This document shows, one piece after another, positions 1 through 64,000 of a DNA stretch of 64,000 nt. This DNA comes from an uncultured Bacilli bacterium (GTDB lineage Bacteria; Bacillota_I; Bacilli_A; RFN20; CAG-826). The stretch is from positions 30,602 through 94,601 of the forward strand of contig CAKPJO010000001.1 of NCBI GenBank assembly GCA_934162685.1. The letters are read 5' to 3'. Position 1 is the stretch's first letter. Each line of letters begins with the position of its first letter. A program made the translations under genes and the position numbers. Under the pieces are notes generated by a model. The model saw only the letters and a list, made by a program, of their open reading frames with translations, had not been told where the DNA came from and searched no databases.

Positions 1-225
1 AAAAAACTATTCCTCATATAATAGACGATCCATTACCAGATTTTGAAAATAGTAATAACAATCCAGTTATTCATAAAGATATAATAAAACAAGAAGAAGT
101 TGAAACACGAGATACTAATAATATTGAAGAAAAAGAAAATGAAGAAGAAAATTTTGAAGAAGAATTTCCGTCATTCAATGAACCTAACTCGGGTTTCGAT
201 TGGGACTTCTAGGGGGTTATAAAGT

Positions 226-1356
226 ATGTTAACAGCAGAACAAGTTAAAGAACAATTAACCACCGAAAATATTATTCAATTGTGTTGTGAACTTCAAGGA
301 GATGATGTGTATTACACAGATTCTCAAGGTAGGCCATTATTCTCCACATCTTTGGACCACGAAGGTGGAGACAGTTATAAATTATGTTACTTTCCAGACT
401 CTAAGCTATTTTATTGCTGGACTCGTGGAACAACGAAAGACATATTCGATATAGTTAAATTTATTAAAGGTTTTGAGTCATTTAATGAAGCTTTCTTCTT
501 TGTATGTAATTATTTCCACTTAAGTAGTAATAACTTTGAAGAAGCTAAGCCTGAATTAACCGATGATTGGGACATTTTCTATAAAATGGACAATTATAAA
601 AAACTCGAAATAAAAGAAGAAACTCATTTACCAAAATTACAAGAAAATTTATTATGTTATTTTGGTAACTTAGCCGCTCCTACTGAATGGTTAAAAAATG
701 GGATTAGCGCAGAGGTTATGAGATATTATGGCATTAGAGTAGACTCTGCATTAGATAAGATTATTATTCCTCATAGAGATATAGACGGGAATTTGATAGG
801 CATTAGAGGTAGAACTTACGATCCTATTGAATTAGCAAAAGGACAAAAATATATGCCTGTGTTCATTGAAAAGGACATATATAACCACCCTTTAGGTCAA
901 AATCTCTTTGGAATTTACGAAAATAAAGAAACAATCCAACGATTAAAAAAGGTATTGATTTGCGAAAGTGAAAAAGCTGTGTTACAAACAAGTACTTTTT
1001 ATGGAATAAGTAACTGCTTCTGTGTGGCAACATGCGGTTCTGCAGGATTAAGTCAAAAACAAATAGATTTATTATTAAGTCTAGGTGTTGAAGAAATTAT
1101 ATTAGGGTATGATAGAGAATATCAAGGTGGCAAAGATGCTCCTGATACCATAGAATATGAACAAAAATTATTAAAAATTGTTCAACCTTTAACTCCTTAT
1201 TTCGATGTATATGTTATTATGGATTATACAGGGAAATTAGGTTATAAAGATTCTCCTACAGACTCTACAAAAGAAGTGCTGGAGTATTTAATGAAACATA
1301 AGATTTATATTCCATCCATTTCAGCAAAAATCAAGAAGAAAAGAAGGGAGAGATAA
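226..1356 (+). CDS. DNA primase-like protein with a Toprim domain
   Basis: Toprim-like acidic core (LICESEKAV..., YDREYQGG) with an N-terminal Cys/His cluster (CYFPDSKLFYCW). RBS GGGGG...ATG. First gene of the replication module. Confidence 0.55.
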   Translation: MLTAEQVKEQLTTENIIQLCCELQGDDVYYTDSQGRPLFSTSLDHEGGDSYKLCYFPDSKLFYCWTRGTTKDIFDIVKFIKGFESFNEAFFFVCNYFHLSSNNFEEAKPELTDDWDIFYKMDNYKKLEIKEETHLPKLQENLLCYFGNLAAPTEWLKNGISAEVMRYYGIRVDSALDKIIIPHRDIDGNLIGIRGRTYDPIELAKGQKYMPVFIEKDIYNHPLGQNLFGIYENKETIQRLKKVLICESEKAVLQTSTFYGISNCFCVATCGSAGLSQKQIDLLLSLGVEEIILGYDREYQGGKDAPDTIEYEQKLLKIVQPLTPYFDVYVIMDYTGKLGYKDSPTDSTKEVLEYLMKHKIYIPSISAKIKKKRRER

Positions 1357-1361
1357 ATTAT

Positions 1362-2393
1362 ATGGGAAACATGATTAAGAAGCCAATTCTCTATTCGTAT
1401 TCAAGATTAAACACATACGATAGTTGTGGTTGGAAATATAAATTAAATTATGTTGATAAGAAGTATATTAGTATTAATAATATTGCTAATTTATTAGGAA
1501 CATTAATTCACTCCGTTGAAGAAAACATTGCAATATGTTTACAACGTGGTGAACCTATTAATTATGAATATTGGAAAGAATATTTTATGAATGTTAATAT
1601 TCCTAAAAAAAGTGTGTATGATACAGATGGTGATATCTATGGTATTAATATTTTAAAAGAAAAATATCACGATGATTTCTATGCAATTAATGAAAAGACA
1701 GGACAATCTTATTTCACTAAGTGTATGGATTATTTGAATACAGGAATGTATCGTTTAGAAAAATACATGCAAGCACATCCAGAATTAGAAATATATGACG
1801 TTGAACATTATTTCGAAATTAATTTTCACGGATTAATTATTAAAGGGTATATTGATAGAATTTTTAGAAACAAAGAAACGGGTGAATATATCATAGAAGA
1901 TATTAAAACAAAAGATCATCCGTTTGATCAAAAAGATTTAACTACACCATTACAATTTGTTATTTATTCTATTGCATTACAAAAGCAATTAACTTTAAAT
2001 GATTATCCTACACATTGTACTTACGATTTACCATTATGTGATATGAAACAAGAAGCTGGAACAAAAGGTTTTATCGCAAGAGGAATTAAAAAATTAGATA
2101 AAATTATTGCAGGCATTAACGCAAATGAATTTGTGCCAAAACCATCTGCACTATGTTATTGGTGTCCGTTCTCAAAAACAAATCCTAATCAACCTGAAGA
2201 AGGTAAAGGATATTGTCCATATTATTCCTTATGGACTCGTAACGGAACCGCTAAATCATGGGACGTAGCGTTTAAATGGGAAGGCATGGATAATCATTTA
2301 GAAATAATGAAAAAATTTGAAGAAGCTGAAGATACTTTAGGCGGCAATAATAGCGCTGGAGGATCTTCCGATCCCTTCGATTTTGATTTTTAG
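1362..2393 (+). CDS. PD-(D/E)XK nuclease, Cas4/RecB-like, with a C-terminal Fe-S type Cys cluster
   Basis: Motifs GYIDRI...IEDIKT (D, E-x-K) and QFVIYSIAL; C-terminal CYWCPF...CPYY four-Cys cluster typical of Cas4/AddB nuclease domains. Confidence 0.6.
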   Translation: MGNMIKKPILYSYSRLNTYDSCGWKYKLNYVDKKYISINNIANLLGTLIHSVEENIAICLQRGEPINYEYWKEYFMNVNIPKKSVYDTDGDIYGINILKEKYHDDFYAINEKTGQSYFTKCMDYLNTGMYRLEKYMQAHPELEIYDVEHYFEINFHGLIIKGYIDRIFRNKETGEYIIEDIKTKDHPFDQKDLTTPLQFVIYSIALQKQLTLNDYPTHCTYDLPLCDMKQEAGTKGFIARGIKKLDKIIAGINANEFVPKPSALCYWCPFSKTNPNQPEEGKGYCPYYSLWTRNGTAKSWDVAFKWEGMDNHLEIMKKFEEAEDTLGGNNSAGGSSDPFDFDF

Positions 2394-2405
2394 GGGGTTA
2401 AAAAA

Positions 2406-2897
2406 ATGAAAACAAATAGTATTGAACTTTGTAAACTAGGTCTTGATTTTGATGCTTTACAAAATTGGAGAGATGCAGAGCACGACAATATTCCTATTAG
2501 TGGCTATCTTGCTTTTTATAAAGCGTGCGGTCTTATGCCTTATATTAAAGAAAACTTTTCTGAAGATGAAGCAAATCAAGTATGTCCTGTAAATAACATT
2601 TTATGTAATTTTACAACAATTAAAAAAATTAAAAATTTTATTGTAAATAATTGGGAAACATTTAATATTGATTTATTAGGTGATGAACAAATTGTTTGGA
2701 TAAAAGGCGAACGCAAAGAGCAACGCAAACGTCCTAAAAAAAGAAAATCTGAAATTAGACATAGTATAGATTTAGACTTTGCTAATTATTGTCCTGGCCT
2801 TGATGATGAATTAGAAGATGATGTTATTACATTGGTTAAATATGAAAAATTTGATGAAGTTATTGAAGCTACATCATTAGAAAAAGAAGGCAAATAG
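2406..2897 (+). CDS. hypothetical protein with a basic KRPKKRK stretch
   Basis: ORF with RBS, tightly packed after the nuclease gene. Confidence 0.5.
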   Translation: MKTNSIELCKLGLDFDALQNWRDAEHDNIPISGYLAFYKACGLMPYIKENFSEDEANQVCPVNNILCNFTTIKKIKNFIVNNWETFNIDLLGDEQIVWIKGERKEQRKRPKKRKSEIRHSIDLDFANYCPGLDDELEDDVITLVKYEKFDEVIEATSLEKEGK

Positions 2898-2899
2898 TT

Positions 2900-3421
2900 A
2901 TGGTAGAAGTAAAACATTATAAACATAATAAAGTTGCTCAATTCTTATATAATTATTGTTTAAAAGGAAGTAAATTCTTATATAAATATCCTGTTATTTA
3001 TTGGATATTACAATTTACTTGGGGTATCATCTATACTATCATTGGTTCTATTATTGGTTTCTTTGCTTGGATGATAGGCGGCGAAGGATCTTCTTTCCAT
3101 CGTGGATATGTTATTATGATAGGTGATAACTGGGGAGGATTAGAATTAGGTCTGGGTTGTCTCGTTGCTTATAATATGGGCGACGAATGGACTGACCATT
3201 GTAAAAAACACGAAATGGGGCATTGTTATCAAAACGCTTTATTAGGACCATTTGCAATATTTCTTGTAACTATTCCTAGTGCTATCAGATATTGGTATCA
3301 AAGAATTAGAACTAAAAAAGGATTACCTAATAAAGATTATGAAAGTATTTGGTTTGAAGGATGTGCCACTGAAATTGGTGAAACCTTATATGGTTATTTA
3401 AAAGAAGAAAAAACAAAATAG
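2900..3421 (+). CDS. membrane protein with an HExxH (HEMGH) motif, putative metalloprotease-like
   Basis: Several hydrophobic helices and HEMGH at the end of a predicted helix. Start overlaps the previous stop. Confidence 0.45.
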   Translation: MVEVKHYKHNKVAQFLYNYCLKGSKFLYKYPVIYWILQFTWGIIYTIIGSIIGFFAWMIGGEGSSFHRGYVIMIGDNWGGLELGLGCLVAYNMGDEWTDHCKKHEMGHCYQNALLGPFAIFLVTIPSAIRYWYQRIRTKKGLPNKDYESIWFEGCATEIGETLYGYLKEEKTK

Positions 3422-3554
3422 GATAAATTCAAAGCTTCTGCTTTGTATTTATATATTAAGTTGATGCGCGATGTTATGAATGATAGCATTGACGACATCA
3501 GATTATCGAAAGATAAGCAAGGAGATTGGACTTAGTGTCCTATATCACACTTGG

Positions 3555-3590
3555 AAAATAGCAGCTCAGAAGGTTGCTATTTTTTATTTC
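3555..3590 (+). terminator. intrinsic terminator (AATAGCA...TGCTATT plus T5)
   Basis: 7-bp stem hairpin followed by TTTTTT, downstream of the 2900..3421 gene. Confidence 0.5.
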
Positions 3591-3633
3591 AGTTGTCTAC
3601 AAATTGAAGTCAACTGAAAATATGAAAAATTAC

Positions 3634-3680
3634 TTGACAATGGGGAATATTTCTATATAATAAATATGTAAAAAGTACCC
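3634..3680 (+). promoter_or_regulatory. sigma-A type promoter P1 (TTGACA-16-TATAAT followed by AAATATGTAA)
   Basis: Near-consensus -35/-10; member of the repeated promoter family. Confidence 0.55.
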
Positions 3681-3720
3681 CAAATTACTTTTTTTGGTAA
3701 AAACGTTTTAGAAAAATACT

Positions 3721-6700
3721 TTGACCCCTGTTGGGGTGTGTTATAGAAAGGTGGAGATTTTAATGTATTGTAGTTTACATAATCATACAATGTATTCAAA
3801 TTTAAAATTATTAGATAGTATCAATAGAATTCCAGATATGATAAATAAAGCTATAGAATACGGTTTTAACGGTTTAGCTATCACGGACCATGAAATATTA
3901 TCAGGCCATGTTGAAGCTTTAGAATATGCTGATAAGATTAAAAAAGATCATCCTGATTTTAAAGTAATACTAGGGAATGAAATTTATTTAATTAAAGAAA
4001 AAGAATATAAACAACCAGAAACAAAATTCTGGCATTTCTTATTAATTGCAAAAGATTTAACAGGATACATGCAAATTCGTAAATTAAGTTCTAAAGCCTG
4101 GGATCGTATGTATGTATCTAAAGGACAAAAAAGAACTCCCACTTTTTATGAAGACTTTGAAGCAATAATTGGTAATGATAAAGGTCATATTATAATGTCA
4201 ACAGCCTGTTTAGGTTCATATTTAAACGATTGTTTTATTAGACACGATTTAGAAGAAATTAAATTTTATATAAATTGGATGGTTAAAACTGTTGGAAAAG
4301 AAAATGCTTTTTTAGAAATACAAGATAGTGACTCTATTGAACAACAAAATTATAATAAATTTATTTTAAAATTAGGAAAACAATTAAACTTAAAAGTAAT
4401 TGTAACTCAAGATGCTCATTATCTGAATAAAGAAGATTTACAAATTGAAAAAACCTTTTTAAACAGTAAACAAGAAGGAGATCGAGAGGTTGACGCTTTC
4501 TATAAATATACTTATATGAAACCAGAAAGTGAAATCAAACAAATTCTTTCTTATCTTCCTGTAGAAGATGTTCAACAAGCTATTGATAATACTCAAATAA
4601 TTTATCGAATGATACAACCATATGATATAAGAAAAGATACAATTATTCCACAAAGAAAACTTCCTTCCTTTCAATTAAAACATTTATTAAAAGAATGGTA
4701 TGAACAAGAAGAAAACATAAAAGCATTTGCTGAAAGTTTGTGGGACCAAGATAGATTTTTATTGCATTTAATTGAGCAAGGAATAGAAGAAAAAAATTTT
4801 AAAGTAACTAAATTAGAAGCAGATAGAATTAATACTGAACTTGGTGTTTTAAAATATATTACTGAAAGAGTGCATCAACCTATGAGTGCGTACTTAAATT
4901 TGGTGCAAGAAATTATTAATTTAATGTGGGAAGTATCGTTTATCGGCGTCAGCAGAGGATGTTTTACAGAAGATGCCCAAATTTTAATGGGAGACGGAAG
5001 TTATAAATCAATTAAAGATGTACAAGAAGGAGACTTAGTTTATACTCATTTAGGAAGAATAAAGAAAGTTTTACAAACTCATCAATATAACGTAAATGAA
5101 CGATTATATACAATCAAAGTGCGCGGACGTCCTGCATTTACTTGTACTAATAATCATCAAATATTTGGTAGCCATCAAGGTTCTTGTAAAGCACCTGGTT
5201 CTAAAAATGTTTATTGTTCAGGAAAGTGTAAAAGGTTCAGTACTTGTCCTTATGCCACTGGAGAAGCAATTCAAGCTCATTGGATTGAGGCACAAAATTT
5301 AAAAAAGGGAGATTTTGTTACAACTCCAAAATTTAATTTTGCAAATCCTACAAGTAATTTAATAGATTTAATGAAATATATCCCTGAATCTAGTGCCGTA
5401 GGAGAAAACCAATTTTATTATAAGCGTAAAGATGATCGTTATTGTTCTGGAATAGTGAAAAAATTTATAGCCAATCGCTATTCACAATGGACACCTGGTC
5501 TTGCTCGTCTTGTTGGTTATTTTATTGGAAATGGATGGACAAGAAAAAAAGATGATAAGTCAAATTCAATAATTCAGTTTGGCCTTGCCTTTCATAGTGA
5601 GGCAACAGAAAAAATTAATGATTGTGTTAATTTAATTGAAAACGAATTACATTTATCTTATAAAATCAGACCTTCTTCTCGTCGAAAGGTAGTACAAATT
5701 ATAGTAGGAAACAAGCCTTGGGCTAACTTTTTTGCGGCAGAGTGCGGAATAGGAAGTCATAATAAAAAAATTCCTTATAAAATCTTCACAGATTTAACAT
5801 TAGCTAAAGAATGCATGAGAGGGTTAATTCTCACTGATGGTAGTACAGATTTAAAAAGACGTCGTTTTAAATATAGCACAATTTCTCCTATGCTTCAAAA
5901 ACAAGTTTTTTATTTGCTTAATTTATTAAAATATAATTCTTTTATGAATGAATTTGATAAGAGGCAAGAAAATTGGGAGCCAGAAAGAACAAATTGTTTA
6001 TCAGGAACTCAACTTTTGAAATTTTGCGAAGAATTTAATTTAGGAACACCTATGACTTCACAACTTGCATATACTCGTCAAGATTTTGAAGAAGATGAAC
6101 AATATTATTATAATAAAATTGAAAATATAGAGACAAAAAACTTTCAAGGAATAGTTTACGATTTAACAGTAGAAGATGACACTTCTTATATTGTGAATGG
6201 GTGTGCTGTACATAATAGCGCAATGTCATTCTTAATTAATTATTTAATTGGAATTGTGCAAGTTAATCCAATTCCTTACGATGTTCCTTATTGGAGATTT
6301 ATGAATACTGCAAGTATTCCAACGTTAACGCCAGAAGAAATTAAAGCAGGTAAAAAACTTTCAATAGCGGCAACGATGCCTGATGTTGATATAGATATTA
6401 GTCCTACAAAAGCAAATGAGGTTATGGATATTATGAGACAACATTATGGAGAAGATAATATTCTTAATACACTAACTTATAAAAAAGAATCTTTAAAAGC
6501 TGCTTTAAATAGTTGCGGTAGAGGATTAGGATTATTACCCGAAGAAACTCATTATTTATCAAGTTTGGTTCCTACTTCTAGAGGTCACGTTTATTCTTTA
6601 CAAGAATGTGAAGAAGGTGACGAAGAAAAGGGCTTTGAAGCTCATCCAGAGGTAATTCAAGCTATTCAAAAATATCCTGGTTTATATGAGGCCGTTAAAA

Positions 6701-7479
6701 AGATAGAAGGTTTAATTTCAGGTTCTGGAATTCACGCTTCTGCCGTTTACTTCTTTCCTGATGGTTATATTAATTGTTGTTCTATGATGCGAGCCCCAAA
6801 CGGTACCCGTATAACAGGATTTGATTATAGAGCGGTTGATGCTTGTTCGGGATTAAAAATGGACTTTTTATATACCGATTGTCAAACTAAATTAATGAAA
6901 ACAATGGACTTATTATTAAAATATAATCAAATTAAATGGCAAGGTTCTTTAAGGGCTACTTATAATAAATATTTACATCCAGATGTATTAGATTATAATA
7001 ATCCTGAAATGTGGAAAAGAATGCAAGAAGGACAAATATCTAATTTGTTCCAATTTGATAGTTTACAAGGGGCCATTTGTATTAAAAGAACTCGTCCTGA
7101 GAATGTAAAACAATTAGGAGCAGCAAATGCTGTTATGAGATTAATGAGTTCTGATGGTGGAGAAACTCCATTAGATAGATATGTACGTTTCAGAAATGAT
7201 ATAAGCGAATGGTATAAAGAAATGGATGAATATGGTTTAACAAAACACGAGCAGTCTCTTCTTGAAAGATATTTATTACCTAAGTTTGGCAATTCTGTAG
7301 AACAAGAAGATATGATGCAAATTGTTCAAGATCCTGAAATTTCTAACTTTACATTAGGAGAAAGCAACAAGTTTCGTAAGGTGGTGTCCAAAAAGAAACT
7401 TAAAGAAATTGAAAAATATAAGAAATTATTCTTTGAAAAAAATAAAGATCCAGAGGTTTCAGAAGAACTAGATTTTTAG
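3721..7479 (+). CDS. dnaE: DNA polymerase III alpha (DnaE-like) N-terminal cistron containing an intein; PHP domain plus palm/fingers
   Basis: PHP motifs (HNHTMYS, ITDHE). Catalytic MPDVDIDIS aligns with DnaE MPDFDVDF. LKMDFL, NLFQFDS and MMQIVQ blocks match DnaE. Ends at the position where DnaE continues with ...KFAGYGFNKSHS. Confidence 0.8.
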   Translation: MTPVGVCYRKVEILMYCSLHNHTMYSNLKLLDSINRIPDMINKAIEYGFNGLAITDHEILSGHVEALEYADKIKKDHPDFKVILGNEIYLIKEKEYKQPETKFWHFLLIAKDLTGYMQIRKLSSKAWDRMYVSKGQKRTPTFYEDFEAIIGNDKGHIIMSTACLGSYLNDCFIRHDLEEIKFYINWMVKTVGKENAFLEIQDSDSIEQQNYNKFILKLGKQLNLKVIVTQDAHYLNKEDLQIEKTFLNSKQEGDREVDAFYKYTYMKPESEIKQILSYLPVEDVQQAIDNTQIIYRMIQPYDIRKDTIIPQRKLPSFQLKHLLKEWYEQEENIKAFAESLWDQDRFLLHLIEQGIEEKNFKVTKLEADRINTELGVLKYITERVHQPMSAYLNLVQEIINLMWEVSFIGVSRGCFTEDAQILMGDGSYKSIKDVQEGDLVYTHLGRIKKVLQTHQYNVNERLYTIKVRGRPAFTCTNNHQIFGSHQGSCKAPGSKNVYCSGKCKRFSTCPYATGEAIQAHWIEAQNLKKGDFVTTPKFNFANPTSNLIDLMKYIPESSAVGENQFYYKRKDDRYCSGIVKKFIANRYSQWTPGLARLVGYFIGNGWTRKKDDKSNSIIQFGLAFHSEATEKINDCVNLIENELHLSYKIRPSSRRKVVQIIVGNKPWANFFAAECGIGSHNKKIPYKIFTDLTLAKECMRGLILTDGSTDLKRRRFKYSTISPMLQKQVFYLLNLLKYNSFMNEFDKRQENWEPERTNCLSGTQLLKFCEEFNLGTPMTSQLAYTRQDFEEDEQYYYNKIENIETKNFQGIVYDLTVEDDTSYIVNGCAVHNSAMSFLINYLIGIVQVNPIPYDVPYWRFMNTASIPTLTPEEIKAGKKLSIAATMPDVDIDISPTKANEVMDIMRQHYGEDNILNTLTYKKESLKAALNSCGRGLGLLPEETHYLSSLVPTSRGHVYSLQECEEGDEEKGFEAHPEVIQAIQKYPGLYEAVKKIEGLISGSGIHASAVYFFPDGYINCCSMMRAPNGTRITGFDYRAVDACSGLKMDFLYTDCQTKLMKTMDLLLKYNQIKWQGSLRATYNKYLHPDVLDYNNPEMWKRMQEGQISNLFQFDSLQGAICIKRTRPENVKQLGAANAVMRLMSSDGGETPLDRYVRFRNDISEWYKEMDEYGLTKHEQSLLERYLLPKFGNSVEQEDMMQIVQDPEISNFTLGESNKFRKVVSKKKLKEIEKYKKLFFEKNKDPEVSEELDF
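4960..6216 (+). mobile_element. intein (419 aa) with a LAGLIDADG homing endonuclease domain, inserted in the GRGS palm motif of DnaE
   Basis: Starts CFTEDAQILMGDGS (block A) and ends VHN followed by S (+1). LAGLIDADG blocks LVGYFIGNGW and GLILTDGS. Flanking VSRG|...|SAMSFLINYLIG matches DnaE GRGS-AAGSLVAY. Confidence 0.8.
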
Positions 7480-7508
7480 AAGGGAAAATATTTCCTTCTT
7501 TTTTTATT
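7477..7508 (+). terminator. intrinsic terminator after dnaE part 1
   Basis: AGAAGGGAAAatatTTTCCTTCT hairpin plus T8; the T-run runs into the -35 TTGACT. Confidence 0.6.
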
Positions 7509-7550
7509 GACTTTTAAAAACATTTGTGTATAATAAATAGTGTAAAAAGA
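7507..7550 (+). promoter_or_regulatory. sigma-A type promoter P2 (TTGACT-18-TATAAT-AAATAGTGTAA)
   Basis: Consensus hexamers plus the conserved downstream box AAATAGTGTAA. Confidence 0.6.
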
Positions 7551-7563
7551 AAGGAACCAAATT

Positions 7564-7731
7564 ATGAAAACTATTAGAATATTTGTTACACTTAAACAAA
7601 ATGATATAATTAATATTCCTGATGACGCATCAGATAGTGAAATTGATGCAATAGTTGATAATTATGCTAGTGAGTTAGCAGAAAACGCGGGAATTCAAAA
7701 GTATGAAGTTGAGTGGCAAGAAGATTATTAA
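7564..7731 (+). CDS. small acidic hypothetical protein (55 aa)
   Basis: ATG with AAAGGA RBS immediately after P2. Below the ORF-track cutoff. Confidence 0.4.
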   Translation: MKTIRIFVTLKQNDIINIPDDASDSEIDAIVDNYASELAENAGIQKYEVEWQEDY

Positions 7732-7744
7732 GGAGAGTTAAATT

Positions 7745-7927
7745 ATGAGTTCATCAAAAAAATATATTATAAAAATATATTCAGAACAACCTTTAAATGG
7801 AGTTTGGAAAGGTTATATTAAAGTTGATATTGATGTAAAATGTTCTGAAGGAATTGAAAGAAAAACAAGAATATTCTCAAAAAATGAATGGGAAGAAATT
7901 AAAAAATTTGGATATTATTTAGGATAA
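7745..7927 (+). CDS. hypothetical protein
   Basis: RBS GGAGAG, compact array of early ORFs. Confidence 0.5.
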   Translation: MSSSKKYIIKIYSEQPLNGVWKGYIKVDIDVKCSEGIERKTRIFSKNEWEEIKKFGYYLG

Positions 7928-7944
7928 AGAAAGGAAACAACATT

Positions 7945-8316
7945 ATGAAAAAAGAAGAATTATTTAAAGCGGAAACATTTGATTATATTTGTAAACTAAT
8001 TAAAGAAAAATTAACAAAATCTATGAAAGGTAATAAACAAGTAAGTATTTTAGAAATCAAAGCATATAATTTATCAACAAAATCCAATGATTTTGAAAAA
8101 GAATTACAAATTAAATTTTCTATAAATCTAAATCCAGAAATTTTTTGTTCAATGGTATATATTGATGCTGTTTGGTACTATGATTTATTTGATGCAAAAG
8201 AATTTGCTTCAATTGTTGCGAGCAATGTTTTAAAAAAATCAGTTAAAAATATAAGCATTGCTGAAAAAGACAACGATAGTAATATATTTAGTGTTTATAC
8301 ACGAAATGATAAATAA
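7945..8316 (+). CDS. hypothetical protein
   Basis: RBS AAGGAAAC 8 nt upstream. Confidence 0.5.
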   Translation: MKKEELFKAETFDYICKLIKEKLTKSMKGNKQVSILEIKAYNLSTKSNDFEKELQIKFSINLNPEIFCSMVYIDAVWYYDLFDAKEFASIVASNVLKKSVKNISIAEKDNDSNIFSVYTRNDK

Positions 8317-8339
8317 ATAGAAAAACGAGGTTACATATT

Positions 8340-8546
8340 ATGAATAGAAAAAGTATATTATTAATTAGCTTAACAATTATTGCTATGCTAGGTATAGTTG
8401 TAGGAATTGCATTTATTTGTAGTAAATTCATCATCCGTCCATACAATACCATTGTTACTATGATTTTAAGTTATTTAACAGGATCTTGCGGGAACGCGGT
8501 TATTAATTATATTCTTGAGAAAGAAGGTTGTCAAAATGAAGAATAA
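8340..8546 (+). CDS. small membrane protein (paralog A)
   Basis: Two TM helices. Paralogous to 8515..8736 (SILLIxLTI...GNxVxNxIxxKEG). Confidence 0.5.
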   Translation: MNRKSILLISLTIIAMLGIVVGIAFICSKFIIRPYNTIVTMILSYLTGSCGNAVINYILEKEGCQNEE

Positions 8547-8736
8547 AAGAAGTATTTTATTGATTATCTTAACAATTGTAGTTATGTTTCTATTAGGAGC
8601 ATTAATTGTATGGGGAAGTTGTTCTATTCTTCTTTACCCTTGGAATGTTATATCAACTATGTGTTTAAGTCTTGTTGTTGGTTTAGCAGGTAATAGAGTG
8701 CTAAATATTATTATTGATAAAGAAGGGAAAAACTAA
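8515..8736 (+). CDS. small membrane protein (paralog B, tandem duplicate)
   Basis: Same architecture as 8340..8546; start overlaps the previous gene. Confidence 0.5.
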   Translation: MRKKVVKMKNKRSILLIILTIVVMFLLGALIVWGSCSILLYPWNVISTMCLSLVVGLAGNRVLNIIIDKEGKN

Positions 8737-8737
8737 A

Positions 8738-9010
8738 ATGATACATAAAAAGGAAAAAGAAGAAATTGAAAATTTGTTAGAAGATACCTTTGTTGGCAGT
8801 TCTGACGCATTAGAATGGTTATCTGAAAAAGGATTTGTTGAAGCTGACAAATGTTATTATTATTGCTATTCTGATAAAAATGGTAATTACATTGGTAATG
8901 ATAGTGATGATGATCCTTATGACATATTAGAAATACTTTTAAAAGATATTGATTATGATGAATTTATGACAAAATTTAATGAAGAATTCGGAGATGAAGA
9001 TAATGGATAA
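8738..9010 (+). CDS. acidic hypothetical protein
   Basis: ATG at 8738 with AAGGGA RBS. The ORF-track start 8714 is less likely. Confidence 0.45.
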   Translation: MIHKKEKEEIENLLEDTFVGSSDALEWLSEKGFVEADKCYYYCYSDKNGNYIGNDSDDDPYDILEILLKDIDYDEFMTKFNEEFGDEDNG

Positions 9011-9245
9011 TATAAATTGGAAAGAAAAATATATGGATGAACATATTAAAGTTCAAGATTTAGAGTCTAAAGTTGATGTTTATGAAAATATTACAATTCC
9101 TAGATTGAAAAAAGAAAAAATAAAAGTATTAAAAAAAGTTGTAAAGCAATTAAAAGAATGTACATCATTCTTTATGACGGTTGATGAATCCGATGTAGAT
9201 GATGTGATTGAATATTGTGAGAGTATTATAGAAAAGGGAGAATAA
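8979..9245 (+). CDS. hypothetical protein
   Basis: Overlaps the previous stop; the start may be the internal ATG at 9003. Confidence 0.4.
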   Translation: MKNSEMKIMDNINWKEKYMDEHIKVQDLESKVDVYENITIPRLKKEKIKVLKKVVKQLKECTSFFMTVDESDVDDVIEYCESIIEKGE

Positions 9246-9248
9246 ATT

Positions 9249-9422
9249 ATGAAAAATATTATAGTATATACAACAGTATATCATAAAAACTTTATTAAAG
9301 TTGAAGATGATGTTTATGAAGACGAAGATAAACTTCAAGAAAAAGCTAGAGAAATTGCTAATAAAATTGCAGGCAATAATGATTATGATTATGAATATGA
9401 ATTAGATGAAGAAGAAGAATAA
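9249..9422 (+). CDS. small acidic hypothetical protein (57 aa)
   Basis: RBS GGGAGAATAAATT-ATG. Below the ORF-track cutoff. Confidence 0.4.
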   Translation: MKNIIVYTTVYHKNFIKVEDDVYEDEDKLQEKAREIANKIAGNNDYDYEYELDEEEE

Positions 9423-9425
9423 GAG

Positions 9426-9620
9426 GTGATAGAAATGAACAAATGTGATTTTTGTAATTACTATGACCCATTTCAAAATAAATGTGGCTGTGCTTATTCT
9501 CCTAAAAATTGTACAGAAGCTATTAAAGCTTACTCACAAGTATTAATGAGTCAAAACAAGAATACTAAAACTAAAAACGTTAATATTAATAAAAACAATA
9601 ATAAAACGAAAGGAAAATAG
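9426..9620 (+). CDS. small Cys-rich protein (CDFCNYY...CGC...C)
   Basis: RBS GAGGTG; Cys cluster suggests metal binding. Confidence 0.45.
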   Translation: MIEMNKCDFCNYYDPFQNKCGCAYSPKNCTEAIKAYSQVLMSQNKNTKTKNVNINKNNNKTKGK

Positions 9621-9622
9621 TC

Positions 9623-10183
9623 ATGAGTAAAATAAAAATTGATCAATATACAAAAATGTTATTAGATGACATCATTTTACAAAGTAAGAAAGATGACGAT
9701 CCTGTTAAAAGCTTTTGTTTAGAATTTGTGTTTTATAATCAAGAAGAATGCTGGATTACTACAACCTATCAAAGTGGAAAAATAGACGAGGAAAAATATT
9801 TGGACAAGACTATGAACCAATTGGCTCTAGATCAATGTCCACTCGAAGGAAATCATATTGTTCTTCCAGCTGATTATGAGAGTGTTATCGATCCAAACAT
9901 TGTTGAAAATTTTCCAGGCTGGTCGAAAACGTATACGTTAGATTTAAGTAATATAGGAATTTTAACTGATAAAGAAAAAGAATATTTAAAAGCTGTAATT
10001 GAACCATATAGATTACTGGTCTCAGATATAAGTAAAATAGTTGGTTGGAATCATGATCCAGAACAAATTTTTGTTTATTTAGATTGTGGAGATCCAATTA
10101 CCTTTCCAATCATTTTACCAGAATTAAAATTTTCAGGAATGGAATTAAATAAGAATTATACTTTAGAAGATTTAGGAATATAA
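9623..10183 (+). CDS. hypothetical protein
   Basis: Coupled start (ATAGTCATG). Confidence 0.5.
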   Translation: MSKIKIDQYTKMLLDDIILQSKKDDDPVKSFCLEFVFYNQEECWITTTYQSGKIDEEKYLDKTMNQLALDQCPLEGNHIVLPADYESVIDPNIVENFPGWSKTYTLDLSNIGILTDKEKEYLKAVIEPYRLLVSDISKIVGWNHDPEQIFVYLDCGDPITFPIILPELKFSGMELNKNYTLEDLGI

Positions 10184-10196
10184 AGGAGAAAAGAAA

Positions 10197-11081
10197 ATGA
10201 AAATTAGTAATAAAACTTATAATGTATGTAGTCACTTTATACATTTATTTGAATCATTTGATTATAAAATAGGAAGTATTATTCTACGTAGGAATGAAGA
10301 CAGAGAAACAAATTTTTATGAAATTAGTTTATCTTTTTCGGGCAAAGATAATTCTAATAAACAATTTCAAACATCTGTATCAATGATTGATGAGGAAATG
10401 CATACAATATTATGTAAAAGGAGCAGAGACTTTTTGATATGTGATGATGTAAAAAGTTTACGTTTTCATTTTAATAATGTCCCATCTTTGTCTGATATTG
10501 AGAAGTATCTTTTAACACAGCTCTTTAATTATTATCATATAACAGAGGGAACGATTATGAAAAAAAGTAATCATCTTATCATTAAAACTAAAAATCCTTT
10601 TGAAGGAATAGAAACTGACATTGAAATAAATTTGTCTTTAAAGCCATTAAAAGACAATAATTTTAAAGAGCTGGAAGAAGAATATGAATATTTTATTGAG
10701 GATTTAGATTTAGGAGAAGATACAAGAAAAGCAGCATTGTTAAATCAAACGTTGTCAGCGTGCGATTGTATTTATCAAAATGGAAGAGTTCTCTATAAAG
10801 GCAATTTTAAAATTTCATTTAGTGAATTTTTAGATAAAGATAATGTTTTTATTCATTGTAAAACAAGAGATGACTTTGATTTCCTTATGGATAAATTAAT
10901 GGAAGCAACTCCTGGTAATATATTCTATAATGTTAATAAAGGCATCGAGGGTGTTTGGTATGATTATGGTGAAGATAGCTGTGTTAAAAATGATGGAACA
11001 GGGATGAAATACGAATATTGCAAAGCTTCAAAAAACAATTATGCTATTTATGAATTTGACGAATTAGATTTTAGTAAATAA
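10197..11081 (+). CDS. hypothetical protein with a C-terminal (A)IHCxT...YEFDELDF domain (family member 1)
   Basis: RBS AAGGAG. C-terminal ~90 aa is similar to 11098, 11395 and the 25823 C-terminus. Confidence 0.55.
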   Translation: MKISNKTYNVCSHFIHLFESFDYKIGSIILRRNEDRETNFYEISLSFSGKDNSNKQFQTSVSMIDEEMHTILCKRSRDFLICDDVKSLRFHFNNVPSLSDIEKYLLTQLFNYYHITEGTIMKKSNHLIIKTKNPFEGIETDIEINLSLKPLKDNNFKELEEEYEYFIEDLDLGEDTRKAALLNQTLSACDCIYQNGRVLYKGNFKISFSEFLDKDNVFIHCKTRDDFDFLMDKLMEATPGNIFYNVNKGIEGVWYDYGEDSCVKNDGTGMKYEYCKASKNNYAIYEFDELDFSK

Positions 11082-11097
11082 TAAGGGCAATAAAAAT

Positions 11098-11379
11098 ATG
11101 AAAATTAAATTAACTGAATTTTGGAATAGTAAAGAAAATCTTGCTATTCATTGCAATACGAAAGAAAAAGCAAATGAATTATTAAAAGCTTTTGATAGGC
11201 TTGGTAAGAAATGGAGTAATGGTATGAGTTATTTGGATGTTGATTATTATACTCTTGATTATGGTCTTTACTATAGGAACACTTGTTATTCAAATCATAA
11301 TAAATTTCATGGATATTCAAATTATAAATCACATGACTATACAATTTATGAATTCGAAGATGTTGATTTAAAAAATTAA
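11098..11379 (+). CDS. small protein of the AIHC(D/N)T...YEF(D/E)DVDL family (member 2)
   Basis: LAIHCNTKEKANELL...LGKKWSNG...TCY...IYEFEDVDL. Confidence 0.55.
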   Translation: MKIKLTEFWNSKENLAIHCNTKEKANELLKAFDRLGKKWSNGMSYLDVDYYTLDYGLYYRNTCYSNHNKFHGYSNYKSHDYTIYEFEDVDLKN

Positions 11380-11394
11380 GAAGGAAAAATCAAA

Positions 11395-11691
11395 ATGGAA
11401 AAATTAAATTCTAAAAAGAAAATTACATTAACAAAATTTTTAGACGATTATGATAGAGATTTGGCTATTCACTGTGATACTGAAATACAGGCAAGAATAT
11501 TACAAAAAACAATTCGTAAATCGCTCAAAAAAAGATGGAATATTAAAATATCTGATCAAAAAGATACTTTTTGTAGATGTTATAAACGAGACACCTGCTA
11601 TGACAATGATAATTGCTGTGGATCTCGTGATTGGTACGAAACGATGGGTTATTTAATCTACGAATTTGATGAAGTTGATTTAGATAAATAA
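11395..11691 (+). CDS. small protein of the AIHCDT...YEFDEVDL family (member 3)
   Basis: LAIHCDTEIQARIL...KKRWN...TCY...IYEFDEVDL. Confidence 0.55.
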   Translation: MEKLNSKKKITLTKFLDDYDRDLAIHCDTEIQARILQKTIRKSLKKRWNIKISDQKDTFCRCYKRDTCYDNDNCCGSRDWYETMGYLIYEFDEVDLDK

Positions 11692-11747
11692 AAGACCTCT
11701 TTTATTTAGTGGAACTTGTGCGTAAAAAGCATAAGTTCTTTTTTTAC

Positions 11748-11790
11748 TTGACATTTACAAATATTTATATATAATTTAAGTAAGTAAGAA
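11748..11790 (+). promoter_or_regulatory. sigma-A type promoter P3 (TTGACA-16-TATAAT)
   Basis: Consensus hexamers upstream of the 11804 ORF, homing endonuclease and dnaE part 2 cassette. Confidence 0.55.
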
Positions 11791-11803
11791 AGGGTGATAT
11801 CAA

Positions 11804-12025
11804 ATGAAAAAGATTATTATTATTTGTAACGACAAAGTTATTTCAGAACACGAAACATCAGATGTATATTATGATGCAATGATGAAAGAATGTGAAAGAC
11901 AACTAAATGAAGGAACTCTAGATAGTAGAGTGTTTGAGTTCAATGAAAAAGAACAAGCTAAAATCACTAAATATATAGTGAACAATCTCATATATAAATT
12001 AATAGATAAGAAAGAAGTTGAATAG
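11804..12025 (+). CDS. hypothetical protein
   Basis: RBS AAAGGGTG. Confidence 0.45.
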   Translation: MKKIIIICNDKVISEHETSDVYYDAMMKECERQLNEGTLDSRVFEFNEKEQAKITKYIVNNLIYKLIDKKEVE

Positions 12026-13031
12026 AATGAATTTTGAAAATAGAGAATATAATAAACCTTCGCAAATTGAATATGAAGGTACTTTAACTAAAAATAGGAA
12101 TCAAAGGCCTACTTGTGACCAAAAGTTTTTAGACTGGTGTGTGGCTAATGCAGAACGTTTTAGCTCTTATTATACTATGGCTAAAGCATTAGGACTTGAT
12201 GGCAGGGCTTTTCAACGTTTAATAGAAGATTATAACATTACATTAACATTTGATAGTAAAGCTGCTCATACTCCTAAATTATATCAAGATTATGACTGGT
12301 TATATAATCAAATTGTTACTTTAAATAAGTCTCGTAAGCAAGTAGCTGAAGAAAATGGCTGGACAGTTAGAGTTTTAGAAAAATGGATGGGCATTTTAGG
12401 AATTAATAGAAGAACATACCAAGATTTAAAACAAATGTCTGATAAGCAAAGAGATTTAATTAAATTCTCATTATTAGGTGACGGATGTGTTTCTGATACA
12501 GGATTTTTTATTGTGTCTCATAGTGAAAAGCAAAAAGATTATTTATATTGGAAATATGAAATGTTGAAAGATCTTTGCTCGCATGAACCGACACGATATG
12601 ATGAGAGTGTTAAAATAATTAACGGAAAAGAAGTTAATTGCGAACCATATTATAGATTTAATACTAGAAAATTAAAGGAATTGTTTAATCTTAGAGAAAT
12701 GCCAATAGAACAAATTGTTAATGATTTAGATGAATTTGGTTTGTCAATTTGGATGTTGGACGATGCTAGCCGAGATGCTTCTTGGAAGTTATGTATAGCC
12801 GCTTATCCTGAAGAAACTAGAACATTTATTGTAAATTATTTTAAGGATAAAGGTTTTTTATCTGCTAAAGTAAGGCTATATGATACAAGATATGTGGAAT
12901 TTAATGCTGACGACAGTAGAAAAATAGATGCTATAATTTTGCGTAACATTCCTCACAATTTAGACATTATACAATATAAAATTATAAATAATAGTAGAAT
13001 TAAATCACCAAGGAGGGGAAATAATGGCTAG
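12018..13031 (+). CDS. free-standing LAGLIDADG homing endonuclease with an N-terminal DNA-binding region
   Basis: Two LAGLIDADG-type motifs (LLGDGCVSD, WMLDDASRD). Located exactly at the junction that splits dnaE; overlaps both neighbours. Confidence 0.7.
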   Translation: MNRMNFENREYNKPSQIEYEGTLTKNRNQRPTCDQKFLDWCVANAERFSSYYTMAKALGLDGRAFQRLIEDYNITLTFDSKAAHTPKLYQDYDWLYNQIVTLNKSRKQVAEENGWTVRVLEKWMGILGINRRTYQDLKQMSDKQRDLIKFSLLGDGCVSDTGFFIVSHSEKQKDYLYWKYEMLKDLCSHEPTRYDESVKIINGKEVNCEPYYRFNTRKLKELFNLREMPIEQIVNDLDEFGLSIWMLDDASRDASWKLCIAAYPEETRTFIVNYFKDKGFLSAKVRLYDTRYVEFNADDSRKIDAIILRNIPHNLDIIQYKIINNSRIKSPRRGNNG

Positions 13032-14583
13032 GCGTCTTTTCCTAGATTATGTCTGGGGAAAATGCATTCAACCACAAGTAGGATACGCCTTTTCTTTGCC
13101 GCACGATATTAGTTATTCTATAGAAGCCGTCCAAGAAGCTAATTTAGCAACAAGATATAACCCTCTTTTTTGGGAATGTGCTTGCCTTTGTATCAACGCA
13201 GGAAATACGGAAACAGGATTTGAAGAAGACGATGATGAAGAGCAAGACGAGGAAGAAAAGAAAACTAAATCAGGAGCACCATCATATGGTAAAATTTCAA
13301 AAGCTTTAACCGATTGTAGGCTTCACGGTGTAAATATTGAATTTCCAAACATTAATACATCTCAAGCAGATTTCGTTCCTGATATTGAAAATAATAGTAT
13401 TTTATATAGTTTAAAGACTGTTACAAATGTGAGCGATGATTTATATTCACAAATCATTCAGAATAGACCTTATTCATCAATAGAAGATTTCTGTTCTAAA
13501 GTATCTGTTACACCAGCACAAATGTCCAGTTTAATTAAAGCTGGTTGCTTCAATTCTTTATATAAGATGTCAAGACGAGCAATTCTCTATGCTTATTTCA
13601 ATTATTTAGCAAATCAAGAAATAATCCTTAAAAAAACATTGAACTTATCTCATTTAAAGAAAGCTTTGTCTCTTGGTGAGAAATTTCCAGGTTATGAAGA
13701 TAAAATTCAATTATTATATTTTAAAGTATACATTGATAAAAATCAAAAATTAGATCCTAGTAAAGAGGCATTCTCACTTAATGCTTTATTAAATAAGAAA
13801 TGTTATAAACTCACGGAAGAATCTTGCATCAGCTTTTTCAATATGAAAGTTGCGCCTTCATTAGATTTAAGAAAAGGTGATTATGATTATTTAGATGGAC
13901 ACACAATATTATTAAAAGCATCAAGCTTTACAAAATTCTATGATGCTCAAATGAAAGAATTAACTGATTATCTAAATTCTGAACAAGGTAAATTAGTATT
14001 TCAAAAAATGGAAAAAGATGCTTTTATAAAAGATCTTATTGAAAAATACGCAGAAGGAACCGAAGCTGACTGGGATATGCAAACAATGAATTTTTATCAA
14101 TCTGAACACGCACTTGCTAGAATGTCCGAAATAAAGTATAACATTAAGAATTTTAATAAATTACCAGAAACGCCTATAACACGTAAGTATATAGGTAAAG
14201 ACGGAGAAGAAAAAGAGACAGCTGAAACTTGTGCAATATGTGGTACAGTTGTAGATGCTAATAATGTTAAACACGTGGTAAGTTTATTAACTAAGTATGG
14301 AGTGGTTAATGTTAAATTATTCTCACAAGCATATTCTAATTTTAGTCAAAAGATAAGTATTGTTGAAGATGCCGCCAAAAAGAAGAAAACAGTTTTAGAC
14401 GACTCTTGGTTTAAAAGAGGAACGAAATTAATTATTCACGGGTTCAGAAGAGAAAATATGTTTGTTGCTAAAACTGAATATGTTAATAAAGTTCCTAAAA
14501 TGGTAGGATTAATAGAAAGTTTAGATACAAACGGAAATGCTTCTATTAGATACACAAGAAAGAAGAAAATTAGTCAAGAATAA
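13024..14583 (+). CDS. dnaE: DNA polymerase III alpha (DnaE-like) C-terminal cistron; fingers/HhH/beta-binding region
   Basis: [32 protein letters not shown] aligns with DnaE [46 protein letters not shown] aligns with GLKILPPDINSG. Continues the alignment where 3721..7479 stops. Confidence 0.75.
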   Translation: [519 protein letters not shown]

Positions 14584-14600
14584 CACTTGACTTTTTCTTT
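14572..14600 (+). terminator. intrinsic terminator whose 3' arm is the -35 of P4
   Basis: AGTCAAGaataacaCTTGACT plus T5. Confidence 0.6.
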
Positions 14601-14625
14601 TATTTATATATAATATGGAATGTAT
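14587..14625 (+). promoter_or_regulatory. sigma-A type promoter P4 (TTGACT-16-TATAAT)
   Basis: Consensus hexamers, followed by GAAAGAAGG RBS of the helicase gene. Confidence 0.6.
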
Positions 14626-14643
14626 AGAAAGAAGGTATTTTAA

Positions 14644-17064
14644 ATGGCAACAGAACCAAGTAAATTATTAGGTCAAGGAATTACAGCTAAAGTAACCCTT
14701 AACAACTATCGTTTTCCTCGTTATGGACACGAATCTGGCAAGTATGCTATTGTTTTATTAAGAGTTGAAAAATTATTGGAAGGAGAAATTCCTGATGATT
14801 TTAAAACCATTATGGGAGAATATGTTATTGTAGCAACAGGAAATATGCCTAAATTAAAAGAAGGCGTTGAGTACAATTTCATGGGAACTTTAACCAAGAA
14901 TAATAAATACGGGCTTCAATATGAAGTCGTCTCGATGCATTTAGATTATAATTTAGAAAATAAAGAAGATCAAAGAAAATTCTTCAGTTTCTTCATGACT
15001 GATAGACAAATAGATTTATTATTTGAACAAGTGGAAGATCCTATTGCTTGTTTAAGAAATAAAACAGTAGAAGAGCTTTTAAAAGTAAAAGGTATAGGAC
15101 CTGTAACAGCGCGCAGAATGTGTGAACGATATGAAGAATGTAAAGACAATAGTAGAGCATATGTTGAATTAAAACAATTTGATTTAACAAAACGTGCTAT
15201 TGATCGTTTAATTAGTCAATACGGTTCTGCTGATGTTGCGGTTGAAAAAGTAATCGGTAATCCTTACATTTTAATTAAAGAAGTTAGAGGTTATGGCTGG
15301 AAAAAAGCTGATGAAATCGCTAAAAGACAAGGATTTACAAATGATTGTAAAGAAAGAGTATTGGCATATGCACAATATTATTTAGAAACACAAGGAGATC
15401 AAAATGGTAATTCTTGGGTATCTATTAACGATTTATGTTCAAATGTGGCCGCTGAATGTGTACCTGTGTCAAATGAAAACTTAGTTAATTGGTTGAAAGA
15501 GGTTATGCTTCCAGATAGTTTATATACTGAATTTTATAATGAAAAATATTTTAATCATAATGATAAAGTAGAGGATCCAAAAGCTTGGTTATATTTTGAC
15601 CAAAAGACAAGAGAAGTTGGATTATTAAGCATTAAAATTCTAGAAGATGAAATTGCGCGTCATTTACAACGAATTAAAAACGCTGAACCTGTCTTTAAGT
15701 ATGATAAAGAAGAATGTCAAAAGATTATCGAAGAAGTTGAAGAAGAACAAGGTTTTAAATATACAAATGAACAAATTAAAGCCATTTGGATGATGCTAGA
15801 TAATAACATTGGTATCTTAACAGGTTCTGCTGGTACTGGTAAATCTAACACATTAACAGCTGTTGTGCGTATATTCGATCATTATGATATGAGTATTAAA
15901 CAATGTGCTTTATCTGGTCGTGCGTCAAGTAAATTAACTGAAATTACTGGTGTTGAAGGTAAAACTATCCATAGATTATTAGCTTATTCAACTGATGCAG
16001 ACCAATTCTCATTTAATGAAAGAAGACCTTTACACGACGATTGTATTATTCTTGATGAAGCTTCAATGGTTGGAGGGGAACTATTCTTATCATTAATTAG
16101 TGCGGTTAAAAACGGTGCTAAATTCATTATGGTAGGAGATATTCAACAATTAGAATGTATTGGATTATGTAATGTTTTAAAAGACTGTTTAACGTCAGGT
16201 TATATTCCTTCTGTGATGTTAAGTAAGATCCATCGTCAAGCGGCTAAATCTGGTATTATTTCTCAATCTTTAAGAGTATCCGCAGGAGAACCTTTAGTTC
16301 AAAATACATTTGAAGGAACCGAAACTCGTGGAGATTTGTTAGATTTTCATATCATTGCATCTAATGATAATAGAATGACACAAGAAAATATTATTAATAG
16401 ATTTAAAGAATTATATTTCAATCGTAGAATTTCAGCAGAAGATATTCAAGTATTAGTTCCTATGAGAGTTCGAGGAGATATTTCTTGTAGAGCTTTAAAT
16501 GAAGTTATTCAATCAATTGTAAATTCTACAATGACATTTAATGCTGTTACGGTTAAATATCTAGATAGTGGAACTAAATATGAGGTTACTTATAAACCAC
16601 GTGACCGTGTAATTGTAACACGTAATAACTATAAAGCATTGACACCTAATGGTAAAGAAGTTGCTATTTTTAATGGTAATGTTGGTTACATTAAAGATAT
16701 TGATATTAAAGAAAGATCTATGACTATTGTGCTTCCAGAACAAGGAGAAGTCATTCTTGGAGAAGAACAATGGGGTGATATTCAATTGGGATATGCTATT
16801 ACAATCCATAAAAAACAAGGTGACAGTATTCCTTATGCAATTATAGGTTTAGATACTAGTTGTTATGCTTTATATTCAAAAGAATTAGTATATACAGCAA
16901 TCACTCGTGCAAGGACAGATTGTACACTTGTAACACAAGCTAAAGCTATTAATCAAGCTGTTAAAATCAGTCGTATTAGAACAAAACAAACTTGGTTAAA
17001 AGAGTCTTTAAAGAAATTATATATGAATTCAATGGAAGCAATAACAGGTCACAATAATGATTAA
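14644..17064 (+). CDS. RecD-like SF1 DNA helicase with an N-terminal HhH region
   Basis: Walker A GSAGTGKS, Walker B ILDEASMV, VGDIQQL, TIHKKQGDS, YTAITRAR. HhH VKGIGPVTARRM. Confidence 0.8.
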   Translation: MATEPSKLLGQGITAKVTLNNYRFPRYGHESGKYAIVLLRVEKLLEGEIPDDFKTIMGEYVIVATGNMPKLKEGVEYNFMGTLTKNNKYGLQYEVVSMHLDYNLENKEDQRKFFSFFMTDRQIDLLFEQVEDPIACLRNKTVEELLKVKGIGPVTARRMCERYEECKDNSRAYVELKQFDLTKRAIDRLISQYGSADVAVEKVIGNPYILIKEVRGYGWKKADEIAKRQGFTNDCKERVLAYAQYYLETQGDQNGNSWVSINDLCSNVAAECVPVSNENLVNWLKEVMLPDSLYTEFYNEKYFNHNDKVEDPKAWLYFDQKTREVGLLSIKILEDEIARHLQRIKNAEPVFKYDKEECQKIIEEVEEEQGFKYTNEQIKAIWMMLDNNIGILTGSAGTGKSNTLTAVVRIFDHYDMSIKQCALSGRASSKLTEITGVEGKTIHRLLAYSTDADQFSFNERRPLHDDCIILDEASMVGGELFLSLISAVKNGAKFIMVGDIQQLECIGLCNVLKDCLTSGYIPSVMLSKIHRQAAKSGIISQSLRVSAGEPLVQNTFEGTETRGDLLDFHIIASNDNRMTQENIINRFKELYFNRRISAEDIQVLVPMRVRGDISCRALNEVIQSIVNSTMTFNAVTVKYLDSGTKYEVTYKPRDRVIVTRNNYKALTPNGKEVAIFNGNVGYIKDIDIKERSMTIVLPEQGEVILGEEQWGDIQLGYAITIHKKQGDSIPYAIIGLDTSCYALYSKELVYTAITRARTDCTLVTQAKAINQAVKISRIRTKQTWLKESLKKLYMNSMEAITGHNND

Positions 17065-17086
17065 GAAAGAGAGTTGTAGTTAAAAC

Positions 17087-17665
17087 ATGGATTATGTTAC
17101 ATCAGATTTACATTTTAGACACAATCGAATTATTATATTTGAAAGAACTCAATTTAAAACCGTTGAAGAACACGATCAATATATTATAGAACAATGGAAT
17201 TCAGTTATTCAAGATCACGATAGAGTATTTGTGTTAGGGGATCTTGGATTTAAGCCTTTTGCAGATTTAGGTAAACTTGTTAAGCAATTAAAAGGACATA
17301 AAATTTTAGTTAAAGGAAATCACGATCAAATGGTTGTGGGAGACGCAATTAATATGGGTTTTGAAATGATGTATGACCATCCTATTTATTATAATACACA
17401 CATAATATTATCTCACGAACCTGTAAAAGAAGCGTGGGATAATCCTTATGTTTATAATATTCACGGGCATTGTCATAACTTTCAAACTATTGACGCACCT
17501 AATTTTGTAAATGTTAATATTGCCACCACTGATTATAAGCCAATTCCTATGGCACAATTTGTATCTAAAGCTAATTTAAGATGTAAATCAAGAAAAGAAA
17601 AATGGGAAACCGAATGGTATTGTCCATATTTATTAAAAAAAGAGCAAGATAGTCGCAATAAGTGA
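17087..17665 (+). CDS. calcineurin-like metallophosphoesterase
   Basis: Motifs DLHF, VFVLGDLGF, VKGNHD, IHGHCH. Confidence 0.7.
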   Translation: MDYVTSDLHFRHNRIIIFERTQFKTVEEHDQYIIEQWNSVIQDHDRVFVLGDLGFKPFADLGKLVKQLKGHKILVKGNHDQMVVGDAINMGFEMMYDHPIYYNTHIILSHEPVKEAWDNPYVYNIHGHCHNFQTIDAPNFVNVNIATTDYKPIPMAQFVSKANLRCKSRKEKWETEWYCPYLLKKEQDSRNK

Positions 17666-17685
17666 AAAAATTGCGACTTTTTCTT
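17651..17685 (+). terminator. intrinsic terminator (AGTCGCAA...TTGCGACT plus T5)
   Basis: 8-bp stem hairpin then T-run, immediately followed by P5. Confidence 0.6.
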
Positions 17686-17693
17686 CTTTTTCT

Positions 17694-17740
17694 ATTGACT
17701 TTTAAATATATTCTAGTATTATTAATAATGTAAAAGGGAG
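17694..17740 (+). promoter_or_regulatory. sigma-A type promoter P5 (TTGACT; weaker -10; TAATAATGTAAAAGGGAGG)
   Basis: -35 consensus and downstream AATGTAA box. Confidence 0.45.
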
Positions 17741-17748
17741 GTATTATT

Positions 17749-18030
17749 ATGTTACCAATAACAGAAGTTAAACGCATTGTCAAAAAAGAAATTGAAAGGT
17801 TAGGTTACGGATGTAAAGAAATAGAATCTAAGTCAACAACATCAGTATATTATAAAATCTATTTTGGTGAAGCAAATATGATTTTTAGAATTGCTGACCA
17901 TAAAGGAAAACAAGATATTATTACTTTACGTATTGATAAAAAAACCACACCTGAAACGATTAAACAATTTGCTAAAAATCGTATTAAAGATTTAGCATGG
18001 CGTAAGACTAAAATGACACTTGGCTTGTAA
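17749..18030 (+). CDS. hypothetical basic protein
   Basis: RBS AAAGGGAGG. Confidence 0.5.
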   Translation: MLPITEVKRIVKKEIERLGYGCKEIESKSTTSVYYKIYFGEANMIFRIADHKGKQDIITLRIDKKTTPETIKQFAKNRIKDLAWRKTKMTLGL

Positions 18031-18045
18031 AGGAGGTATAGCAAA

Positions 18046-19296
18046 ATGGCAGAAGAAGAATACAAGCGTGCATTAGCACATGTCGAAAAAGTAGTAGATA
18101 TTCAACCTATTGAAGGAGCAGATCGAATTGTTCTTGCAACTATTTTAGGTTGGAAAGTAGTAGTTAAAAAAGATGAATTTAAGGTAGGAGATTTAGCAGT
18201 TTATGTGGAAATTGACTCTGTTTTACCTGCCGATGATGTGAGATTTGAGTTTTTAAAGAGCAAAGATTATCGCATCAAAACAATGAAACTAAACAAATTC
18301 AAAGTGTTTAGTCAAGGAATTGCGTTCCACGTTAACGAATTTCCAGAAATTAAAAATCCTGCTGAAGGAATGGATGTGACAGAGGTTCTAAAGATTACGA
18401 AATATGAACCATATGAACCACCAGTTAAATCTCTTTCTTACAAAGAAGCTAAAAATAAGAGAATGTTTGCTCGACATCCTAAATTTTTCCAAAGTAAATT
18501 TGGTAAATTTGTCAGAAAACATCCTACTTTATTAAAGATATTTGAACATTTCTGGGGCGGCAAAAATATTAAACCTAAGAAATTCCCTGATTGGATTAGA
18601 AGAACTGACGAAATCAGATGTGAAAATATTGCAAATATTTGTTCTTATAAAAAACCGCTTTTAGTAACGTGTAAAGTTGATGGTTCAAGTACAACTTTTG
18701 CATTAAGATTTAAGAATGAAAAACATAAGAAATATGAAATATTTGTATGTTCTCGTAATGTGCGTATGTTAACCGAAACACAATCTTGTTACTTTGAAAC
18801 AAACGTATATTATGAAATGTTTAAAAAATATGATGTTGAAGAATTCTTAAAGGCAACAGCAAATCTGTTACAAGCAGACTTTGTTATTTTACAAGGTGAA
18901 ACATATGGCGATAAATTACAAGGAAATCCTTATAAAATGGATTATGTTGATTTTAGAGGTTATAACTTAATTTATGGTTATATGGAAGGAACAAAGCAAT
19001 TTAAAGCAAATGTTAATAACCCACTATATCATAGAGTAGGAGACACTATTCAAACACGCATCAATAGTATTAAAGCTAAAGAAATGTGTGAAATTCATGA
19101 TATTAAATGGGTTCCAATTTTAGAAGAGAACTTCATTCTTCCTGATACAATGGAAGAATTAAAACAACAAGCTACTGGAGCATCAGTTATTAATCCTAAA
19201 GTATTAAGAGAAGGACTTGTTTATCGTTCAACGACTGATCCAGAGTTCTCATTTAAAAATGTTTCAAGAGAATATTTACTAAGCAAGGGGGAATAA
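18046..19296 (+). CDS. ATP-dependent RNA ligase-like protein (nucleotidyltransferase KxDG family)
   Basis: Motif I CKVDGSS, motif IV-like REGLVYR, C-terminal Lys motif; N-terminal nucleic-acid-binding-like domain. Confidence 0.55.
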   Translation: MAEEEYKRALAHVEKVVDIQPIEGADRIVLATILGWKVVVKKDEFKVGDLAVYVEIDSVLPADDVRFEFLKSKDYRIKTMKLNKFKVFSQGIAFHVNEFPEIKNPAEGMDVTEVLKITKYEPYEPPVKSLSYKEAKNKRMFARHPKFFQSKFGKFVRKHPTLLKIFEHFWGGKNIKPKKFPDWIRRTDEIRCENIANICSYKKPLLVTCKVDGSSTTFALRFKNEKHKKYEIFVCSRNVRMLTETQSCYFETNVYYEMFKKYDVEEFLKATANLLQADFVILQGETYGDKLQGNPYKMDYVDFRGYNLIYGYMEGTKQFKANVNNPLYHRVGDTIQTRINSIKAKEMCEIHDIKWVPILEENFILPDTMEELKQQATGASVINPKVLREGLVYRSTTDPEFSFKNVSREYLLSKGE

Positions 19297-19300
19297 AACT

Positions 19301-20485
19301 ATGTGGCATAGAAAGAATTCTGTCTATTTAGACGGAGCTTCTAATACCCCTGTTGATCCAAAAGTATTTAAAGCAATGCGTCCATATTTAACTGGGCGCT
19401 TTGTTGGTAATACCGCTTCAACACATGAATTTGGTGAAAAAGCATTTACAGTATTAGAGACTGGTAGAGATAAACTAAGTAAATTAATAGGATGCGAACC
19501 TGATGAAATTTATTTCACATCTGGAGCAACCGAAGGTAATAACTGGGTTATTCAAGGATTAGCGTTGCACGAAAAAATTTATAATAATATGAAAAAAAAC
19601 CATATCATTGTATCTTGTGTGGAACATTCTTCTATATTAAATACTTGCAAAGAACTTGAAAAATGGGGTTTTGAAGTTGATTATTTACCAATTAATAAAA
19701 AGCGTGGTGGAGTTGTCACCGCTGCAACTTTAAAACAACATTTGAGGCAAACAACTTTATTAGTATGTATTATGGCGGTCAATAACGAAATTGGTTCTAA
19801 TAATACCATTGCTGCTTTAGGAAGAGTGGTACAAAAGAGTAATGCTTTCTTCTTATGTGATTGTACTCAAGCATTGTCATATGGTGGCAAAGATATGAAA
19901 ATAGCAGAAAGATTTTATAACATTGATTATTTAACTTTCTCAGGACATAAGATATATGGTCCAACTGGGACAGGTTGTTTAATTGCTCGTAAAAGAGCTC
20001 CATTATATTGTATGATACACGGAGGATCTCAAGAAAGTGGTTTGCGGGGTGGAACAATTAACTTAGTAGGTGTTGTAGGTTTAATAGAAGCTTATTCGCA
20101 AATGTCTAAACATGATTATTTTGAACATTATGCGTCATTATATGAATATCTTTTAAAAAGAATTAAAGAAGAAAATTTGCCTATTGTTCTGAACGTGGAA
20201 CCAACAGTTTATTCAATTATTAGTATCAGATTAGAAACCGATAAAATAGCTTTTTCTGAAAATTACACATTTGCTGATGCGCTAGCGGTACAAGGAATTG
20301 CTTGTTCTTCCACCTCAGCTTGTGATGAAAAAGATCCTGATGAACATCATTTGTCTCATGTATTAAAAGCTTTAGGTTTGTCAAACTTGGATATTGCACG
20401 ATCTGCAAGATTATCTTTTACAAAATATAATACTACAAAAGACATAGATTTATTAATAAAAGCGGTCAAAAAAATCATTGCTTAA
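19301..20485 (+). CDS. cysteine desulfurase (class V aminotransferase, NifS/IscS/Csd-like)
   Basis: PLP-lysine motif SGHKIYGPTGTGCL, HSSILNTC, C-terminal active-site region SSTSACDE. Confidence 0.7.
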   Translation: MWHRKNSVYLDGASNTPVDPKVFKAMRPYLTGRFVGNTASTHEFGEKAFTVLETGRDKLSKLIGCEPDEIYFTSGATEGNNWVIQGLALHEKIYNNMKKNHIIVSCVEHSSILNTCKELEKWGFEVDYLPINKKRGGVVTAATLKQHLRQTTLLVCIMAVNNEIGSNNTIAALGRVVQKSNAFFLCDCTQALSYGGKDMKIAERFYNIDYLTFSGHKIYGPTGTGCLIARKRAPLYCMIHGGSQESGLRGGTINLVGVVGLIEAYSQMSKHDYFEHYASLYEYLLKRIKEENLPIVLNVEPTVYSIISIRLETDKIAFSENYTFADALAVQGIACSSTSACDEKDPDEHHLSHVLKALGLSNLDIARSARLSFTKYNTTKDIDLLIKAVKKIIA

Positions 20486-20497
20486 AAACAGTTAGAA

Positions 20498-20540
20498 AAT
20501 GCTAGAAAATTTTCAAAAATAAAAAAACTCTAGCATTTTC
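20498..20540 (+). terminator. hairpin terminator (AATGCTAGA...TCTAGCATT)
   Basis: 9-bp stem with a long loop and a short T-run. Confidence 0.4.
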
Positions 20541-20599
20541 ACATTATTTTAATAAAACTATGACAAAAATAATATATTTATTATTTTTATAAAAAACAC

Positions 20600-20645
20600 T
20601 TGATTTTAAAAATTATTTTGCTATAATAAATAGTGAAGAAAGGAG
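20600..20645 (+). promoter_or_regulatory. sigma-A type promoter P6 (TTGATT-17-TATAAT-AAATAGTGAAG)
   Basis: Family consensus. Confidence 0.55.
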
Positions 20646-20656
20646 ATTAAAATTTT

Positions 20657-21268
20657 ATGGGATTAGACATCGGTTTTAGAGTATGGGACAAAACTCCCGA
20701 AGGCAGATTAGTCGAGCATAAGTTATCGGAGGCTGACTACTGGAATTCTGGTTCTTGTGGTAGATGTGAAATGAACTATGCTTGGAATTATGGATGCAAG
20801 GATGATTATGAAAAAAAGATTTATTCTTCACCTGTGTTTTCTAAAGAGTTTGACGGATATTCACAAACAGAAGATGATTCTGTTGGAAACAGCTGGACCA
20901 ATAAATATGTATATGTTGACTTTGAAGATTTTAGAAAAGTTATTAATGCTAAAATTGAACAAGTTGAGAAAGAACATTCTGATTGGAGCCTTCGTTTATT
21001 AAGAGAGCAAGCTAATATGAAACACGAAATCAAAGAGTATCGTGACCTTCAATTAAAATGCACTGAAGCAAATGCTTATGCCTTCGATCGTTTCCAAGAA
21101 GAGATTAATAAACTTAAAGAAGCAATTGCATATAGTGAAGAAACATATCGTAATCTTGATGAAGAAGATTATGATTATTCAAAAGCTATGGCTTGCAAGC
21201 GTATGCTTGAATTAATGGACAAGTTTATTAAAGAAGGATATGTCGTTACAACATATTATTCTGATTAA
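20657..21268 (+). CDS. hypothetical protein with a coiled-coil C-terminal half
   Basis: RBS AAGGAG. Confidence 0.5.
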   Translation: MGLDIGFRVWDKTPEGRLVEHKLSEADYWNSGSCGRCEMNYAWNYGCKDDYEKKIYSSPVFSKEFDGYSQTEDDSVGNSWTNKYVYVDFEDFRKVINAKIEQVEKEHSDWSLRLLREQANMKHEIKEYRDLQLKCTEANAYAFDRFQEEINKLKEAIAYSEETYRNLDEEDYDYSKAMACKRMLELMDKFIKEGYVVTTYYSD

Positions 21269-21305
21269 TAAATAGTAAAAAACAAAAAAGGAGAATTGTA
21301 ATTTA

Positions 21306-21788
21306 ATGAGTCGTAAACGTTTTGATGATGATGAAGATTTCTATGAACCTCGTAACAAGAAAAAAACTAAAAAAGGTCGCACAGGACTAGGAGAGCAATT
21401 TGCTAGCATCAATGAGAATACCGAAGATGTATTTGAAAATACTAACACTGTAACATTTGGAAGATTTTGTTCTAACGATCAAAGAAAGAATAAAACTTTC
21501 GTACAACCTGCTCCTGCTCCTAAAAAGGTTGAAACTCCAAGATACTCCCCTCAACCTAATAAGACACCTATTCCTACTAACATCTTAAGAGTTAACAACA
21601 GAGACATAGATCTTACAACTGCTAAAGGCATCTTTAAACAACCTGACGAGTTATCATTATTAATTAAATATAATGATGGTTCAGAAGAAGTTATATCTTT
21701 CAAAGATAAGAACTTCACAACAAAGATGTTCTATAGAGCATTAGGTTTCATTAAAAATCAAAAAAGAATTAATAAAGAGAGAAAGTAA
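21306..21788 (+). CDS. basic hypothetical protein
   Basis: RBS AAGGAG; lysine-rich N-terminus. Confidence 0.5.
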   Translation: MSRKRFDDDEDFYEPRNKKKTKKGRTGLGEQFASINENTEDVFENTNTVTFGRFCSNDQRKNKTFVQPAPAPKKVETPRYSPQPNKTPIPTNILRVNNRDIDLTTAKGIFKQPDELSLLIKYNDGSEEVISFKDKNFTTKMFYRALGFIKNQKRINKERK

Positions 21789-21807
21789 AAATTCTCTCTT
21801 TTTTTTC
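21776..21807 (+). terminator. intrinsic terminator (AGAGAGAA...TTCTCTCT plus T8)
   Basis: Stem plus long T-run; runs into the P7 -35. Confidence 0.65.
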
Positions 21808-21850
21808 TTGACTTTTATAAATAATCCGCTATACTAGTATTGTAAATCAA
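21808..21850 (+). promoter_or_regulatory. sigma-A type promoter P7 (TTGACT-16-TATACT)
   Basis: Family consensus. Confidence 0.55.
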
Positions 21851-21904
21851 AAAAAGTGCTAAATAAAATTACCATTTTATTTTAGCGGAAAGGAAGGAAA
21901 ATTT

Positions 21905-22093
21905 ATGTTATTTATACTTTTATTAGATCTGTTAGTGGGACTTGCAATTATTTTATTGTTACCTGCTGTAGCAATCTTATGGATAGGAGCGTTCACAGCT
22001 ATACCTGCATGGCTTAATATTACTTGCTTGTCTGTTATCACTTTTATTTCATTAATAATTTTAATTGGCTTATTGGTGTCTGATCGCAACTAA
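21905..22093 (+). CDS. small hydrophobic membrane protein
   Basis: RBS GGAAAGGAAGG; two TM segments. Confidence 0.5.
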   Translation: MLFILLLDLLVGLAIILLLPAVAILWIGAFTAIPAWLNITCLSVITFISLIILIGLLVSDRN

Positions 22094-22112
22094 AGAAAAG
22101 AGGAAAACAAAA

Positions 22113-22430
22113 ATGAATGACAATATTATGAAAATTGATGATTTAACAAATACACTTGTGCTTGTGGCTTTTAAAGACAAGACAACAGCAAATGGCTGGT
22201 TAGTACGTGATGATAAGAAAAAAGGAAAATATCTTATTTTATCATGTTTTGATAATAAGATCACCTCTTTCTCTTTATCACACATCAAATATCTTGCTTA
22301 TATAAATGGAGCTTGCTTTTTTAAATACCAAGGGAAAAATATTTTTAAAGTGGTATATATGCCAAATGAATTATCTTACGAGTCATACGGAAAACTTCAA
22401 AGACTTGCAGAAACAGGAGAGTTAGATTAA
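22113..22430 (+). CDS. hypothetical protein
   Basis: ATG at 22113 with AAAGAGGAAA RBS. The ORF-track start 22065 overlaps the membrane ORF. Confidence 0.45.
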   Translation: MNDNIMKIDDLTNTLVLVAFKDKTTANGWLVRDDKKKGKYLILSCFDNKITSFSLSHIKYLAYINGACFFKYQGKNIFKVVYMPNELSYESYGKLQRLAETGELD

Positions 22431-22431
22431 T

Positions 22432-22758
22432 ATGTGGAAATATAATAATGAACGTTTTATAGTGTTAGACACAGGAGATATCATTGATACTTGTTCTTGG
22501 GGTTGCCAAGGCTGGGGAATGAATTATCAAACTAACATAGAAATTAAAGGTAACAAAGTATATGTCACTTACTGGACCGCAGGCGATTATGATTATAATG
22601 ACGAGTTTGATAAACTATTTCTTGGTAACATTGTTTATAGTTCTAATAAACCTTTCTTAGTCAAAGAGTCTGTTCTGTCAAGAACTCCGACAATTACCTA
22701 TGATGAATATAATTTAGACCTATCAGACTTCATAGGAGAGATACGAGGCAATGAGTAA
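22432..22758 (+). CDS. hypothetical protein
   Basis: Coupled (TAATATG). Confidence 0.5.
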   Translation: MWKYNNERFIVLDTGDIIDTCSWGCQGWGMNYQTNIEIKGNKVYVTYWTAGDYDYNDEFDKLFLGNIVYSSNKPFLVKESVLSRTPTITYDEYNLDLSDFIGEIRGNE

Positions 22759-22987
22759 CAAAAGTGTTATTAGCATTCAACCTTCTGAAAAAGAACTCTG
22801 GGATAAAGCTAACGCACAAGGTTATGTGTGGATTAAATCTGATACTGGGTTTATTACAAAAGATGAATTGGATACTTATAGTAGATTAGAAACCGTATGG
22901 TATAAAGTATGGCTACATCAAGAAGACTATGGCTCTAAATGGGCTCTAACAAGGGAGGAGTTAGAAAATGGATACAAACTTAATTAA
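22751..22987 (+). CDS. hypothetical protein with C-terminal W-ALTREELE motif
   Basis: Paralogous C-terminus to 23614..23985. Confidence 0.5.
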   Translation: MSNKSVISIQPSEKELWDKANAQGYVWIKSDTGFITKDELDTYSRLETVWYKVWLHQEDYGSKWALTREELENGYKLN

Positions 22988-23234
22988 AATTGAATTCACC
23001 TACAGGCAATGGGAAACAATATTAGACACTATACAACATGAATATTGGGAAAATAGGGAATTTTATGATGAATTAAAAGCTATTAGTTCCGAATTTTTAT
23101 CAAAGTTAGATGATCGAGGATTAGAAGCATATAAAAATCAATTAAATTATGTGAAAAACATTGTAGAGCAAAAGCAAGAAATCATATCTGTGATTAAAAA
23201 AGAATTAAAGAAAGAGGTATTAAAAAATGGTTGA
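22968..23234 (+). CDS. hypothetical protein
   Basis: Overlapping start. Confidence 0.45.
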   Translation: MDTNLIKIEFTYRQWETILDTIQHEYWENREFYDELKAISSEFLSKLDDRGLEAYKNQLNYVKNIVEQKQEIISVIKKELKKEVLKNG

Positions 23235-23595
23235 AATAATTACTAAAAATAATGAAGTTTTAGGATTTAATTATATAATTTATCCACTGGCATCTGATAA
23301 TTATAAATATGGAATTGCTTGTTTTGATTATGTTAATAGATATAACACATATTTTCTTTTAGAAGATGTTAAATCAGTAAAAAAAACAGTAAAAGATTTA
23401 ACTATTTATGAAATGCAAAAGCTTAACATTTACATGAACACTAATAATGAAATATTTCAATTTGATAAAGCTAAAAATATCTCCACTAAATTAAAAATGA
23501 CTGATTTTATAGATATTAAGCAATGTATTAAAGATTGCTTTAAAAGATTTGAAATGATTTTGACACAAACACAAGATGATTATTATATTGATTAA
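23227..23595 (+). CDS. hypothetical protein
   Basis: Overlapping start. Confidence 0.45.
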   Translation: MVEIITKNNEVLGFNYIIYPLASDNYKYGIACFDYVNRYNTYFLLEDVKSVKKTVKDLTIYEMQKLNIYMNTNNEIFQFDKAKNISTKLKMTDFIDIKQCIKDCFKRFEMILTQTQDDYYID

Positions 23596-23613
23596 TAAAG
23601 AAAGGTAAAAATT

Positions 23614-23985
23614 ATGAAAAGATTAATAAAAAGAACTTTATATGATAGAGAAAAGCATTATGGTTCAATAGAGATTCCTTATGATGATTTAAATTATTTG
23701 AAATTAGTATATGATAAATTAGGTAAAGTAGAAGATATAGAAGAAGAGATTGGTATTGATTTAGTTACTTTGTTCAAAGCACAAATGCAAGACAAAATTT
23801 ATTATAAGGATGTTTTATCAAATTGTAAAATTAAAGGATGTTATGTCGCTTATGGCACAAAAGGTCATATATTAGGAAAGCCTGTATATGCCCTTGTATT
23901 ACATAACAACAATGGCTTCAGTGCTATTGTATATGCAAGTGATTATGGTACAACTTGGGCGTTAACTAAGGAGGAATTAGAATAA
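23614..23985 (+). CDS. hypothetical protein with C-terminal WALTKEELE motif
   Basis: RBS AAAGGTAAAAATT; paralog of 22751. Confidence 0.5.
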   Translation: MKRLIKRTLYDREKHYGSIEIPYDDLNYLKLVYDKLGKVEDIEEEIGIDLVTLFKAQMQDKIYYKDVLSNCKIKGCYVAYGTKGHILGKPVYALVLHNNNGFSAIVYASDYGTTWALTKEELE

Positions 23986-24119
23986 TGTATTTAATAGATT
24001 GGGTTCAAAAATGGGCTGAGATAGAAACAATTGGCGCATATATTAGTTATGGAATATTAGGATTAGCATTAATATTATGTATAATATACATTATTATATG
24101 TTCAATTAATAAATATTAA
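23985..24119 (+). CDS. tiny membrane peptide (44 aa)
   Basis: TAATG overlap with the previous gene, GGAGG RBS, single TM helix. Confidence 0.35.
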   Translation: MYLIDWVQKWAEIETIGAYISYGILGLALILCIIYIIICSINKY

Positions 24120-24135
24120 AAGAGGAGTTAAAATA

Positions 24136-24351
24136 ATGGCTTATTTAAAAGTTTGGATGTTAGATAAAATAATAGTACAATCTGAAATCAGCGATGATTA
24201 CGCAGATCAAATGATAGCTAACTATAAAAAATGTTATGAAAATTATGAAATACATAAAGATAATACTGATGCTGGCGCTTTAATTGAAGACACAGTGTTC
24301 AGATTTAATAATATGCGTGTCATTATAACAAAGGAGGGACCAGAGCGATGA
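24136..24351 (+). CDS. hypothetical protein
   Basis: RBS AGAGGAG. Confidence 0.45.
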   Translation: MAYLKVWMLDKIIVQSEISDDYADQMIANYKKCYENYEIHKDNTDAGALIEDTVFRFNNMRVIITKEGPER

Positions 24352-24542
24352 ATATTCAATGGCAGAATTTATACAATACAATATACAATACGTTAAATAA
24401 GAGACAAGTGAAAGAATTAGCTCTAGCATTAGTAGTTTTACAAGACGGAATTGATAAACTTTCAGAATTAGATAAATTATCTGATATATATAATTTCAAA
24501 GATATGAAAGAATTAGAAAAATTATTGAAAGGAAGCAAATGA
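24348..24542 (+). CDS. hypothetical protein
   Basis: ATGA overlap. Confidence 0.45.
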   Translation: MNIQWQNLYNTIYNTLNKRQVKELALALVVLQDGIDKLSELDKLSDIYNFKDMKELEKLLKGSK

Positions 24543-24967
24543 AAATGAAAAATAAAAAAGAATTATTAAATGATATGCTGTTCTCTTTCAAATATGTGTT
24601 TGTCTATGAAGGATTATTACAGTTAGATGGAAACAGCGATCAACCTTTGCAAAATTGTTGGTTAGTGCTTTTCATCAACAGTCTAAGAGAAGCAAAAACA
24701 GAATATACGGATTATTATACTCTTACTGATTTAAAAAATTTTAATAAACAATTTGAGCAAATAAATGCAATGACAGATATATATGATACTTTCAAAGTGT
24801 TTGATAGACATACTATTATTTGGCAGATGCTAGTACAAATGTTTGGTAACTATGGCGAAAGTCCTAGAACAGGATGGATCGACCAAAAAACCGAATGTGC
24901 TGACTTTTTACAATCGTTGATAACTGAGGATGGAGACGCAAAATGGATAACAAAGAATTTGTTTTAG
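24539..24967 (+). CDS. hypothetical protein
   Basis: ATGA overlap. Confidence 0.5.
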   Translation: MKMKNKKELLNDMLFSFKYVFVYEGLLQLDGNSDQPLQNCWLVLFINSLREAKTEYTDYYTLTDLKNFNKQFEQINAMTDIYDTFKVFDRHTIIWQMLVQMFGNYGESPRTGWIDQKTECADFLQSLITEDGDAKWITKNLF

Positions 24968-25215
24968 AAGTATTAAAAAGAATTCTTCCTGATACCAGTT
25001 GGTGGGGAGAATCTAATCACGATGCAAAATCAATGGAGAATATAGAACTATTAGAGGATATGTTTGATATTATGTTAAACGAACTTTTACAAGATGCCTA
25101 TGTTCCAGAAGGAAATAAAGGAATGAGTAGTTTTGAGTCTATTGCAAAAGCAAAACAAGAAGTTATAGCTAATATCAGATATTGGTTACCAAGCAAAGAA
25201 GAGGATGAAGGCTAG
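24943..25215 (+). CDS. hypothetical protein
   Basis: Overlapping start. Confidence 0.45.
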   Translation: MDNKEFVLEVLKRILPDTSWWGESNHDAKSMENIELLEDMFDIMLNELLQDAYVPEGNKGMSSFESIAKAKQEVIANIRYWLPSKEEDEG

Positions 25216-25756
25216 TATGGAATTTAAAGTAGAAATATTAAAATACCCAAAAGAAGAAGATTTACTTTGGTGTAAACAATGTTGTTTAAATACAATAGGA
25301 AAATCAACAACAAAACAACCTACTGAAGAATGGTTGGTTAAACTTGTAGAGGCTGAGCATAGTCCAATGAGAGAACTTTGGTTTGGCATCAAAATGACTA
25401 TTCCTTACTATATTTCAAATCATTTCATACGCCATCATATAGGGGTTAATCATTATGTTCAATCTCAAAGAAATGATAGACAAACTAATTATGATCGAAC
25501 TAAGGCCCCTCAAGATGCAATGGTAAGTCATATTATGTCTATTAATGCTCAAGAATTGGTATTCATGGCACATAAGAGATTATGCAATCAAGCAAGTCCT
25601 GAAACGCATTTAATAATGCAAACAATCTGTGATGAGGTTATTAAAGTTGCACCTTATATGAAATCGGTTCTTGTACCATTATGTGTATATAGAAACAACA
25701 AATGTACTGAATTCTTCCCTTGTGCAAGAGCAAAAACTTTTAAAAATAATAACTAA
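25205..25756 (+). CDS. thyX: ThyX-like flavin-dependent thymidylate synthase (short form)
   Basis: RHHIGVNHYVQSQR aligns with the ThyX signature RHRxxxxxxQSQR. 183 aa, shorter than typical ThyX; the start may be ATG 25217. Confidence 0.45.
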   Translation: MKASMEFKVEILKYPKEEDLLWCKQCCLNTIGKSTTKQPTEEWLVKLVEAEHSPMRELWFGIKMTIPYYISNHFIRHHIGVNHYVQSQRNDRQTNYDRTKAPQDAMVSHIMSINAQELVFMAHKRLCNQASPETHLIMQTICDEVIKVAPYMKSVLVPLCVYRNNKCTEFFPCARAKTFKNNN

Positions 25757-25786
25757 AGTCAATCAAAACGGTTGACTTTTTTTTAT
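25757..25786 (+). terminator. intrinsic terminator sharing its 3' arm with the P8 -35
   Basis: AGTCAAtcaaaacggTTGACT plus T8. Confidence 0.6.
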
Positions 25787-25815
25787 AATCTTATATAATA
25801 GATATAGAAATGAGG
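25772..25815 (+). promoter_or_regulatory. sigma-A type promoter P8 (TTGACT-16-TATAAT)
   Basis: Family consensus. Confidence 0.55.
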
Positions 25816-25822
25816 TGGCAAA

Positions 25823-27187
25823 ATGCTAACAAAAGAAAAATTAGAAGAAATCGTAAGTAGACCTGAATATGATTTTCTAAGAACTAATCCTCGATTAAAG
25901 GATAAAATCTTATTCTTGACTGTCGGAGGCAGCTATGCTTACGGAACCAATGTTGAAGGTTCAGATATCGACATTAGAGGAGTTGCGATGAATAGCATCG
26001 AAGATATTTTAGGTGGTACAACATTTGAACAATTTCAAAATGATGAAACCGATACAGTTATTTATTCAGTCAATAAGTTTATTAAATTGGTAACTGATTG
26101 TAATCCTAATGTTATTGAAATGTTATTTTGTGAACCTGCTCAATACATTTGGGTATCTCCATTAGGACAATTATTATTAGATAACAAACATCTATTTTTA
26201 TCTCAAAAAGCTTATTATACCTTTGGTGGATATGCTAGAGCTCAATTAAATAGATTAGAAAATGCTTTATGTAGAGGCAATTACTTCACACAGGCACAAA
26301 AAGAAGAGCACATTGCAAGAAGTGTAGAAAATTCTATTGATAGCTTTAGTGAAAAATATTCAGCAATGATACAAGGCAAAGGAAGCATCAAACTTCATAC
26401 TGATAAAGTAGATGAAAATGGCGATAGGATCATCACAACTGATATGACAATGAAAGATGTTCCTTTAAGAGAAGTTCGTTCTATGTTAGAAGAAATGACT
26501 AATATTGTAAGAGATTATGACAAGTCTGGTGGCTGGAGAAATACTAAGAAAGATATTCCGCACTTAAACAAGCATATTATGCATCTAGTAAGACTATATT
26601 ACATGGGTATTGAAATTCTAGAAACTGGTGCTTTACATACTTATAGAAGTAAAGAACATCAATTATTAATGAGCATCAGAAGTGGATTATTCTTAGACGA
26701 AAAGAATAATTTAAAACCTGAATTTTACACCGTATTAAATGATTTAGAAAATAAGTTAAAAACAGCTTTAGATAATAGTAAATTACCTAAAAAAGCTAGA
26801 CGAGATGAAATCAAACAATTACAAATTAAAATTAATTTATTAATGATTAAAATGGGTGCCTATAAAGAATATATCTTGACTGAGTTTGATTTAGATGAAA
26901 AAGAAAAAGTTGTTAATAATAAAAACTATAAAATTACCTTATCTGAAATTTTAAGTATGAACCCAAGCTATACTGCAATTCATTGTGATACCGAAGAAAA
27001 AGCCAATAAATTATTAACAATTTTAAATAAATTAGGACAAAAATGGATTAGTGGAGAATCATATTTAATAAATAACAACTGGAGGTCATACAAAACCCAA
27101 ACTTGTTATGGCTTAGATGGATCATATGGAATTTCTAAATGGTACGATGATGTTTACGAATTCGATGATATTGATTTAAATAATTAA
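25823..27187 (+). CDS. Pol-beta-superfamily nucleotidyltransferase fused to a C-terminal AIHCDT...YEFDDIDL domain (family member 4)
   Basis: NTase signature GGSYAYGTNVEGSDIDI (GS...DxD). C-terminal 90 aa AIHCDTEEKANKLL...LGQKW...TCY...VYEFDDIDL. Confidence 0.6.
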   Translation: MLTKEKLEEIVSRPEYDFLRTNPRLKDKILFLTVGGSYAYGTNVEGSDIDIRGVAMNSIEDILGGTTFEQFQNDETDTVIYSVNKFIKLVTDCNPNVIEMLFCEPAQYIWVSPLGQLLLDNKHLFLSQKAYYTFGGYARAQLNRLENALCRGNYFTQAQKEEHIARSVENSIDSFSEKYSAMIQGKGSIKLHTDKVDENGDRIITTDMTMKDVPLREVRSMLEEMTNIVRDYDKSGGWRNTKKDIPHLNKHIMHLVRLYYMGIEILETGALHTYRSKEHQLLMSIRSGLFLDEKNNLKPEFYTVLNDLENKLKTALDNSKLPKKARRDEIKQLQIKINLLMIKMGAYKEYILTEFDLDEKEKVVNNKNYKITLSEILSMNPSYTAIHCDTEEKANKLLTILNKLGQKWISGESYLINNNWRSYKTQTCYGLDGSYGISKWYDDVYEFDDIDLNN

Positions 27188-27207
27188 TTAATAAAAGGAG
27201 AATAAAA

Positions 27208-27600
27208 ATGAGAAAAAAATTAGTAAAAATACTTACACCAAATACAAAAAGAGGAATTGACAATTTAATAGAATTAGCAAAAAAAGAAGGTCACGATAAA
27301 ATTAGTGATATAAGAATTTCTTTTAACGGGAATAGAGACATACTACATTGGAACGATGAAGATGTGACAGTTACTATCACATTAATAGGTAAATATAGAT
27401 TGAAAAGTCGTGGGACAGGATATCGTTTTGCAGCCACACTTACTGTTTTTAGTGATATAGAAGCTTATTATCTAGACTGTCTTAAATATGATTTTAATCA
27501 AGAAGAACGCGAAGTTGAATTAAGCATCAAAGAATATAATGATGAAAAATATGTTATTTGTGAAAATTATCGTGAAATAGATTTAGCGTTAGGAAAATAA
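27208..27600 (+). CDS. hypothetical protein
   Basis: RBS AAGGAG. Confidence 0.5.
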   Translation: MRKKLVKILTPNTKRGIDNLIELAKKEGHDKISDIRISFNGNRDILHWNDEDVTVTITLIGKYRLKSRGTGYRFAATLTVFSDIEAYYLDCLKYDFNQEEREVELSIKEYNDEKYVICENYREIDLALGK

Positions 27601-27606
27601 AATTTT

Positions 27607-29073
27607 ATGGAAAGAAAAGATATTGAACAACTTATAAAATACACTTTACCAACTGAGGTATTCACAATCTTTAACACTTTAGAAAATAAAGGTTTTGAAA
27701 CTTATTTAGTGGGCGGAAGTGTGAGAGACATGTGCTTCAATGCTATTTTTCACGACAATAAAGACGCTCGTTATCGTAACGTTCACGATTTTGATTTTGC
27801 AACCGCTGCTCTTCCTGAAGAAATTATAGAAGTTTTTAAAGATTATGAAGTAATTCCAACTGGGTTAAAACACGGCACTGTTACAGTCAGGATCAACCAT
27901 CAAAATTTTGAAATAACAACATTCAGAATAGATGGTAAATATGACGATTTTCGTCATCCTAACTCTGTATCATTCACCAGATCTATAGAAGAAGATTTGA
28001 GCCGTCGCGACTTCACAATGAACGCTATTGCTTATAGTCCAACAAGAGGTTTAGTCGATCCTTTTAATGGTATTGGAGATCTTGATAATATAAGATGTGT
28101 TGGAGACCCAACCCAAAGATTTCGAGAAGATCCTTTAAGAATTCTTAGAGCATCACGCTTTGCTCTTCAATTTATGATACCTATTGAAATCAATACATAT
28201 GAAGCTGCTCAACAAAACGTGAATTTAATTCATCATTTATCAAAAGAAAGAGTAACTGATGAATTCAAAAAAATGTTAAATATCGATCCTTTAAACATTA
28301 CTTATTCTATATTTAGAACTTATTATGGCTTTATTTTAGAAGAATACTTTCCAACATTAAAAGAATACGCAAATTTTCGTCCTACTTTGAATAAAGAACC
28401 TCAAATTTGGAATAAATATCTTCGTATACAAGACCATCAAGTTAATGTGTTTTTAAGAGTGAGATATTTATATCCAATGTTTGATTTTGCTCTTTATTTG
28501 GCTGCTTTATGTCACGACTTAGGAAAACAAAATGCAGAAACAGTAACTCTAACAGACGACAAAATTAAAATATATCATTATTATAGACATCCAGAAGAAA
28601 GTCTTAAAATTTTTGAACAAGAAGTATTGCCTCGTTTATCATTATCAAAAAGAGAAATTGACGAAGCCAGAACATTAATTTTATATCATGATATGCGTAT
28701 TGCCCCTACTAAAAAATCAGTAAAAAAAGCTTTACAAAAAATGTCCCCATTAATGTTATCTTTATTATTTAAATTGCAAGAAGCTGACCTTGATGACCAT
28801 GAATTTGCTAATTTATTAAGAAAGAAAAATACATATCGTGATTTATATGTGACACAATACATCGCCTCAGAAATTCATAAAGATATTCAAGAATGCTTCA
28901 CCATAAAACAACTTAAAATCAATGGTAGAGACCTTCTAAATTTAGGAATAGAACCAGGCCCCAAAATTGGTAAAATTCTTAAAGAATTATTAAAGAAAGT
29001 TATTGATGAAGAGATTCAAAATGATCCTAGGTCTCTCTTACAATATGCACAACATTTAGCCACAAAAGAATGA
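27607..29073 (+). CDS. cca: CCA-adding enzyme / tRNA nucleotidyltransferase (class II, with HD domain)
   Basis: Head motifs LVGGSVRDMCF and RRDFTMNAIAY. HD-like LCHDLGK in the C-terminal half. Confidence 0.7.
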   Translation: MERKDIEQLIKYTLPTEVFTIFNTLENKGFETYLVGGSVRDMCFNAIFHDNKDARYRNVHDFDFATAALPEEIIEVFKDYEVIPTGLKHGTVTVRINHQNFEITTFRIDGKYDDFRHPNSVSFTRSIEEDLSRRDFTMNAIAYSPTRGLVDPFNGIGDLDNIRCVGDPTQRFREDPLRILRASRFALQFMIPIEINTYEAAQQNVNLIHHLSKERVTDEFKKMLNIDPLNITYSIFRTYYGFILEEYFPTLKEYANFRPTLNKEPQIWNKYLRIQDHQVNVFLRVRYLYPMFDFALYLAALCHDLGKQNAETVTLTDDKIKIYHYYRHPEESLKIFEQEVLPRLSLSKREIDEARTLILYHDMRIAPTKKSVKKALQKMSPLMLSLLFKLQEADLDDHEFANLLRKKNTYRDLYVTQYIASEIHKDIQECFTIKQLKINGRDLLNLGIEPGPKIGKILKELLKKVIDEEIQNDPRSLLQYAQHLATKE

Positions 29074-29076
29074 AAA

Positions 29077-29107
29077 AGTTAAGATTAATATCTTGACTTT
29101 TTTTTAT
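29077..29107 (+). terminator. intrinsic terminator sharing its 3' arm with the P9 -35
   Basis: AAGTTAAGATtaatATCTTGACTT plus T8. Confidence 0.6.
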
Positions 29108-29135
29108 ATTTCTCTATAATAAATAGTGTAAGAAA
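29094..29135 (+). promoter_or_regulatory. sigma-A type promoter P9 (TTGACT-15-TATAAT-AAATAGTGTAAG)
   Basis: Family consensus. Confidence 0.6.
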
Positions 29136-29149
29136 AGGAGAATAAAAAA

Positions 29150-29686
29150 ATGGAAAAATTAGAACTTACAAACATTGATGAAAAGGTCGCCTCCTTGTTT
29201 ATCAAAGACGAAAACGGGGTCATCGTTCCTGATAAAACATTAGATTTTATTGTCGATGCTCTAAATACAAACATTGAAAAGGCACAAGAAGATGATAAAA
29301 AATTCAGAGAAGCTTTAAAGAAATTTATGGTAGACAACGGATTAATCAGTGCAACCACAGACAAATATAATGTTTCTCTTGTCGTTCCAAAAGACAAAGA
29401 GTCATTTAATGCAGAAGAATTTGTTAAAAATGAATCTCATGAAATTGTTGATGGTTTCGCTAAAATTTCAAAAACAAAAGAATTTAATGAAGAAATTTTA
29501 AAAGAAAAATATCCTGAAATTTATGATGCTTGTTGTGAAGAATTTCTTAACATTGAAGTTGATACAAAAGCTTTAAAGAAATACTATGAAAATATTTTTA
29601 ATAAGTATAACATCATCACACCAGCAACTGGTAAAACAACTTTGCGTATTGCAGAAAAGAATACAGGTAAAAAAAATAAAAAATAG
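29150..29686 (+). CDS. hypothetical protein
   Basis: RBS AAGGAG. Confidence 0.5.
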   Translation: MEKLELTNIDEKVASLFIKDENGVIVPDKTLDFIVDALNTNIEKAQEDDKKFREALKKFMVDNGLISATTDKYNVSLVVPKDKESFNAEEFVKNESHEIVDGFAKISKTKEFNEEILKEKYPEIYDACCEEFLNIEVDTKALKKYYENIFNKYNIITPATGKTTLRIAEKNTGKKNKK

Positions 29687-29703
29687 AAAGGAATATAGAC
29701 ATT

Positions 29704-30063
29704 ATGGAATTTAAAACTTGTGAAGAATACGTACTTGCTATGTTACATACTGCAGAAAAAAACAATGATTTCTTACGAGAAGAGTTAAATAAGACTGTTG
29801 AGATGTATAATAATTCTCAAAAAGAAAAAACTGAATTAGAAGCGGCAATGCAAATGAAGATCAATCAACTTGATAGAACACTTAAAGCTTTCCTTAAGAA
29901 AGCAAAATCAGGAAAAGAAGGATACATCGCTATAGAAACTACATATTCGTTCGAACACGATTTTGATGATGAATTAATTCGAGAAGCATTTAATAACTAT
30001 AGAGCAGAAATTAAAGAAAACGAAGATACTGAAGATGACGAAAATAACGAAGAAGCAGAGTAA
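29704..30063 (+). CDS. coiled-coil acidic protein
   Basis: RBS AAGGAA. Confidence 0.5.
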   Translation: MEFKTCEEYVLAMLHTAEKNNDFLREELNKTVEMYNNSQKEKTELEAAMQMKINQLDRTLKAFLKKAKSGKEGYIAIETTYSFEHDFDDELIREAFNNYRAEIKENEDTEDDENNEEAE

Positions 30064-30069
30064 AAGACT

Positions 30070-30336
30070 ATGACAGAACTTATTATTGCATTATTATTAG
30101 AGAGTCGTAAAACTGTTCGTACAGTATTTATTATCTGTACCATACTTCTCATTGCTTTATTAGGCGTTGTTTGTTCCAGTTGGTTTAATACAACAATGTC
30201 TTTAGAAGGAAGAATTACTATTATCATTCTACTAATTATTGATTTTTTGTTAGAATGTTTCTCTATTCTAGTACACACATTCTTAAACAAATGCATCAGA
30301 TTAGAATTAAAACAAGAACCACAAAAGGAAGAATAA
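30070..30336 (+). CDS. small membrane protein (2 TM)
   Basis: Hydrophobic segments. Confidence 0.45.
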   Translation: MTELIIALLLESRKTVRTVFIICTILLIALLGVVCSSWFNTTMSLEGRITIIILLIIDFLLECFSILVHTFLNKCIRLELKQEPQKEE

Positions 30337-30339
30337 ATT

Positions 30340-30705
30340 ATGGAAGATAAAGAAAAAATCAACAATGTTGATATTATACCAACATTTGAAGAACTACAAG
30401 CTTACTATGAAAAGCACGATATTCAACCCGATGAATTTTTTACAATAAAAATCAAAGAAGATGCTACCTATGATGAAGTGTTTGAGTTATATTTCGACAC
30501 AACTCTTTCAGATAGAAAGCCGCGTCTTACATATGGAATAATTTACGGAAACATAGATGAAGCAGAGAATTGGCAACCTCGTGACCGTGTCTACGACTTT
30601 ACTCCAGAAGGATATAAAGAATTAAAGAATGATTTATATGGCGAACTCTTAGATCGTTCAATCCAATTAGCATCTGCTATTCTTAGTATTAAAAGGTCAA
30701 TGTAA
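30340..30705 (+). CDS. hypothetical protein
   Basis: RBS AAGGAAGAA. Confidence 0.5.
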   Translation: MEDKEKINNVDIIPTFEELQAYYEKHDIQPDEFFTIKIKEDATYDEVFELYFDTTLSDRKPRLTYGIIYGNIDEAENWQPRDRVYDFTPEGYKELKNDLYGELLDRSIQLASAILSIKRSM

Positions 30706-30727
30706 AAAAACATTGACTTTTTTTTAT
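30696..30727 (+). terminator. intrinsic terminator sharing its 3' arm with the P10 -35
   Basis: GTCAATGtaaaaaaaCATTGAC plus T9. Confidence 0.6.
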
Positions 30728-30755
30728 ATTTAATTATAATAAATAATGTAAGGAG
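30714..30755 (+). promoter_or_regulatory. sigma-A type promoter P10 (TTGACT-15-TATAAT-AAATAATGTAAGGAGG)
   Basis: Family consensus. Confidence 0.6.
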
Positions 30756-30765
30756 GACACACCCT

Positions 30766-31188
30766 ATGATAAAAGAATTTTTCGAAAAGCGTAAAGCCAA
30801 ACGCTCAGCAAAAGATATTGCTAAAATCTGTGATAAGTTAGCATCTGAAATAACAAAACTTGCTCTTACTGTTTATACAGGCGATGTCTATTGTAGAATT
30901 GAGAAAGTAGAATTAGATCTAGACCCTGAAGAAGATCGTGCTACACCAATGTCTTATTCATTTGATGTACATCTTGAAATTCCATCTATCAGACCTACTA
31001 TTAAATGTGCTGATGTGTCTGTTTATTGGGACCACGCAACATCTATTTCTATTAAACAATTAGCAGCAATGGTATTTGAAGCAGCTGACTCGGAGTCGGA
31101 AGCAGGTAGCAACTACACACATAGCATTAAAATTAGTAGTTATACACCAGTTTCAGAAGACGAAATCGAAGAAGAGGATGACAAATAA
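30766..31188 (+). CDS. hypothetical acidic protein
   Basis: RBS AAGGAGG. Confidence 0.5.
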   Translation: MIKEFFEKRKAKRSAKDIAKICDKLASEITKLALTVYTGDVYCRIEKVELDLDPEEDRATPMSYSFDVHLEIPSIRPTIKCADVSVYWDHATSISIKQLAAMVFEAADSESEAGSNYTHSIKISSYTPVSEDEIEEEDDK

Positions 31189-31487
31189 TGAGTGACGAAC
31201 CTATATCAAAAAAGACAAAAGAACTAGAATTCTATTGTCCACATTGCATGAAAAAAGTTGATGTCACACACATCATTAAGCCAACCGAAATCTGGCCCTA
31301 CCACAATCACGAATTTACTTTAGAAAATGTTCCTGTTGTAATCTGTAAAGAATGTGGTGGAGAGATATGGTATGATGACTTTGACTTCGTCACGCTTCAA
31401 CGTGTTCAAACAATGTGTAAACAGCAATATCCTGAAGAATTCGAGGACGATCCAGAAGAAGAAAAGAACACTAAAGAAGAGGGCTAA
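31188..31487 (+). CDS. zinc-ribbon protein (CPHC...CKECG)
   Basis: ATGA overlap; two CxxC pairs. Confidence 0.5.
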   Translation: MSDEPISKKTKELEFYCPHCMKKVDVTHIIKPTEIWPYHNHEFTLENVPVVICKECGGEIWYDDFDFVTLQRVQTMCKQQYPEEFEDDPEEEKNTKEEG

Positions 31488-31553
31488 AAACTCTCTTTTT
31501 TAATGCTCTTCAAACGGTGACAAAATGTCACCCTTTCATAAAGGCATTTTCTT

Positions 31554-31595
31554 ATTGACAAATATTTATATTTATATATAATAAAATTGTGAAAA
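31554..31595 (+). promoter_or_regulatory. sigma-A type promoter P11 (TTGACA-17-TATAAT)
   Basis: Consensus hexamers preceding the GC-richer gene trio that ends with the sigma factor. Confidence 0.55.
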
Positions 31596-31626
31596 AACAT
31601 CAGTCACAAAAAAGGAGGGTCCAACC

Positions 31627-32062
31627 TATGTTAGAACCAATTAATAAAAAAAGTAAAGAATGGTTTTTCCTAGAAGTTCAAAGAGAAAGTAAACCAAATA
31701 CAATGTATCAACAAATTCCGTATCACGAAGTTTCTTTTGAAGAATATGTAAATAAATATCAAGCAGTCACGCAAGCACGCTCCAAAGCTCTTGCCTATTG
31801 TGCTGCTCATAACATTCCAGAGTCAGAATGTCCAATCAAATTAACCTATGAGATAGAAACATTTGATGGCTACGTTATATCTACCTGGCGCTATCACGAT
31901 GCCTACACAGATGTGCTCTTAGAACATCGTTACTTATCTAAAGAAACTCGCAGTATTCTTAAAGCACATCGCTCCAAAAAAGAGAAGCGTCAAACAGATA
32001 GTGACACTAACCAACTCGCCGCCGATCCAACAGCCATAGAAGCACAAGGAGGTCTATTCTAA
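31627..32062 (+). CDS. hypothetical protein
   Basis: ATG 31627 with AAAGGAGGG RBS. The ORF-track ATG 31589 lies at or upstream of the predicted transcription start of P11. Confidence 0.45.
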
Positions 32063-32063
32063 A

Positions 32064-32453
32064 ATGTTAATACCGAAAACCTCCCAATCCCTCAAAAACC
32101 CCGATGTCATCGGCATAAAATCGAATAAAAGTAATATTTTATTTAATCTCTGTGTTTCTGATGAGCTTTCAAGCTATATAATTTTAAAACCAGCTCCCCT
32201 AGGAACCATCGGATTATATGAATTTATGCCCATATCTACATTCCTCGTAGTTACGGATAATTCAAATATAACTCAAGTATCAATAGATATGGAGCACGTT
32301 CCTGACATACATACACAGTTATACGTATACCTATATACGTGTATAACATGCAACCCCGCATATGAAGAATTGCTCCCTCTAACGTTACAAGACAAAATTA
32401 TCTTATCTTGTATCAAAGCTATTGCTAGCACAAAAAGAAAGGAAATAAAATAA
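32064..32453 (+). CDS. hypothetical protein (C-rich codon usage)
   Basis: Shares atypical composition with the following sigma gene. Confidence 0.45.
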   Translation: MLIPKTSQSLKNPDVIGIKSNKSNILFNLCVSDELSSYIILKPAPLGTIGLYEFMPISTFLVVTDNSNITQVSIDMEHVPDIHTQLYVYLYTCITCNPAYEELLPLTLQDKIILSCIKAIASTKRKEIK

Positions 32454-32457
32454 GCTT

Positions 32458-33135
32458 ATGTCTAACTCAGCAATACATCAATCAAATAATAAACAACAAA
32501 CCAAACAAACCGCACGTCACCCAAAGCGCGGTCAATATAAAGACTACTCTCAACCGCTCAACGGTATGACCCTCGAACAGTCCAACAAACTTGTCACAGA
32601 TAATATGGCACTCGTCTTCTGGGTCTTAAAAGAGAAATTTCACTTTGATCCTTCCACGATGCAAGATTATGAAGATGTTGTATCTCTCGGAATGCAAGGG
32701 TTAGTCATCGCAGCACGCTGTTATGACTCTTCCACAGGTTATAGTTTTTCAACCTATGCAACACATTGCATCTCCTCTCAAATTCACTCAGAGTATTTCC
32801 GACGTAATCAAACACTCAAAGCAACACCCGAGATAGCCCCCGCTTACCTCGATGCTCCCCTCCCTCTTGAGACAGATCACGGAGCTAAGAAAACACTTCT
32901 TGATCTTCTCCCAGCATCACCTTCTTCAGATCCTTCCTTCACCCAGGACGCCCACACCATAATGGACTTCATAATTAATAATCCCGTCCCCAACAAATCC
33001 ACCCTCCTCTCCTATCTCCAAGGAACCCGCATCATAGACATTGCCAAACAAGAGTCCGTCTCCACCACCTCCATCCAGAACCGCCTTAAAGTTTCTATAT
33101 CTTATCTTCGTTCCATCTTCAACCCTTCTCACTAG
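32458..33135 (+). CDS. sigma-70 family sigma factor (regions 2 and 4)
   Basis: Region 2 LGMQGLVIAARCYD...YSFSTYATHCISSQI resembles sigma-70 region 2.1-2.3 (FSTYA). C-terminal HTH IIDIAKQESVSTTSIQNRLKVSISYLR resembles region 4.2. C-rich codon usage distinct from the surrounding genes. Confidence 0.6.
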   Translation: MSNSAIHQSNNKQQTKQTARHPKRGQYKDYSQPLNGMTLEQSNKLVTDNMALVFWVLKEKFHFDPSTMQDYEDVVSLGMQGLVIAARCYDSSTGYSFSTYATHCISSQIHSEYFRRNQTLKATPEIAPAYLDAPLPLETDHGAKKTLLDLLPASPSSDPSFTQDAHTIMDFIINNPVPNKSTLLSYLQGTRIIDIAKQESVSTTSIQNRLKVSISYLRSIFNPSH

Positions 33136-33165
33136 CCCCCTCCCCAGGGGTTTTTCTTTTTTTAT
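33136..33165 (+). terminator. intrinsic terminator (CCCCTccccAGGGG plus T-run)
   Basis: GC stem followed by TTTTTCTTTTTTT directly after the sigma gene stop. Confidence 0.6.
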
Positions 33166-33550
33166 CCTTCTTTTTACCTCTTTTTACCTTCTGGGGGAAA
33201 CGCGCAGTGAGCCATTGGGTATTGAACTTGTGCAATAGCCATTGGCGAACGATGAGCGCGTGGGGGCAAACGCGTGCCACTCCGAGATGACACACTCTGC
33301 AAGTCTTGAGAGAAAAAATGAAAATTTTTATACTCACACACTTGCGAGAGCTTTTCAACGAAAAGTCGAGGCAAAATTGCTTTACTTTCTTTAAGGGGGA
33401 ATATAAACCGAAGGTTTATATGAAATTCTTTTTACTCTTTTTAATCTTTTCTTTATTTATTTCTTTTCTTTTTAATCAACTTTTTTCTTTTCGTTTTTCT
33501 TTCTTTTCGGTTTTTTCTCATTTTTCTTGGGGGACGGTTCTTTAAAAGCA

Positions 33551-33625
33551 TGCGTGCGTGACGCACGTGTACGTGTATGCACGTATGTGTACATGTACAT
33601 ACATACACACATCACATACACAAAA
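33551..33625. repeat. 75-bp alternating purine-pyrimidine tract ((CA/TG)n and CACGTG-rich, Z-DNA-prone)
   Basis: gtgcgtgacgcacgtgtacgtgtatgcacgtatgtgtacatgtacatacatacacacatcacatacaca. Confidence 0.7.
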
Positions 33626-33642
33626 ACTAATGTGCCATTGTC

Positions 33643-33790
33643 CGCCAGCTTCAAAGCTAACTTCAAAGCTAACTTCAAAGCTTGTTTCAGAACTCTTTAT
33701 AACTCTTTAATGACCACTTACTCAAATTTTTTGATACACTTACTTCAATGTAACTTCAATGAAGCTTTGAACTAACTTCAATGTAACTTA
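33643..33790. repeat. tandem and dispersed short repeats (CTTCAAAGCTAA x3; ACTTCAATG(T/A)A x3)
   Basis: Direct reading of the sequence. Confidence 0.65.
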
Positions 33791-34027
33791 GTAATTTATA
33801 ATTTAACTTAAGTCAGGTTAAAAGTAAAAATATTAAGTTATAATCTTCCTTGAGTTCGCTTCGCTTATTTAATGGCGTAAGTGCTTATGCCCTTCCGCCA
33901 ATCTTCCATTTAAAAGTCTTGCTTCCGCAATCCTTTCAAATCCGCAAAGTGTATTTATTCTTTTTTTGTTTTCTTTTCTGTACTTTGAGTTTATGTAATA
34001 CCCAAAACTACTTAAAATGAAATATTC

Positions 34028-34332
34028 ACTATTTTTTCTCCATTTAATTCAAAGAATCTCAAGTAAAACAAGTTATAACAAGTATTTATTCGTTTTTATT
34101 GAGTTTGTTTTTTTATTCTTGATTTAATTCAAGAAAAAAATAGAAGGTTCTCGTGTACGCGTGTATACATGTATGCGTAACGTGTAAAACTCTTATTTTT
34201 TAGATTTATTAAATACTCTTTAATTTATTTTCCATTTAATTCAAGAAATTAGGTCTAAAGTGGTTTAAAACTAGTATTTATTAGTCTGGAGTGTGTTTGG
34301 TTAGTTTTTATCCATTCAATTCAAGAAAAAAA
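34028..34332. repeat. iteron-like TTCCATTTAATTCAAGAA boxes (4 copies here, a fifth at 36548)
   Basis: Copies at ~34028, 34115 (palindromic TTCTTGAtttaatTCAAGAA), 34229 and 34300. Confidence 0.55.
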
Positions 34333-34803
34333 TTAGTTAAAATTGATTCTGGAGTGTTTTGAGAGTTATACAGGGGCTTTGATTTATATGATTTAAGCGT
34401 TACACTTTGTAACGGTTTGGGTGTAACAGTTTGGTATGTTTTGTTTCACACTTTCGAGGATTACTCGTTTGTTCATTTGGGTATTTAGAGAAAATTTTTA
34501 AGTAGGATTTAAGCAAGATATTAAGTAGGATTTAAGTAGGATGATTGGTATGGTAAAATAAAGGATAAGTGGGAGAGAGGTGGGTCAAAGTGGGATAAAA
34601 TTAGGTGAAAGTGGGAGGTCACGTGTGCGGGCGCGTGCGCGATTTTCTAGGTGTGATATTTGTCACACTTTTGGCTGGGTCAAAGAAGAGAGAAGTCTTC
34701 TTTTTCTCCGATTCTAAGCCACTATTCTACAATTTTTTAGAATGATTCTAAAAATCAACAACTGTTAAAATATCAACAAAATAATTAAAAATGTTGAAAA
34801 AAG

Positions 34804-34854
34804 ATATCGAACACTTTGTTCGGAAACTCAGAAATATCGAACACTTTGTTCGAT
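34804..34854. promoter_or_regulatory. pair of palindromic operator-like sites ATCGAACACTTTGTTCGAT, 31 bp apart, upstream of P12
   Basis: Perfect 8-3-8 palindrome (second copy) and a near-perfect first copy. They lie 45-95 bp upstream of the -35. Confidence 0.55.
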
Positions 34855-34898
34855 TACTCAAAAGACGGTTGCACCAACTTAAAAAAACTCCAAAAAAA

Positions 34899-34940
34899 CT
34901 TGACATTTGATAAAAATCAATTATACTAAATAATGTAAAG
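34899..34940 (+). promoter_or_regulatory. sigma-A type promoter P12 (TTGACA-17-TATACT-AAATAATGTAAAGGAG)
   Basis: Family consensus. Confidence 0.55.
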
Positions 34941-34952
34941 GAGTGTGATAAT

Positions 34953-35273
34953 ATGAAACTACCAGAGACACTAACAGTACCAATGGAAGAGCAAGAGACT
35001 CTGATCAGTTGGAGTAGAAATGATGAAAAGGTAAAGATCTATACATCAGATAATACAGTACTAACAAAACTCAAGAAACTATCAGAAACAGCACCTGATA
35101 AATATAAACTAGTAAGTGTTGTTAATAATCAAGATGGCAGTGCATATTCTGTAACATTTGAAGTGAATAAAAAATGTGTAAGCTTAAGACAAGGAAAAGA
35201 AAGAGAATACACAGAAGAGCAAAAACAAGAAATGTTAGAGAGAATGTCAGCATTAAGAAATAGGAAAGGATAA
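34953..35273 (+). CDS. hypothetical protein
   Basis: RBS AAGGAG. Confidence 0.5.
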   Translation: MKLPETLTVPMEEQETLISWSRNDEKVKIYTSDNTVLTKLKKLSETAPDKYKLVSVVNNQDGSAYSVTFEVNKKCVSLRQGKEREYTEEQKQEMLERMSALRNRKG

Positions 35274-35279
35274 AGACAT

Positions 35280-36125
35280 ATGGGATACGATAAACTATTT
35301 GATGACTGGGATAAAATTAAACATCGAACAGATCATTTTCTAACGTATAATAAAGTAGAGAAAAAATATATAGAAGCATATAAAAAGGAAACGCAGGCAT
35401 GTGACGCACATGTGCCTACACATACACACGTAAATATAAATAAGGATAATATATCCGATATCCAAGAAAATCAGAAGTTCTTAAGTGAGCCATTTGTAAG
35501 ATTCAGAGGCATCGCGAAGAATGACGATGATAAGGGCTGGGTATATGGATATTACTATAAGCAATTATATAGTATAGATGAGAACGGCGCACCTATATAT
35601 AGACATTACATTGTGATGGACTGTGAGAATAAGATGACAGCGTGGATGAAAGGACTGGTAAAAGAACCGTTAAGAAGTCCAGTCTTTGTTGAAGTCATCG
35701 GAGAGACAGTCACGCAATGGACGAAGTGTACAGACATTGAAGGTAATGATATATACGAAGGTGATATCGTCGAGGTGTATGAGTTTGTTAATAATGGCGA
35801 AGGAGAGAATCATAGGCCTGTAAAAAAGAAAGTGTTTGATGGAGTAGCTGCTGTGGGTGAGATAGGTAGAGGCGAAAAGAACGGAGGACCTTGCTTGTTT
35901 GTTGGATGCATTAACGATGCAGCTAGACTGGTCGCTAAGAACTTTAGAGAAGCTGTATATGGATATAAGATCGTGGGTAACTTCTATGAGAATCCAGAGT
36001 GGTATAAAGAAAGAAAAACAGTCATAGATATAGCTGATGAAACGGACGATCGTGACGATGATGATGGCTTTGATGACATCTGGGATAGGGTTGATCCTGA
36101 AGACTGTGGAGATGATGAAGCATAA
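35280..36125 (+). CDS. hypothetical protein with a poly-Asp C-terminal tail
   Basis: GC-richer ORF. Contains a Pu-Py alternating tract in codons ~35393-35425. C-terminus DDRDDDDGFDD. Confidence 0.45.
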   Translation: MGYDKLFDDWDKIKHRTDHFLTYNKVEKKYIEAYKKETQACDAHVPTHTHVNINKDNISDIQENQKFLSEPFVRFRGIAKNDDDKGWVYGYYYKQLYSIDENGAPIYRHYIVMDCENKMTAWMKGLVKEPLRSPVFVEVIGETVTQWTKCTDIEGNDIYEGDIVEVYEFVNNGEGENHRPVKKKVFDGVAAVGEIGRGEKNGGPCLFVGCINDAARLVAKNFREAVYGYKIVGNFYENPEWYKERKTVIDIADETDDRDDDDGFDDIWDRVDPEDCGDDEA

Positions 36126-36343
36126 TGTATTGGTATGATGATGATAACTTCTGGGAGGACAAGAAACCTCCTAAGACATATGATTACCTGCATGATGATA
36201 TAGAGGATCCTGCGGAATATGATGATTGGCTAAGATATATGGCAAGAGGAATCGGATTAAGGTATCCAGATGATGATGATGCGTATAAAGATCATGATGA
36301 ATACGGTGATATAATAATGCCATGGAATGATGATGACGATTAG
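36125..36343 (+). CDS. small highly acidic D/E/Y/W-rich protein (72 aa), DNA-mimic candidate
   Basis: ATGA overlap. About 40% Asp/Glu with interspersed aromatic residues. Confidence 0.45.
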   Translation: MYWYDDDNFWEDKKPPKTYDYLHDDIEDPAEYDDWLRYMARGIGLRYPDDDDAYKDHDEYGDIIMPWNDDDD

Positions 36344-36766
36344 AGAGCGTAAGCCCTCTTTTTGTTTTGTTCTGTGGAATGTTGCAATAGAGTATGATGA
36401 TTCATTTTGCAATTAGATAAATTAAGAATCCAGATGAACTAAATGATCTAGATGCATCTGATGAAGCATCAAGAAAAAGATCTGGCCCTCTGGTAAAAAA
36501 GATCCCCGCCACGCTATAAAAACGTCGCCCCATCAAACATTCAATTTATTTTCCATTTATTTCAAAGAATCTCAAACAGAATCCTTCTCAGGTATAATTT
36601 AAAGGAGCTCACCGTTCTTGTCTGCTATTTAAAGAACTACCTTTAAATAAATCACGTAAAATTAAAAATAACTATATATAAACTCTTAGAAATTCTCAGA
36701 ATCGTTAATTTAATTACTTAATAATTCAAAACAATTAAAAAAAATAAAAAAAGTTTTTAAAACCTA

Positions 36767-36810
36767 TTGACTTATTTTTATATTCCTGTATACTTATTAG
36801 TGTAAAGGGG
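36767..36810 (+). promoter_or_regulatory. sigma-A type promoter P13 (TTGACT-16-TATACT-TATTAGTGTAAAGGGGG) inside the ORF-free island
   Basis: Family consensus; followed by an RBS and a 30-codon ORF. Confidence 0.5.
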
Positions 36811-36828
36811 GAAAGGAAATGAACCTCC

Positions 36829-36924
36829 AAAGTACCCCTTGCAGTTCTTTGAAAAATCAATATCGGTCCATTATCATTTTGGATAAAAAAGAATTCATCA
36901 CAGTGACGACGTCATAAAAAGAAC
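36829..36924 (+). CDS. 30-aa ORF (MNLQSTPCSSLKNQYRSIIILDKKEFITVTTS) with a strong RBS
   Basis: GGGGGAAAGGAAATG. The only credible ORF in 36.35-38.66 kb; may be a leader peptide. Confidence 0.3.
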
Positions 36925-38664
36925 TTAACCCGTCCACTCGTGAAAGATAGTCTGACGATATAAAGTGGGAAAATTGTGGTGGGGATAAAGTAGCGCTCTT
37001 GTCTGGAAATGACATACCTCCATAATTATGCAGTTCGGTATACTCTGGAGCTCTGTGCGAAGCGAGGCGTCGGTACCGTGATGAACTCTTTTAAAAGCTA
37101 GTACGGAACTTAGCCAAATCTCGCTGATACTATTAAAATAACATTTATCATGTTTTCTCCAACCTATATTTAAATGTATCTTATCGGTTAATTTATCATC
37201 ACAGGGAAATTGATGATGCAATGCAATACGCTATTAATTTTAACCAACATAGCACAACTTAGTGAATCCCCAATTCACTTCCCGCACTACTTTCCAAAAG
37301 ATTCATTCAAACCATCCCCTTAACAGGGATGCTACGAGGGCTCTGTTTAGAAGATCCTATAGGAACAGTTATTTATATTAATTTATAAACACCTGAACTT
37401 ATTATGGTCCCTATTTAAATGTGCAAATTTATTAACCCCTTCTTCAGAGCTTTCATAGGATCTTTGTTAGATCCAATTTTAGTTTTCATAAATAGATAAA
37501 GAGGACGCCTGCCTTGAACACACAGGTTTCCTTGAAGAGCAGAGATGGAATCAATCACCACCTTCCTATCGTGTTATAGTTACAGTTATAGTTGTTATGA
37601 TTTCATATTGATCAGTACCCTTTCTATCTCTGCTCCTTAAGGCAACTTGTTTACCTTAGCTCACACCGTATTCACCACTTTTCCTCCTGGTAGTACGGTG
37701 TTTTCGTCGTTATGCTTTTATCTTCGTTTAATAGATTCTTTTTTTATTGACACTGTGTCAGTAATATTCTGTGTCCTTATGTATCCAGATGATTACAAAA
37801 TGCAAGCACCTGATATTCTCTTATTTCTTACTTCTATCTATTTGCTCCAGTAAGTACAATTTTTTAATACTTTGCGGAGCAAAAATTGCACTTCAAATTC
37901 TTTTTTCCTCTGTTCAAGTGCAAAAAAATATCCGCCTCTCGTTGAAAAAAGGTCTGGCCTTATAGCTAATATATGAGCGATTAAGGTTAAAAAAGAGGTT
38001 TATCGCTAATATTTGAGCAGTTTCTCGTCATCGCATAGTATCCCCTGCGGGAGCGCCCTTTAGATCATTTTAATATTACTTTCTGGATCGTTTCTGGTTG
38101 TTATCTACCTCTTTTCTGGATGATGCATCAATGACATAATTCTGGTATAATTATGTAATAATTATATGCTCCGTAACTATATCATTGTAATGATACACTT
38201 TACACTATTCTACTCCATATGCTACACTACCTCCTCTCGTCCATTTCTTTTTTCGCTTATAGACATACACCAGATTTTTCGTGCCTATAAGGCCGAAAAA
38301 AATAGCGGCGCCGCAAAAAAAGTGGCCCTCCAGTAAAAAAAGTGGGGCGCCCGTGTAAAAAGTGCCCGCTCGCATAGTTTCCCCTGGCTGCGTAGTTTTA
38401 CGTCGGTTCATTTCCCTTCGACGGTTATTGCTTGCTTGGGGCTAGTTATAGGATCGCTTGGATTACGGATTTACTTTGCTTGAATAAAAATCAACTACTT
38501 AGACGGCGAGGAATAAAGGAGTGAACCTTTACTTTCGGCCCACTCCAGTCATGCAGCAAAATAAATATACTGCACAGACAATGAAACTTAACATAAGTCC
38601 ATTCATTGTTCACTCACCTCCTTTCCAATATATATTGTAACACATAAACTGTGTAATACAATCA

Positions 38665-39390
38665 TTAGTTTTTACCCACAACTGATAATCTTACCGTTGG
38701 AAAGATAGGACACATCATATCAAAATAATTTGCTGTGTATTCAGAAGATTCTTTTTCTTCATCAGTTAGTCCTATAGCAACTCTTTTTAACATAGAATCT
38801 GGTTTAAAGTCATCTGTGAGAACATCTATATCCACAGGAGTGCCATAGATTTTATTAATTGCATCATAGATTTTATCTTCTCCAAATCGTTCTAAATGTT
38901 CGTAATTAATAGCTAAGTTGCCAAATACTTGTAGCTGAGACACCCAGTTTTCTCTTGCTATAATTTCTTCTAATGGAAGTAAGACGTTGCTAATTGGAAA
39001 TATAGGAAACACTTTCTTACGCTTATCAATACGAGTTAAATCAATTAATAATTGTTGTGCTTCTAAAAGAGCTGATATAATAGATGAATCTTTTAACAAA
39101 GAATTATGACATCCTTCTAATCGATGACTATCTTTTCTTTTTAATGCTCTTATATAAGATCTGGTAATTTGATTTAAATCTCCTTGAATACCTAAAGAAT
39201 GTACACGTTCTAATAAAGCTCCGACGTGAAGGTCTCCATGACCTTGTAAAAAATCATATTCAACTGCAACAAGTTGTTGATCCCAAGTCATGGTATTAAC
39301 ATAATCTTCTGTGATTTCATCATTTAATTTAATGGAGTTATAGACTCTGACAATGTGTGTAATAATTTTGTATCTTAATTCGTTTTTCAT
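38665..39390 (-). CDS. hypothetical protein
   Basis: RBS GGAGGAA. Last gene of the minus block. Confidence 0.55.
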   Translation of the reverse strand: MKNELRYKIITHIVRVYNSIKLNDEITEDYVNTMTWDQQLVAVEYDFLQGHGDLHVGALLERVHSLGIQGDLNQITRSYIRALKRKDSHRLEGCHNSLLKDSSIISALLEAQQLLIDLTRIDKRKKVFPIFPISNVLLPLEEIIARENWVSQLQVFGNLAINYEHLERFGEDKIYDAINKIYGTPVDIDVLTDDFKPDSMLKRVAIGLTDEEKESSEYTANYFDMMCPIFPTVRLSVVGKN

Positions 39391-39410
39391 AATTTTTCCT
39401 CCTAATACTT

Positions 39411-39428
39411 GTTCCTATTTAATTAATA
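39411..39428 (-). promoter_or_regulatory. conserved AAAATTAAATAGGAAC box (minus sense) upstream of 38665..39390
   Basis: Minus-sense reading TGGTATAATgttattaattAAATAGGAACAAG, then RBS. Member of a 9-copy motif family. Confidence 0.5.
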
Positions 39429-39491
39429 ACATTATACCACAAGCGTTATTGAAACACAAGTGGTATAATAATTTTGGTTAATTAATATGAA

Positions 39492-39764
39492 CTACCATTC
39501 ACGATAATATTTTGTGTATGAAGTATTAGGATAAAGCTTAGAATCTTCTGCTTCTTCACATTCGGTAACAGTAATTTCAACGTGATGAGTATGACATCTT
39601 GTTTCATCAGCCATTACTTCATCTACTTTCTGTTTAAGAGCGTTGGATACTTTTGAGAAGTTATCCATAGGTTCTGTTACTCTGAACTCAAGAGTGGGTT
39701 CATTCATTTCATCACAACTAACAATTTTACAACTTCCAATATAAACAATTTTTCTCATTTTCAT
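39492..39764 (-). CDS. hypothetical protein
   Basis: RBS AGGAGGAAA. Confidence 0.5.
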   Translation of the reverse strand: MKMRKIVYIGSCKIVSCDEMNEPTLEFRVTEPMDNFSKVSNALKQKVDEVMADETRCHTHHVEITVTECEEAEDSKLYPNTSYTKYYREW

Positions 39765-39779
39765 TTTCCTCCTTATTGT

Positions 39780-40058
39780 TTATTTATTAAGATATACTTT
39801 TTTGTCATTATAGCCTAGATCTTTAATAATCTCTGGTAAATGTTCTGTTCCGAATCCTAATGATTCATAATTATTGAATCCAAAAACTTCGTCCATTTGT
39901 ATTTGTTCGTGCCATACATTAAATATGTGAGCGTGATTACCTTTCTCGCAAACACAACAACACCAACCTTCTTCTCTTCCTATATATTGTCCTGTCCAAA
40001 CATCTCCAAATGCGTCTTTTACTTTGTACCAATGACCTTTAATGAATTTACTTTTCAT
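39780..40058 (-). CDS. hypothetical protein
   Basis: RBS AAGGAGGAAC. Confidence 0.5.
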   Translation of the reverse strand: MKSKFIKGHWYKVKDAFGDVWTGQYIGREEGWCCCVCEKGNHAHIFNVWHEQIQMDEVFGFNNYESLGFGTEHLPEIIKDLGYNDKKVYLNK

Positions 40059-40094
40059 AACGTAGTTCCTCCTTTATTTTAGTTATGATAGAAT

Positions 40095-40112
40095 GTTCCT
40101 ATTGAATTTTAA
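40095..40112 (-). promoter_or_regulatory. conserved box (AAAATTCAATAGGAAC, minus sense)
   Basis: 37 nt upstream of the ATG of 39780..40058. Confidence 0.5.
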
Positions 40113-40119
40113 TTTTTAA

Positions 40120-40893
40120 TTATTTAATAATACGAATCTTAAGTTGTTCTGGATATGATATACCTGCTACACTTAATACATCATAACAAATTTCTATGAA
40201 TGATAAATCTTTATATTCTTCATCAAACATACAAGCCCCACCATCATCTTCTTTCAATTTGTTTTTCCATATTTCTATGTTCTCTTCTGTTATTTTATCT
40301 TGTATTTCGGGATTATTTTCATACACCTCATAATAAGCGTATGATTCATATCCTTCTTCATCATCTTCTTCACTTAAATCTGAAGTTCCTTCGCAAATAT
40401 GAAAAATCCAATGTTCATGTTCATAATCATTAGAATCTCCTACGGCTACCCAGAAATCTGTTTTAGTATCTGGACGTCCTTCAATTTTCATCTGAGATAA
40501 TTTTCTCATATTTTCTTGCCCTTTATAGACATCATTTATATCTACATTAAATGCTTGATGAGCAATTAATTCAAGCCAATCAATATAATATGGTTGAATA
40601 TTTTGATTGTTTTTACATTCTTCTAAAAGTTCTGCGAATGATTTACTATAAACATCTTGTAAACCATAAATTTCATTTAAGTCATCAAGAATATAATTAT
40701 CATAATATATGTCTAATCTATCTAATACAGCTGCTGTATTATCAAAACGATCCTTTTCGATTTTACCAAGATTAGCACCTTGTAAATCTTCTAAGCTATA
40801 ATATTGTATTCCTTCTACTTCTTCCTGTTTGATTAATTTGAAGTCCAAGTCCGATAACAACATAGCACAAATTTTTGCATAATTCTTTTTCAT
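40120..40893 (-). CDS. acidic hypothetical protein
   Basis: RBS AAAGGAGGAAAT. Confidence 0.55.
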   Translation of the reverse strand: MKKNYAKICAMLLSDLDFKLIKQEEVEGIQYYSLEDLQGANLGKIEKDRFDNTAAVLDRLDIYYDNYILDDLNEIYGLQDVYSKSFAELLEECKNNQNIQPYYIDWLELIAHQAFNVDINDVYKGQENMRKLSQMKIEGRPDTKTDFWVAVGDSNDYEHEHWIFHICEGTSDLSEEDDEEGYESYAYYEVYENNPEIQDKITEENIEIWKNKLKEDDGGACMFDEEYKDLSFIEICYDVLSVAGISYPEQLKIRIIK

Positions 40894-40930
40894 ACATTAT
40901 TTCCTCCTTTGTATGATTTAATAAACAACT

Positions 40931-40950
40931 GTTCCTATTTAATTTTTAAA
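40931..40950 (-). promoter_or_regulatory. conserved box (AAAAATTAAATAGGAAC, minus sense)
   Basis: 38 nt upstream of the ATG at 40893. Confidence 0.5.
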
Positions 40951-40963
40951 CTCTTGTTTAGCT

Positions 40964-41146
40964 TTAGTCTAATAATAAACAAAGCAATAATAATAAAATA
41001 AAAGGCCAAATTGGATAACCTTCTCTTTTAACTTGTTTGAACAAGAAATATAAAACCGCTCCTACAAACACCAATAAGAAAATTGCAACTTCCATATTGC
41101 ACATTCCTCCTTTCTTTTTAATTATTGAGGTGATAATCCACACCAA
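40964..41146 (-). CDS. small membrane protein
   Basis: Hydrophobic; RBS AAGGAGGAATG. Confidence 0.45.
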   Translation of the reverse strand: MVWIITSIIKKKGGMCNMEVAIFLLVFVGAVLYFLFKQVKREGYPIWPFILLLLLCLLLD

Positions 41147-41229
41147 AGTACGAAAAACAAAAGTAATAATAAAGCTAAAACTAAATAAGTATAATCTTCA
41201 TTACTCATAATATTTTCTCCTTTCTTTTA

Positions 41230-41859
41230 TTAGTGTTGATGGAAGAAAGTCATTTGACCTAACATCATCTTCCAACAATTTTTACAAGTTTTACAACTTC
41301 CTGGACATTGATATCCGCCAGCTGGTACACTTGCTTTGAATTCGGATGATTCCTTGAATTCCACATATGTAACAGGAAGCAGATATTTATTCTTAACTGT
41401 TTTATTGTATTCTTCGTCCCACATACTTAAAACAATTTTAAGATTTATAGGAAGTTTTTCAATACCGTGTTTGTCAATCCATTCATTGATTAACTCCCAT
41501 TTCTTAGTAAATGCTAAGAACATTGTTTGAGGACAAGCTAACGCAACTCTAACCATACCATCTAAATATTGTTCATCAACGATATCTCCTGATGAATGCC
41601 ATCTAAAATATTTATATGTGACATCGTCATTGTTTAAATATTTAATGACTTCATCAAAGAACGCTACGCTATCTTCATTATATGAATTATAATTATCCAT
41701 ATGAGACTTTTTAACGTTTGGATATAAATGAGTTCCTCTACGAGCGTAGCAAAGTTTTGCACAAGGTGCATTTCTTCTACAAGTGATGATTGGTGGGAGA
41801 TTTAAAGTTGGAATCTTATCTCCTAATTTACTATTTTGCAAACTGATGTGTACTAACAT
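41230..41859 (-). CDS. Cys-rich hypothetical protein (CRRNAPCAKLCY...CPGSCKTCKNC)
   Basis: RBS AGGAGGAAAAATG; probable metal-binding clusters. Confidence 0.55.
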   Translation of the reverse strand: MLVHISLQNSKLGDKIPTLNLPPIITCRRNAPCAKLCYARRGTHLYPNVKKSHMDNYNSYNEDSVAFFDEVIKYLNNDDVTYKYFRWHSSGDIVDEQYLDGMVRVALACPQTMFLAFTKKWELINEWIDKHGIEKLPINLKIVLSMWDEEYNKTVKNKYLLPVTYVEFKESSEFKASVPAGGYQCPGSCKTCKNCWKMMLGQMTFFHQH

Positions 41860-41905
41860 AACATTTTTCCTCCTTATATATAATTTGTTATGAATCGACT
41901 CGACT

Positions 41906-41925
41906 GTTCCTATTTAATTTTTAAT
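41906..41925 (-). promoter_or_regulatory. conserved box (AAAAATTAAATAGGAAC, minus sense)
   Basis: 47 nt upstream of the ATG at 41859. Confidence 0.5.
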
Positions 41926-41933
41926 TTATATGT

Positions 41934-42740
41934 TTATTCTATTAAAGAATAACACTCTATATGACCTTCTTTGTCAATAAACTTAATATTATATTTCCTA
42001 ATATTATTTAATTTGTCAACTTCTTCTGTAAATGTTCTAAATTCATCTTCTGAATAAGCATAATTTTCAGGCATAAAGACATCTCGATAATATTGATATG
42101 ATTTTTGATCTTTAGATTCATCAGCTTCTATTTCTTGTTTATCCTCATCATCAAGGTCACCAAAATTTTCTTCATATTCAAATTGATCATAAACTGCATT
42201 GACTCCAAAATAAGAAACATAAGCTTCGTGATGTTCTGTGTCAATAGTAATTTCAACATCACCTTCTGACCATGCTTGGGTGTCATCCATATCTTTGTCA
42301 AAGATACCAATTAAACCATAGTTTCTATTATAAGTAAATGCTCCATCTTCAGCCATTCTATCTTCAATAAGCTTTAATGCTTCGTCAGATAAACCAATAT
42401 CATGTTTAAGATAGTAATAGAAATTTTTACAAATAGGTCCTCGTAAATTTTCTGGAATATTGTTTCCATTATGTAAATTATTGTCTTCACAGAATTTTTG
42501 CCAATATCCTTCGTAAGTGATATTAATTCTCTTATTAGATCTCAACATAGCTTCTAAAGCGATTTGTTTAGCATTTGCTTCTGGAAATTGTTTCATCATC
42601 TCATTCATTAATTCTAACATAACAAGAGTATTAGCTGCTGCGCTATCTGTATAAGCTGACCAGTGTTGATAAACATTTGCAACTCTTTCTTCTGTTTTTC
42701 CATCATAAACTGTAATAACTAATCTTTGTCCCATAATCAT
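41934..42740 (-). CDS. acidic hypothetical protein
   Basis: RBS AAGAGGAAAATG. Confidence 0.55.
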   Translation of the reverse strand: MIMGQRLVITVYDGKTEERVANVYQHWSAYTDSAAANTLVMLELMNEMMKQFPEANAKQIALEAMLRSNKRINITYEGYWQKFCEDNNLHNGNNIPENLRGPICKNFYYYLKHDIGLSDEALKLIEDRMAEDGAFTYNRNYGLIGIFDKDMDDTQAWSEGDVEITIDTEHHEAYVSYFGVNAVYDQFEYEENFGDLDDEDKQEIEADESKDQKSYQYYRDVFMPENYAYSEDEFRTFTEEVDKLNNIRKYNIKFIDKEGHIECYSLIE

Positions 42741-42783
42741 TTTCCTCTTTTCTTTTAAATTTTTGGGAAGCCTATATGGCTTT

Positions 42784-42801
42784 GTTCCTATTTAATTTTA
42801 A
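42784..42801 (-). promoter_or_regulatory. conserved box (AAAATTAAATAGGAAC, minus sense)
   Basis: 44 nt upstream of the ATG at 42740. Confidence 0.5.
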
Positions 42802-42806
42802 CATCT

Positions 42807-43106
42807 TTACTTCAATAGTTCAAGAATTTTTTGTTTGTATTCAGATTCTTTGCACCATTGATTTGGTCCACCACGAAAATCTGTTAATGATTCTGCTGTT
42901 CTATACATTGCTAAACCATTTACTAGTTCTGTTGTGATGTAAACAATCTTTTCATTGTCTGTGTTTTGAATAAAACCAATACATCCAACTTTGTGGTAGC
43001 AAGTAACATCATCTCGTAAATAAAACTTTAGATTTTTACAATCTCTAAACATATATTTAATAGCGCGTACAGATTTTCCTTTGCTTGGTAATAAATAATT
43101 TCTCAT
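42807..43106 (-). CDS. hypothetical protein
   Basis: Coupled to 43109..43387. Confidence 0.5.
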   Translation of the reverse strand: MRNYLLPSKGKSVRAIKYMFRDCKNLKFYLRDDVTCYHKVGCIGFIQNTDNEKIVYITTELVNGLAMYRTAESLTDFRGGPNQWCKESEYKQKILELLK

Positions 43107-43108
43107 TT

Positions 43109-43387
43109 TTATTTTCCTCCTATTGGTTTAATAAGAATAACTTCAACATCATTATCAGGGTCATCTGTTCCTGATTCAATATAAATGGTAATGCGAACAT
43201 CTTCATCTTCTTGTGGAGTAACATCAGCTTCTTCGTTACGAATGATTTGTACATTAGGAATTGTTTGAATAGCCGATATATATTCTTTTACCATATTTTT
43301 TGCTTCTTTTAAAGAATTAAAATAATGAATAGAAGAAGAATGATGGTCACAAATTTCTGCATATACTCTTCTTTTTTGTTTTTTCAT
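43109..43387 (-). CDS. hypothetical protein
   Basis: RBS AGGAGGAATC. Confidence 0.5.
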   Translation of the reverse strand: MKKQKRRVYAEICDHHSSSIHYFNSLKEAKNMVKEYISAIQTIPNVQIIRNEEADVTPQEDEDVRITIYIESGTDDPDNDVEVILIKPIGGK

Positions 43388-43410
43388 CTTGATTCCTCCT
43401 TTCTTTAGAA

Positions 43411-43698
43411 CTAGTCAGCATAACCTGCCGCTAGTTCTAATAAATCCCATTTATCCATTTGATCAATTTCTGCCCAAGATTTTTCTCTTCTTAAAGCATG
43501 TAACATTTCAACATAGCAATCAGGATTAAGATTATTAGGATCTTTTAATCCTAAATAACTTGCGTGACCGCATAATTGTTCAAATTCTTCATCATCAATG
43601 TTTACATCATATAAACATTGTACCGCATTCGCAATATTTACATCCCATACACTAATATTCTTTTCATTTAAGACTTCTAATTTTTGTTTGTAATTCAT
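43411..43698 (-). CDS. hypothetical protein
   Basis: RBS AGGAGGAAAATAATTATG. Confidence 0.5.
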   Translation of the reverse strand: MNYKQKLEVLNEKNISVWDVNIANAVQCLYDVNIDDEEFEQLCGHASYLGLKDPNNLNPDCYVEMLHALRREKSWAEIDQMDKWDLLELAAGYAD

Positions 43699-43732
43699 AA
43701 TTATTTTCCTCCTATATATGAATTTAACGACT

Positions 43733-43750
43733 GTTCCTATTGATTTATGT
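43733..43750 (-). promoter_or_regulatory. conserved box (variant ATAAATCAATAGGAAC, minus sense)
   Basis: 35 nt upstream of the ATG at 43698. Confidence 0.45.
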
Positions 43751-43769
43751 ATTAAAATGAATAATAAAA

Positions 43770-44231
43770 TTATTTACTTAATAAGCGACGTATTCTTTCT
43801 ATTACTTGCGGTATCAATCTATCATTGATATATGCAGCAGAATATTTATTTTGAACATCATCTATTTTTGCTTTTTCTGTAATGTCAGAATATCCTTGTT
43901 CAAAAAGAAGCGAAACTTGTCTTAATTTATTGTACGTTGATATGTAGTCATATAATTCATCAAGTTCTTCTTCTGTTAAAGGTGTTGCTTCCATTGTTTT
44001 TCTAAATTCTGTTTGTGTCAATAATCCTTGAGAATAATAATCAGGATATCCTTCAGGACGACCTAATATGACCATATTGAGATAGTCCCAATGTGGAGAT
44101 TTTTCATCTCGTTCTTTAACAAATTGAGGTTCTCTTAACCAATATCTGCGTCCAATTTTATTACGACCTAATAAATAATGATTGACTCCTAAATAAACTT
44201 TTGTTTGTTTTAACATTTTTCTTTTACGCAT
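43770..44231 (-). CDS. hypothetical protein (paralog of 45851..46339)
   Basis: Shared YWL(Q/R)xP(E/Q)(W/F) N-terminal and GYSxxT(D/E)xAKID...ERI(D/R)xLL C-terminal blocks. Confidence 0.55.
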   Translation of the reverse strand: MRKRKMLKQTKVYLGVNHYLLGRNKIGRRYWLREPQFVKERDEKSPHWDYLNMVILGRPEGYPDYYSQGLLTQTEFRKTMEATPLTEEELDELYDYISTYNKLRQVSLLFEQGYSDITEKAKIDDVQNKYSAAYINDRLIPQVIERIRRLLSK

Positions 44232-44271
44232 ATTTTTCTTCCTCCTATTTAACTAATAAGTAAAAGAGAGA

Positions 44272-44745
44272 TTATCCGAAGACAATCTCTCCAAATAAAG
44301 CCCATTGGATAATTAAATCTCCACTTACAGCATCAGCATAATCACCAAGATAATCTTCAACATCATCATATCCTGCGTGAGCCATTTCTTTTCCAAGACC
44401 TTCTAATACTCGATCAAGTGTTAACTTCCAAGGGTCACCTTCTACTCCTTTTTCGTGATTTAAATCATCTTCGCCTTCTCCCTCAGCATCTTCAAATCCA
44501 ACATAGCCTCCATTCCATAAGATATAAGCTGCTACATCTGAACAGAAAACATCTTCATCTTCAGGATGTTCCTTTTTATATTTTTCTTCCCAGTTTTTCC
44601 AATTTTTTGAAGCGTTATCAAGCATTGCCCAATAACCAATTCCACCTTCAAGTGCAATAGCCATAACATCACATAAATTATCTTGTATAATTTCAACTGT
44701 CTTTGTAATAGTGATTTTTTTAGTTTCTACGTTTTTCATAATCAT
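44272..44745 (-). CDS. acidic hypothetical protein
   Basis: RBS GAGGAAAAATG. Confidence 0.5.
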   Translation of the reverse strand: MIMKNVETKKITITKTVEIIQDNLCDVMAIALEGGIGYWAMLDNASKNWKNWEEKYKKEHPEDEDVFCSDVAAYILWNGGYVGFEDAEGEGEDDLNHEKGVEGDPWKLTLDRVLEGLGKEMAHAGYDDVEDYLGDYADAVSGDLIIQWALFGEIVFG

Positions 44746-44768
44746 TTTTCCTCGATTCTTTGAATTTT

Positions 44769-44803
44769 GTTCCTATTTAGTTTTAATGTTCCTATTTGAT
44801 TTG
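44769..44803 (-). promoter_or_regulatory. two tandem conserved boxes (AAACTAAATAGGAAC; AAATCAAATAGGAAC, minus sense)
   Basis: 24 and 43 nt upstream of the ATG at 44745. Confidence 0.5.
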
Positions 44804-45067
44804 TTCTTTTAGTTTTTTGATTTCTCTTTGCATACGATCCATATTGTCAACTACATCGTTTGTGTATTCAACAATTTTTCTTTCATTATATTCTTCTAAA
44901 TTTTCATTACGACAATAAGGACAAACTCCTCTTGTACCATAATGATAAGCGTGATATGGATCATAAAGACCATATTCATCTTCATAACAGAATCGTTCTT
45001 CTTCAAGATCATCTTCTGTCATAAAATGTTCACAATTTGGACAAAAATATATCATTTTGTTCACCAC
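44792..45067 (-). CDS. zinc-ribbon protein (CPNC...CPYC)
   Basis: RBS AAAGGTGGTG. Confidence 0.5.
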   Translation of the reverse strand: MVNKMIYFCPNCEHFMTEDDLEEERFCYEDEYGLYDPYHAYHYGTRGVCPYCRNENLEEYNERKIVEYTNDVVDNMDRMQREIKKLKEQIK

Positions 45068-45073
45068 CTTTCT

Positions 45074-45532
45074 TTATTTAACAGCAAGAATATCTTTAAT
45101 ATTTTTATTAAAGACTTCTGGAGTTTCTTTCTTAACCCATTGAGAAGGTTGAGTAACTCCCATAGCTTCTTCTTTTGTTATTGAATTACCATCAAAATAA
45201 TAACCAATAACTTTTGGACGATGAAGGAATATTTTAGATGTTGTCATTCGGATGTATGTTTCACCTTTATTTTCAATCATCCATCTATTTTTCCATTCTC
45301 CCCAAGGCAAGACTTCTTTAATTTCACCTACCATTCCAATAGCTTGTCTTTTTTCAATAACAGATTTAATATTAGAATATCTAACACCAAATCTTACTAC
45401 AGATTGTACTACTTTTGTAATAATGTGTCCTTTAAAATTTTTGTTTGGAGTAATGTTTGTTTGATATGTTACTTGAACATAAGCTCCTTGATGTTTATTT
45501 GAAATAATATTTAATAATTCTTGTTTTTCCAT
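45074..45532 (-). CDS. hypothetical protein
   Basis: RBS AGAGAGGAAAAATTATCATG. Confidence 0.5.
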   Translation of the reverse strand: MEKQELLNIISNKHQGAYVQVTYQTNITPNKNFKGHIITKVVQSVVRFGVRYSNIKSVIEKRQAIGMVGEIKEVLPWGEWKNRWMIENKGETYIRMTTSKIFLHRPKVIGYYFDGNSITKEEAMGVTQPSQWVKKETPEVFNKNIKDILAVK

Positions 45533-45596
45533 GATAATTTTTCCTCTCTTTCTATATATATTATATCATGTTTAATAATGTTTGTAAAGACAAAGA

Positions 45597-45854
45597 CTAT
45601 CCTAAATAGATAGCTTTGTCTTTGTCGTCTAAAATCATTAAGTCGTGGTTTATAGATTCATAATATTCTCTAGTAGATGAACCTTCTGCTTTTTCAATAC
45701 TTTTAATTGTTTCTCCTGAATAATATAAAGCATGATATCCGTTAGCCTCTTCATCATCTGTGACAAATATCACATAATCGCCGTGACCTTTTCGAATTTC
45801 TTCTCTAAGATATTTATATAAATCTTCGACTGTTAACGCTCCACATTTTGTCAT
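45597..45854 (-). CDS. hypothetical protein
   Basis: RBS AGGAGGTGAAAG; overlaps the upstream stop. Confidence 0.5.
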   Translation of the reverse strand: MTKCGALTVEDLYKYLREEIRKGHGDYVIFVTDDEEANGYHALYYSGETIKSIEKAEGSSTREYYESINHDLMILDDKDKAIYLG

Positions 45855-46339
45855 TTTCTTTCACCTCCTAACAAATTGTCAATACGTTCGAATATTGCTG
45901 GTAACAAAGTTTTATTAATGCAATTCTCAAAATCTTCGTTTTTTAATACATCAATTTTTGCTTCATCTGTTTGATAACTATAACCTCGATGTAATATTTC
46001 TGCTGTTGTTATTAAATTATAACACGACATCATATAATCAATTAATTGATATTTTTCATTTTCATTTAAAGTAGTTTCTACAAAAAACTTATCAAATGCG
46101 TATATGGCGAAGCCTGTCGTATTATTTAAAAATAAATAATTAAAATGAGTATCAAAATCAATATTTCTGCTTAATTCAGAATTACGATTGTTAGATAAAA
46201 TATCTACACAGCCAAAATTCCAATACTCATGCCAACCGCACGCCCATTCGGGTGCTTGTAGCCAATATTTTTTGCCTTCTTTATCCTTTCCTAATAAATA
46301 AAACTTTTTTCCATGCCAATAAATTACTTTCTTTTTCAT
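45851..46339 (-). CDS. hypothetical protein (paralog of 43770..44231)
   Basis: Start reset to ATG 46339 (GGAGGTGAAAATTATG). The ORF-track start at 46462 would overlap the upstream gene. Confidence 0.5.
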   Translation of the reverse strand: MKKKVIYWHGKKFYLLGKDKEGKKYWLQAPEWACGWHEYWNFGCVDILSNNRNSELSRNIDFDTHFNYLFLNNTTGFAIYAFDKFFVETTLNENEKYQLIDYMMSCYNLITTAEILHRGYSYQTDEAKIDVLKNEDFENCINKTLLPAIFERIDNLLGGERK

Positions 46340-46358
46340 AATTTTCACCTCCTTCTTT

Positions 46359-48833
46359 TTATCCTCTACAACAAAGAGCCCCATATTGAGAATGAATTGA
46401 TGTTTCATCAACATTCCCTGTTTCTTGTGCCCATTGTAATAAAGCTTGCACAATTTCAGCACTAGGGTTACTATTGCATGATCCGTGGACTTGTCTTATA
46501 GAAAACTTATTATTGATAGAACCATTTTGAGCAAGTTCTATTGTAAAATACGGTTCTGATAGATTATTATTTCTTCTGAAAAATAATATTGTAGTATGTT
46601 TGCTTGCAAACGCTTCTTGATAAGAACTTACGCAATGATGTAAAACTTTTCCTTCTGTGGATAAATCTTCTACTTTTTCAGGAACTAAAATAGTAAACTT
46701 ATCATTACTCCAAGCAAATTTCTTTTGTAATGTTTTTTTCCAAGACTTATATGATTCATTTAATAGTTTGGATTTTTCAACACTGATCATTTGTTTAAAA
46801 GTATCATAATTTTCTGACATAAAATCATGAAGACAATGAATTTTCATTTTAATATCTGTTGTTAATATGGCTGCTTTTAACCAACGAACAGAAAGTTGTG
46901 GCAAATGTTTTGTAACACATTCACAAACATATGACAAATTATTATTTTTAAAATCTTCTTTGGCTGTTGGAAAATCAATCGGAATTAATTTGATTTTTTC
47001 CTTCATTTGATAATAATCATATAATTCATAAGATTTAATTATATCTGTTGTACTAATTTTGTTTAATATACGAATAATTTCAGAATCTGAAAGTCCTTGT
47101 TCTGGAATTGTAAAGTTATAAAATCTCATAATATTAACAATTAATTGTTGTGTACTTAAACGACCATTATTGTTTTGATAAAAAATAAATGCTTTAAACA
47201 TTTCTAAAGTTATATATTTGCCATATTTTTTAGCAACTTGTTTTTTAGATAATGTTTTTACATTTGAATCAAACCTATAATATCCATAATTACACCAAGA
47301 AGAATAATATGTCATGGTCATTTTTCCTTTTAAAATATTAATTAAATAATATAATATATCATTATAAAAATCAATACCAACATAAGATTTATCAAAAATT
47401 GTTGCATCTTTTATAAAATCTTCGTAATTTTTCTTGCTTAAATAACATTGTTCATACATTTTAGTTTTTTGTATATCACAATCTGTGTCAAATAATAATT
47501 GTGTCACTCGTGACGCTGTACGAGCGTTAGTAATATTTGTTGAACAAAACAATTTTCTTGTCTCTATAAATTCATTAACATATGTAGAACCATAATGCTT
47601 AATAAAACTTTCATATGTCATATCTTTATAGTATAAAGGATTAAACAAGGGCTCTAATATTTCTTGATATATTAAGCCTCCAATAGTTATATTTCTATCA
47701 TAATAAGCATAAGAATAATTACTATTTTTACTATATTTATCATTAATGTTGTACGAAGATAAAATTTCTGCAAAACTATTATTTGGAAACATTGAATTAA
47801 AAATGTAATTTAAACCATGAATCTCTTGAATCTCAGAAATATGTTCTTGAATACAATTTATAATTTGTTGAAAACTCTGTACATCTGAATAATTAACACT
47901 ATTGAAAGTTTGATATTTATTAGTTGTTTTATCAGTTGTTAATTCTCCTTGTGATGAAGATAGAAAACATTCACAGTTTCCTGTCTTTTTGTCATATACG
48001 TGTAATATTATATTTCTCCAATAGTTTTTATTATACATTAAAAGATACACATTATCTTGATCAGATTCAATATGCAATATATTGTTTGATTTAATCAATT
48101 CTTTTATTTTGTTTTGAAACATGTCTTGGTATGTTAACAATTTTGATTTTTGAATTGTTTTATGTGCAAATTTTGTTTTGTTTGGATGTTTAATACATTC
48201 AATAAATGTTGCAATAGGAAACATCTCGTTATAATCTATAGAGTGTGTTATTTGCCACCAATTTTTTAACACAGTTAAATCAAAACCTTGTTCCTTCAAT
48301 ATTTTTGTTGAAAAAGGTGATAAACGTCCAAATGGATACCCATTATCTGGATAAGTCTCTATTGTGTTTATATTTACAAATCTAATATCTTGGAGATTGG
48401 ATACATTACTAATTTTCCAAGATCTTTCTTTTGGTTCAATAAATTTCTTATCTTGGTCGTACACTTCCCAATCATTTGTAATGTAATACATAGGTTCATT
48501 ACGATATAAATAAGGAAATGCCTTTCTATTTGCAACATAGGAATTAAACAAATATATGCCAACACCCTTTTTATTATTAATAGTACATTTTTCAATGAAA
48601 ATATAGTTTTTAGAAGCATTTTTAATAGGAAATAATAAAGCATAATCTTTAACATCTTCTAATACTAGTTGTCCTTGTTTATCATAAATTTTTCCTGCTG
48701 GTGTTACTATATACATTGGTAATTGGCATAATTGTTTGTGTGTCTCTACCTCAACTTCTCTTAAAGGTGATTTTAATGTGTTTACTTTAATTTTGTTATT
48801 CATAATTTTTTCCTCCAATTTTTCCTTTTTCAA
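46359..48833 (-). CDS. large hypothetical protein (824 aa) with a C-terminal His/Cys-rich conserved module
   Basis: RBS GGAGGAAAAAATTATG. C-terminus LHHCVSSYQEA...YFTIEL...IRQVHGSCNSNP. Confidence 0.6.
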   Translation of the reverse strand: MKKEKLEEKIMNNKIKVNTLKSPLREVEVETHKQLCQLPMYIVTPAGKIYDKQGQLVLEDVKDYALLFPIKNASKNYIFIEKCTINNKKGVGIYLFNSYVANRKAFPYLYRNEPMYYITNDWEVYDQDKKFIEPKERSWKISNVSNLQDIRFVNINTIETYPDNGYPFGRLSPFSTKILKEQGFDLTVLKNWWQITHSIDYNEMFPIATFIECIKHPNKTKFAHKTIQKSKLLTYQDMFQNKIKELIKSNNILHIESDQDNVYLLMYNKNYWRNIILHVYDKKTGNCECFLSSSQGELTTDKTTNKYQTFNSVNYSDVQSFQQIINCIQEHISEIQEIHGLNYIFNSMFPNNSFAEILSSYNINDKYSKNSNYSYAYYDRNITIGGLIYQEILEPLFNPLYYKDMTYESFIKHYGSTYVNEFIETRKLFCSTNITNARTASRVTQLLFDTDCDIQKTKMYEQCYLSKKNYEDFIKDATIFDKSYVGIDFYNDILYYLINILKGKMTMTYYSSWCNYGYYRFDSNVKTLSKKQVAKKYGKYITLEMFKAFIFYQNNNGRLSTQQLIVNIMRFYNFTIPEQGLSDSEIIRILNKISTTDIIKSYELYDYYQMKEKIKLIPIDFPTAKEDFKNNNLSYVCECVTKHLPQLSVRWLKAAILTTDIKMKIHCLHDFMSENYDTFKQMISVEKSKLLNESYKSWKKTLQKKFAWSNDKFTILVPEKVEDLSTEGKVLHHCVSSYQEAFASKHTTILFFRRNNNLSEPYFTIELAQNGSINNKFSIRQVHGSCNSNPSAEIVQALLQWAQETGNVDETSIHSQYGALCCRG

Positions 48834-48873
48834 GGGATAAGAATATTTTTAAGGAGAAAATATTCAAAACCTT

Positions 48874-48892
48874 GTTCCTATTTTATTTTAAA
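48874..48892 (-). promoter_or_regulatory. conserved box (AAAATAAAATAGGAAC, minus sense)
   Basis: 41 nt upstream of the ATG at 48833. Confidence 0.5.
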
Positions 48893-48900
48893 CTTAAAGA

Positions 48901-49461
48901 TTAATAATCACAATCTTCGTCTTCGCCGTCATAATTATCTTCATCATAATCTTCACAACATTCCATTCTTTCCTCCTGAAGAGCTTTTTCAACTCTTTCT
49001 TTTAATATGACGTCTAAATCTTCTTGAGATAATTTAGATTTCAAATCATTGCAATTTGCAATTTCTTTACCTTCGTGGTCATAAGCAATTTTGCCTTTGA
49101 CTAGAATTTCAATTCCATTATCTAATTTAAAGCTATGATCTGGAATCATTTCTGCTTCCACAAATTGTTGTGCAATATTACATTGTGTATAGACTTGAGA
49201 AATATTCATTCCCATTGAAGCATAAAGATTTAACATCTTTTCTTTATCTTCTGCAGAGCTTGCAAATCCAATTAACATTTCTGTTCTAGGATCATAAACT
49301 GGAATTAATTTACCTGCATCAATCATTTTGATAGTATCTAAAATACCTTTTTGAGGCATTTCTTGATATTTTTTTATTAATGCTTCTTTAGCTGCTTTCT
49401 TTTTTGCTTCTTTTCTTTCTTCTGCTGCTCTTTTTAAATTTTCTAATACTGTGTTTTTCAT
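48901..49461 (-). CDS. hypothetical protein with an acidic Cys-containing tail
   Basis: RBS AGGAGGAAAACAG. Confidence 0.5.
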   Translation of the reverse strand: MKNTVLENLKRAAEERKEAKKKAAKEALIKKYQEMPQKGILDTIKMIDAGKLIPVYDPRTEMLIGFASSAEDKEKMLNLYASMGMNISQVYTQCNIAQQFVEAEMIPDHSFKLDNGIEILVKGKIAYDHEGKEIANCNDLKSKLSQEDLDVILKERVEKALQEERMECCEDYDEDNYDGEDEDCDY

Positions 49462-49494
49462 AACTGTTTTCCTCCTATAATATAAATGTTATGA

Positions 49495-49532
49495 TGTTCC
49501 TATTGAGTTATTGTTCCTATTTAATTTTTATA
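49495..49532 (-). promoter_or_regulatory. two tandem conserved boxes (AAAAATTAAATAGGAAC; ACTCAATAGGAAC, minus sense)
   Basis: 34 and 52 nt upstream of the ATG at 49461. Confidence 0.5.
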
Positions 49533-49544
49533 TAATAAAATGTA

Positions 49545-49988
49545 TTAAAAATCAATTTTAATTGCTATTAATACATCATTATTATTAAAATAACCAGATA
49601 CTGAATACATACCGTCACCAAATCCAGTATGAGCCAAGAAAATGTTTTCTTTTTGCCATAACATAGCAGATGAATTTATTTCATCCATGAATTTGAGATT
49701 ATCATTTATAGAAGAATTATCCCATTTGTCTCTGATACTCATCATTCCAGAATCTACTGTTACAATGTTTAATGGGGCATTAATGCTCATTTCACTGATT
49801 TCAGTATCTTTTGGCATAATCATCATTCTAATAACACGATTAGTTGATTCATTAACTTTAACGTAACAATCGTAATTGCCTTTTTTAATTTCTAATTTTA
49901 ATGATTCATAATTATAACAAGGATCGCCTATATAGACGATTCCTTTTGTTAAATCTAATGTGTTGTGCAATTTAATAAGTTTATTCAT
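49545..49988 (-). CDS. hypothetical protein
   Basis: RBS AGGAGGAAAAC. Confidence 0.5.
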   Translation of the reverse strand: MNKLIKLHNTLDLTKGIVYIGDPCYNYESLKLEIKKGNYDCYVKVNESTNRVIRMMIMPKDTEISEMSINAPLNIVTVDSGMMSIRDKWDNSSINDNLKFMDEINSSAMLWQKENIFLAHTGFGDGMYSVSGYFNNNDVLIAIKIDF

Positions 49989-50002
49989 TTTTGTTTTCCT
50001 CC

Positions 50003-50209
50003 TTAAGCTACTGTTTCATATAACTTAATATCAAAATTCTCTTCATCTTTTCCTTCTGCTACCATTATAGCCATATGATAACATTCGAGCATAAAATATG
50101 AAATTTGTCTAATAAATTCACGACATTCTTCAACAGAGTTATAATATTTAGTTTGTAATAAATACGCATCTGTTTTTTCTTCATAAATTTCTACAAAATA
50201 TCTTTTCAT
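50003..50209 (-). CDS. hypothetical protein
   Basis: RBS AAGGAGGTG. Confidence 0.5.
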   Translation of the reverse strand: MKRYFVEIYEEKTDAYLLQTKYYNSVEECREFIRQISYFMLECYHMAIMVAEGKDEENFDIKLYETVA

Positions 50210-50210
50210 C

Positions 50211-50654
50211 TTATTTCACCTCCTTTATTTTTGATTTAGTAACAACTGATTTTAAACATCCAGATGTGTTTAATAATAATTGATGTAATTCTCTTTTACT
50301 GAGCTCATCTTCCATTTCATTAATAAGTTGTTTACCTTTATTAGTTATTACTCTAATTTCATAATGACTTGGTACAACAGGAGAATCGTGATGTGTTTCT
50401 TCTATAATGATAATTCCATCATCTCTAATGAATACTCTTGGACCATCTTCTGTTTCGAATAGACACATACGATTTATCATTCCCCATAATGATGTGTTAT
50501 AAACAATTATACCTCCTTCTTGTTTTCCGCTCCAAGCCATAAAATATCCTGTGCCTAAGAAGGACATTTCACCTTTTGTTTCTTCTAATTCATCTGATAA
50601 ATCTTTAGCCTCTTCTAATGTAATTTCTGTTAAGTTTAATTCTTTGTTATCCAT
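50211..50654 (-). CDS. hypothetical protein
   Basis: RBS AGAGGAAAATTAATTATG. Confidence 0.5.
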   Translation of the reverse strand: MDNKELNLTEITLEEAKDLSDELEETKGEMSFLGTGYFMAWSGKQEGGIIVYNTSLWGMINRMCLFETEDGPRVFIRDDGIIIIEETHHDSPVVPSHYEIRVITNKGKQLINEMEDELSKRELHQLLLNTSGCLKSVVTKSKIKEVK

Positions 50655-50656
50655 AA

Positions 50657-50932
50657 TTAATTTTCCTCTTTCTTTAGATAAATAATGTTTGTCACTTGTC
50701 TATCAGGTAAGCTGTTCCTATATTGTCCGTATATATAATATTTTTTCATTTTTTCAGCAAGTTGAATTTGATTCATATTTCTATCGAAGAAATAATAATC
50801 ATCTTTTGGTTTATTATATTTATCCTTTTTTGTATGTATTCGGACCACATACTGGACATTCATATAATTAAGATATTGCTGAAAGGATCTGATTACAACA
50901 GATCCTCTTTTCATCTCCATTCCATTAATCAC
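50657..50932 (-). CDS. hypothetical protein
   Basis: Coupled to neighbours; contains an internal copy of the GTTCCTAT box near its 3' end. Confidence 0.4.
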   Translation of the reverse strand: MINGMEMKRGSVVIRSFQQYLNYMNVQYVVRIHTKKDKYNKPKDDYYFFDRNMNQIQLAEKMKKYYIYGQYRNSLPDRQVTNIIYLKKEEN

Positions 50933-50935
50933 CTC

Positions 50936-51448
50936 CTATCTTAATTTTGTAAAGACAAGTTTACCTTTTTCAGAGCCACATTCTGAACAGTAATAACCTT
51001 TTCCTTCTGTTTTATAGATTTTACCTTTTCTATAATAAATCCATTTTTTGTGACAGCAAGGACATTCTAGCGTTGCGACTGCTTTAGGACTTAATGCTTC
51101 ATCATATGTATAAAAATTACATCTTGAAATATCTACACCGAAATGATTTCCTACAGCTGCTGCAAGAGTCTTCCATACAGGACCATGATGAGTACCAGGT
51201 CCTGCATAAGCGTGGCATAATTCGTGAAGAATAACTGTTTTGATATCTTCTTCTTTTATTATAGCCTGATTTATACATATCGTTTTTGTATTATATATAT
51301 ATCTGCCATTAGCCCTCGCGGATTTAAAATATGGATCTACTTTTATATCAATTTTTGTGTTGTCAGCATAAGGGTTTCTTTCATTCAAATATTCAACCAC
51401 TTCATCATTTAATTGATTTGCTAATTTAATAACTGCTTCTGGTGTCAT
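50936..51448 (-). CDS. SprT-like zinc metalloprotease with a C-terminal zinc ribbon
   Basis: HExxH in ILHELCHAY. C-terminal CPCC...CSECG. Confidence 0.6.
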   Translation of the reverse strand: MTPEAVIKLANQLNDEVVEYLNERNPYADNTKIDIKVDPYFKSARANGRYIYNTKTICINQAIIKEEDIKTVILHELCHAYAGPGTHHGPVWKTLAAAVGNHFGVDISRCNFYTYDEALSPKAVATLECPCCHKKWIYYRKGKIYKTEGKGYYCSECGSEKGKLVFTKLR

Positions 51449-51449
51449 T

Positions 51450-51926
51450 TTACATCACCTCCTTTCCAAATACGCCACTAAGCATTATGTCAACTTTTTG
51501 ACCAATTTGTTTTTCACAAGTTGGAGAAAGTTGAATATTTAAATCATCTTTTTCTTTTTGAAGATTTTCAATAATCTTAGTAGTTTCTATTCTTTTTATT
51601 TTAAGTCTAGACTCTCTAAGTTCATTGGCTGACGGCAAAAAGTCAGGTCTACTATTATTTTTAAACTCCTCTAAATAAGCTGGAGCTAAATAAGTGGTAT
51701 CAACAAGATTTGCTGCCATCCATCTGCCTTCTCGATCTTTCTTCAAATTAAAAGCAACTTGGACTCCCACCTTTGCATAGCAACGATGAGACATTAATTG
51801 TTTAAAATGAAAGAAAAGATTTTCGTCAAATTTGCCATTACCCCATTGTGGAGTAATATAGCCATAACCTCCTTTCGTATTAACTGAAATAATTGTTCCG
51901 ATAAACATTTGATTTTGATGTAACAT
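51450..51926 (-). CDS. cold-shock-domain (OB-fold) protein
   Basis: N-terminal GTIISVNTKGGYGYI resembles the CspA motif GxVKWFNxxKGFGFI. Confidence 0.5.
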   Translation of the reverse strand: MLHQNQMFIGTIISVNTKGGYGYITPQWGNGKFDENLFFHFKQLMSHRCYAKVGVQVAFNLKKDREGRWMAANLVDTTYLAPAYLEEFKNNSRPDFLPSANELRESRLKIKRIETTKIIENLQKEKDDLNIQLSPTCEKQIGQKVDIMLSGVFGKEVM

Positions 51927-51927
51927 A

Positions 51928-52482
51928 TTATTTACCTCCTTTATCTGTTTTTAATATAACATCAATAATTCCATATTTCAAAGCTTGTTCAGCTGTAAAA
52001 TATTTATCTCTTTGTAAATCTGTTTTAATTTGTTTAACAGATTTTCCTGTTCTTTCAGAGCAGAATTCAAACATCTTTTCTCTGATAAACTTCAATTGTT
52101 CAACAGCAATTTCAACATCCATTGAGGAGCCTTCAGCTCCACCAATTGGTTGGTGTAACATTGTTGTTGCATTTGGAGTTGCATATCTATGCCCTTTTTC
52201 TCCATTTAATAGGATAATACCAGCTGCGCTTGCTGCTAAGCCAATATTATATGTATGCACTGGAGATTTGATTAAATTCATTGTATCTACAATAGAATTC
52301 ATTGCATAAACGCTTCCTCCACAAGAATTAATATATAAGTGAATAGGCGCAACGGCTTGTGCATCTAAATAGAGCAAAGCCATTGTTACCACTTCTGCGC
52401 TAACATCATTAATTTCTCCTGTTAGCATGATTGTTCTGTTGTCTAATAAAGCATTAAACATTTGTTCATTTACGTGATTCAT
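51928..52482 (-). CDS. clpP: ClpP-like serine protease
   Basis: INSCGGSV, GLAASAAG (catalytic Ser context), TMLHQPIGG (His) motifs typical of ClpP. Confidence 0.7.
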   Translation of the reverse strand: MNHVNEQMFNALLDNRTIMLTGEINDVSAEVVTMALLYLDAQAVAPIHLYINSCGGSVYAMNSIVDTMNLIKSPVHTYNIGLAASAAGIILLNGEKGHRYATPNATTMLHQPIGGAEGSSMDVEIAVEQLKFIREKMFEFCSERTGKSVKQIKTDLQRDKYFTAEQALKYGIIDVILKTDKGGK

Positions 52483-52499
52483 TTTTCTTTTTCCTCCTA

Positions 52500-52820
52500 T
52501 TAATCAGTAACTTTAATGAAATAATGTAATTCTTCACCTTTAAGGTGATTATAAGCATAATCATCTGCTTTTTGCCATAGCTCATTATAAACTTTTGCAA
52601 AATCTGAATGACCTGCATTGTAATGTTGCCATAATTTCCAATTTAGTACCATTACGAATTCTGTTAAATACTTATAATTACTTTTAATATTTTTAAAAGA
52701 TTCTTTATAAGTATCTTTAACTGCTTTTATTCCGAATGCATCAGCAATGCTGAAATCATCCCAGAAGGTTGTCATTGGCTTATAGCCTGTTTCTTCTTCG
52801 ATTGTCCAATGTGTTCTCAT
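52500..52820 (-). CDS. hypothetical protein
   Basis: RBS AGGAGGAATAAAAAATG. Confidence 0.5.
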   Translation of the reverse strand: MRTHWTIEEETGYKPMTTFWDDFSIADAFGIKAVKDTYKESFKNIKSNYKYLTEFVMVLNWKLWQHYNAGHSDFAKVYNELWQKADDYAYNHLKGEELHYFIKVTD

Positions 52821-52823
52821 TTT

Positions 52824-53534
52824 TTATTCCTCCTTATTTTTTACTTGTACTAATCTTTTGTTTTTTAATTTGTAAAAAGTGTTTTCTTTAATTTTTTCAC
52901 CATCAACTTTAAACGACCTTATGCATATTGGAAGATATTCTCTTGTTTCTCGATCATATCCGTATTCAGCTAAAGTAATCCAAGTTCCTTTAATTCCTTT
53001 TGCTATTCCATCCATACCAATATTAACAATAATAGAATGTTTGTTATTTGCTGCAACTTGACTATCGCTACCAATCATTGCTATTTTACAAAATTCTCCA
53101 TTAATTGTAACTTTACTAAAAGAACCGCTAGTGACTATGTCATTTTTATTTCCTATAGTTGCTATATGATTTCCTGAACCATTAGTTGCTATTCTATGAC
53201 AATGTCCTCGTGCTATAATTTCGTTGAAATCTCCATTGGTTGTCAGGCGATTTGAAGAATTACTAATTATTATTCTATTATTTTTTCCATTAGTTCCTAG
53301 TTTTTCTTCACCTCTATCACATAATAATTTACTTGAATCTCTGTCAATTAATATTTGATTGCAGTTCATTTCAATATATAATTTATTCATTGGTTTTATA
53401 TTATCTAAATTATCTTTAATAAATGAATCAATGTTACAATTGTCATCTAATAATGAACACTCATTTAACCGATTAAATAAATCTTCATAATTGCCGTATA
53501 TCATTTTAAAAACCTCCTTCCTATAGCATTTCAT
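52824..53534 (-). CDS. beta-helix repeat protein ((T/I)xGxxNxI repeats)
   Basis: About 9 tandem approximate repeats (LTTNGDFNEII, IATNGSGNHIA, TIGNKNDIV, ...). Confidence 0.5.
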   Translation of the reverse strand: MKCYRKEVFKMIYGNYEDLFNRLNECSLLDDNCNIDSFIKDNLDNIKPMNKLYIEMNCNQILIDRDSSKLLCDRGEEKLGTNGKNNRIIISNSSNRLTTNGDFNEIIARGHCHRIATNGSGNHIATIGNKNDIVTSGSFSKVTINGEFCKIAMIGSDSQVAANNKHSIIVNIGMDGIAKGIKGTWITLAEYGYDRETREYLPICIRSFKVDGEKIKENTFYKLKNKRLVQVKNKEE

Positions 53535-53808
53535 TATCTAGTAATACTGAACCATTTTCAAGTTCAAATATTGCTTTGTTACTTTTAGCAGCTACATATT
53601 CATATTCTGTAAGACCTGCTATATATTTACATTCGTCTTTTGAATCATATTCTTCAAAACGATCTCTAAAATATTGTAAATCAAAATCTACTTCATCATC
53701 TTCTAAAATATCATAGATTTTATCTACTACCTCTCTTGAGAACCCACTTTCGTTCATATGGTCCTCAAATTCACATTTACATAATTCATATTTTATCATA
53801 ACACTCAT
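53521..53808 (-). CDS. hypothetical protein
   Basis: RBS AAGGGAGGAATG. Confidence 0.5.
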   Translation of the reverse strand: MSVMIKYELCKCEFEDHMNESGFSREVVDKIYDILEDDEVDFDLQYFRDRFEEYDSKDECKYIAGLTEYEYVAAKSNKAIFELENGSVLLDNEML

Positions 53809-53819
53809 TCCTCCCTTTG

Positions 53820-55136
53820 TTATTTTGATAAAACGAAGCCAAAACCTTTTTTGATTTCGTAAATACGCATAATATTATCAACGACTTCTTTTGTAACTGG
53901 AACATTTGTTCTTTTGCTACGTGCCATACATCTATCTAATAATTCAATAGATGCATCTGGTTGACCAGCATTATCAATTGTGTTTGATTTATCATAAATA
54001 TATTCAATTACATCTGATTCTACTGTATTTTCAGCAAAATCATTTAATATATCTAATACTATCTTTTTATCTAAAGGTTTTATATTAATTGGACACAAAC
54101 GACGTGACATCGCTTGATCTTTCTTAATAGTTTCTTCATATTCATTATTAGTTGTTGCACCAATAATGGTAACTTCACCTCTTGATAAATAAGGCTTTAA
54201 GATATTGCTTGCGTCAACTGCTCCTTCTGCTCCACCAGCACCCATTAATGTATGAATTTCATCAATAAATAATATAATAGGATATTGTGGAAATTCTTTA
54301 TTATATTTAATTATTGCATTTAATACAGTAGTAAGTTTTTCTTCAAACATACCTCTATATTTTGTTCCTGCAACAGTGTTTGCTATAACTAATTCAAGAA
54401 TACAATATTTATCTTTGATTCTTTGATTTAGTTCTTCAATAATTACTGTCTTTCCTGAACCAGCTGGAGCAATAAGAATAGAATTTCTCATTCTTTTCTT
54501 TAACAAGCTTTCTTCAAGAAGATTTAATTCATCTTCTCTACCTTTCACTTGTGTGGCTGGTTTATTCATAGGAAACAATATATTTTGAGATTTTTTAATT
54601 ATTTCATTAATAACTTGTCTTTCCTTGAAATTGTGTTCTATTGCGTTAGCCCAGTGATTTGGATCTGCATACACTGGGGTTGTATAGAAATAATCAAGAA
54701 CTTCTTGAAGAACTTCATGATCTTCTATTGTTAAAAACAAATCTTTAAAGATTTCATCAAGAGTAATTAATGTATTTTCTTTATGATTCATATCAACTCT
54801 TAATAAAAAATTTTCATCATTATACCATTTAAGTTTTCTTTTATTGCTAATTTGTTCTTCTGGATGATTATTTCTATCCTTTAGTTTTAATGCATTAATT
54901 AGATTTAATCTAAAACTACCGACGTAGCTTTCACCTCCTATCTCAGGAATCAAAACTTCTTCAATTAAGCCACATCTATATTGTGGTTCGTTGTTTCTAA
55001 CCAATAAATAGTTAATTAACAACATTTCTGGATATACTTCAAAGAAATATTTTTCTTTTGCATATCTTTCTGTTGCATTAATAAAATTTAATGCATTATA
55101 ATCAAAATTGTGTACGTTGTAGTCCATATTTAACAC
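53820..55136 (-). CDS. Clp/Hsp100-family AAA+ ATPase (single ClpA/B/C D1-type module)
   Basis: Walker A IAPAGSGKT. Walker B plus sensor ILFIDEIHTLMGAGGAEGAVDASNILKP, the D1 signature of ClpA/B/C. Confidence 0.65.
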   Translation of the reverse strand: MLNMDYNVHNFDYNALNFINATERYAKEKYFFEVYPEMLLINYLLVRNNEPQYRCGLIEEVLIPEIGGESYVGSFRLNLINALKLKDRNNHPEEQISNKRKLKWYNDENFLLRVDMNHKENTLITLDEIFKDLFLTIEDHEVLQEVLDYFYTTPVYADPNHWANAIEHNFKERQVINEIIKKSQNILFPMNKPATQVKGREDELNLLEESLLKKRMRNSILIAPAGSGKTVIIEELNQRIKDKYCILELVIANTVAGTKYRGMFEEKLTTVLNAIIKYNKEFPQYPIILFIDEIHTLMGAGGAEGAVDASNILKPYLSRGEVTIIGATTNNEYEETIKKDQAMSRRLCPINIKPLDKKIVLDILNDFAENTVESDVIEYIYDKSNTIDNAGQPDASIELLDRCMARSKRTNVPVTKEVVDNIMRIYEIKKGFGFVLSK

Positions 55137-55402
55137 TCTCCTTTTATGTCATCAACATCTTCTGAATCTTTGTTAATCCAAATTGCAATAGGTGGATTTA
55201 ACATCGTTTTGCATTTGTTTGGATAATCATCATCGATTATCGTAACTAATTTTTGGAAATCTGTTTCAAGAATTTCTTGATCAATTCTATCATAGTCTTC
55301 TGGATTTAATCTTTCTTTGTTTTTTAACGCTTGAAAGATTTTAACGTTGTCTCCCTTAAACTTAAAGTACATAGCTAATAATACGTTTCTTGGATTAAGC
55401 AT
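55130..55402 (-). CDS. hypothetical protein
   Basis: RBS AGGAGGAAACAAAAATG. Confidence 0.5.
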   Translation of the reverse strand: MLNPRNVLLAMYFKFKGDNVKIFQALKNKERLNPEDYDRIDQEILETDFQKLVTIIDDDYPNKCKTMLNPPIAIWINKDSEDVDDIKGEC

Positions 55403-55415
55403 TTTTGTTTCCTCC

Positions 55416-55679
55416 TTATAAAATATCTATTAAATCTTGTGTTGTTGATAAAGCACGAGGTGTATCTAATGTACCTGCACTATAATTATAACAATAATAA
55501 TCTGCTTGCTCTTCATTGATAGCTTTTAAAATGTGAATTGCAACAAATAAATTATCATCATTAATTTTACTTATTGCAAAATCTTTAAGGATATCATATG
55601 ATGTTATATAATATCCTTCTTCTTCCATTTCTCTGACAGCATCGTCAAATCCTAATTTGTTGATTTTATTTTTAGTCAT
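55416..55679 (-). CDS. hypothetical protein
   Basis: RBS GGGAGGAAACAAATATG; preceded by repeated palindromic element A. Confidence 0.5.
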   Translation of the reverse strand: MTKNKINKLGFDDAVREMEEEGYYITSYDILKDFAISKINDDNLFVAIHILKAINEEQADYYCYNYSAGTLDTPRALSTTQDLIDIL

Positions 55680-55696
55680 ATTTGTTTCCTCCCGTG

Positions 55697-55775
55697 TTTT
55701 ACCGACTTTTCTGTCCAGCTATATCTTTTTATACTAATTAAATGTTTGCCAAACATTTAATGTTAGTAAGCCTTT
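55697..55775 (-). promoter_or_regulatory. repeated regulatory element copy A (TAGTATAAAAAGATATAGCTGGACAG plus palindrome AAATGTTTGgCAAACATTT)
   Basis: Conserved with 57785..57870; the perfect 9-bp inverted repeat suggests a dimeric DNA-binding protein site next to a promoter-like box. Confidence 0.45.
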
Positions 55776-55800
55776 TAATGTCTTGCTTAGGACCAATAAT

Positions 55801-56148
55801 TTACCTAATATAGCCTTTTGAACAAATATTAAGATTATTATCATCTTTGAGTTGTACTAATGTACCTCCGTAAATACCTGTAACATATCTAAAGATACAG
55901 ATATTTTTTTGAAAGAAAAATCCTTCTTTGTCTTTTTCAATTACAGAAATATAATATCTTCCGCCATTAAGACTGTCAGCTGGTATTTCTATCAATTTTA
56001 ATCCTTGAGCAGTTATATCAGCCTTAAATTGTGAAATTTGTTTTAAATAGTCGTTATTATTATAACAAGCTCTATTTAAAACTTGCTCAGTAAAATCTTT
56101 CATAAAAATTGGATAGACTACACTATATAACCATTGATTTTGATTCAT
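55801..56148 (-). CDS. hypothetical protein
   Basis: RBS AGGAGGAAGAAAACATG. Confidence 0.5.
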   Translation of the reverse strand: MNQNQWLYSVVYPIFMKDFTEQVLNRACYNNNDYLKQISQFKADITAQGLKLIEIPADSLNGGRYYISVIEKDKEGFFFQKNICIFRYVTGIYGGTLVQLKDDNNLNICSKGYIR

Positions 56149-56162
56149 GTTTTCTTCCTCCT

Positions 56163-56393
56163 TTAAATCTTAGCAGAAACGATTTCTGGATTTTTATAAC
56201 TTCTCCAGAAATCAACTGCTTCATCATTATGATACATTACGATGACAACTTTGTCAACGCTTTTGTATCTTTTTTTATTGGTGTTAAAGTTCCACCATTT
56301 TTGAGCATCTTGCTCGTTTTTAAAACAAACTTCACAACTCCATCTGTTCATAGAGTGTGCATCGTATGTTACGACAGCGTGAAATTCTGTCAT
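56163..56393 (-). CDS. hypothetical protein
   Basis: Coupled. Confidence 0.5.
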   Translation of the reverse strand: MTEFHAVVTYDAHSMNRWSCEVCFKNEQDAQKWWNFNTNKKRYKSVDKVVIVMYHNDEAVDFWRSYKNPEIVSAKI

Positions 56394-56395
56394 AA

Positions 56396-56758
56396 TTAAG
56401 CACCTACCTTTCTAGCAGCTGCTTTGTTGCTTTTGTTTTTGAGAGCAATTTGTTTTCTTACTCTCATAATGCATTGACGTGTGATACGTTCAATGTCGAT
56501 CGTTCCAAGACGATGCATCTTGGAGTGAAGTTTGATAAAACCAGCATCATGTCTTAATGCTTCAACTTCCTCTTCTGTTAATTTAAAGAGGTTATAAACC
56601 TTTTTAGGTTCTGGGACTCTTAATCCCTTTGTTTCTGCTTTAGCAGTATTTGTTCTTGAGTTATTCATATGTAACTCCTTTCTGTCCTTTATTGTATAAT
56701 ATCTTATATACCGACTTATTGTGCCACAGTGGCAAGTGATATATCCCTTCTTATACAA
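56396..56758 (-). CDS. basic hypothetical protein
   Basis: C-terminus KNKSNKAAARKVGA. Confidence 0.5.
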   Translation of the reverse strand: MYKKGYITCHCGTISRYIRYYTIKDRKELHMNNSRTNTAKAETKGLRVPEPKKVYNLFKLTEEEVEALRHDAGFIKLHSKMHRLGTIDIERITRQCIMRVRKQIALKNKSNKAAARKVGA

Positions 56759-56818
56759 GGAACTTGAAGCTTAATTAGCTTCCAAATGACTTCTATTTTT
56801 ATAGAAGCCATCAAGAAA

Positions 56819-57121
56819 TTAATTAATCTCTTGATATTTAATCAATAAATTAATTTTTTTCAAAGAATCATTTATAAATGAAGCGTAATCTTCATATAAA
56901 GACTCATCTTCATATTCTTGCACATTTTTAAAGTATGTACTAAGAAGTTTATGATTTTTATATTCAGATGAAACTTGAATAAAGTTTCTATCTTCTTTGA
57001 TAAAAATTCTTAGTCCTGAAAGTTTTTCACTTTCAAAGACTGTTGTATATTCATCATTAAAACAAAAAGTTTTAACGTGAATAAATTTGATTTTATCTAA
57101 GAATAATATGAAATTCATCAT
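56819..57121 (-). CDS. hypothetical protein
   Basis: RBS AAGGAGGTGAATAATAATG. Confidence 0.5.
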   Translation of the reverse strand: MMNFILFLDKIKFIHVKTFCFNDEYTTVFESEKLSGLRIFIKEDRNFIQVSSEYKNHKLLSTYFKNVQEYEDESLYEDYASFINDSLKKINLLIKYQEIN

Positions 57122-57135
57122 TATTATTCACCTCC

Positions 57136-57747
57136 TTATTCTTCATCAAAGATATCATCCATCGAATGGAAGCATTCATCATCAATACCTGTGATGAATA
57201 TCTCCCTTTCCTTTGCTGATAATTCTGGAAGAACATCTTGAATATGCTCGTAACCAGGTTCTGCAAAATACCAACGAAGCCAATTTTCAAATTGGTCTTT
57301 GTTAATATTAACCGTGTGATATTCTTCACACATAGGACACATTCTCCCTATTGTGAGAATACCTTTTTTGTAATTTTGGAGATGAATTTGGAAATCTCCA
57401 ATAACTAATGGATCGAATCTATAATAAAAGACTCGCCCAATGTATTCAATTACATTGATATTGTTTTCAAATCTTTGAATATCATCAATGCAAATCATTG
57501 GAGTAAACTTATAATTAACTCCAACAAACATTTTGAATGAAGTTGCCTTTCCTTCTTCGTCATAGCCAAGTTCAATTTCAACAGGATATAAATCTGTTGT
57601 TAGAACATAAGCATTTTTCTTTTGTGATTTAATACTCATATTGCCAAATTTAACAATATCAGTATCATCGTCTACATCTTCAACTGTAAATTCTTTGGTT
57701 GCTAATAAAGCTTTAACCAAACTTTCAATCATAATAATGTTTTTCAT
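57136..57747 (-). CDS. hypothetical protein with a CxxC...CxxC zinc-binding segment
   Basis: RBS CGGAGGAACAAAATATG; CPMCEEYH. Confidence 0.5.
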   Translation of the reverse strand: MKNIIMIESLVKALLATKEFTVEDVDDDTDIVKFGNMSIKSQKKNAYVLTTDLYPVEIELGYDEEGKATSFKMFVGVNYKFTPMICIDDIQRFENNINVIEYIGRVFYYRFDPLVIGDFQIHLQNYKKGILTIGRMCPMCEEYHTVNINKDQFENWLRWYFAEPGYEHIQDVLPELSAKEREIFITGIDDECFHSMDDIFDEE

Positions 57748-57784
57748 ATTTTGTTCCTCCGAGTTTTATAGACTTCACTGTCTA

Positions 57785-57870
57785 GTTATATCTTTTTATA
57801 CTAGTCAAATGTTTACCAGACATTTAATTCTAGTTCTCTGTTTCGCTCGAAAGCTCATCAGCGTTGGACT
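57785..57870 (-). promoter_or_regulatory. repeated regulatory element copy B (TTGACTAGTATAAAAAGATATAACTAGACAG plus AAATGT...ACATTT)
   Basis: About 45-nt block conserved with copy A; also shares TTTTACCGAC. Confidence 0.45.
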
Positions 57871-57919
57871 TTTACCGACGGACAGAGAGCAAGTTTATAG
57901 TCTTGCTCTGTATATGAAA

Positions 57920-58774
57920 TTATTCCTCAAGAATTTTTTGTAGTTGAGAAATAATTTCTTTTATATTTTCTGGAACTTTTGCTTCAGGCTTGTGGTAAAC
58001 ATCCCAACATTTTTCATTCCTTAAACGAGGAGCTTTTTCTTTTAACTCTTTAATAAATGCCAAGACAGCTGGCATTTGAGATATTTCGATTTCTACTTCT
58101 GAAAAATAGAAAGTTTTGTCCTCTTCGACAGAAGAATCTATTTCAAATGAATATCTATTTCCTCCATAACTACGTTGGCTGTATTCGTTAGTCAATGTAA
58201 TTTCTAAAAGTTCGTCATAGTGGAGTTCATCTTTATAGATTGTGGCGGTTAATGATAATTCACCATCACGATCGTGCACTCCAAGTTCACAATATTTTAA
58301 TAAATTGAGTTTCGTGAATGTTTTACAAAATTTATTTAATTTTTTTGTTTTTTCAATACTTTCTTCATATCTTTTTTTGATTATAGAATTAAAGAAATTT
58401 AATATCTCTTTAATTGGAAGGAATTCTGTTTCCCATTCTTTTTGAGAAACTTTCCAGCTTGGTGCTGGGTGTTCTTCTGATCTTTCGTCGAAAATAGTGA
58501 CAGAGTCACTATCAACTTCTTCGAAGTCACATTCCTTTCCGTCTGGATATTTTGTTTCAATGGAAGGACCAATTAATAGACCGTTCATTGAGAATAAGTC
58601 TACTTGTCGTTTCCACATATGCATTGTTGTTAGGACATAATTACCATGCGATAAAAAGATAAAGAAGACTTCTCCGTTATCTTCTTTAATATTTGCGTAC
58701 CCATCTATTTCAACTAATTGCCATTTTTTCAAATGTTTTAATTGAAATAATTGTGTTAATAATGTTTTGTCCAT
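57920..58774 (-). CDS. hypothetical protein
   Basis: RBS TGGAGGTAACATTATG. Confidence 0.55.
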   Translation of the reverse strand: MDKTLLTQLFQLKHLKKWQLVEIDGYANIKEDNGEVFFIFLSHGNYVLTTMHMWKRQVDLFSMNGLLIGPSIETKYPDGKECDFEEVDSDSVTIFDERSEEHPAPSWKVSQKEWETEFLPIKEILNFFNSIIKKRYEESIEKTKKLNKFCKTFTKLNLLKYCELGVHDRDGELSLTATIYKDELHYDELLEITLTNEYSQRSYGGNRYSFEIDSSVEEDKTFYFSEVEIEISQMPAVLAFIKELKEKAPRLRNEKCWDVYHKPEAKVPENIKEIISQLQKILEE

Positions 58775-59904
58775 AATGTTACCTCCAGTAACCGATTCTT
58801 GATATTATCTCCATCGCTTGTGTGGCTTTTTATATTTCACAAGATTTTACGTTTTGAGTTTCAAGGATTACGTTAAACCTAAAGCGCTCATCAGCACGGA
58901 GTCTCGCTCACCTCCGTGGACACAGAGAATTAACTCTGTGTTTCGAAAATAAATAAAAGCTCTTTCTGCGTCGAAGGTACGTAATCCCCTTTCCCGCTCT
59001 CCTGAAAGAAATCTTTATAGTTTATTATAAAACTAATTAGTGTATTAATTGTTTCCGATTAATTGTTTACAACATAACGGCGTCTGAAGTACGCGCTTCT
59101 GCCTGTTCCTATGCTGTTCACTGCGTCCAACTCTGCGTCAACGTCACATTGTTGCCTAGCACTGTCACGTTATATTCTACTAGGACTTTAGGTTTTTTCT
59201 TGAAATGGGTGACCTTAAACCAATACCATAACTAATGTGACTCCGCTCTCCTGAGTTTTCCGCTCTCCTGCTACTATAGCGAGGTAGTTGTAAACTAAGT
59301 GACTATTGAATCCTTCAACAATCACCGTTGTTAATCGGATAATTAACAACTAATAGTTTATACTAGAGCTTAACAAGCTTCCTTGATTGAAGCTTGTTCT
59401 AAGCTCTTAGGAAGATAAAAATCTTCCATACCCTAGAAAACTAATTTAAACTAGAGTTCTCTTAGCCGAGCAAGTGCCTTACTATGTCTTGAATATCTCC
59501 TAATGGAGCCCTAGTCCTTTCATCTAGGGGTTTACTACCGAATTCAGCTATATCTCCATTCCTCAGCCGTTGTGACATGACTTTGTTGTGCCCTCTTACA
59601 ACAAAGCAAGAATCTTGTGATTCTCAACGCTGGTGGGAATGTACCAGTTGCTGTTGATTCACGGTTTAAGTAGGCTCAAACCGTACCTATCCTGCCGCCA
59701 TGCTTCCAAGGTGGGAAGTTTGCATTCTGGCCAGTCGGGAATTGCACCCTAACGCAGGTTTTATATTGAGAGTATTGGAATCATTACTGATTCATGCTCC
59801 GCGAAGGCTCTAGTGCCTTTCGCTAAGGAATATTTGCATCACTGCAAATCCACCTTTTATAAAACACCCTATTGAATAAGGTGTTTTACAAAAAGAGGAT
59901 AGCG

Positions 59905-60144
59905 TTAAGCTATCACCTTTTTTGATATTTTGTGAATTTTCACATTTGTGTGACCACAAGATTCCAATTCACGTTTAACTTTCTCAGCTTGAGCTTTGGA
60001 AGTCAAAACTTCATAAGAAGTTTGTTCAACTCCAGTGCCAAAGGTGTTGAAAGTTATGAAATATAAATATTTCATGAACGAATCCTCCTTTCTATATATT
60101 TCACTTACACACATATTATTATATGTATAAGTCGTAATATACAT
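59905..60144 (-). CDS. hypothetical small protein
   Basis: RBS AAGGAGGATTCGTTCATG. Confidence 0.5.
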   Translation of the reverse strand: MYITTYTYNNMCVSEIYRKEDSFMKYLYFITFNTFGTGVEQTSYEVLTSKAQAEKVKRELESCGHTNVKIHKISKKVIA

Positions 60145-60249
60145 TTTTTAATATATATTACACTTACCATATCTTTATATCCGATCAGTGAGCCAACACG
60201 ACATAAAAACCCAATATAAAGCGTACTTCTGCTTTTTTCATAAAACACC

Positions 60250-60286
60250 CCCCAACAAAAAAAAAGAGCCCTACCAGGCTCTCTCC
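60250..60286 (-). terminator. strong intrinsic terminator on the minus strand (GAGAGCCtggtagGGCTCT plus T9)
   Basis: Directly downstream of the stop of 60300..60815. Confidence 0.65.
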
Positions 60287-60299
60287 TTTTCTCTTTTCC

Positions 60300-60815
60300 C
60301 TACTCTTCTTCTTCCAAATCAAACGGTTCTTCACTAACCGCATCTTTAAAAGTATGAAGACGAGGTAACGTCAAATAATTTTTCAAGATATACGCCACAT
60401 CCTCAGGCTTATACGAAATTGCGATAATAACGAAATTGTTAAACGATGGATCATCCTCAATAACGGTATTAAAATAAGTCATCCAAGCTTTAGAATAAGA
60501 TAAAGGGATATAACCTTTAATATCAGAAATTGGAATATCAGGTTGAATGCCCCTAAAAGAACACCAGGCCTCAAAATGGTCCTTACGAATTTCGTAAAGG
60601 TAGTGAGAAAGGGTGTCAACGATATCTTCTACAGAAGAGCAGATACCGATTACTTGTTCGCTGCTAGCATCTGTAATCCAATATAACTCAATGCGAACAT
60701 TACGTTTGTTTTTAGGAAGTGAATGAAGACGACGTTTAGAAACTTGATATGGAGCATAGACAATATTATCCTCATCTGGAATAAGAGAACTTTCGATTTT
60801 TTTCAATTTTTTCAT
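60300..60815 (-). CDS. hypothetical protein (GC-richer codon usage)
   Basis: RBS AAAGGAGATTTTAAAAATG. Confidence 0.55.
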   Translation of the reverse strand: MKKLKKIESSLIPDEDNIVYAPYQVSKRRLHSLPKNKRNVRIELYWITDASSEQVIGICSSVEDIVDTLSHYLYEIRKDHFEAWCSFRGIQPDIPISDIKGYIPLSYSKAWMTYFNTVIEDDPSFNNFVIIAISYKPEDVAYILKNYLTLPRLHTFKDAVSEEPFDLEEEE

Positions 60816-60961
60816 TTTTAAAATCTCCTTTTTTTATTATATAAATAATAATACATATATATAATCACTCTAGAATCAATTTTAGCCGATTTTTTTGAAG
60901 TTAAATCTAATAAATTAGGAAGTGAACTTAAAACTTTAATAAAATATACCTTAGCCGACGA

Positions 60962-61654
60962 TTAAAGTGTAATTTCTGTTTGAACGAATGAAGAAAGGAC
61001 GGCGGGGTTACAATCACCGATAATAATATTTTCGGAAGGGACGATAAGATGTCCTTCGTGCCAAGGAAGGCGGAAACAAGCGATGGGGTTATTTGAACCA
61101 ACGACTTGGAAATCTAAGTGATAGGTATCGTGAAGTGTTTTAACTAAGCTTTCTTGAACGGAAGGTTTTTTTGTATCAAGCCCTGCTATGTAAAAGATGA
61201 ACTTGCGGTCATACTTAATCCAATGTGAATGATGTGGATTCATCGCGGCATAGACGGCGAAAGCGGTAAGAAGACGTCGAATGTCTGGAGAGGTTTCGTG
61301 GTGCTCATAAAATGTGTTGTTTAGGTTTTTAATGTCGATAGGATTAATAAGAAGAACGCGTGAACGCGACTCTGCTACTTCGGCGCGTTGAAAGGCGGGG
61401 AAATAGAGAGTGGCGATACGTGAAGCCGCTTGACGTGAAAAACCCAACGAGGAGGATAGGGCATCTTGAATTGCAAAGAGCGACTCTGAGGGAGATACGG
61501 AACCTCCTTTGCTTTTATAAATGTCATAGAGGAAGCGCCAGGTGTAGGGCTCAAGAGGTCCTACGAAAGTGACGCTTTCTTGTTTTTGGGATGGTGTGTT
61601 GTTTATATTTGTGCTGTTATTATTATTGTTAGTACTATTATTATCTGTTGTCAT
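60962..61654 (-). CDS. hypothetical protein (Asn-rich N-terminus)
   Basis: Start reset to ATG 61654 (AAGGAGG plus 9 nt). The ORF-track start 61708 lies inside the upstream gene. Confidence 0.5.
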   Translation of the reverse strand: MTTDNNSTNNNNNSTNINNTPSQKQESVTFVGPLEPYTWRFLYDIYKSKGGSVSPSESLFAIQDALSSSLGFSRQAASRIATLYFPAFQRAEVAESRSRVLLINPIDIKNLNNTFYEHHETSPDIRRLLTAFAVYAAMNPHHSHWIKYDRKFIFYIAGLDTKKPSVQESLVKTLHDTYHLDFQVVGSNNPIACFRLPWHEGHLIVPSENIIIGDCNPAVLSSFVQTEITL

Positions 61655-62936
61655 TTTGAAAAGAACCTCCTTGTTTAAATTCATTATTAATAACATTATT
61701 AATAACATTATTAATATCTTGTTCTATGGCATCGTGAGGGGCAAGATAGTCATCATCATAACCGAAGAGGCCATTAAGCATACGTTGAATGGAAATCTCA
61801 AGTTGAGGAGTGACTTTTTTAAGGGAATATTTGACACCAAGATATTCGGTGCCGTTTGGATCTCTTATCGGGCAATAGGAATCGCCGTATGGAATAAGAG
61901 AAACAATTTGGTCTTCTAAGACGTCCCAAGCGAATGCCCAATTAAATGTTGAATAAAGAGGTGCTAAACGAGAGCAATAGAAGAGGAATTCATCACCAGA
62001 CATGTTATGATCAACGAGTTGATTTTGAAGGTCGCCGATAAGTGATTCTATGAGAGAAGAGCGAAGCTCGGAATAGGTGTCTGGGGAGAGGTCGGAGAAT
62101 TGAGAAGAAGAGAGGGACTCAAGATGTTTGATTTGTTTACGGGCAATATAAATTTTATAAAGCGAACGTACGAAGTCTAATTTTTCTTGGGAGAAGAGGG
62201 GGGCGTAATGCGCTTCGAAAGTTGGAAGCATTGATACGTTTTTCTTCTTAGCGTCGCCATTTTTGGCAAACTTGATGTCGAAATCAACATTCTCGAATTC
62301 GCGACATAATTTATTCATTGTACAATTTGAGGTGATAAGGGGCGAATACTTTTGATATTTACGCACAAGATTTGTTTCTTCTGGAGTTTTGTTTTCTTTA
62401 CGAAGCAGTTTCTTAAACTTAATGCCGAACATATCGCGACTTACCTCGTTATAGGCGGACTCAAACTGTTTAAAGCGTTGATTAAGCTCTGGATAGAGAT
62501 AGCGGAAGAAGTAAGGTTTTTTAGAAATAACCATGGCATTATGTTTAAACTTTGCGAGGCGTTCTTCTGGAGTATCATCTTCTGTTATTTGTTCAAAATG
62601 TTTCCAAGAATGAGGGAGAGACGGTTTGTCGGCTCCTTTAATACGGTCAATTTCTTGACCAACGATTTCACGTAAGAGCTTAATACGTGTCATAATTTCG
62701 TTATATTGATCTTGTTGTGCTGGATTATCGAAGATTGCTGCCATTGCATAGAAAATAGTGGCGCAATTCGAGAAGCCTCCAACGCCTGTTCCGAAACCTT
62801 TGGAAACGGTTTTAGTTATGTTTGCGACCGTCATTTTTTGGACGGGGGCAATGCCTTTTTCGTATGTTATAATATTTTGTTCTTTATGAGATCCTTTTAA
62901 GAAGTAAGGGTTGTCTGTGGATAGGACTATATCTCC
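61641..62936 (-). CDS. 3' exon of an intron-split gene; candidate large-subunit (beta-prime-like) fragment of a phage multisubunit RNA polymerase (speculative)
   Basis: The reading frame stays open upstream of the first ATG (62834) to ~62936. If spliced to exon 1, the junction reads ...RLSDADYD|GDIVLSTDNPY..., resembling the beta-prime catalytic NADFDGDQMAV motif. The exon boundary is approximate. Confidence 0.4.
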   Translation of the reverse strand, partial: GDIVLSTDNPYFLKGSHKEQNIITYEKGIAPVQKMTVANITKTVSKGFGTGVGGFSNCATIFYAMAAIFDNPAQQDQYNEIMTRIKLLREIVGQEIDRIKGADKPSLPHSWKHFEQITEDDTPEERLAKFKHNAMVISKKPYFFRYLYPELNQRFKQFESAYNEVSRDMFGIKFKKLLRKENKTPEETNLVRKYQKYSPLITSNCTMNKLCREFENVDFDIKFAKNGDAKKKNVSMLPTFEAHYAPLFSQEKLDFVRSLYKIYIARKQIKHLESLSSSQFSDLSPDTYSELRSSLIESLIGDLQNQLVDHNMSGDEFLFYCSRLAPLYSTFNWAFAWDVLEDQIVSLIPYGDSYCPIRDPNGTEYLGVKYSLKKVTPQLEISIQRMLNGLFGYDDDYLAPHDAIEQDINNVINNVINNEFKQGGSFQNDNR

Positions 62937-63346
62937 CGATGATACCCTCGGTTTCCCGATATTTATAGGAGAAGGGGACTAGACTATATCTTAGCTAATT
63001 AATAACTGTTTGGGGGTCATTAATCAGATGTTGGCACTTCGATTTAATGGATTTTATAATCAAGCTAATATCACCTGATAGCCAACCTTGTTTAAGGGCT
63101 CTACTCTACTCATTTATTTTTAACAGATTTTCTCTATTAATATACTTTCGATAGTCGTTTGAGTTTTTAAACCTTTTATGTAATTTGATTTAACTTACCA
63201 CAGGATTGTCGTCTCCTTTACGAGTTACGAGTTCCCTGTTAGCAATGCTATTATTCGCCATTATCCTGCGAAACACTTCACGTTAGCATTACACCCAGAT
63301 TTACTAATCTGGTTCACCAACTTTTACTATGACTAGTAATATGTCA
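62937..63346 (-). mobile_element. group I intron (ORF-less, ~410 nt; boundaries approximate)
   Basis: In gene sense: the 5' exon ends with U (gaT|TGAcat, in-frame stop at the intron start). R-like element CAAACGACTATCG (plus 63149-63161). S element AAGATATAGTCT (plus 62981-62992) about 45 nt before the proposed terminal G. GACUA/UAGUC can form P7. Confidence 0.6.
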
Positions 63347-64000
63347 ATCATAGTCAGCATCGCTTAAGCGAGCTGTAGCAGCATCATATGTGCTGAATAC
63401 TATTCCAGAATATAGGTGGCTTAACCACCGCTTCGCCTCGTCAGAGTTTAATACGTCTGATGGGTCATGTTCGTGCATATCAATTTGAGGACTTCGACAG
63501 AGATCAACTCTCGGTACATTCCTATCGCTCCAGAATTTAGAATATATTTGATCTCTTCCAACTACCCCTATTGGCTCTAAACCTAGTGCAGATTGACATT
63601 GGGCAACAGGATCTGACAACATAAACTGATAATTTCCATGAACCCAGATTTTGCCTATTTTGGCGCGATTAATGGTTTCAGTGATATTTTTATAAATCTT
63701 ATGTTGAATATAACTATCTTTAAGGAAGTTGTTGTTTTTAACCAATGCTTTCATATAATTTGTTTGAGCAGTTCCATAAAGAGTATTAAACATAGAGTCT
63801 TCGTTTTTGGGCCCAAATGTAAATAGAAGTGTTGAAAGAGTCTCACCTGTACAAATTTGTTGTATCCAATCTACAGTCGGTTTAATAAGACTCTTAATGT
63901 CATCATTCGATAAAGTTAATGATTGAATGTATTGATAGTTTGCAAGAATATATTCTTCATCTTGTTTCTTTGGATAACGGGCAACTCCCCAAGGAATATC
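63347..64000 (-). CDS. 5' exon (partial, continues beyond the window) of the intron-split gene
   Basis: Open frame on the minus strand through the window end. C-terminal ...RSPQIDMHEHDPSD...RLSDADYD precedes the intron. Confidence 0.5.

Follow-up and report, generated by a model that had tools for sequence, protein, structure and literature searches.

A candidate ~945-nt structured RNA of a gut phage, with a predicted hammerhead ribozyme at its 3' end

Results

The DNA analysed here, a 64-kb stretch that we call the window, belongs to a human-gut phage of ~140 kb, a distant relative of the SPbeta and c-st groups that encodes a single-subunit RNA polymerase of the YonO type. Within a gene block on the minus strand, an ORF-free segment lies between a 56-aa ORF upstream and a 284-aa ORF downstream (Table 1). 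The 284-aa ORF has no Pfam or PHROG match, and no Pfam or PHROGs family was found for the other ORFs that occupy its place in relatives or for the flanking ORFs. A search for tRNA and tmRNA genes found none. Elsewhere in the phage, the genes for RNA polymerase and DNA polymerase are interrupted, the former probably by an intron, and LAGLIDADG ORFs occur in some relatives.

The view that the segment holds no credible ORF, expressed in an earlier note made from the letters of the window, was borne out: the longest ORFs overlapping it have 44–49 aa, and TAA, TAG and TGA each occur 4–13 times in all six frames. Because every stop codon is present at least four times per frame, no frame is opened by recoding a single stop, and a protein gene using an alternative genetic code was rejected. 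The segment was also correctly described as richer in GC than its flanks (0.38–0.46 over 58800–59850 against about 0.27–0.34 in most flanking windows), and it forms a GC-richer island within an AT-rich genome. The same holds for the reported triple repeat CCGCTCTCCTG, whose copies start at 58994, 59243 and 59260, against a chance expectation of 0.09; three copies were reached in none of 100 shuffles, and no further match exists in the 64 kb on either strand with one mismatch allowed. In the minus-strand reading the repeat is CAGGAGAGCGG, one copy of which is altered to CAGGAGGGCGG in the related contig L008.

The hairpin with a U-run at 59862–59888 had been taken as the end of the segment. Because the genes here lie on the minus strand, it sits instead at the 5' side of the element, as the second of two tandem terminator-like hairpins behind the 56-aa ORF. 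Its minus-strand reading is AAAACACC..GGUGUUUU followed by the U-run, and it is retained in relatives with a changed stem (AAAACG/CGUUUU in L014). No sigma-70-like promoter was found upstream of the RNA. The cumulative GC skew of the plus strand has its minimum at ~60.3–60.6 kb, about 0.5 kb away, and gene orientation does not change there.

Table 1. Positions in the window of the ORFs, predicted RNA elements and hammerhead parts
Feature	Position	Strand	Remark
56-aa ORF, upstream of RNA	59905..60075	-
Intrinsic-terminator-like site	59898..59914	-	end of 56-aa ORF
ORF-free segment	58775-59904		gene block on minus strand
Terminator-like hairpin AAAACACC..GGTGTTTT	59862-59888	-	just upstream of RNA
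Large conserved non-coding RNA body, ~945 nt	58919..59864	-	5' limit approximate
21-bp closing helix (predicted), 5' strand	59737..59757	-	partner 58989-58966
Hairpin GGAAGAT..ATCTTCC	within 59406-59430
UAUGG-hairpin-CCUAAG	59406..59430	-	like 11-nt GAAA-tetraloop receptor
Hairpin AACAAGCTT..GAAGCTTGTT	within 59365-59407	-	variable length
27-bp long-range helix (predicted), 5' strand	59331..59358	-
Hairpin with loop insertion in relatives	59298..59326	-	insertion between 59319 and 59318
CAGGAGAGCGG copies 1 and 2	59243..59270	-	spaced 17 nt
27-bp long-range helix (predicted), 3' strand	59031..59062	-
CAGGAGAGCGG copy 3	58994..59004	-
GGAUUACGU	58979..58987	-	perfect complement of ACGUAAUCC at 58873-58865 (5' UTR of 284-aa cassette)
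HH-B, predicted type II hammerhead	58879..58948	-
HH-B GAA	58944-58942	-
HH-B stem III hairpin	58941-58920	-	8 bp
Hairpin ACACAGAG..CTCTGTGT	58920-58941
HH-B C17	58919	-	predicted cleavage between 58919 and 58918
HH-B stem I hairpin	58918-58895	-	7 bp, invariant
Hairpin CACGGAG..CTCCGTG	58895-58918
HH-B CUGAUGA	58894-58888	-
HH-B 3' tail GCGCUU	58887-58882	-
284-aa ORFan cassette	57920..58774	-
HH-A, predicted type III hammerhead	57835..57887	-
HH-A stem III, 5' strand	57887-57882	-
HH-A C17	57881	-	predicted cleavage between 57881 and 57880
HH-A stem I hairpin	57880-57862	-
HH-A CUGAUGA	57861-57855	-
HH-A stem II GCU-UUCG-AGC	57854-57845	-
HH-A GAAA	57844-57841	-
HH-A stem III, 3' strand	57841-57836	-

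Comparison with relatives revealed that most of the segment is a conserved unit, for which the first conserved base past the terminator-like hairpins was taken as the 5' limit and the predicted hammerhead cleavage site, after the C at 58919, as the 3' limit. It occurs in nine further contigs of related gut phages (L006, L008, L009, L010, L011, L014, L016, L020 and L022) at 95–97% identity to the window, and is lacking in the contig L004. Its divergence is 2.9–4.2% per site; the adjacent 171-aa gene diverges by 1.8–5.3% at codon positions 1–2 and by 14–19% at position 3. On these alignments, the segment is under purifying selection matching that on amino-acid-determining codon positions, with the reservation that, no homologue having been found beyond this phage clade, recent spread is not fully separable from constraint. 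The RNA of these relatives is 95–97% identical to that of the window, yet homologues of the 284-aa protein share just 62–75%.

All five hairpins quoted in the earlier note are located in the segment. By folding energy, the hairpin density of the segment does not stand out from the coding flanks: the MFE z-score is -3.5 for 59560–59859 and -5.4 for a neighbouring coding stretch, and these scores discriminate nothing, as coding flanks are equally low or lower. The comparison of relatives is more informative. In an alignment of ten sequences, six pairs changed in a compensatory way and 20 changes were one-sided but consistent with pairing, compared with 14 mismatched pairs. Shuffled controls gave 1.9 ± 1.1 compensatory pairs and reached six in 0 of 500 cases, a control that the kinship of the sequences alone can beat in the absence of any structure; with the partner strands slid, 0–1 were counted. 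A comparative covariation check had been suggested in the earlier note; the six pairs that it yielded rest on few events because all copies lie within 5% of each other. Several of the predicted hairpins are backed by compensatory changes and by the placement of indels, since the large indels of the RNA all fall at hairpin tips. In five relatives, the 25-nt tip 59401–59377 of the hairpin at 59365..59407 is deleted and a short loop is found instead. The loop of the hairpin at 59298..59326 carries an insertion of ~346 nt with an 85-aa ORF in L008, L010, L014, L016 and L020, and one of ~95 nt in L009; the insertion lengthens the helix by about 16 bp, and no Pfam or PHROGs family was found for the ORF.

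The overall long-range fold would be as drawn by the consensus model. Its long-range helices have 21, 14 and 27 bp; two of these three, and the majority of helices in the model as a whole, are invariant or nearly so among the copies. In the 27-bp helix, two single substitutions retain pairing (G-U to A-U in L016, U-A to U-G in L014), and its sole bulged U is the exact base deleted in L008, L009 and L011. The 21-bp closing helix is nearly invariant, with two mismatches in L016 and no covariation support, and the predicted pairing of the third CAGGAGAGCGG copy with 59474–59458 is invariant. The consensus fold favours the minus strand, at -290 kcal/mol against -258 for the plus strand, a gain in stability of 12%. 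GNRA loops (GUGA and GUAA, with a further GUAA at 59618–59615 in most relatives) appear only in the minus-strand reading. Moreover, the fold contains 33 G-U pairs, which would be A-C mismatches on the opposite strand, and the terminators and both hammerheads described below likewise belong to the minus strand. The motif resembling a tetraloop receptor, which likewise reads correctly in the minus-strand direction only, matches once in the window; counting both strands, chance would give 0.32 matches per 64 kb. Besides the window, 10 of the 18 loci compared have it, and these represent six distinct relatives (L006, L008-L011) and near-identical copies of the window; in L014 and L016 it carries point mutations.

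Two candidate hammerhead ribozymes, HH-B at the 3' end of the RNA and HH-A behind the 284-aa ORF, were detected. An Rfam scan, another check named in the earlier note, gave these two families below their cut-offs and otherwise chance-level matches. HH-B scored 25.7 bits against RF02276, under the curated cut-off of 37, with an E-value of 0.0016 in a scan of 161 nt and 0.01 in one of 996 nt; HH-A scored 18.2 bits against RF00008 (E 0.1 in 131 nt), short of the cut-off of 48.5. Both surfaced only in scans of 131–996 nt, and were missed by the whole-window scan at gathering score and by a 2.7-kb scan at E<=10, the latter failure being blamed on speed filters. In a descriptor scan of the window, HH-A and HH-B were the only convincing hammerheads, and both predicted cores are complete.

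The suggestion of a ribozyme proved right, though not as foreseen: the listed hairpins 58895–58918 and 58920–58941 are stems I and III of HH-B, a hammerhead with all its core elements (C3 U4 G5 A6 N7 G8 A9, G12 A13 A14, the A15.1-U16.1 pair and H17), reading CGAAA-C..U-C/..CUGAUGA-G with the slash at the predicted cut. Among 11 distinct contigs (the window, L006, L008-L011, L014, L016, L019, L020 and L022), N7 is U, C or A, and no other core position substitutes. The hammerhead consensus leaves N7 free. In L008 and L009, the core has one extra base after A6, which should slow cleavage; an A6a insertion is among the natural hammerhead core variants (PMC3088659). Stem III shows two compensatory pairs, with A-U and G-C swapped, in L008, L016 and L020, and a single A-U to G-U change in L016. 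In stem II, G10.1-C11.1 is the single contiguous pair. The next possible helix, of 4–7 bp (AAAGAGC with GCGCUUU/GCUC), lies past a 13-nt U-rich bulge and has a mismatch in L016, and the best constrained fold with such a "stem II" takes up core bases. Local folding places the hammerhead and its competitors ~1 kcal/mol apart. Loop I (GAGCG, 58909–58905) could pair with the tail sequence that immediately follows G10.1 (CGCUC; CGCUU in the window); among relatives, each side is either unchanged or altered only to wobble-compatible bases, without a covariation signal. A pseudoknot of loop I with the 3' tail has been described for type II hammerheads (PMC3088659).

HH-A reads CUCUGU-C/-stem I-CUGAUGA-GCU UUCG AGC-GAAA-CAGAG, with stems I and II closed and stem III open. 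Its 6-bp stem I has one C-A mismatch in the window and is perfect in L006, L009 and L010; L016 has A at N7. HH-A as a whole is an optional module of 53 nt, occurring in five of eight copies of a conserved intergenic linker. HH-A lies 1038 nt downstream of HH-B, and the pair brackets the 284-aa ORF; the predicted cuts enclose a fragment of 1038 nt (58918 to 57881). The RNA ligase of the phage was considered as a circularising partner for hammerhead products and rejected, being of the ATP-dependent Rnl type and not RtcB.

The alignments further revealed that the gene downstream varies between relatives behind a constant RNA and hammerhead. In L006, L008-L011, L014, L016, L020 and L022, the RNA is followed by other ORFs or by none, and the 284-aa ORF is located elsewhere in the genome in L006, L019, L020 and L022. 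L006 and L022 have no cassette after the RNA, which abuts the next conserved intergenic unit; this unit appears to have its own promoter-like element. The partner ACGUAAUCC of the 9-nt complement is limited to the cassette type of the window, L006 and L022. Mosaicism between relatives has breakpoints at the 3' edge of the element, and the exchange of cassettes is more simply explained by homologous recombination between the repeated linkers.

Homologues beyond the clade were sought in several collections. Rfam gave no match for the whole window at gathering score and, for the RNA body (59864 to 58919, minus strand), no family besides the terminal hammerhead. The models of GOLLD, ROOL, OLE, HEARO, raiA, RNase P, tmRNA and 6S RNA had no match at gathering score; when scans of 331 to 2701 nt were opened to E<=10, a tmRNA fragment of 6.5 bits was the sole match. 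GenBank phages, searched in near and distant DNA mode, contained no match to the segment, and the relative nearest by RNA polymerase in GenBank, MT835481.1, lacks both a corresponding ORF-free region and a hammerhead. Exact-pattern and protein scans of IMG/VR found nothing, and a scan of JGI metagenomes found two further copies only. Two matches of a 20-mer in GTDB genomes were rejected as homologues, since both are chance matches inside unrelated coding genes.

Discussion

Our analyses suggest, with a probability of roughly 0.6, that the segment is a new phage gene for a folded non-coding RNA of ~945 nt whose 3' end is set by a self-cleaving hammerhead. The earlier note had named a structured RNA as one candidate, and this is supported by conservation above that of synonymous sites, compensatory pairs, indels confined to hairpin tips and GNRA loops on the minus strand only. 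We infer that the RNA is transcribed and that the ribozymes cleave. The RNA would be read from the minus strand, downstream of the two tandem terminator-like hairpins behind the 56-aa ORF, and the transcript would continue into HH-B. Self-cleavage after C58919 would release the RNA with a 2',3'-cyclic phosphate end and give the downstream message a 5'-OH end. HH-A would cut after C57881 behind the next ORF, leaving this ORF on a 1038-nt fragment. Which ORFan gene occupies the position behind the RNA differs from relative to relative, with the RNA and its hammerhead kept constant.

The RNA would act in trans in infection, as a stand-alone molecule like GOLLD and ROOL, and not merely as a leader. 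Tentatively, and with the odds against the proposal as a whole, it may represent a new family of ornate ~1-kb phage RNAs that have a hammerhead-made 3' end, head a ribozyme-delimited swap slot for ORFans and act in trans, for instance by forming an RNA-only assembly or by decoying a host factor; binding or docking would then take place at the three exposed CAGGAGAGCGG copies.

An unlikely reading, although the one that survives best beside ours, is that the RNA is a cis-acting expression platform, a promoter-proximal leader that controls read-through, cleavage or stability of the cassette message and has no function in trans. HH-B always comes directly after the RNA, and the variable ORF after HH-B; alternative folds in which stem I or the CUGAUGA core is hidden have almost the same energy as the hammerhead fold; and the cassette message, once cut, would begin with a 5'-OH. 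Moreover, 58987–58979 is perfectly complementary to the cassette 5' UTR in the window, L006 and L022. However, this complement is missing from the other cassette types, where the RNA segment is still invariant, and the ~900 nt selected at nearly every position go far beyond the needs of known leaders. In L006 and L022 there is no cassette to regulate, and the next unit appears to be served by a promoter-like element of its own. The earlier proposal of a 5' leader or riboregulator of 57920..58774 finds no support in that form: the RNA is kept where the gene behind it is replaced or absent, and the predicted self-cleavage site parts the two.

It is improbable that the segment is a remnant or ORF-less selfish RNA, such as a group I or group II intron, whose conservation would be due to a recent spread among these phages and not to function. 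Such a history would fit the intervening sequences in the split polymerase genes of the phage, the intron-like architecture of five relatives with an ORF in a peripheral hairpin loop, and the presence or absence of the element between related phages (L004 is without it). Against it, the group I and II models found no match even at E<=10 with relaxed filters, and no gene is interrupted: the upstream ORF closes with a stop codon and two terminators, and the gene that lies downstream is intact and exchangeable. The copies also diverge to a non-zero extent and in a pattern of compensatory pairs and tip indels, and the synonymous divergence of 14–19% in the flank means that the phages are not recent clones. 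The degenerate mobile intron of the earlier note lacks support on the same grounds, as neither Intron_gpI, Intron_gpII nor D1-D4 matched.

A DNA-level element, such as a replication origin, a packaging site or a recombination hot spot in which repeats and hairpins act as DNA, is highly improbable. The three 11-mers, two of them 17 bp apart, lie beside an AT-rich tract (59010–59060), the GC skew minimum is ~0.5 kb away, and mosaicism breaks at the 3' edge. Yet the complete hammerhead core, the GNRA loops and the receptor-like motif all lie on one strand, and the 33 G-U pairs would be lost as A-C mismatches on the other. In addition, there are just three short repeats at irregular spacings of 17 and 249 bp, DnaA-box-like sites are absent inside the element, no initiator gene is recognisable nearby, and ~950 near-invariant bp are well above the usual needs of an origin. 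The segment may also be a cluster of small-RNA genes, but the predicted long-range helices of 21–27 bp argue for one large molecule. A decayed protein-coding gene, named in the earlier note as a refuting finding, has a negligible probability: the region is gene-sized and lies in a gene-dense block, but all three stop codons recur many times in each frame, searches of GenBank phage DNA were empty, and constraint extends over the entire segment, with conservation above that at synonymous sites of a live neighbour, the opposite of what a pseudogene would show.

The proposed large RNA with its hammerhead end shares traits with several known systems. Hammerheads flanking single genes in prophages have been reported (Perreault et al. 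2011, PMC3088659), and here, likewise, two copies in the same orientation surround one small phage gene. As in published type II hammerheads (PMC3088659), stems I and III of HH-B are closed and its tail is pairable with loop I. In contrast to the published ribozymes, HH-A and HH-B score under the Rfam cut-offs and HH-B is without a regular stem II; HH-B forms the 3' end of a conserved ~945-nt non-coding RNA and does not lie between two genes, and HH-A is an optional module of a repeated intergenic linker. GOLLD and ROOL are large ornate RNAs of bacteria and phages with structures from cryo-EM (PMC12286853). Like them, the present RNA is several hundred to ~1000 nt long, occurs in phages of Firmicutes and combines a GC content above its surroundings with many hairpins, GNRA loops and long-range helices. 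It differs in that it fits none of their covariance models, has no tRNA genes nearby, ends in a predicted self-cleaving ribozyme and has an optional ORF in a loop.

With group I introns of phages, the RNA shares an ORF at a hairpin tip that preserves the helix, GNRA loops and a receptor-like motif, but it has no flanking exons, no group I core by covariance model, and a hammerhead in place of a 3' splice site. A functional analogy can be drawn to the integron platform, with a constant upstream element, a slot for varying promoter-distal ORFs and structured boundary elements at the junctions. Unlike in integrons, there is no integrase and no attC, and the boundaries are a ribozyme and linker sequences.

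To our knowledge, few large structured non-coding RNAs have been described from bacteria and phages (for example GOLLD, ROOL and OLE), none with an established function. If real, the RNA described here would add a further family, in human-gut phages, and a ribozyme built into the RNA to set one of its ends. Its natural indel variants would mark dispensable helices and be useful for structural and genetic work. The locus may also offer a concrete case for the question raised in 2011 of why phages bracket single genes with hammerheads, for here the bracketed position is a site of ORFan exchange, and one of the ribozymes is predicted to double as the maker of the 3' end of a non-coding RNA.

Results

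No credible ORF lies in the segment, in agreement with the earlier note: the longest overlapping ORFs reach 44–49 aa, and TAA, TAG and TGA each occur several times in all six frames, so that reassigning a single stop codon would open none of them. Its higher GC content (0.38–0.46, vs about 0.27–0.34 in most flanking windows) was likewise borne out, as were the three copies of CCGCTCTCCTG, all within the segment and none elsewhere in the 64 kb (0.09 expected), and every hairpin that had been quoted. The hairpin with a U-run that had been taken as the end of the element sits instead on its 5' side, because the neighbouring genes are on the minus strand. Further upstream, a 60-nt block with 98–100% identity across all relatives contains GTAAGTG(T/A)AATATATA twice and probably serves as a promoter or operator. 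At about 60300–60600 the GC skew of the plus strand changes sign, from negative to positive, and GC content rises, the genes remaining on the minus strand; a local minimum of cumulative skew results, some 0.5 kb upstream from the RNA.

The two best of these hairpins and their flanks build a full hammerhead core, HH-B, on the minus strand: CGAAA-CACAGAG-UUAAUU-CUCUGUGU-C / CACGGAG-GUGAGCGAGA-CUCCGUG-CUGAUGA-G (the slash marks the predicted cut). Stems III and I are closed and stem II is open, which is the type II arrangement. HH-B matched RF02276 with 25.7 bits (E 0.0016 in a 161-nt scan and 0.01 in a 996-nt scan; curated cut-off 37), and Rfam scans of the whole window did not report it. Neither stem I nor loop I varies among the relatives, whereas two pairs of stem III show compensatory changes (in L008, L016 and L020), and N7 of CUGANGA, the only position left free by the consensus, is U, C or A. 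The cores of L008 and L009 have one additional base after A6, a variant described among natural hammerheads (PMC3088659). Loop I (GAGCG) could pair with the tail CGCUC directly 3' of the core; this potential pairing is invariant and would give a pseudoknot of the kind described for type II hammerheads (PMC3088659). Stem II is the weak point: just one pair, G10.1–C11.1, adjoins the core directly, and any additional short helix would have to form past a 13-nt U-rich bulge.

A second hammerhead of type III, HH-A (CUCUGU-C / CGUCGG-UAAAAGU-CCAACG-CUGAUGA-GCU-UUCG-AGC-GAAA-CAGAG), matched RF00008 with 18.2 bits (E 0.1; cut-off 48.5). It is a 53-nt module within a conserved intergenic linker, present in five of the eight aligned copies and absent from the others; its N7 is A in L016. 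A simple descriptor scan of the window found no convincing hammerhead besides these two, which bracket the 284-aa ORF; single prophage genes flanked by hammerheads have been described (Perreault et al. 2011, PMC3088659). Judged by sequence, HH-B and HH-A probably belong to the established type II and type III hammerhead classes, an assignment that is provisional because both score under the Rfam cut-offs and HH-B has no regular stem II.

Features of the segment and the surrounding phage genome (window positions unless a contig is named)
Feature	Position	Strand	Remark
284-aa ORF	57920..58774	-	Follows HH-B in the window
HH-A, predicted cleavage	after C57881	-	1038 nt downstream of HH-B
HH-B, predicted cleavage	after C58919	-	3' end of the predicted RNA
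Homology breakpoint	58882/58883		Immediately past the ribozyme core
Hairpin with U-run	59862-59888		Second of two terminator-like hairpins after the 56-aa ORF
56-aa ORF	59905..60075		Upstream of the RNA
60-nt conserved block	60131-60190		Upstream of the 56-aa ORF
Hairpin with tip deletion	59365-59407	-	
Hairpin with loop insertion	59298-59326	-	
85-aa ORF of the insertion	L008:3425-3682		Also in L010, L014, L016, L020
27-bp long-range helix	59358-59331 / 59062-59031	-	
21-bp closing helix	59757-59737 / 58989-58966	-	
Receptor-like motif	59430-59406	-	
Repeated ~45-nt unit	57814 and 55747	-	In linkers
Slot in L006, L022			No ORF; next linker adjoins directly; 284-aa gene elsewhere
Slot in L008, L009			192/196-aa ORF and 287/290-aa ORF
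Slot in L014			102-aa ORF
Slot in L016			97-aa ORF
Slot in L020			101-aa ORF and 227-aa ORF
RNA polymerase gene, split	61641-63793	-	Unsplit in L016 (983 aa; L016:214-3165)
RNA polymerase insert	about 62937-63343		~407 nt, ORF-less
LAGLIDADG ORF in L014	L014:817-1659		Within the RNA polymerase gap
DNA polymerase region	3721-7479, 12018-13031, 13024-14583	+	Apparently two polymerase ORFs, plus a LAGLIDADG-like ORF
RNA-repair genes	18046-19296, 25823-27187, 27607-29073	+	

A 139-kb contig from a human-gut metagenome, which does not differ from the window in this region, also encodes the 284-aa protein. The phage encodes a YonO-type single-subunit RNA polymerase, by which its nearest GenBank relatives are SPbeta-like Bacillus phages, Clostridium phage c-st and Enterocloster phages. 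Nine more distinct copies of the segment, with 95–97% identity to the window, came from protein homologues, contig look-ups and a single pattern scan of metagenomes; they lie in the gut-phage contigs L006, L008, L009, L010, L011, L014, L016, L020 and L022; L004, of a related phage type, has unrelated sequence at that place. Searches of GenBank phages, IMG/VR and the representative genomes of GTDB gave no match, and the known copies are confined to a narrow clade. Against four relatives the segment diverges by 2.9–4.2% per site, and the adjacent 171-aa gene by 1.8–5.3% at codon positions 1–2 and 14–19% at position 3. The segment is therefore about as constrained as amino-acid-determining positions, which argues against neutral spacer DNA.

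On the eight-copy alignment, RNAalifold predicted 321 pairs, and at six of them both partners have changed in ways that preserve pairing; shuffled controls yielded 1.9±1.1 (0/500 reached six) and slid-partner controls 0–1. With ten copies, six compensatory and 20 one-sided consistent changes compare with 14 pairs that contain a mismatch. Where the indels fall is more telling than these counts. In five phages one hairpin has lost precisely its tip through a 25-nt deletion, and the loop of another holds an insertion of ~346 nt, encoding an 85-aa ORF that matched no family, with the helix lengthened by about 16 bp; L009 keeps only the ends of this insertion as a ~95-nt remnant. In the predicted 27-bp long-range helix, the sole bulged base is the one deleted in L008, L009 and L011, and two substitutions at other positions also preserve pairing.

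Several features indicate that the minus strand would be the RNA strand. Its consensus fold reaches -290 kcal/mol (vs -258 for the plus strand) with 33 G-U pairs, and GNRA tetraloops (GUGA, GUAA and, in most relatives, another GUAA) appear in the minus-strand reading only. The motif UAUGG-hairpin-CCUAAG resembles the 11-nt GAAA-tetraloop receptor and occurs just once in the window (0.32 expected per 64 kb); it carries point mutations in L014 and L016. Since all copies are less than 5% apart, most helices lack any variation, the closing helix has two mismatches in L016, and folding-energy z-scores are not better than those of coding flanks (-3.5 for the segment vs -5.4), the overall fold is a prediction, with comparative support limited to several hairpins and one long-range helix. 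Coding sequence at 57000-57700 (minus strand) folds far better than its own shuffles (z about -4 to -5), making such z-scores a poor guide in this genome. The structured RNA proposed in the earlier note finds support in compensatory pairs, tip indels and GNRA loops, and none in folding-energy z-scores.

The sequence after HH-B varies between relatives, and no ORF in this slot matched a Pfam or PHROG family. Since different ORFs or none follow the RNA, it is not, as had been suggested, a leader dedicated to the 284-aa ORF. A unit resembling a promoter and 5' UTR (AAACATTTGACTAGTATAAAAAGATATAACTAGACAG...) is repeated in the linkers, and the ORF shuffling is explained most simply by homologous recombination between repeats of this kind. 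The unit lies 25–30 nt upstream of two ORF starts and recurs before other genes in related contigs.

Elsewhere in the window, the RNA polymerase gene is split directly after ...LSDADYD by an insert with AAGATATAGTC-like strings, which occur in phage group I intron cores; a gathering-threshold Rfam scan found no intron there. The apparent two DNA polymerase ORFs match the same PHROG families, and a LAGLIDADG-like ORF directly precedes the second part. The RNA-repair set comprises an ATP-dependent Rnl-type RNA ligase (PF09414 and PF21189), an RlaP nucleotidyltransferase and a CCA-adding enzyme; the window has no tRNA genes.

Discussion

Our analyses suggest, with a probability of roughly 60%, that the segment is the gene for a structured non-coding RNA of ~945 nt. 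Its 3' end would be generated in cis by HH-B, and the same cut would leave a 5'-OH on the downstream message. The Rfam scans, a check advised in the earlier note, matched the two hammerheads below cut-off when run on short stretches, and placed the large RNA in no family, including GOLLD, ROOL, OLE, HEARO, group I/II introns, RNase P and tmRNA.

The RNA could instead be a purely cis-acting platform for the slot, a reading favoured by nine of its bases being complementary to the UTR of the 284-aa cassette. We regard this as unlikely given the large size of the element and the two relatives that have it with no cassette. A young selfish RNA element or intron remnant is distinctly improbable, as neither an intron core nor an interrupted gene was found, and the ORF-less or degenerate intron considered previously is likewise not supported. 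Slightly less credible again is an element acting as DNA, such as an origin: the three short repeats, an AT-rich tract and the nearby GC-skew minimum would suit it, but the RNA features occur on one strand only and DnaA boxes are lacking. A pseudogene, or the decayed coding remnant raised previously, is scarcely conceivable and is excluded by stops in every frame and by constraint exceeding that of synonymous sites.

If the segment does encode a structured RNA, we infer, by analogy with what has been proposed for other large RNAs of phages, that it may act in trans; GOLLD and ROOL resemble it in kind only. With its conservation, its structural signatures and an end defined by a ribozyme, it is a well-defined candidate for experimental work.

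Follow-up and report, generated by a model that had tools for sequence, protein, structure and literature searches.

A probable phage-type group I intron within the catalytic aspartate codons of a YonO-like RNA polymerase gene

It is already established that mobile group I introns can occupy the catalytic motifs of essential phage genes, those for RNA polymerases among them. Introns of the IA2 type are known from td, nrdB and sunY of T4, the DNA polymerase gene of SPO1, orf142 and nrdE of Twort, and the Bastillevirinae (PMC11878797). In Pseudomonas phage ΦPA3, a group I intron with the HNH endonuclease gp210 lies in the vRNAP β-subunit gene, and this enzyme is able to cleave the allele without the intron in a co-infecting relative (PMC11620839). 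For YonO of Bacillus prophage SPβ, the role of the Asp triad, DNA-templated RNA synthesis and transcription of the late genes have been described (PMC5467207). Here we analyzed a 64-kb stretch of DNA (the window) in which a YonO-like polymerase gene is very probably interrupted by a phage IA-type group I intron that lacks an ORF and is spliced out to restore the Asp triad. No earlier report of an intron in a YonO-like RNA polymerase gene was found in the literature searched.

The window intron shares with the phage IA2-type introns its location in highly conserved codons of an essential phage gene, the U·G pair at the 5′ splice site, the terminal G, the P, Q, R and S core elements and the extra hairpins between P7 and the 3′ strand of P3. 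As in those introns, any endonuclease ORF lies in a peripheral loop, and the presence of the intron varies among close relatives. It differs from them in its host, a YonO-like RNA polymerase gene, in the lack of P2 in the window copy and, throughout its family, in two hairpins between the 5′ strand of P3 and J3/4. Like the ΦPA3 intron, it lies in the gene for a phage two-barrel RNA polymerase, directly after conserved Asp residues. However, whereas the ΦPA3 intron interrupts the β-like subunit of a multisubunit enzyme and has an endonuclease, the window intron interrupts a single-chain enzyme, at the Asp-triad motif equivalent to that of β′, and has none.

The host of the 410-nt insert (63346–62937) is a gene on the minus strand, as are all features described below, that runs from 61641 to beyond 64000. 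Exon 1 is partial, the gene continuing past the end of the window (63347–64000); it corresponds roughly to residues 356–573 of P0001, a 75% identical homologue, and encodes ...CRSPQIDMHEH...SDADYD. Its 3′ end reads ...GAC TAT GAT, with the last base, U, at 63347, and is followed in frame by a TGA at 63346–63344, which makes up bases 1–3 of the intron. Exon 2 (61641–62936, stop codon 61643–61641) encodes the C-terminal ~431 residues. Its reading frame is open from ~62978, and the GGA GAU with which it starts, at 62936, specifies the G-D of the DxDGD motif. In the catalytic D-Y-D-G-D motif, the intron therefore falls after the codon for the second Asp and before that for Gly. The initial annotation had described the terminal U, the in-frame TGA and the open downstream frame, and had placed the intron inside a metal-binding DxDGD motif; all of this was borne out. 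Conceptual joining of the exons (junction GAU-GGA) gives ...SDADYD followed directly by GDIVLSTDNPYF..., and the spliced protein aligned without gaps across the junction with 12 intronless homologues (54–75% identity). D216, D218 and D220 are invariant in all 13 sequences, the window triad being present only after conceptual splicing. Among the phage protein families, phrog_8308 covers the junction in one stretch, phrog_25339 stops at it and phrog_35857 begins shortly after it. In a relative that is 94–96% identical (L126), exon 1 extends upstream as a single unbroken block (P0001 residues 8–573), which suggests that the N-terminal third of the window gene, beyond the window, is likewise intact. 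Because the intron sits within the codons of the catalytic motif, the RNA polymerase would be obtainable only after RNA splicing. Because a UGA opens the intron, translation of an unspliced mRNA would end just past the second catalytic Asp, yielding a truncated protein without the third.

The homologues are single chains of ~960–1,000 aa with the Pfam domain PF05183 (“RdRP”). P0001 matched this domain with an E value of 2.7e-10, and full-length homologues (54–75% identity) scored 36–45 bits against a cut-off of 23.8, whereas the window fragment (649 aa, without the N-terminal third) had no Pfam matches. Among the homologues are the “YonO-homolog” genes of Clostridium phage c-st and the YonO orthologue of Spbetavirus BUCT082, which shares 27% identity with the host gene product across 600 residues (E 5e-82). 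When PDB sequences were searched with the family profile, the sole match, to RDR2, was marginal (E 0.12), so a comparison of folds was needed. The AlphaFold model of P0001 (pLDDT 83, pTM 0.79) has two double-psi-beta-barrels (DPBB) in one chain. In Foldseek, its best matches were RDR2 and QDE-1 (E 9e-16 to 6e-12, TM 0.35–0.47), followed by the RNAP gp64 of phage P32 and gp66 of crAss phi14:2; β′ chains gave E values of 0.026 or worse and probabilities of at most 0.28. No Rpb1/β′ Pfam domains were present in the window fragment or in the homologues screened. The host gene product is thus a single-chain YonO-like (PF05183 “RdRP”-type) two-barrel RNA polymerase, and by analogy with YonO it is probably DNA dependent and transcribes the late genes of the phage.

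Since the enzyme is a two-barrel RNA polymerase, its Asp motif is homologous to the NADFDGD motif of β′. The likeness to β′ NADFDGDQM and to the R-x-P...H segment upstream of it, which the initial annotation had pointed out, is accordingly real at the level of the double-psi-beta-barrel superfamily, but the protein is not a diverged β′. The further proposal of a multisubunit RNAP of the phiKZ/AR9 type is contradicted by the single-chain PF05183 homologues and by the structural matches (E ~1e-15 for RDR2/QDE-1 versus at least 0.026 for β′). No companion β-like subunit genes were found among the 27 window ORFs screened (64 kb of genome); for a single-chain enzyme, further RNAP subunits are neither needed nor expected. 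In the position of the Asp triad and in predicted fold class, the window polymerase resembles SPβ YonO, the PF05183 proteins QDE-1 and RDR2 and crAss gp66. SPβ-type YonO has D-F-D-Y-D and no intron. The window lineage shares D-x-D-G-D with β′ and the eukaryotic RdRPs, and its C-terminal half is lineage specific. Other phages have a conserved gene of ~250 aa after the polymerase; in BLASTP searches, the 248-aa ORF downstream in the window showed no similarity to it.

The 5′ splice site, after U63347, is defined by P1. Its 5′ strand is the last 8 nt of exon 1, ACUAUGAU (63347–63354), and its 3′ strand is the internal guide sequence GUCAUAGU (63326–63333); all 8 positions pair, with U63347·G63333 at the splice site, and an unconstrained minimum-free-energy fold forms the same helix. 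In the same-site relatives L171, L175 and L179, three compensatory changes in P1 follow the exon, such that AUUUCGAU pairs with GUCGAAAU or GUCGAAGU. The P1 helix had been missed by the initial annotation. The 5′ strand of P3, GUUGGU (63316–63321), has as its partner GCCAAC (63035–63030), just before which lies the family-invariant UUAAAUCGAAGU. All same-site relatives, like the window, form the six P3 pairs in full despite differing sequences, and four of the six show compensatory changes in the seed family. Between the 5′ strand of P3 and J3/4 are two hairpins (63244–63312), namely, CCAGAU/AUCUGG (63312–63295) and AAUGCUA/UAGCAUU (63290–63244), the latter containing a second stem, UUCGC/GCGAA, and a loop of conserved sequence, AGGA(U)AAUG; compensatory changes occur in 3 of 5, 7 of 7 and 4 of 7 pairs (helices 2–4). 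RNAalifold and the covariation placed P3 upstream of these two hairpins. An assignment of the hairpins after GUGAAC as P2 and P2.1 was dropped, there being no conserved P3 partner just before J3/4.

The P4-P5-P5a domain (63200–63239; P4, ACAGGG/UCCUGU) was located by the Rfam alignment of P4-P6 and by the family model, and the classical P and Q elements, CUAACAGGGAA and CAAUCCUGUGG, lie within it. P6 (GGU/ACU) and P6a (UUAAAUC/GGUUUAA) follow at 63162–63199, P6a being the site of endonuclease ORFs in relatives. The R element CAAACGACTATCG (63149–63161) comprises J6/7 and the 5′ strand of P7, GACUAU (63156–63151), and the S element AAGATATAGTCT / AAGAUAUAGUCU (62981–62992) holds the 3′ strand, AUAGUC (62987–62982). 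The R, S and P7 core elements that the initial annotation had recognized in this ORF-less interval are therefore all present. P7 reads GAUCAU/AUGAUC in L179, and two P7 pairs covary in the seed alignment (helix 10). The peripheral hairpins between P7 and the 3′ strand of P3 (63048–63148) are of the P7.1/P7.2 type and are enlarged here; they include CCUU/AAGG (63097–63086) and UGG/CCA (63084–63048). P8 is a 12-bp hairpin, CUGAUUAAUGAC/GUUAUUAAUUAG (62995–63027), seen in the minimum-free-energy fold and with covariation in 6 of 7 pairs across the family (helix 15). The P9.0/P9 module (62937–62977) consists of CCC...GGG around UCGG-GAAA-CCGA and then a terminal G. The 3′ splice site directly follows this omega G, G62937, and the introns of all seven same-site relatives likewise have G as their last base.

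All core helices (P3-P8, P4-P6 and P7) thus pair in the window intron. P2 is absent from the window copy, and visual inspection revealed no convincing P10 pairing with exon 2. No minus-strand ORF of at least 40 aa, and hence no homing endonuclease gene, was found in 62937–63346. The window copy has large lineage-specific expansions, in P8 and in the P7.1/P7.2 region, that might conceivably interfere with folding. The covarying hairpins between P7 and the 3′ strand of P3 (helices 11–14) and the presence of P9.0/P9 are features of subgroup IA2, whereas the three family hairpins after P7, the lack of P2 in the window copy and the insertion after the 5′ strand of P3 depart from it; an assignment to the phage IA type is the one that we consider very likely. 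We know of no described group I subgroup that matches the arrangement of a P3 5′ strand and two hairpins before J3/4.

The seed of the family covariance model (R1) consisted solely of seven related introns from other contigs. Against both strands of the 64 kb, this model gave a single match, to 62980–63325 on the minus strand, at full model length (97.7 bits, E 1.6e-26). L003 and L177 were the only interrupted homologues that the model did not match, and it had no match in seven intronless ones. In the seven-intron seed alignment, 92.2% of cells were paired, compared with 32–49% when the partners were slid, and compensatory changes occurred in 42 of 74 pairs; the observed values were reached in none of 500 shuffles. 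The group I identity of 63346–62937 is therefore confirmed far above chance, and, judging from its sequence, the intron probably self-splices in vivo. The alignments used anchors, as plain MAFFT on six same-site introns had misplaced the P7 region of the window intron. Column trimming to force an alignment was abandoned since it broke real helices.

Rfam at the gathering threshold had no match anywhere in the window. With Intron_gpI (RF00028) in E-value mode, the best window scores were 15.8 and 11.3 bits versus the 50-bit gathering cut-off, low values that reflect ~110 nt of insertions outside the Rfam model. Compact relatives scored 53.0, 49.5, 45.0, 36.5 and 31.1 bits, one of them above 50. 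At the gathering threshold, Rfam missed the intron in all 12 related loci searched, including the split terminase gene of PALS_1. The initial annotation had proposed the Intron_gpI search as a check and had named the lack of a covariance-model hit as evidence against an intron. With Rfam below threshold although the intron is present, that test returns a false negative.

Genes of this kind are split in 16 of 78 viral loci, about a fifth of the related phage genes, and in 18 of 18 split loci the interruption falls within the same Asp motif, at one of two insertion points 5 nt apart. Some relatives carry endonuclease ORFs in the P6a loop, encoding HNH with NUMOD4, LAGLIDADG, or NUMOD3 with a GIY-YIG-like N terminus. 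Examples are the HNH gene at 2174–2863 of MT835481 and the LAGLIDADG gene at 4846–5643 of L175. Cultured phages of Enterocloster bolteae differ in the number of introns (none in PMBT24, one in CB473P1 and two in CB473P3); the polymerases of intronless PMBT24 and of CB473P3, which has an intron at the same site, are 99% identical. In CB473P3 (OP172757), the intron occupies 2345–2771 (~427 nt). L126 keeps the window intron, and its few base differences are mostly in loops or preserve pairing (a P8 G·U becomes G-C). A HEARO/IscB-type RNA adjoins the same polymerase gene in relatives. Positions 62935–62990, which span the P9 module, share 87.5% identity with the 3′ end of an insertion in the terminase large-subunit gene of the Twortvirinae Staphylococcus phage PALS_1. 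The 21-mer ATATCGGGAAACCGAGGGTAT of this module is present in >120 viral contigs. Exact-anchor filtering of 120 loci sharing this 21-mer showed that most have that module alone, and these were excluded as family members. A 14-mer scan gave mostly chance matches; 44 places passed a flanking-motif filter, 7 of them known loci.

A counterpart in a described phage is the CST179/CST178 gene pair of c-st (“YonO-homolog, N-ter only”; AP008983), which is likewise split in the Asp motif, between D-M-D and G-D. The c-st insert is 317 nt long, has no ORF and ends ...UAUAGUCUAGUCCC...GGAACG. Unlike the window intron, it has a different 5′ half and no R1 match at an E value of 0.01 or better, and the split has been annotated as two genes rather than as an intron.

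The features of the window locus point to the following splicing pathway. After transcription, the guide sequence would base-pair with the 3′-terminal 8 bases of exon 1, an external guanosine would attack after U63347, and the terminal G62937 would dock, upon which the exons would be ligated (GAU-GGA) and the Asp triad restored. The intron probably arrived at this nearly invariant coding sequence through homing driven by an endonuclease, and the window copy either would have lost its endonuclease gene since then or would never have had one.

It is very unlikely, in our estimate, that the insert is instead a decayed group I remnant that does not splice, leaving the polymerase gene of this phage a pseudogene. 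Such decay would accommodate the absence of an endonuclease gene, the unusually large peripheral insertions and the Rfam score of only 15.8 bits, but the core helices are all intact and R1 aligns end to end at 97.7 bits. Moreover, both exons have long open frames that keep the family-invariant residues, and L126 retains the same intron with differences that mostly lie in loops or preserve pairs. A truly split gene, whose two polypeptides assemble without RNA splicing as do the products of the split β/β′ genes of jumbo phages (PMC7598289), is extremely unlikely. An ATG at 62834 does open a 397-aa ORF, and annotators called the halves as separate genes in c-st and CB473P3. However, translation from this ATG would lose 34 conserved in-frame residues upstream of it (GDIVLSTDNPYF...VQK), the break parts the first two catalytic Asp residues from the third within a five-residue motif, the spacer is a conserved, covarying ribozyme fold, and closely related phages have an uninterrupted gene.

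We would be just as surprised to find that the insert is another kind of mobile element (an IStron, group II intron, intein or MITE) or that it resembles group I motifs by chance. Clostridium phage c-st does contain IStrons whose ribozymes are of the IA2 type (PMC4227781), and the HEARO/IscB-type RNA shows that other elements can lie beside the polymerase gene in relatives, but the 410 nt contain no transposase, IS ends or ORF, and Rfam gave no group II or other family match. An intein is ruled out since no frame is open throughout the 410 nt, and chance is excluded by the E value of 1.6e-26 and the covariation. An ORF-less group I intron, spliced from the polymerase mRNA, therefore stands as the reading that we favor.

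The window intron is well supported, but as a mobile intron in an essential phage gene it is rather ordinary and does not overturn current understanding. A more ambitious interpretation is, on balance, unlikely. It holds that the Asp-triad codons of YonO-like polymerases in gut Clostridia phages may be a contested homing hot spot, where three endonuclease families and at least three ribozyme lineages compete over two insertion points spaced 5 nt apart. The endonucleases might then disable the late-transcription enzyme of co-infecting intronless relatives (an idea taken by analogy from ΦPA3, for which it has been shown), splicing might time or gate late transcription, and the ribozyme family, with its P3 5′ strand and two hairpins before J3/4, might be an undescribed structural subgroup. 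A late-gene polymerase made only after a ribozyme reaction, as predicted here, would be a dependency open to exploitation or regulation, and the cultured Enterocloster bolteae phages that differ only by the presence of introns offer a ready system for the study of splicing, homing and interference. For annotation, the R1 family model would recover introns that are missed at the default Rfam threshold. The polymerase genes of c-st, CB473P3 and MT835481 have been deposited as two or three “hypothetical proteins.”

The first frame of the minus-strand polymerase gene enters the window at 64000, reads ...CRSPQIDMHEH...ATARLSDADYD and ends before an in-frame TGA (63346-63344) lying directly after GAT. 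The second minus-strand frame opens at about 62978 and closes at 61641; it reads GDIVLSTDNPYF... from 62936 onward. The intervening 410 nt (63346-62937) contained no ORF of 40 aa or more and had stops in all three frames. Joining the exons brought GAU against GGA to give the peptide ...SDADYDGDIVLSTDNPYFLKGSHK..., which aligned with 12 uninterrupted homologues (28 to 75% identity) with no gap at the junction and with D216, D218 and D220 invariant. Of the PHROG profiles, phrog_8308 spanned the junction in one piece, phrog_25339 stopped at it and phrog_35857 started shortly past it. In L126, a close relative locus whose intron is 94% identical, the gene consists of two exons only, spanning residues 8 to 966 of P0001, a full-length polymerase homologue 75% identical to the window's.

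The initial annotation had called the insert a group I intron and proposed a check against Rfam Intron_gpI. At gathering, Rfam gave no match in the window, with no RNA family reported across its whole length, and in E-value mode the cut-off was not reached, the best score being 15.8 bits (E = 0.23) over the P4-P6/P7 stretch, with a second match at 11.3 bits. Because Rfam's single model falls below its cut-off here, we gathered relatives. A protein-guided scan of IMG/VR yielded 78 loci. Of these, 16 carry an interruption, also seen in Clostridium phage c-st and the gut contig MT835481, and every interrupted locus was broken within the same five-codon motif. We also searched with an invariant 14-mer from the insert and applied a flanking-motif filter, which added 37 copies of this RNA located elsewhere. 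Seven compact copies (261 to 291 nt) from unrelated contigs, which aligned cleanly and none of which came from a polymerase gene as far as determined, were used to seed a covariance model, R1.

On the seven-copy alignment, the derived structure left 92.2% of cells paired, versus 32 to 49% when the 3′ partners were slid by 1 to 3 columns, and both-sided changes were found in 42 of 74 pairs, versus 9 to 14 when slid; across 500 shuffles, the observed pairing and covariation values were never attained. R1 found exactly one match in the 64-kb window, at 62980-63325 on the minus strand (97.7 bits, E = 1.6e-26, model positions 1 to 284). Of the polymerase loci, it matched 16 of 18 with an interruption and none of 7 without. 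Against Rfam Intron_gpI, members of the R1 family scored 53.0, 49.5, 45.0, 36.5 and 31.1 bits, the lowest score belonging to a compact intron at the window's exact site (L171); these scores link the family to the curated group I model. The low Rfam score of the window copy is due to large insertions in the P7.1/P7.2 region and P8.

P1 forms at the 5′ splice site between the final eight bases of the exon, ACUAUGAU (63354-63347), and GUCAUAGU (63333-63326), which pair at all eight positions and set U63347 against G63333; such a U·G pair is a mark of group I 5′ splice sites. The intron's last base, 62937, is the omega G. The core elements quoted in the initial annotation were present (CAAACGACTATCG at 63161-63149 and AAGATATAGTCT at 62992-62981), and its group I claim was borne out by the covarying fold, the R1 match and the canonical splice-site features.

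The rest of the minus-strand fold comprises P3 (GUUGGU, 63321-63316, with GCCAAC, 63035-63030), two hairpins (63312-63295 and 63290-63244), J3/4 (UAA), P4 (ACAGGG/UCCUGU, 63239-63200), which encloses P5 and P5a, P6 with P6a (63199-63162), P7 (GACUAU, 63156-63151, with AUAGUC, 62987-62982), peripheral hairpins (63148-63048), a 12-bp P8 (63027-62995) and P9.0/P9 with a GAAA loop (62977-62945). An unconstrained fold recovered P1, the two hairpins, P4-P5 and P8 (z = −2.4). Same-site relatives kept P1 through other sequence (AUUUCGAU with GUCGAAAU or GUCGAAGU); their P3 helices read AAUGGU/GCCAUU, AGUAGU/GCUACU and UGUAGU/GCUACA, and in one of them, L179, P7 pairing was kept as GAUCAU/AUGAUC. Throughout the R1 family the P3 5′ strand (columns 5 to 10 of alignment A3, pairing with 259 to 264) lies 5′ of two conserved hairpins, in one of which the loop AGGAAAUG is invariant; J3/4 and P4 follow. 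It does not come after P2-type helices, and relatives having P2 carry it upstream of the P3 5′ strand. The Rfam alignment handles the two-hairpin stretch as a 47-nt insertion, and we could not match this arrangement to any described subgroup. The P9 module ATATCGGGAAACCGAGGGTAT (62945-62965) was exact in more than 120 IMG/VR contigs (L006-L125) with other core segments differing, and a related copy occurs in an insertion that interrupts the gene for the large terminase subunit in a Twortvirinae phage; this common module suggests that phage introns exchange their 3′ ends as modules.

Two insertion points fall within the DxDGD motif. Site A, between the second Asp and Gly, is occupied in the window, L126, L171, L175, L179, L191, MT835481, c-st and CB473P3, the c-st intron being undetected by R1. 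Site B, 5 nt upstream of site A, splits the Phe/Tyr codon behind its first base (GAC U/...G/UU GAC GGA GAU, slashes marking the boundaries), and is occupied in L164, L166-168, L173-174, L177 and L180-183 (for example, L166 2995-3313); its introns belong to the same ribozyme family (79 to 90 bits with R1), and L177 carries a different, 258-nt intron. Endonuclease genes in longer copies sit in the P6a loop and encode NUMOD4 with HNH_3 (MT835481), LAGLIDADG_3 (L175 and L191) or NUMOD3 with a GIY-YIG-like N terminus (L164 and L180); the window and L126 copies have none. Among cultured Enterocloster bolteae phages, whose first-exon proteins are 99% identical, the gene is uninterrupted in PMBT24, CB473P3 (OP172757) carries two introns, one at site A (2345-2771, 117.8 bits) and the other about 93 codons downstream, and CB473P1 (OP172755) has only the downstream one. 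This third site, in the conserved stretch ...EIDRIK/GA..., holds introns at 3060-3524 in CB473P3 and 2027-3151 in CB473P1, scoring 36 to 64 bits with R1, the CB473P1 copy with an ORF; the window gene is uninterrupted there. The PMBT24 paper does not mention introns.

The insert thus shows a covarying, conserved group I fold and canonical splice-site features, its conceptual removal exactly restores an invariant catalytic motif, and near-identical genes differ in whether they carry the intron. The insert is very probably a functional group I intron that restores DYDGD. Splicing in vivo would be autocatalytic and initiated by guanosine, an unspliced product would stop right after the second Asp, at the codon that opens the intron, and so lose function, and the insertion may have originated by homing.

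The initial annotation had likened the interrupted protein to the β′ subunit of phiKZ/AR9-type multisubunit polymerases. The protein's closest database relatives are proteins of about 960 to 1,000 aa with PF05183, to which P0001 matched at E = 2.7e-10 (40 bits, cut-off 23.8); the window fragment alone had no Pfam match, as it ends short of the first barrel. The YonO orthologue of Spbetavirus BUCT082 aligned over 600 residues (E = 5e-82), with SDFDYDI at the motif versus ADYDGDI in the window, and the c-st annotation already names both halves YonO homologues. An AlphaFold model of P0001 (pLDDT 83, pTM 0.79) matched plant RDR2 and fungal QDE-1 best (E = 9e-16 to 6e-12), then phage P32 gp64 RNA polymerase and the crAss-like phi14:2 virion polymerase, and β′ chains only at E = 0.026 or worse. 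Within the two-barrel superfamily, then, the β′ likeness is genuine, but the enzyme is of the single-chain YonO/RdRP type, not phiKZ/AR9-like. The observation was confirmed and its interpretation partly supported. YonO is a processive DNA-dependent RNA polymerase for SPβ late genes, and mutation of its Asp triad kills activity (PMC5467207, where introns are unmentioned); the window's enzyme would likewise transcribe late genes from DNA.

Conserved motifs of essential phage genes are classical places for group I introns, as in T4 td, nrdB and sunY, the SPO1 polymerase, Twort and Bastillevirinae (PMC11878797). A ΦPA3 intron with an HNH endonuclease, located just past two conserved Asp residues in a vRNAP β-subunit gene, mediates interference with ΦKZ (PMC11620839), and crAss-like zeta-group phages carry a LAGLIDADG intron endonuclease within the transcription gene block (bioRxiv 10.1101/2020.07.20.212944). 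Our literature search found no paper joining "group I intron" and "YonO." The finding is solidly supported, useful for annotation and a tractable system, and in principle unsurprising.

A conserved gene of about 250 aa lies 3′ of the polymerase gene in BUCT082 (L001 4773-5609), c-st (L003 5060-5890, annotated "YonO-homolog C-ter only"), MT835481 (L002 4178-4933) and PMBT24 (L004 4553-5275). A 248-aa ORF at the same place in the window (60962-61708, minus strand), overlapping the polymerase stop by 68 nt, showed no similarity to these genes by BLASTP. HEARO RNA (RF02033), which accompanies IscB-type HNH ORFs, lies directly 3′ of the YonO-like gene in L126 (6334-6548, 111 bits, within a 1.6-kb insertion relative to the window, 6316-7892), L166 (4541-4753, 140 bits) and L164 (1008-1221, minus strand, 95 bits); Rfam found no HEARO match in the window.

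On the plus strand of the window, an apparent intein (Pfam Hom_end_hint/Hint, LAGLIDADG_3 and Intein_splicing) spans roughly residues 411 to 832 of a DNA polymerase III alpha-type gene (3721-7479), which has PHP, DNA_pol3_alpha and finger domains. The polymerase looks split, 3721-7479 corresponding to phrog_12219 positions 1 to 361 and 13024-14583, with HHH_6, to 360 to 815; about 5.5 kb of small same-strand ORFs (7479-13031) separates the halves, a LAGLIDADG_2 endonuclease ORF (12018-13031) adjoins the second, and R1 found no match in this region. Further plus-strand genes matched PHROG profiles for an RNA ligase (18046-19296), a nucleotidyltransferase (25823-27187) and a CCA-adding-type tRNA nucleotidyltransferase (27607-29073), possibly a tRNA-repair set.
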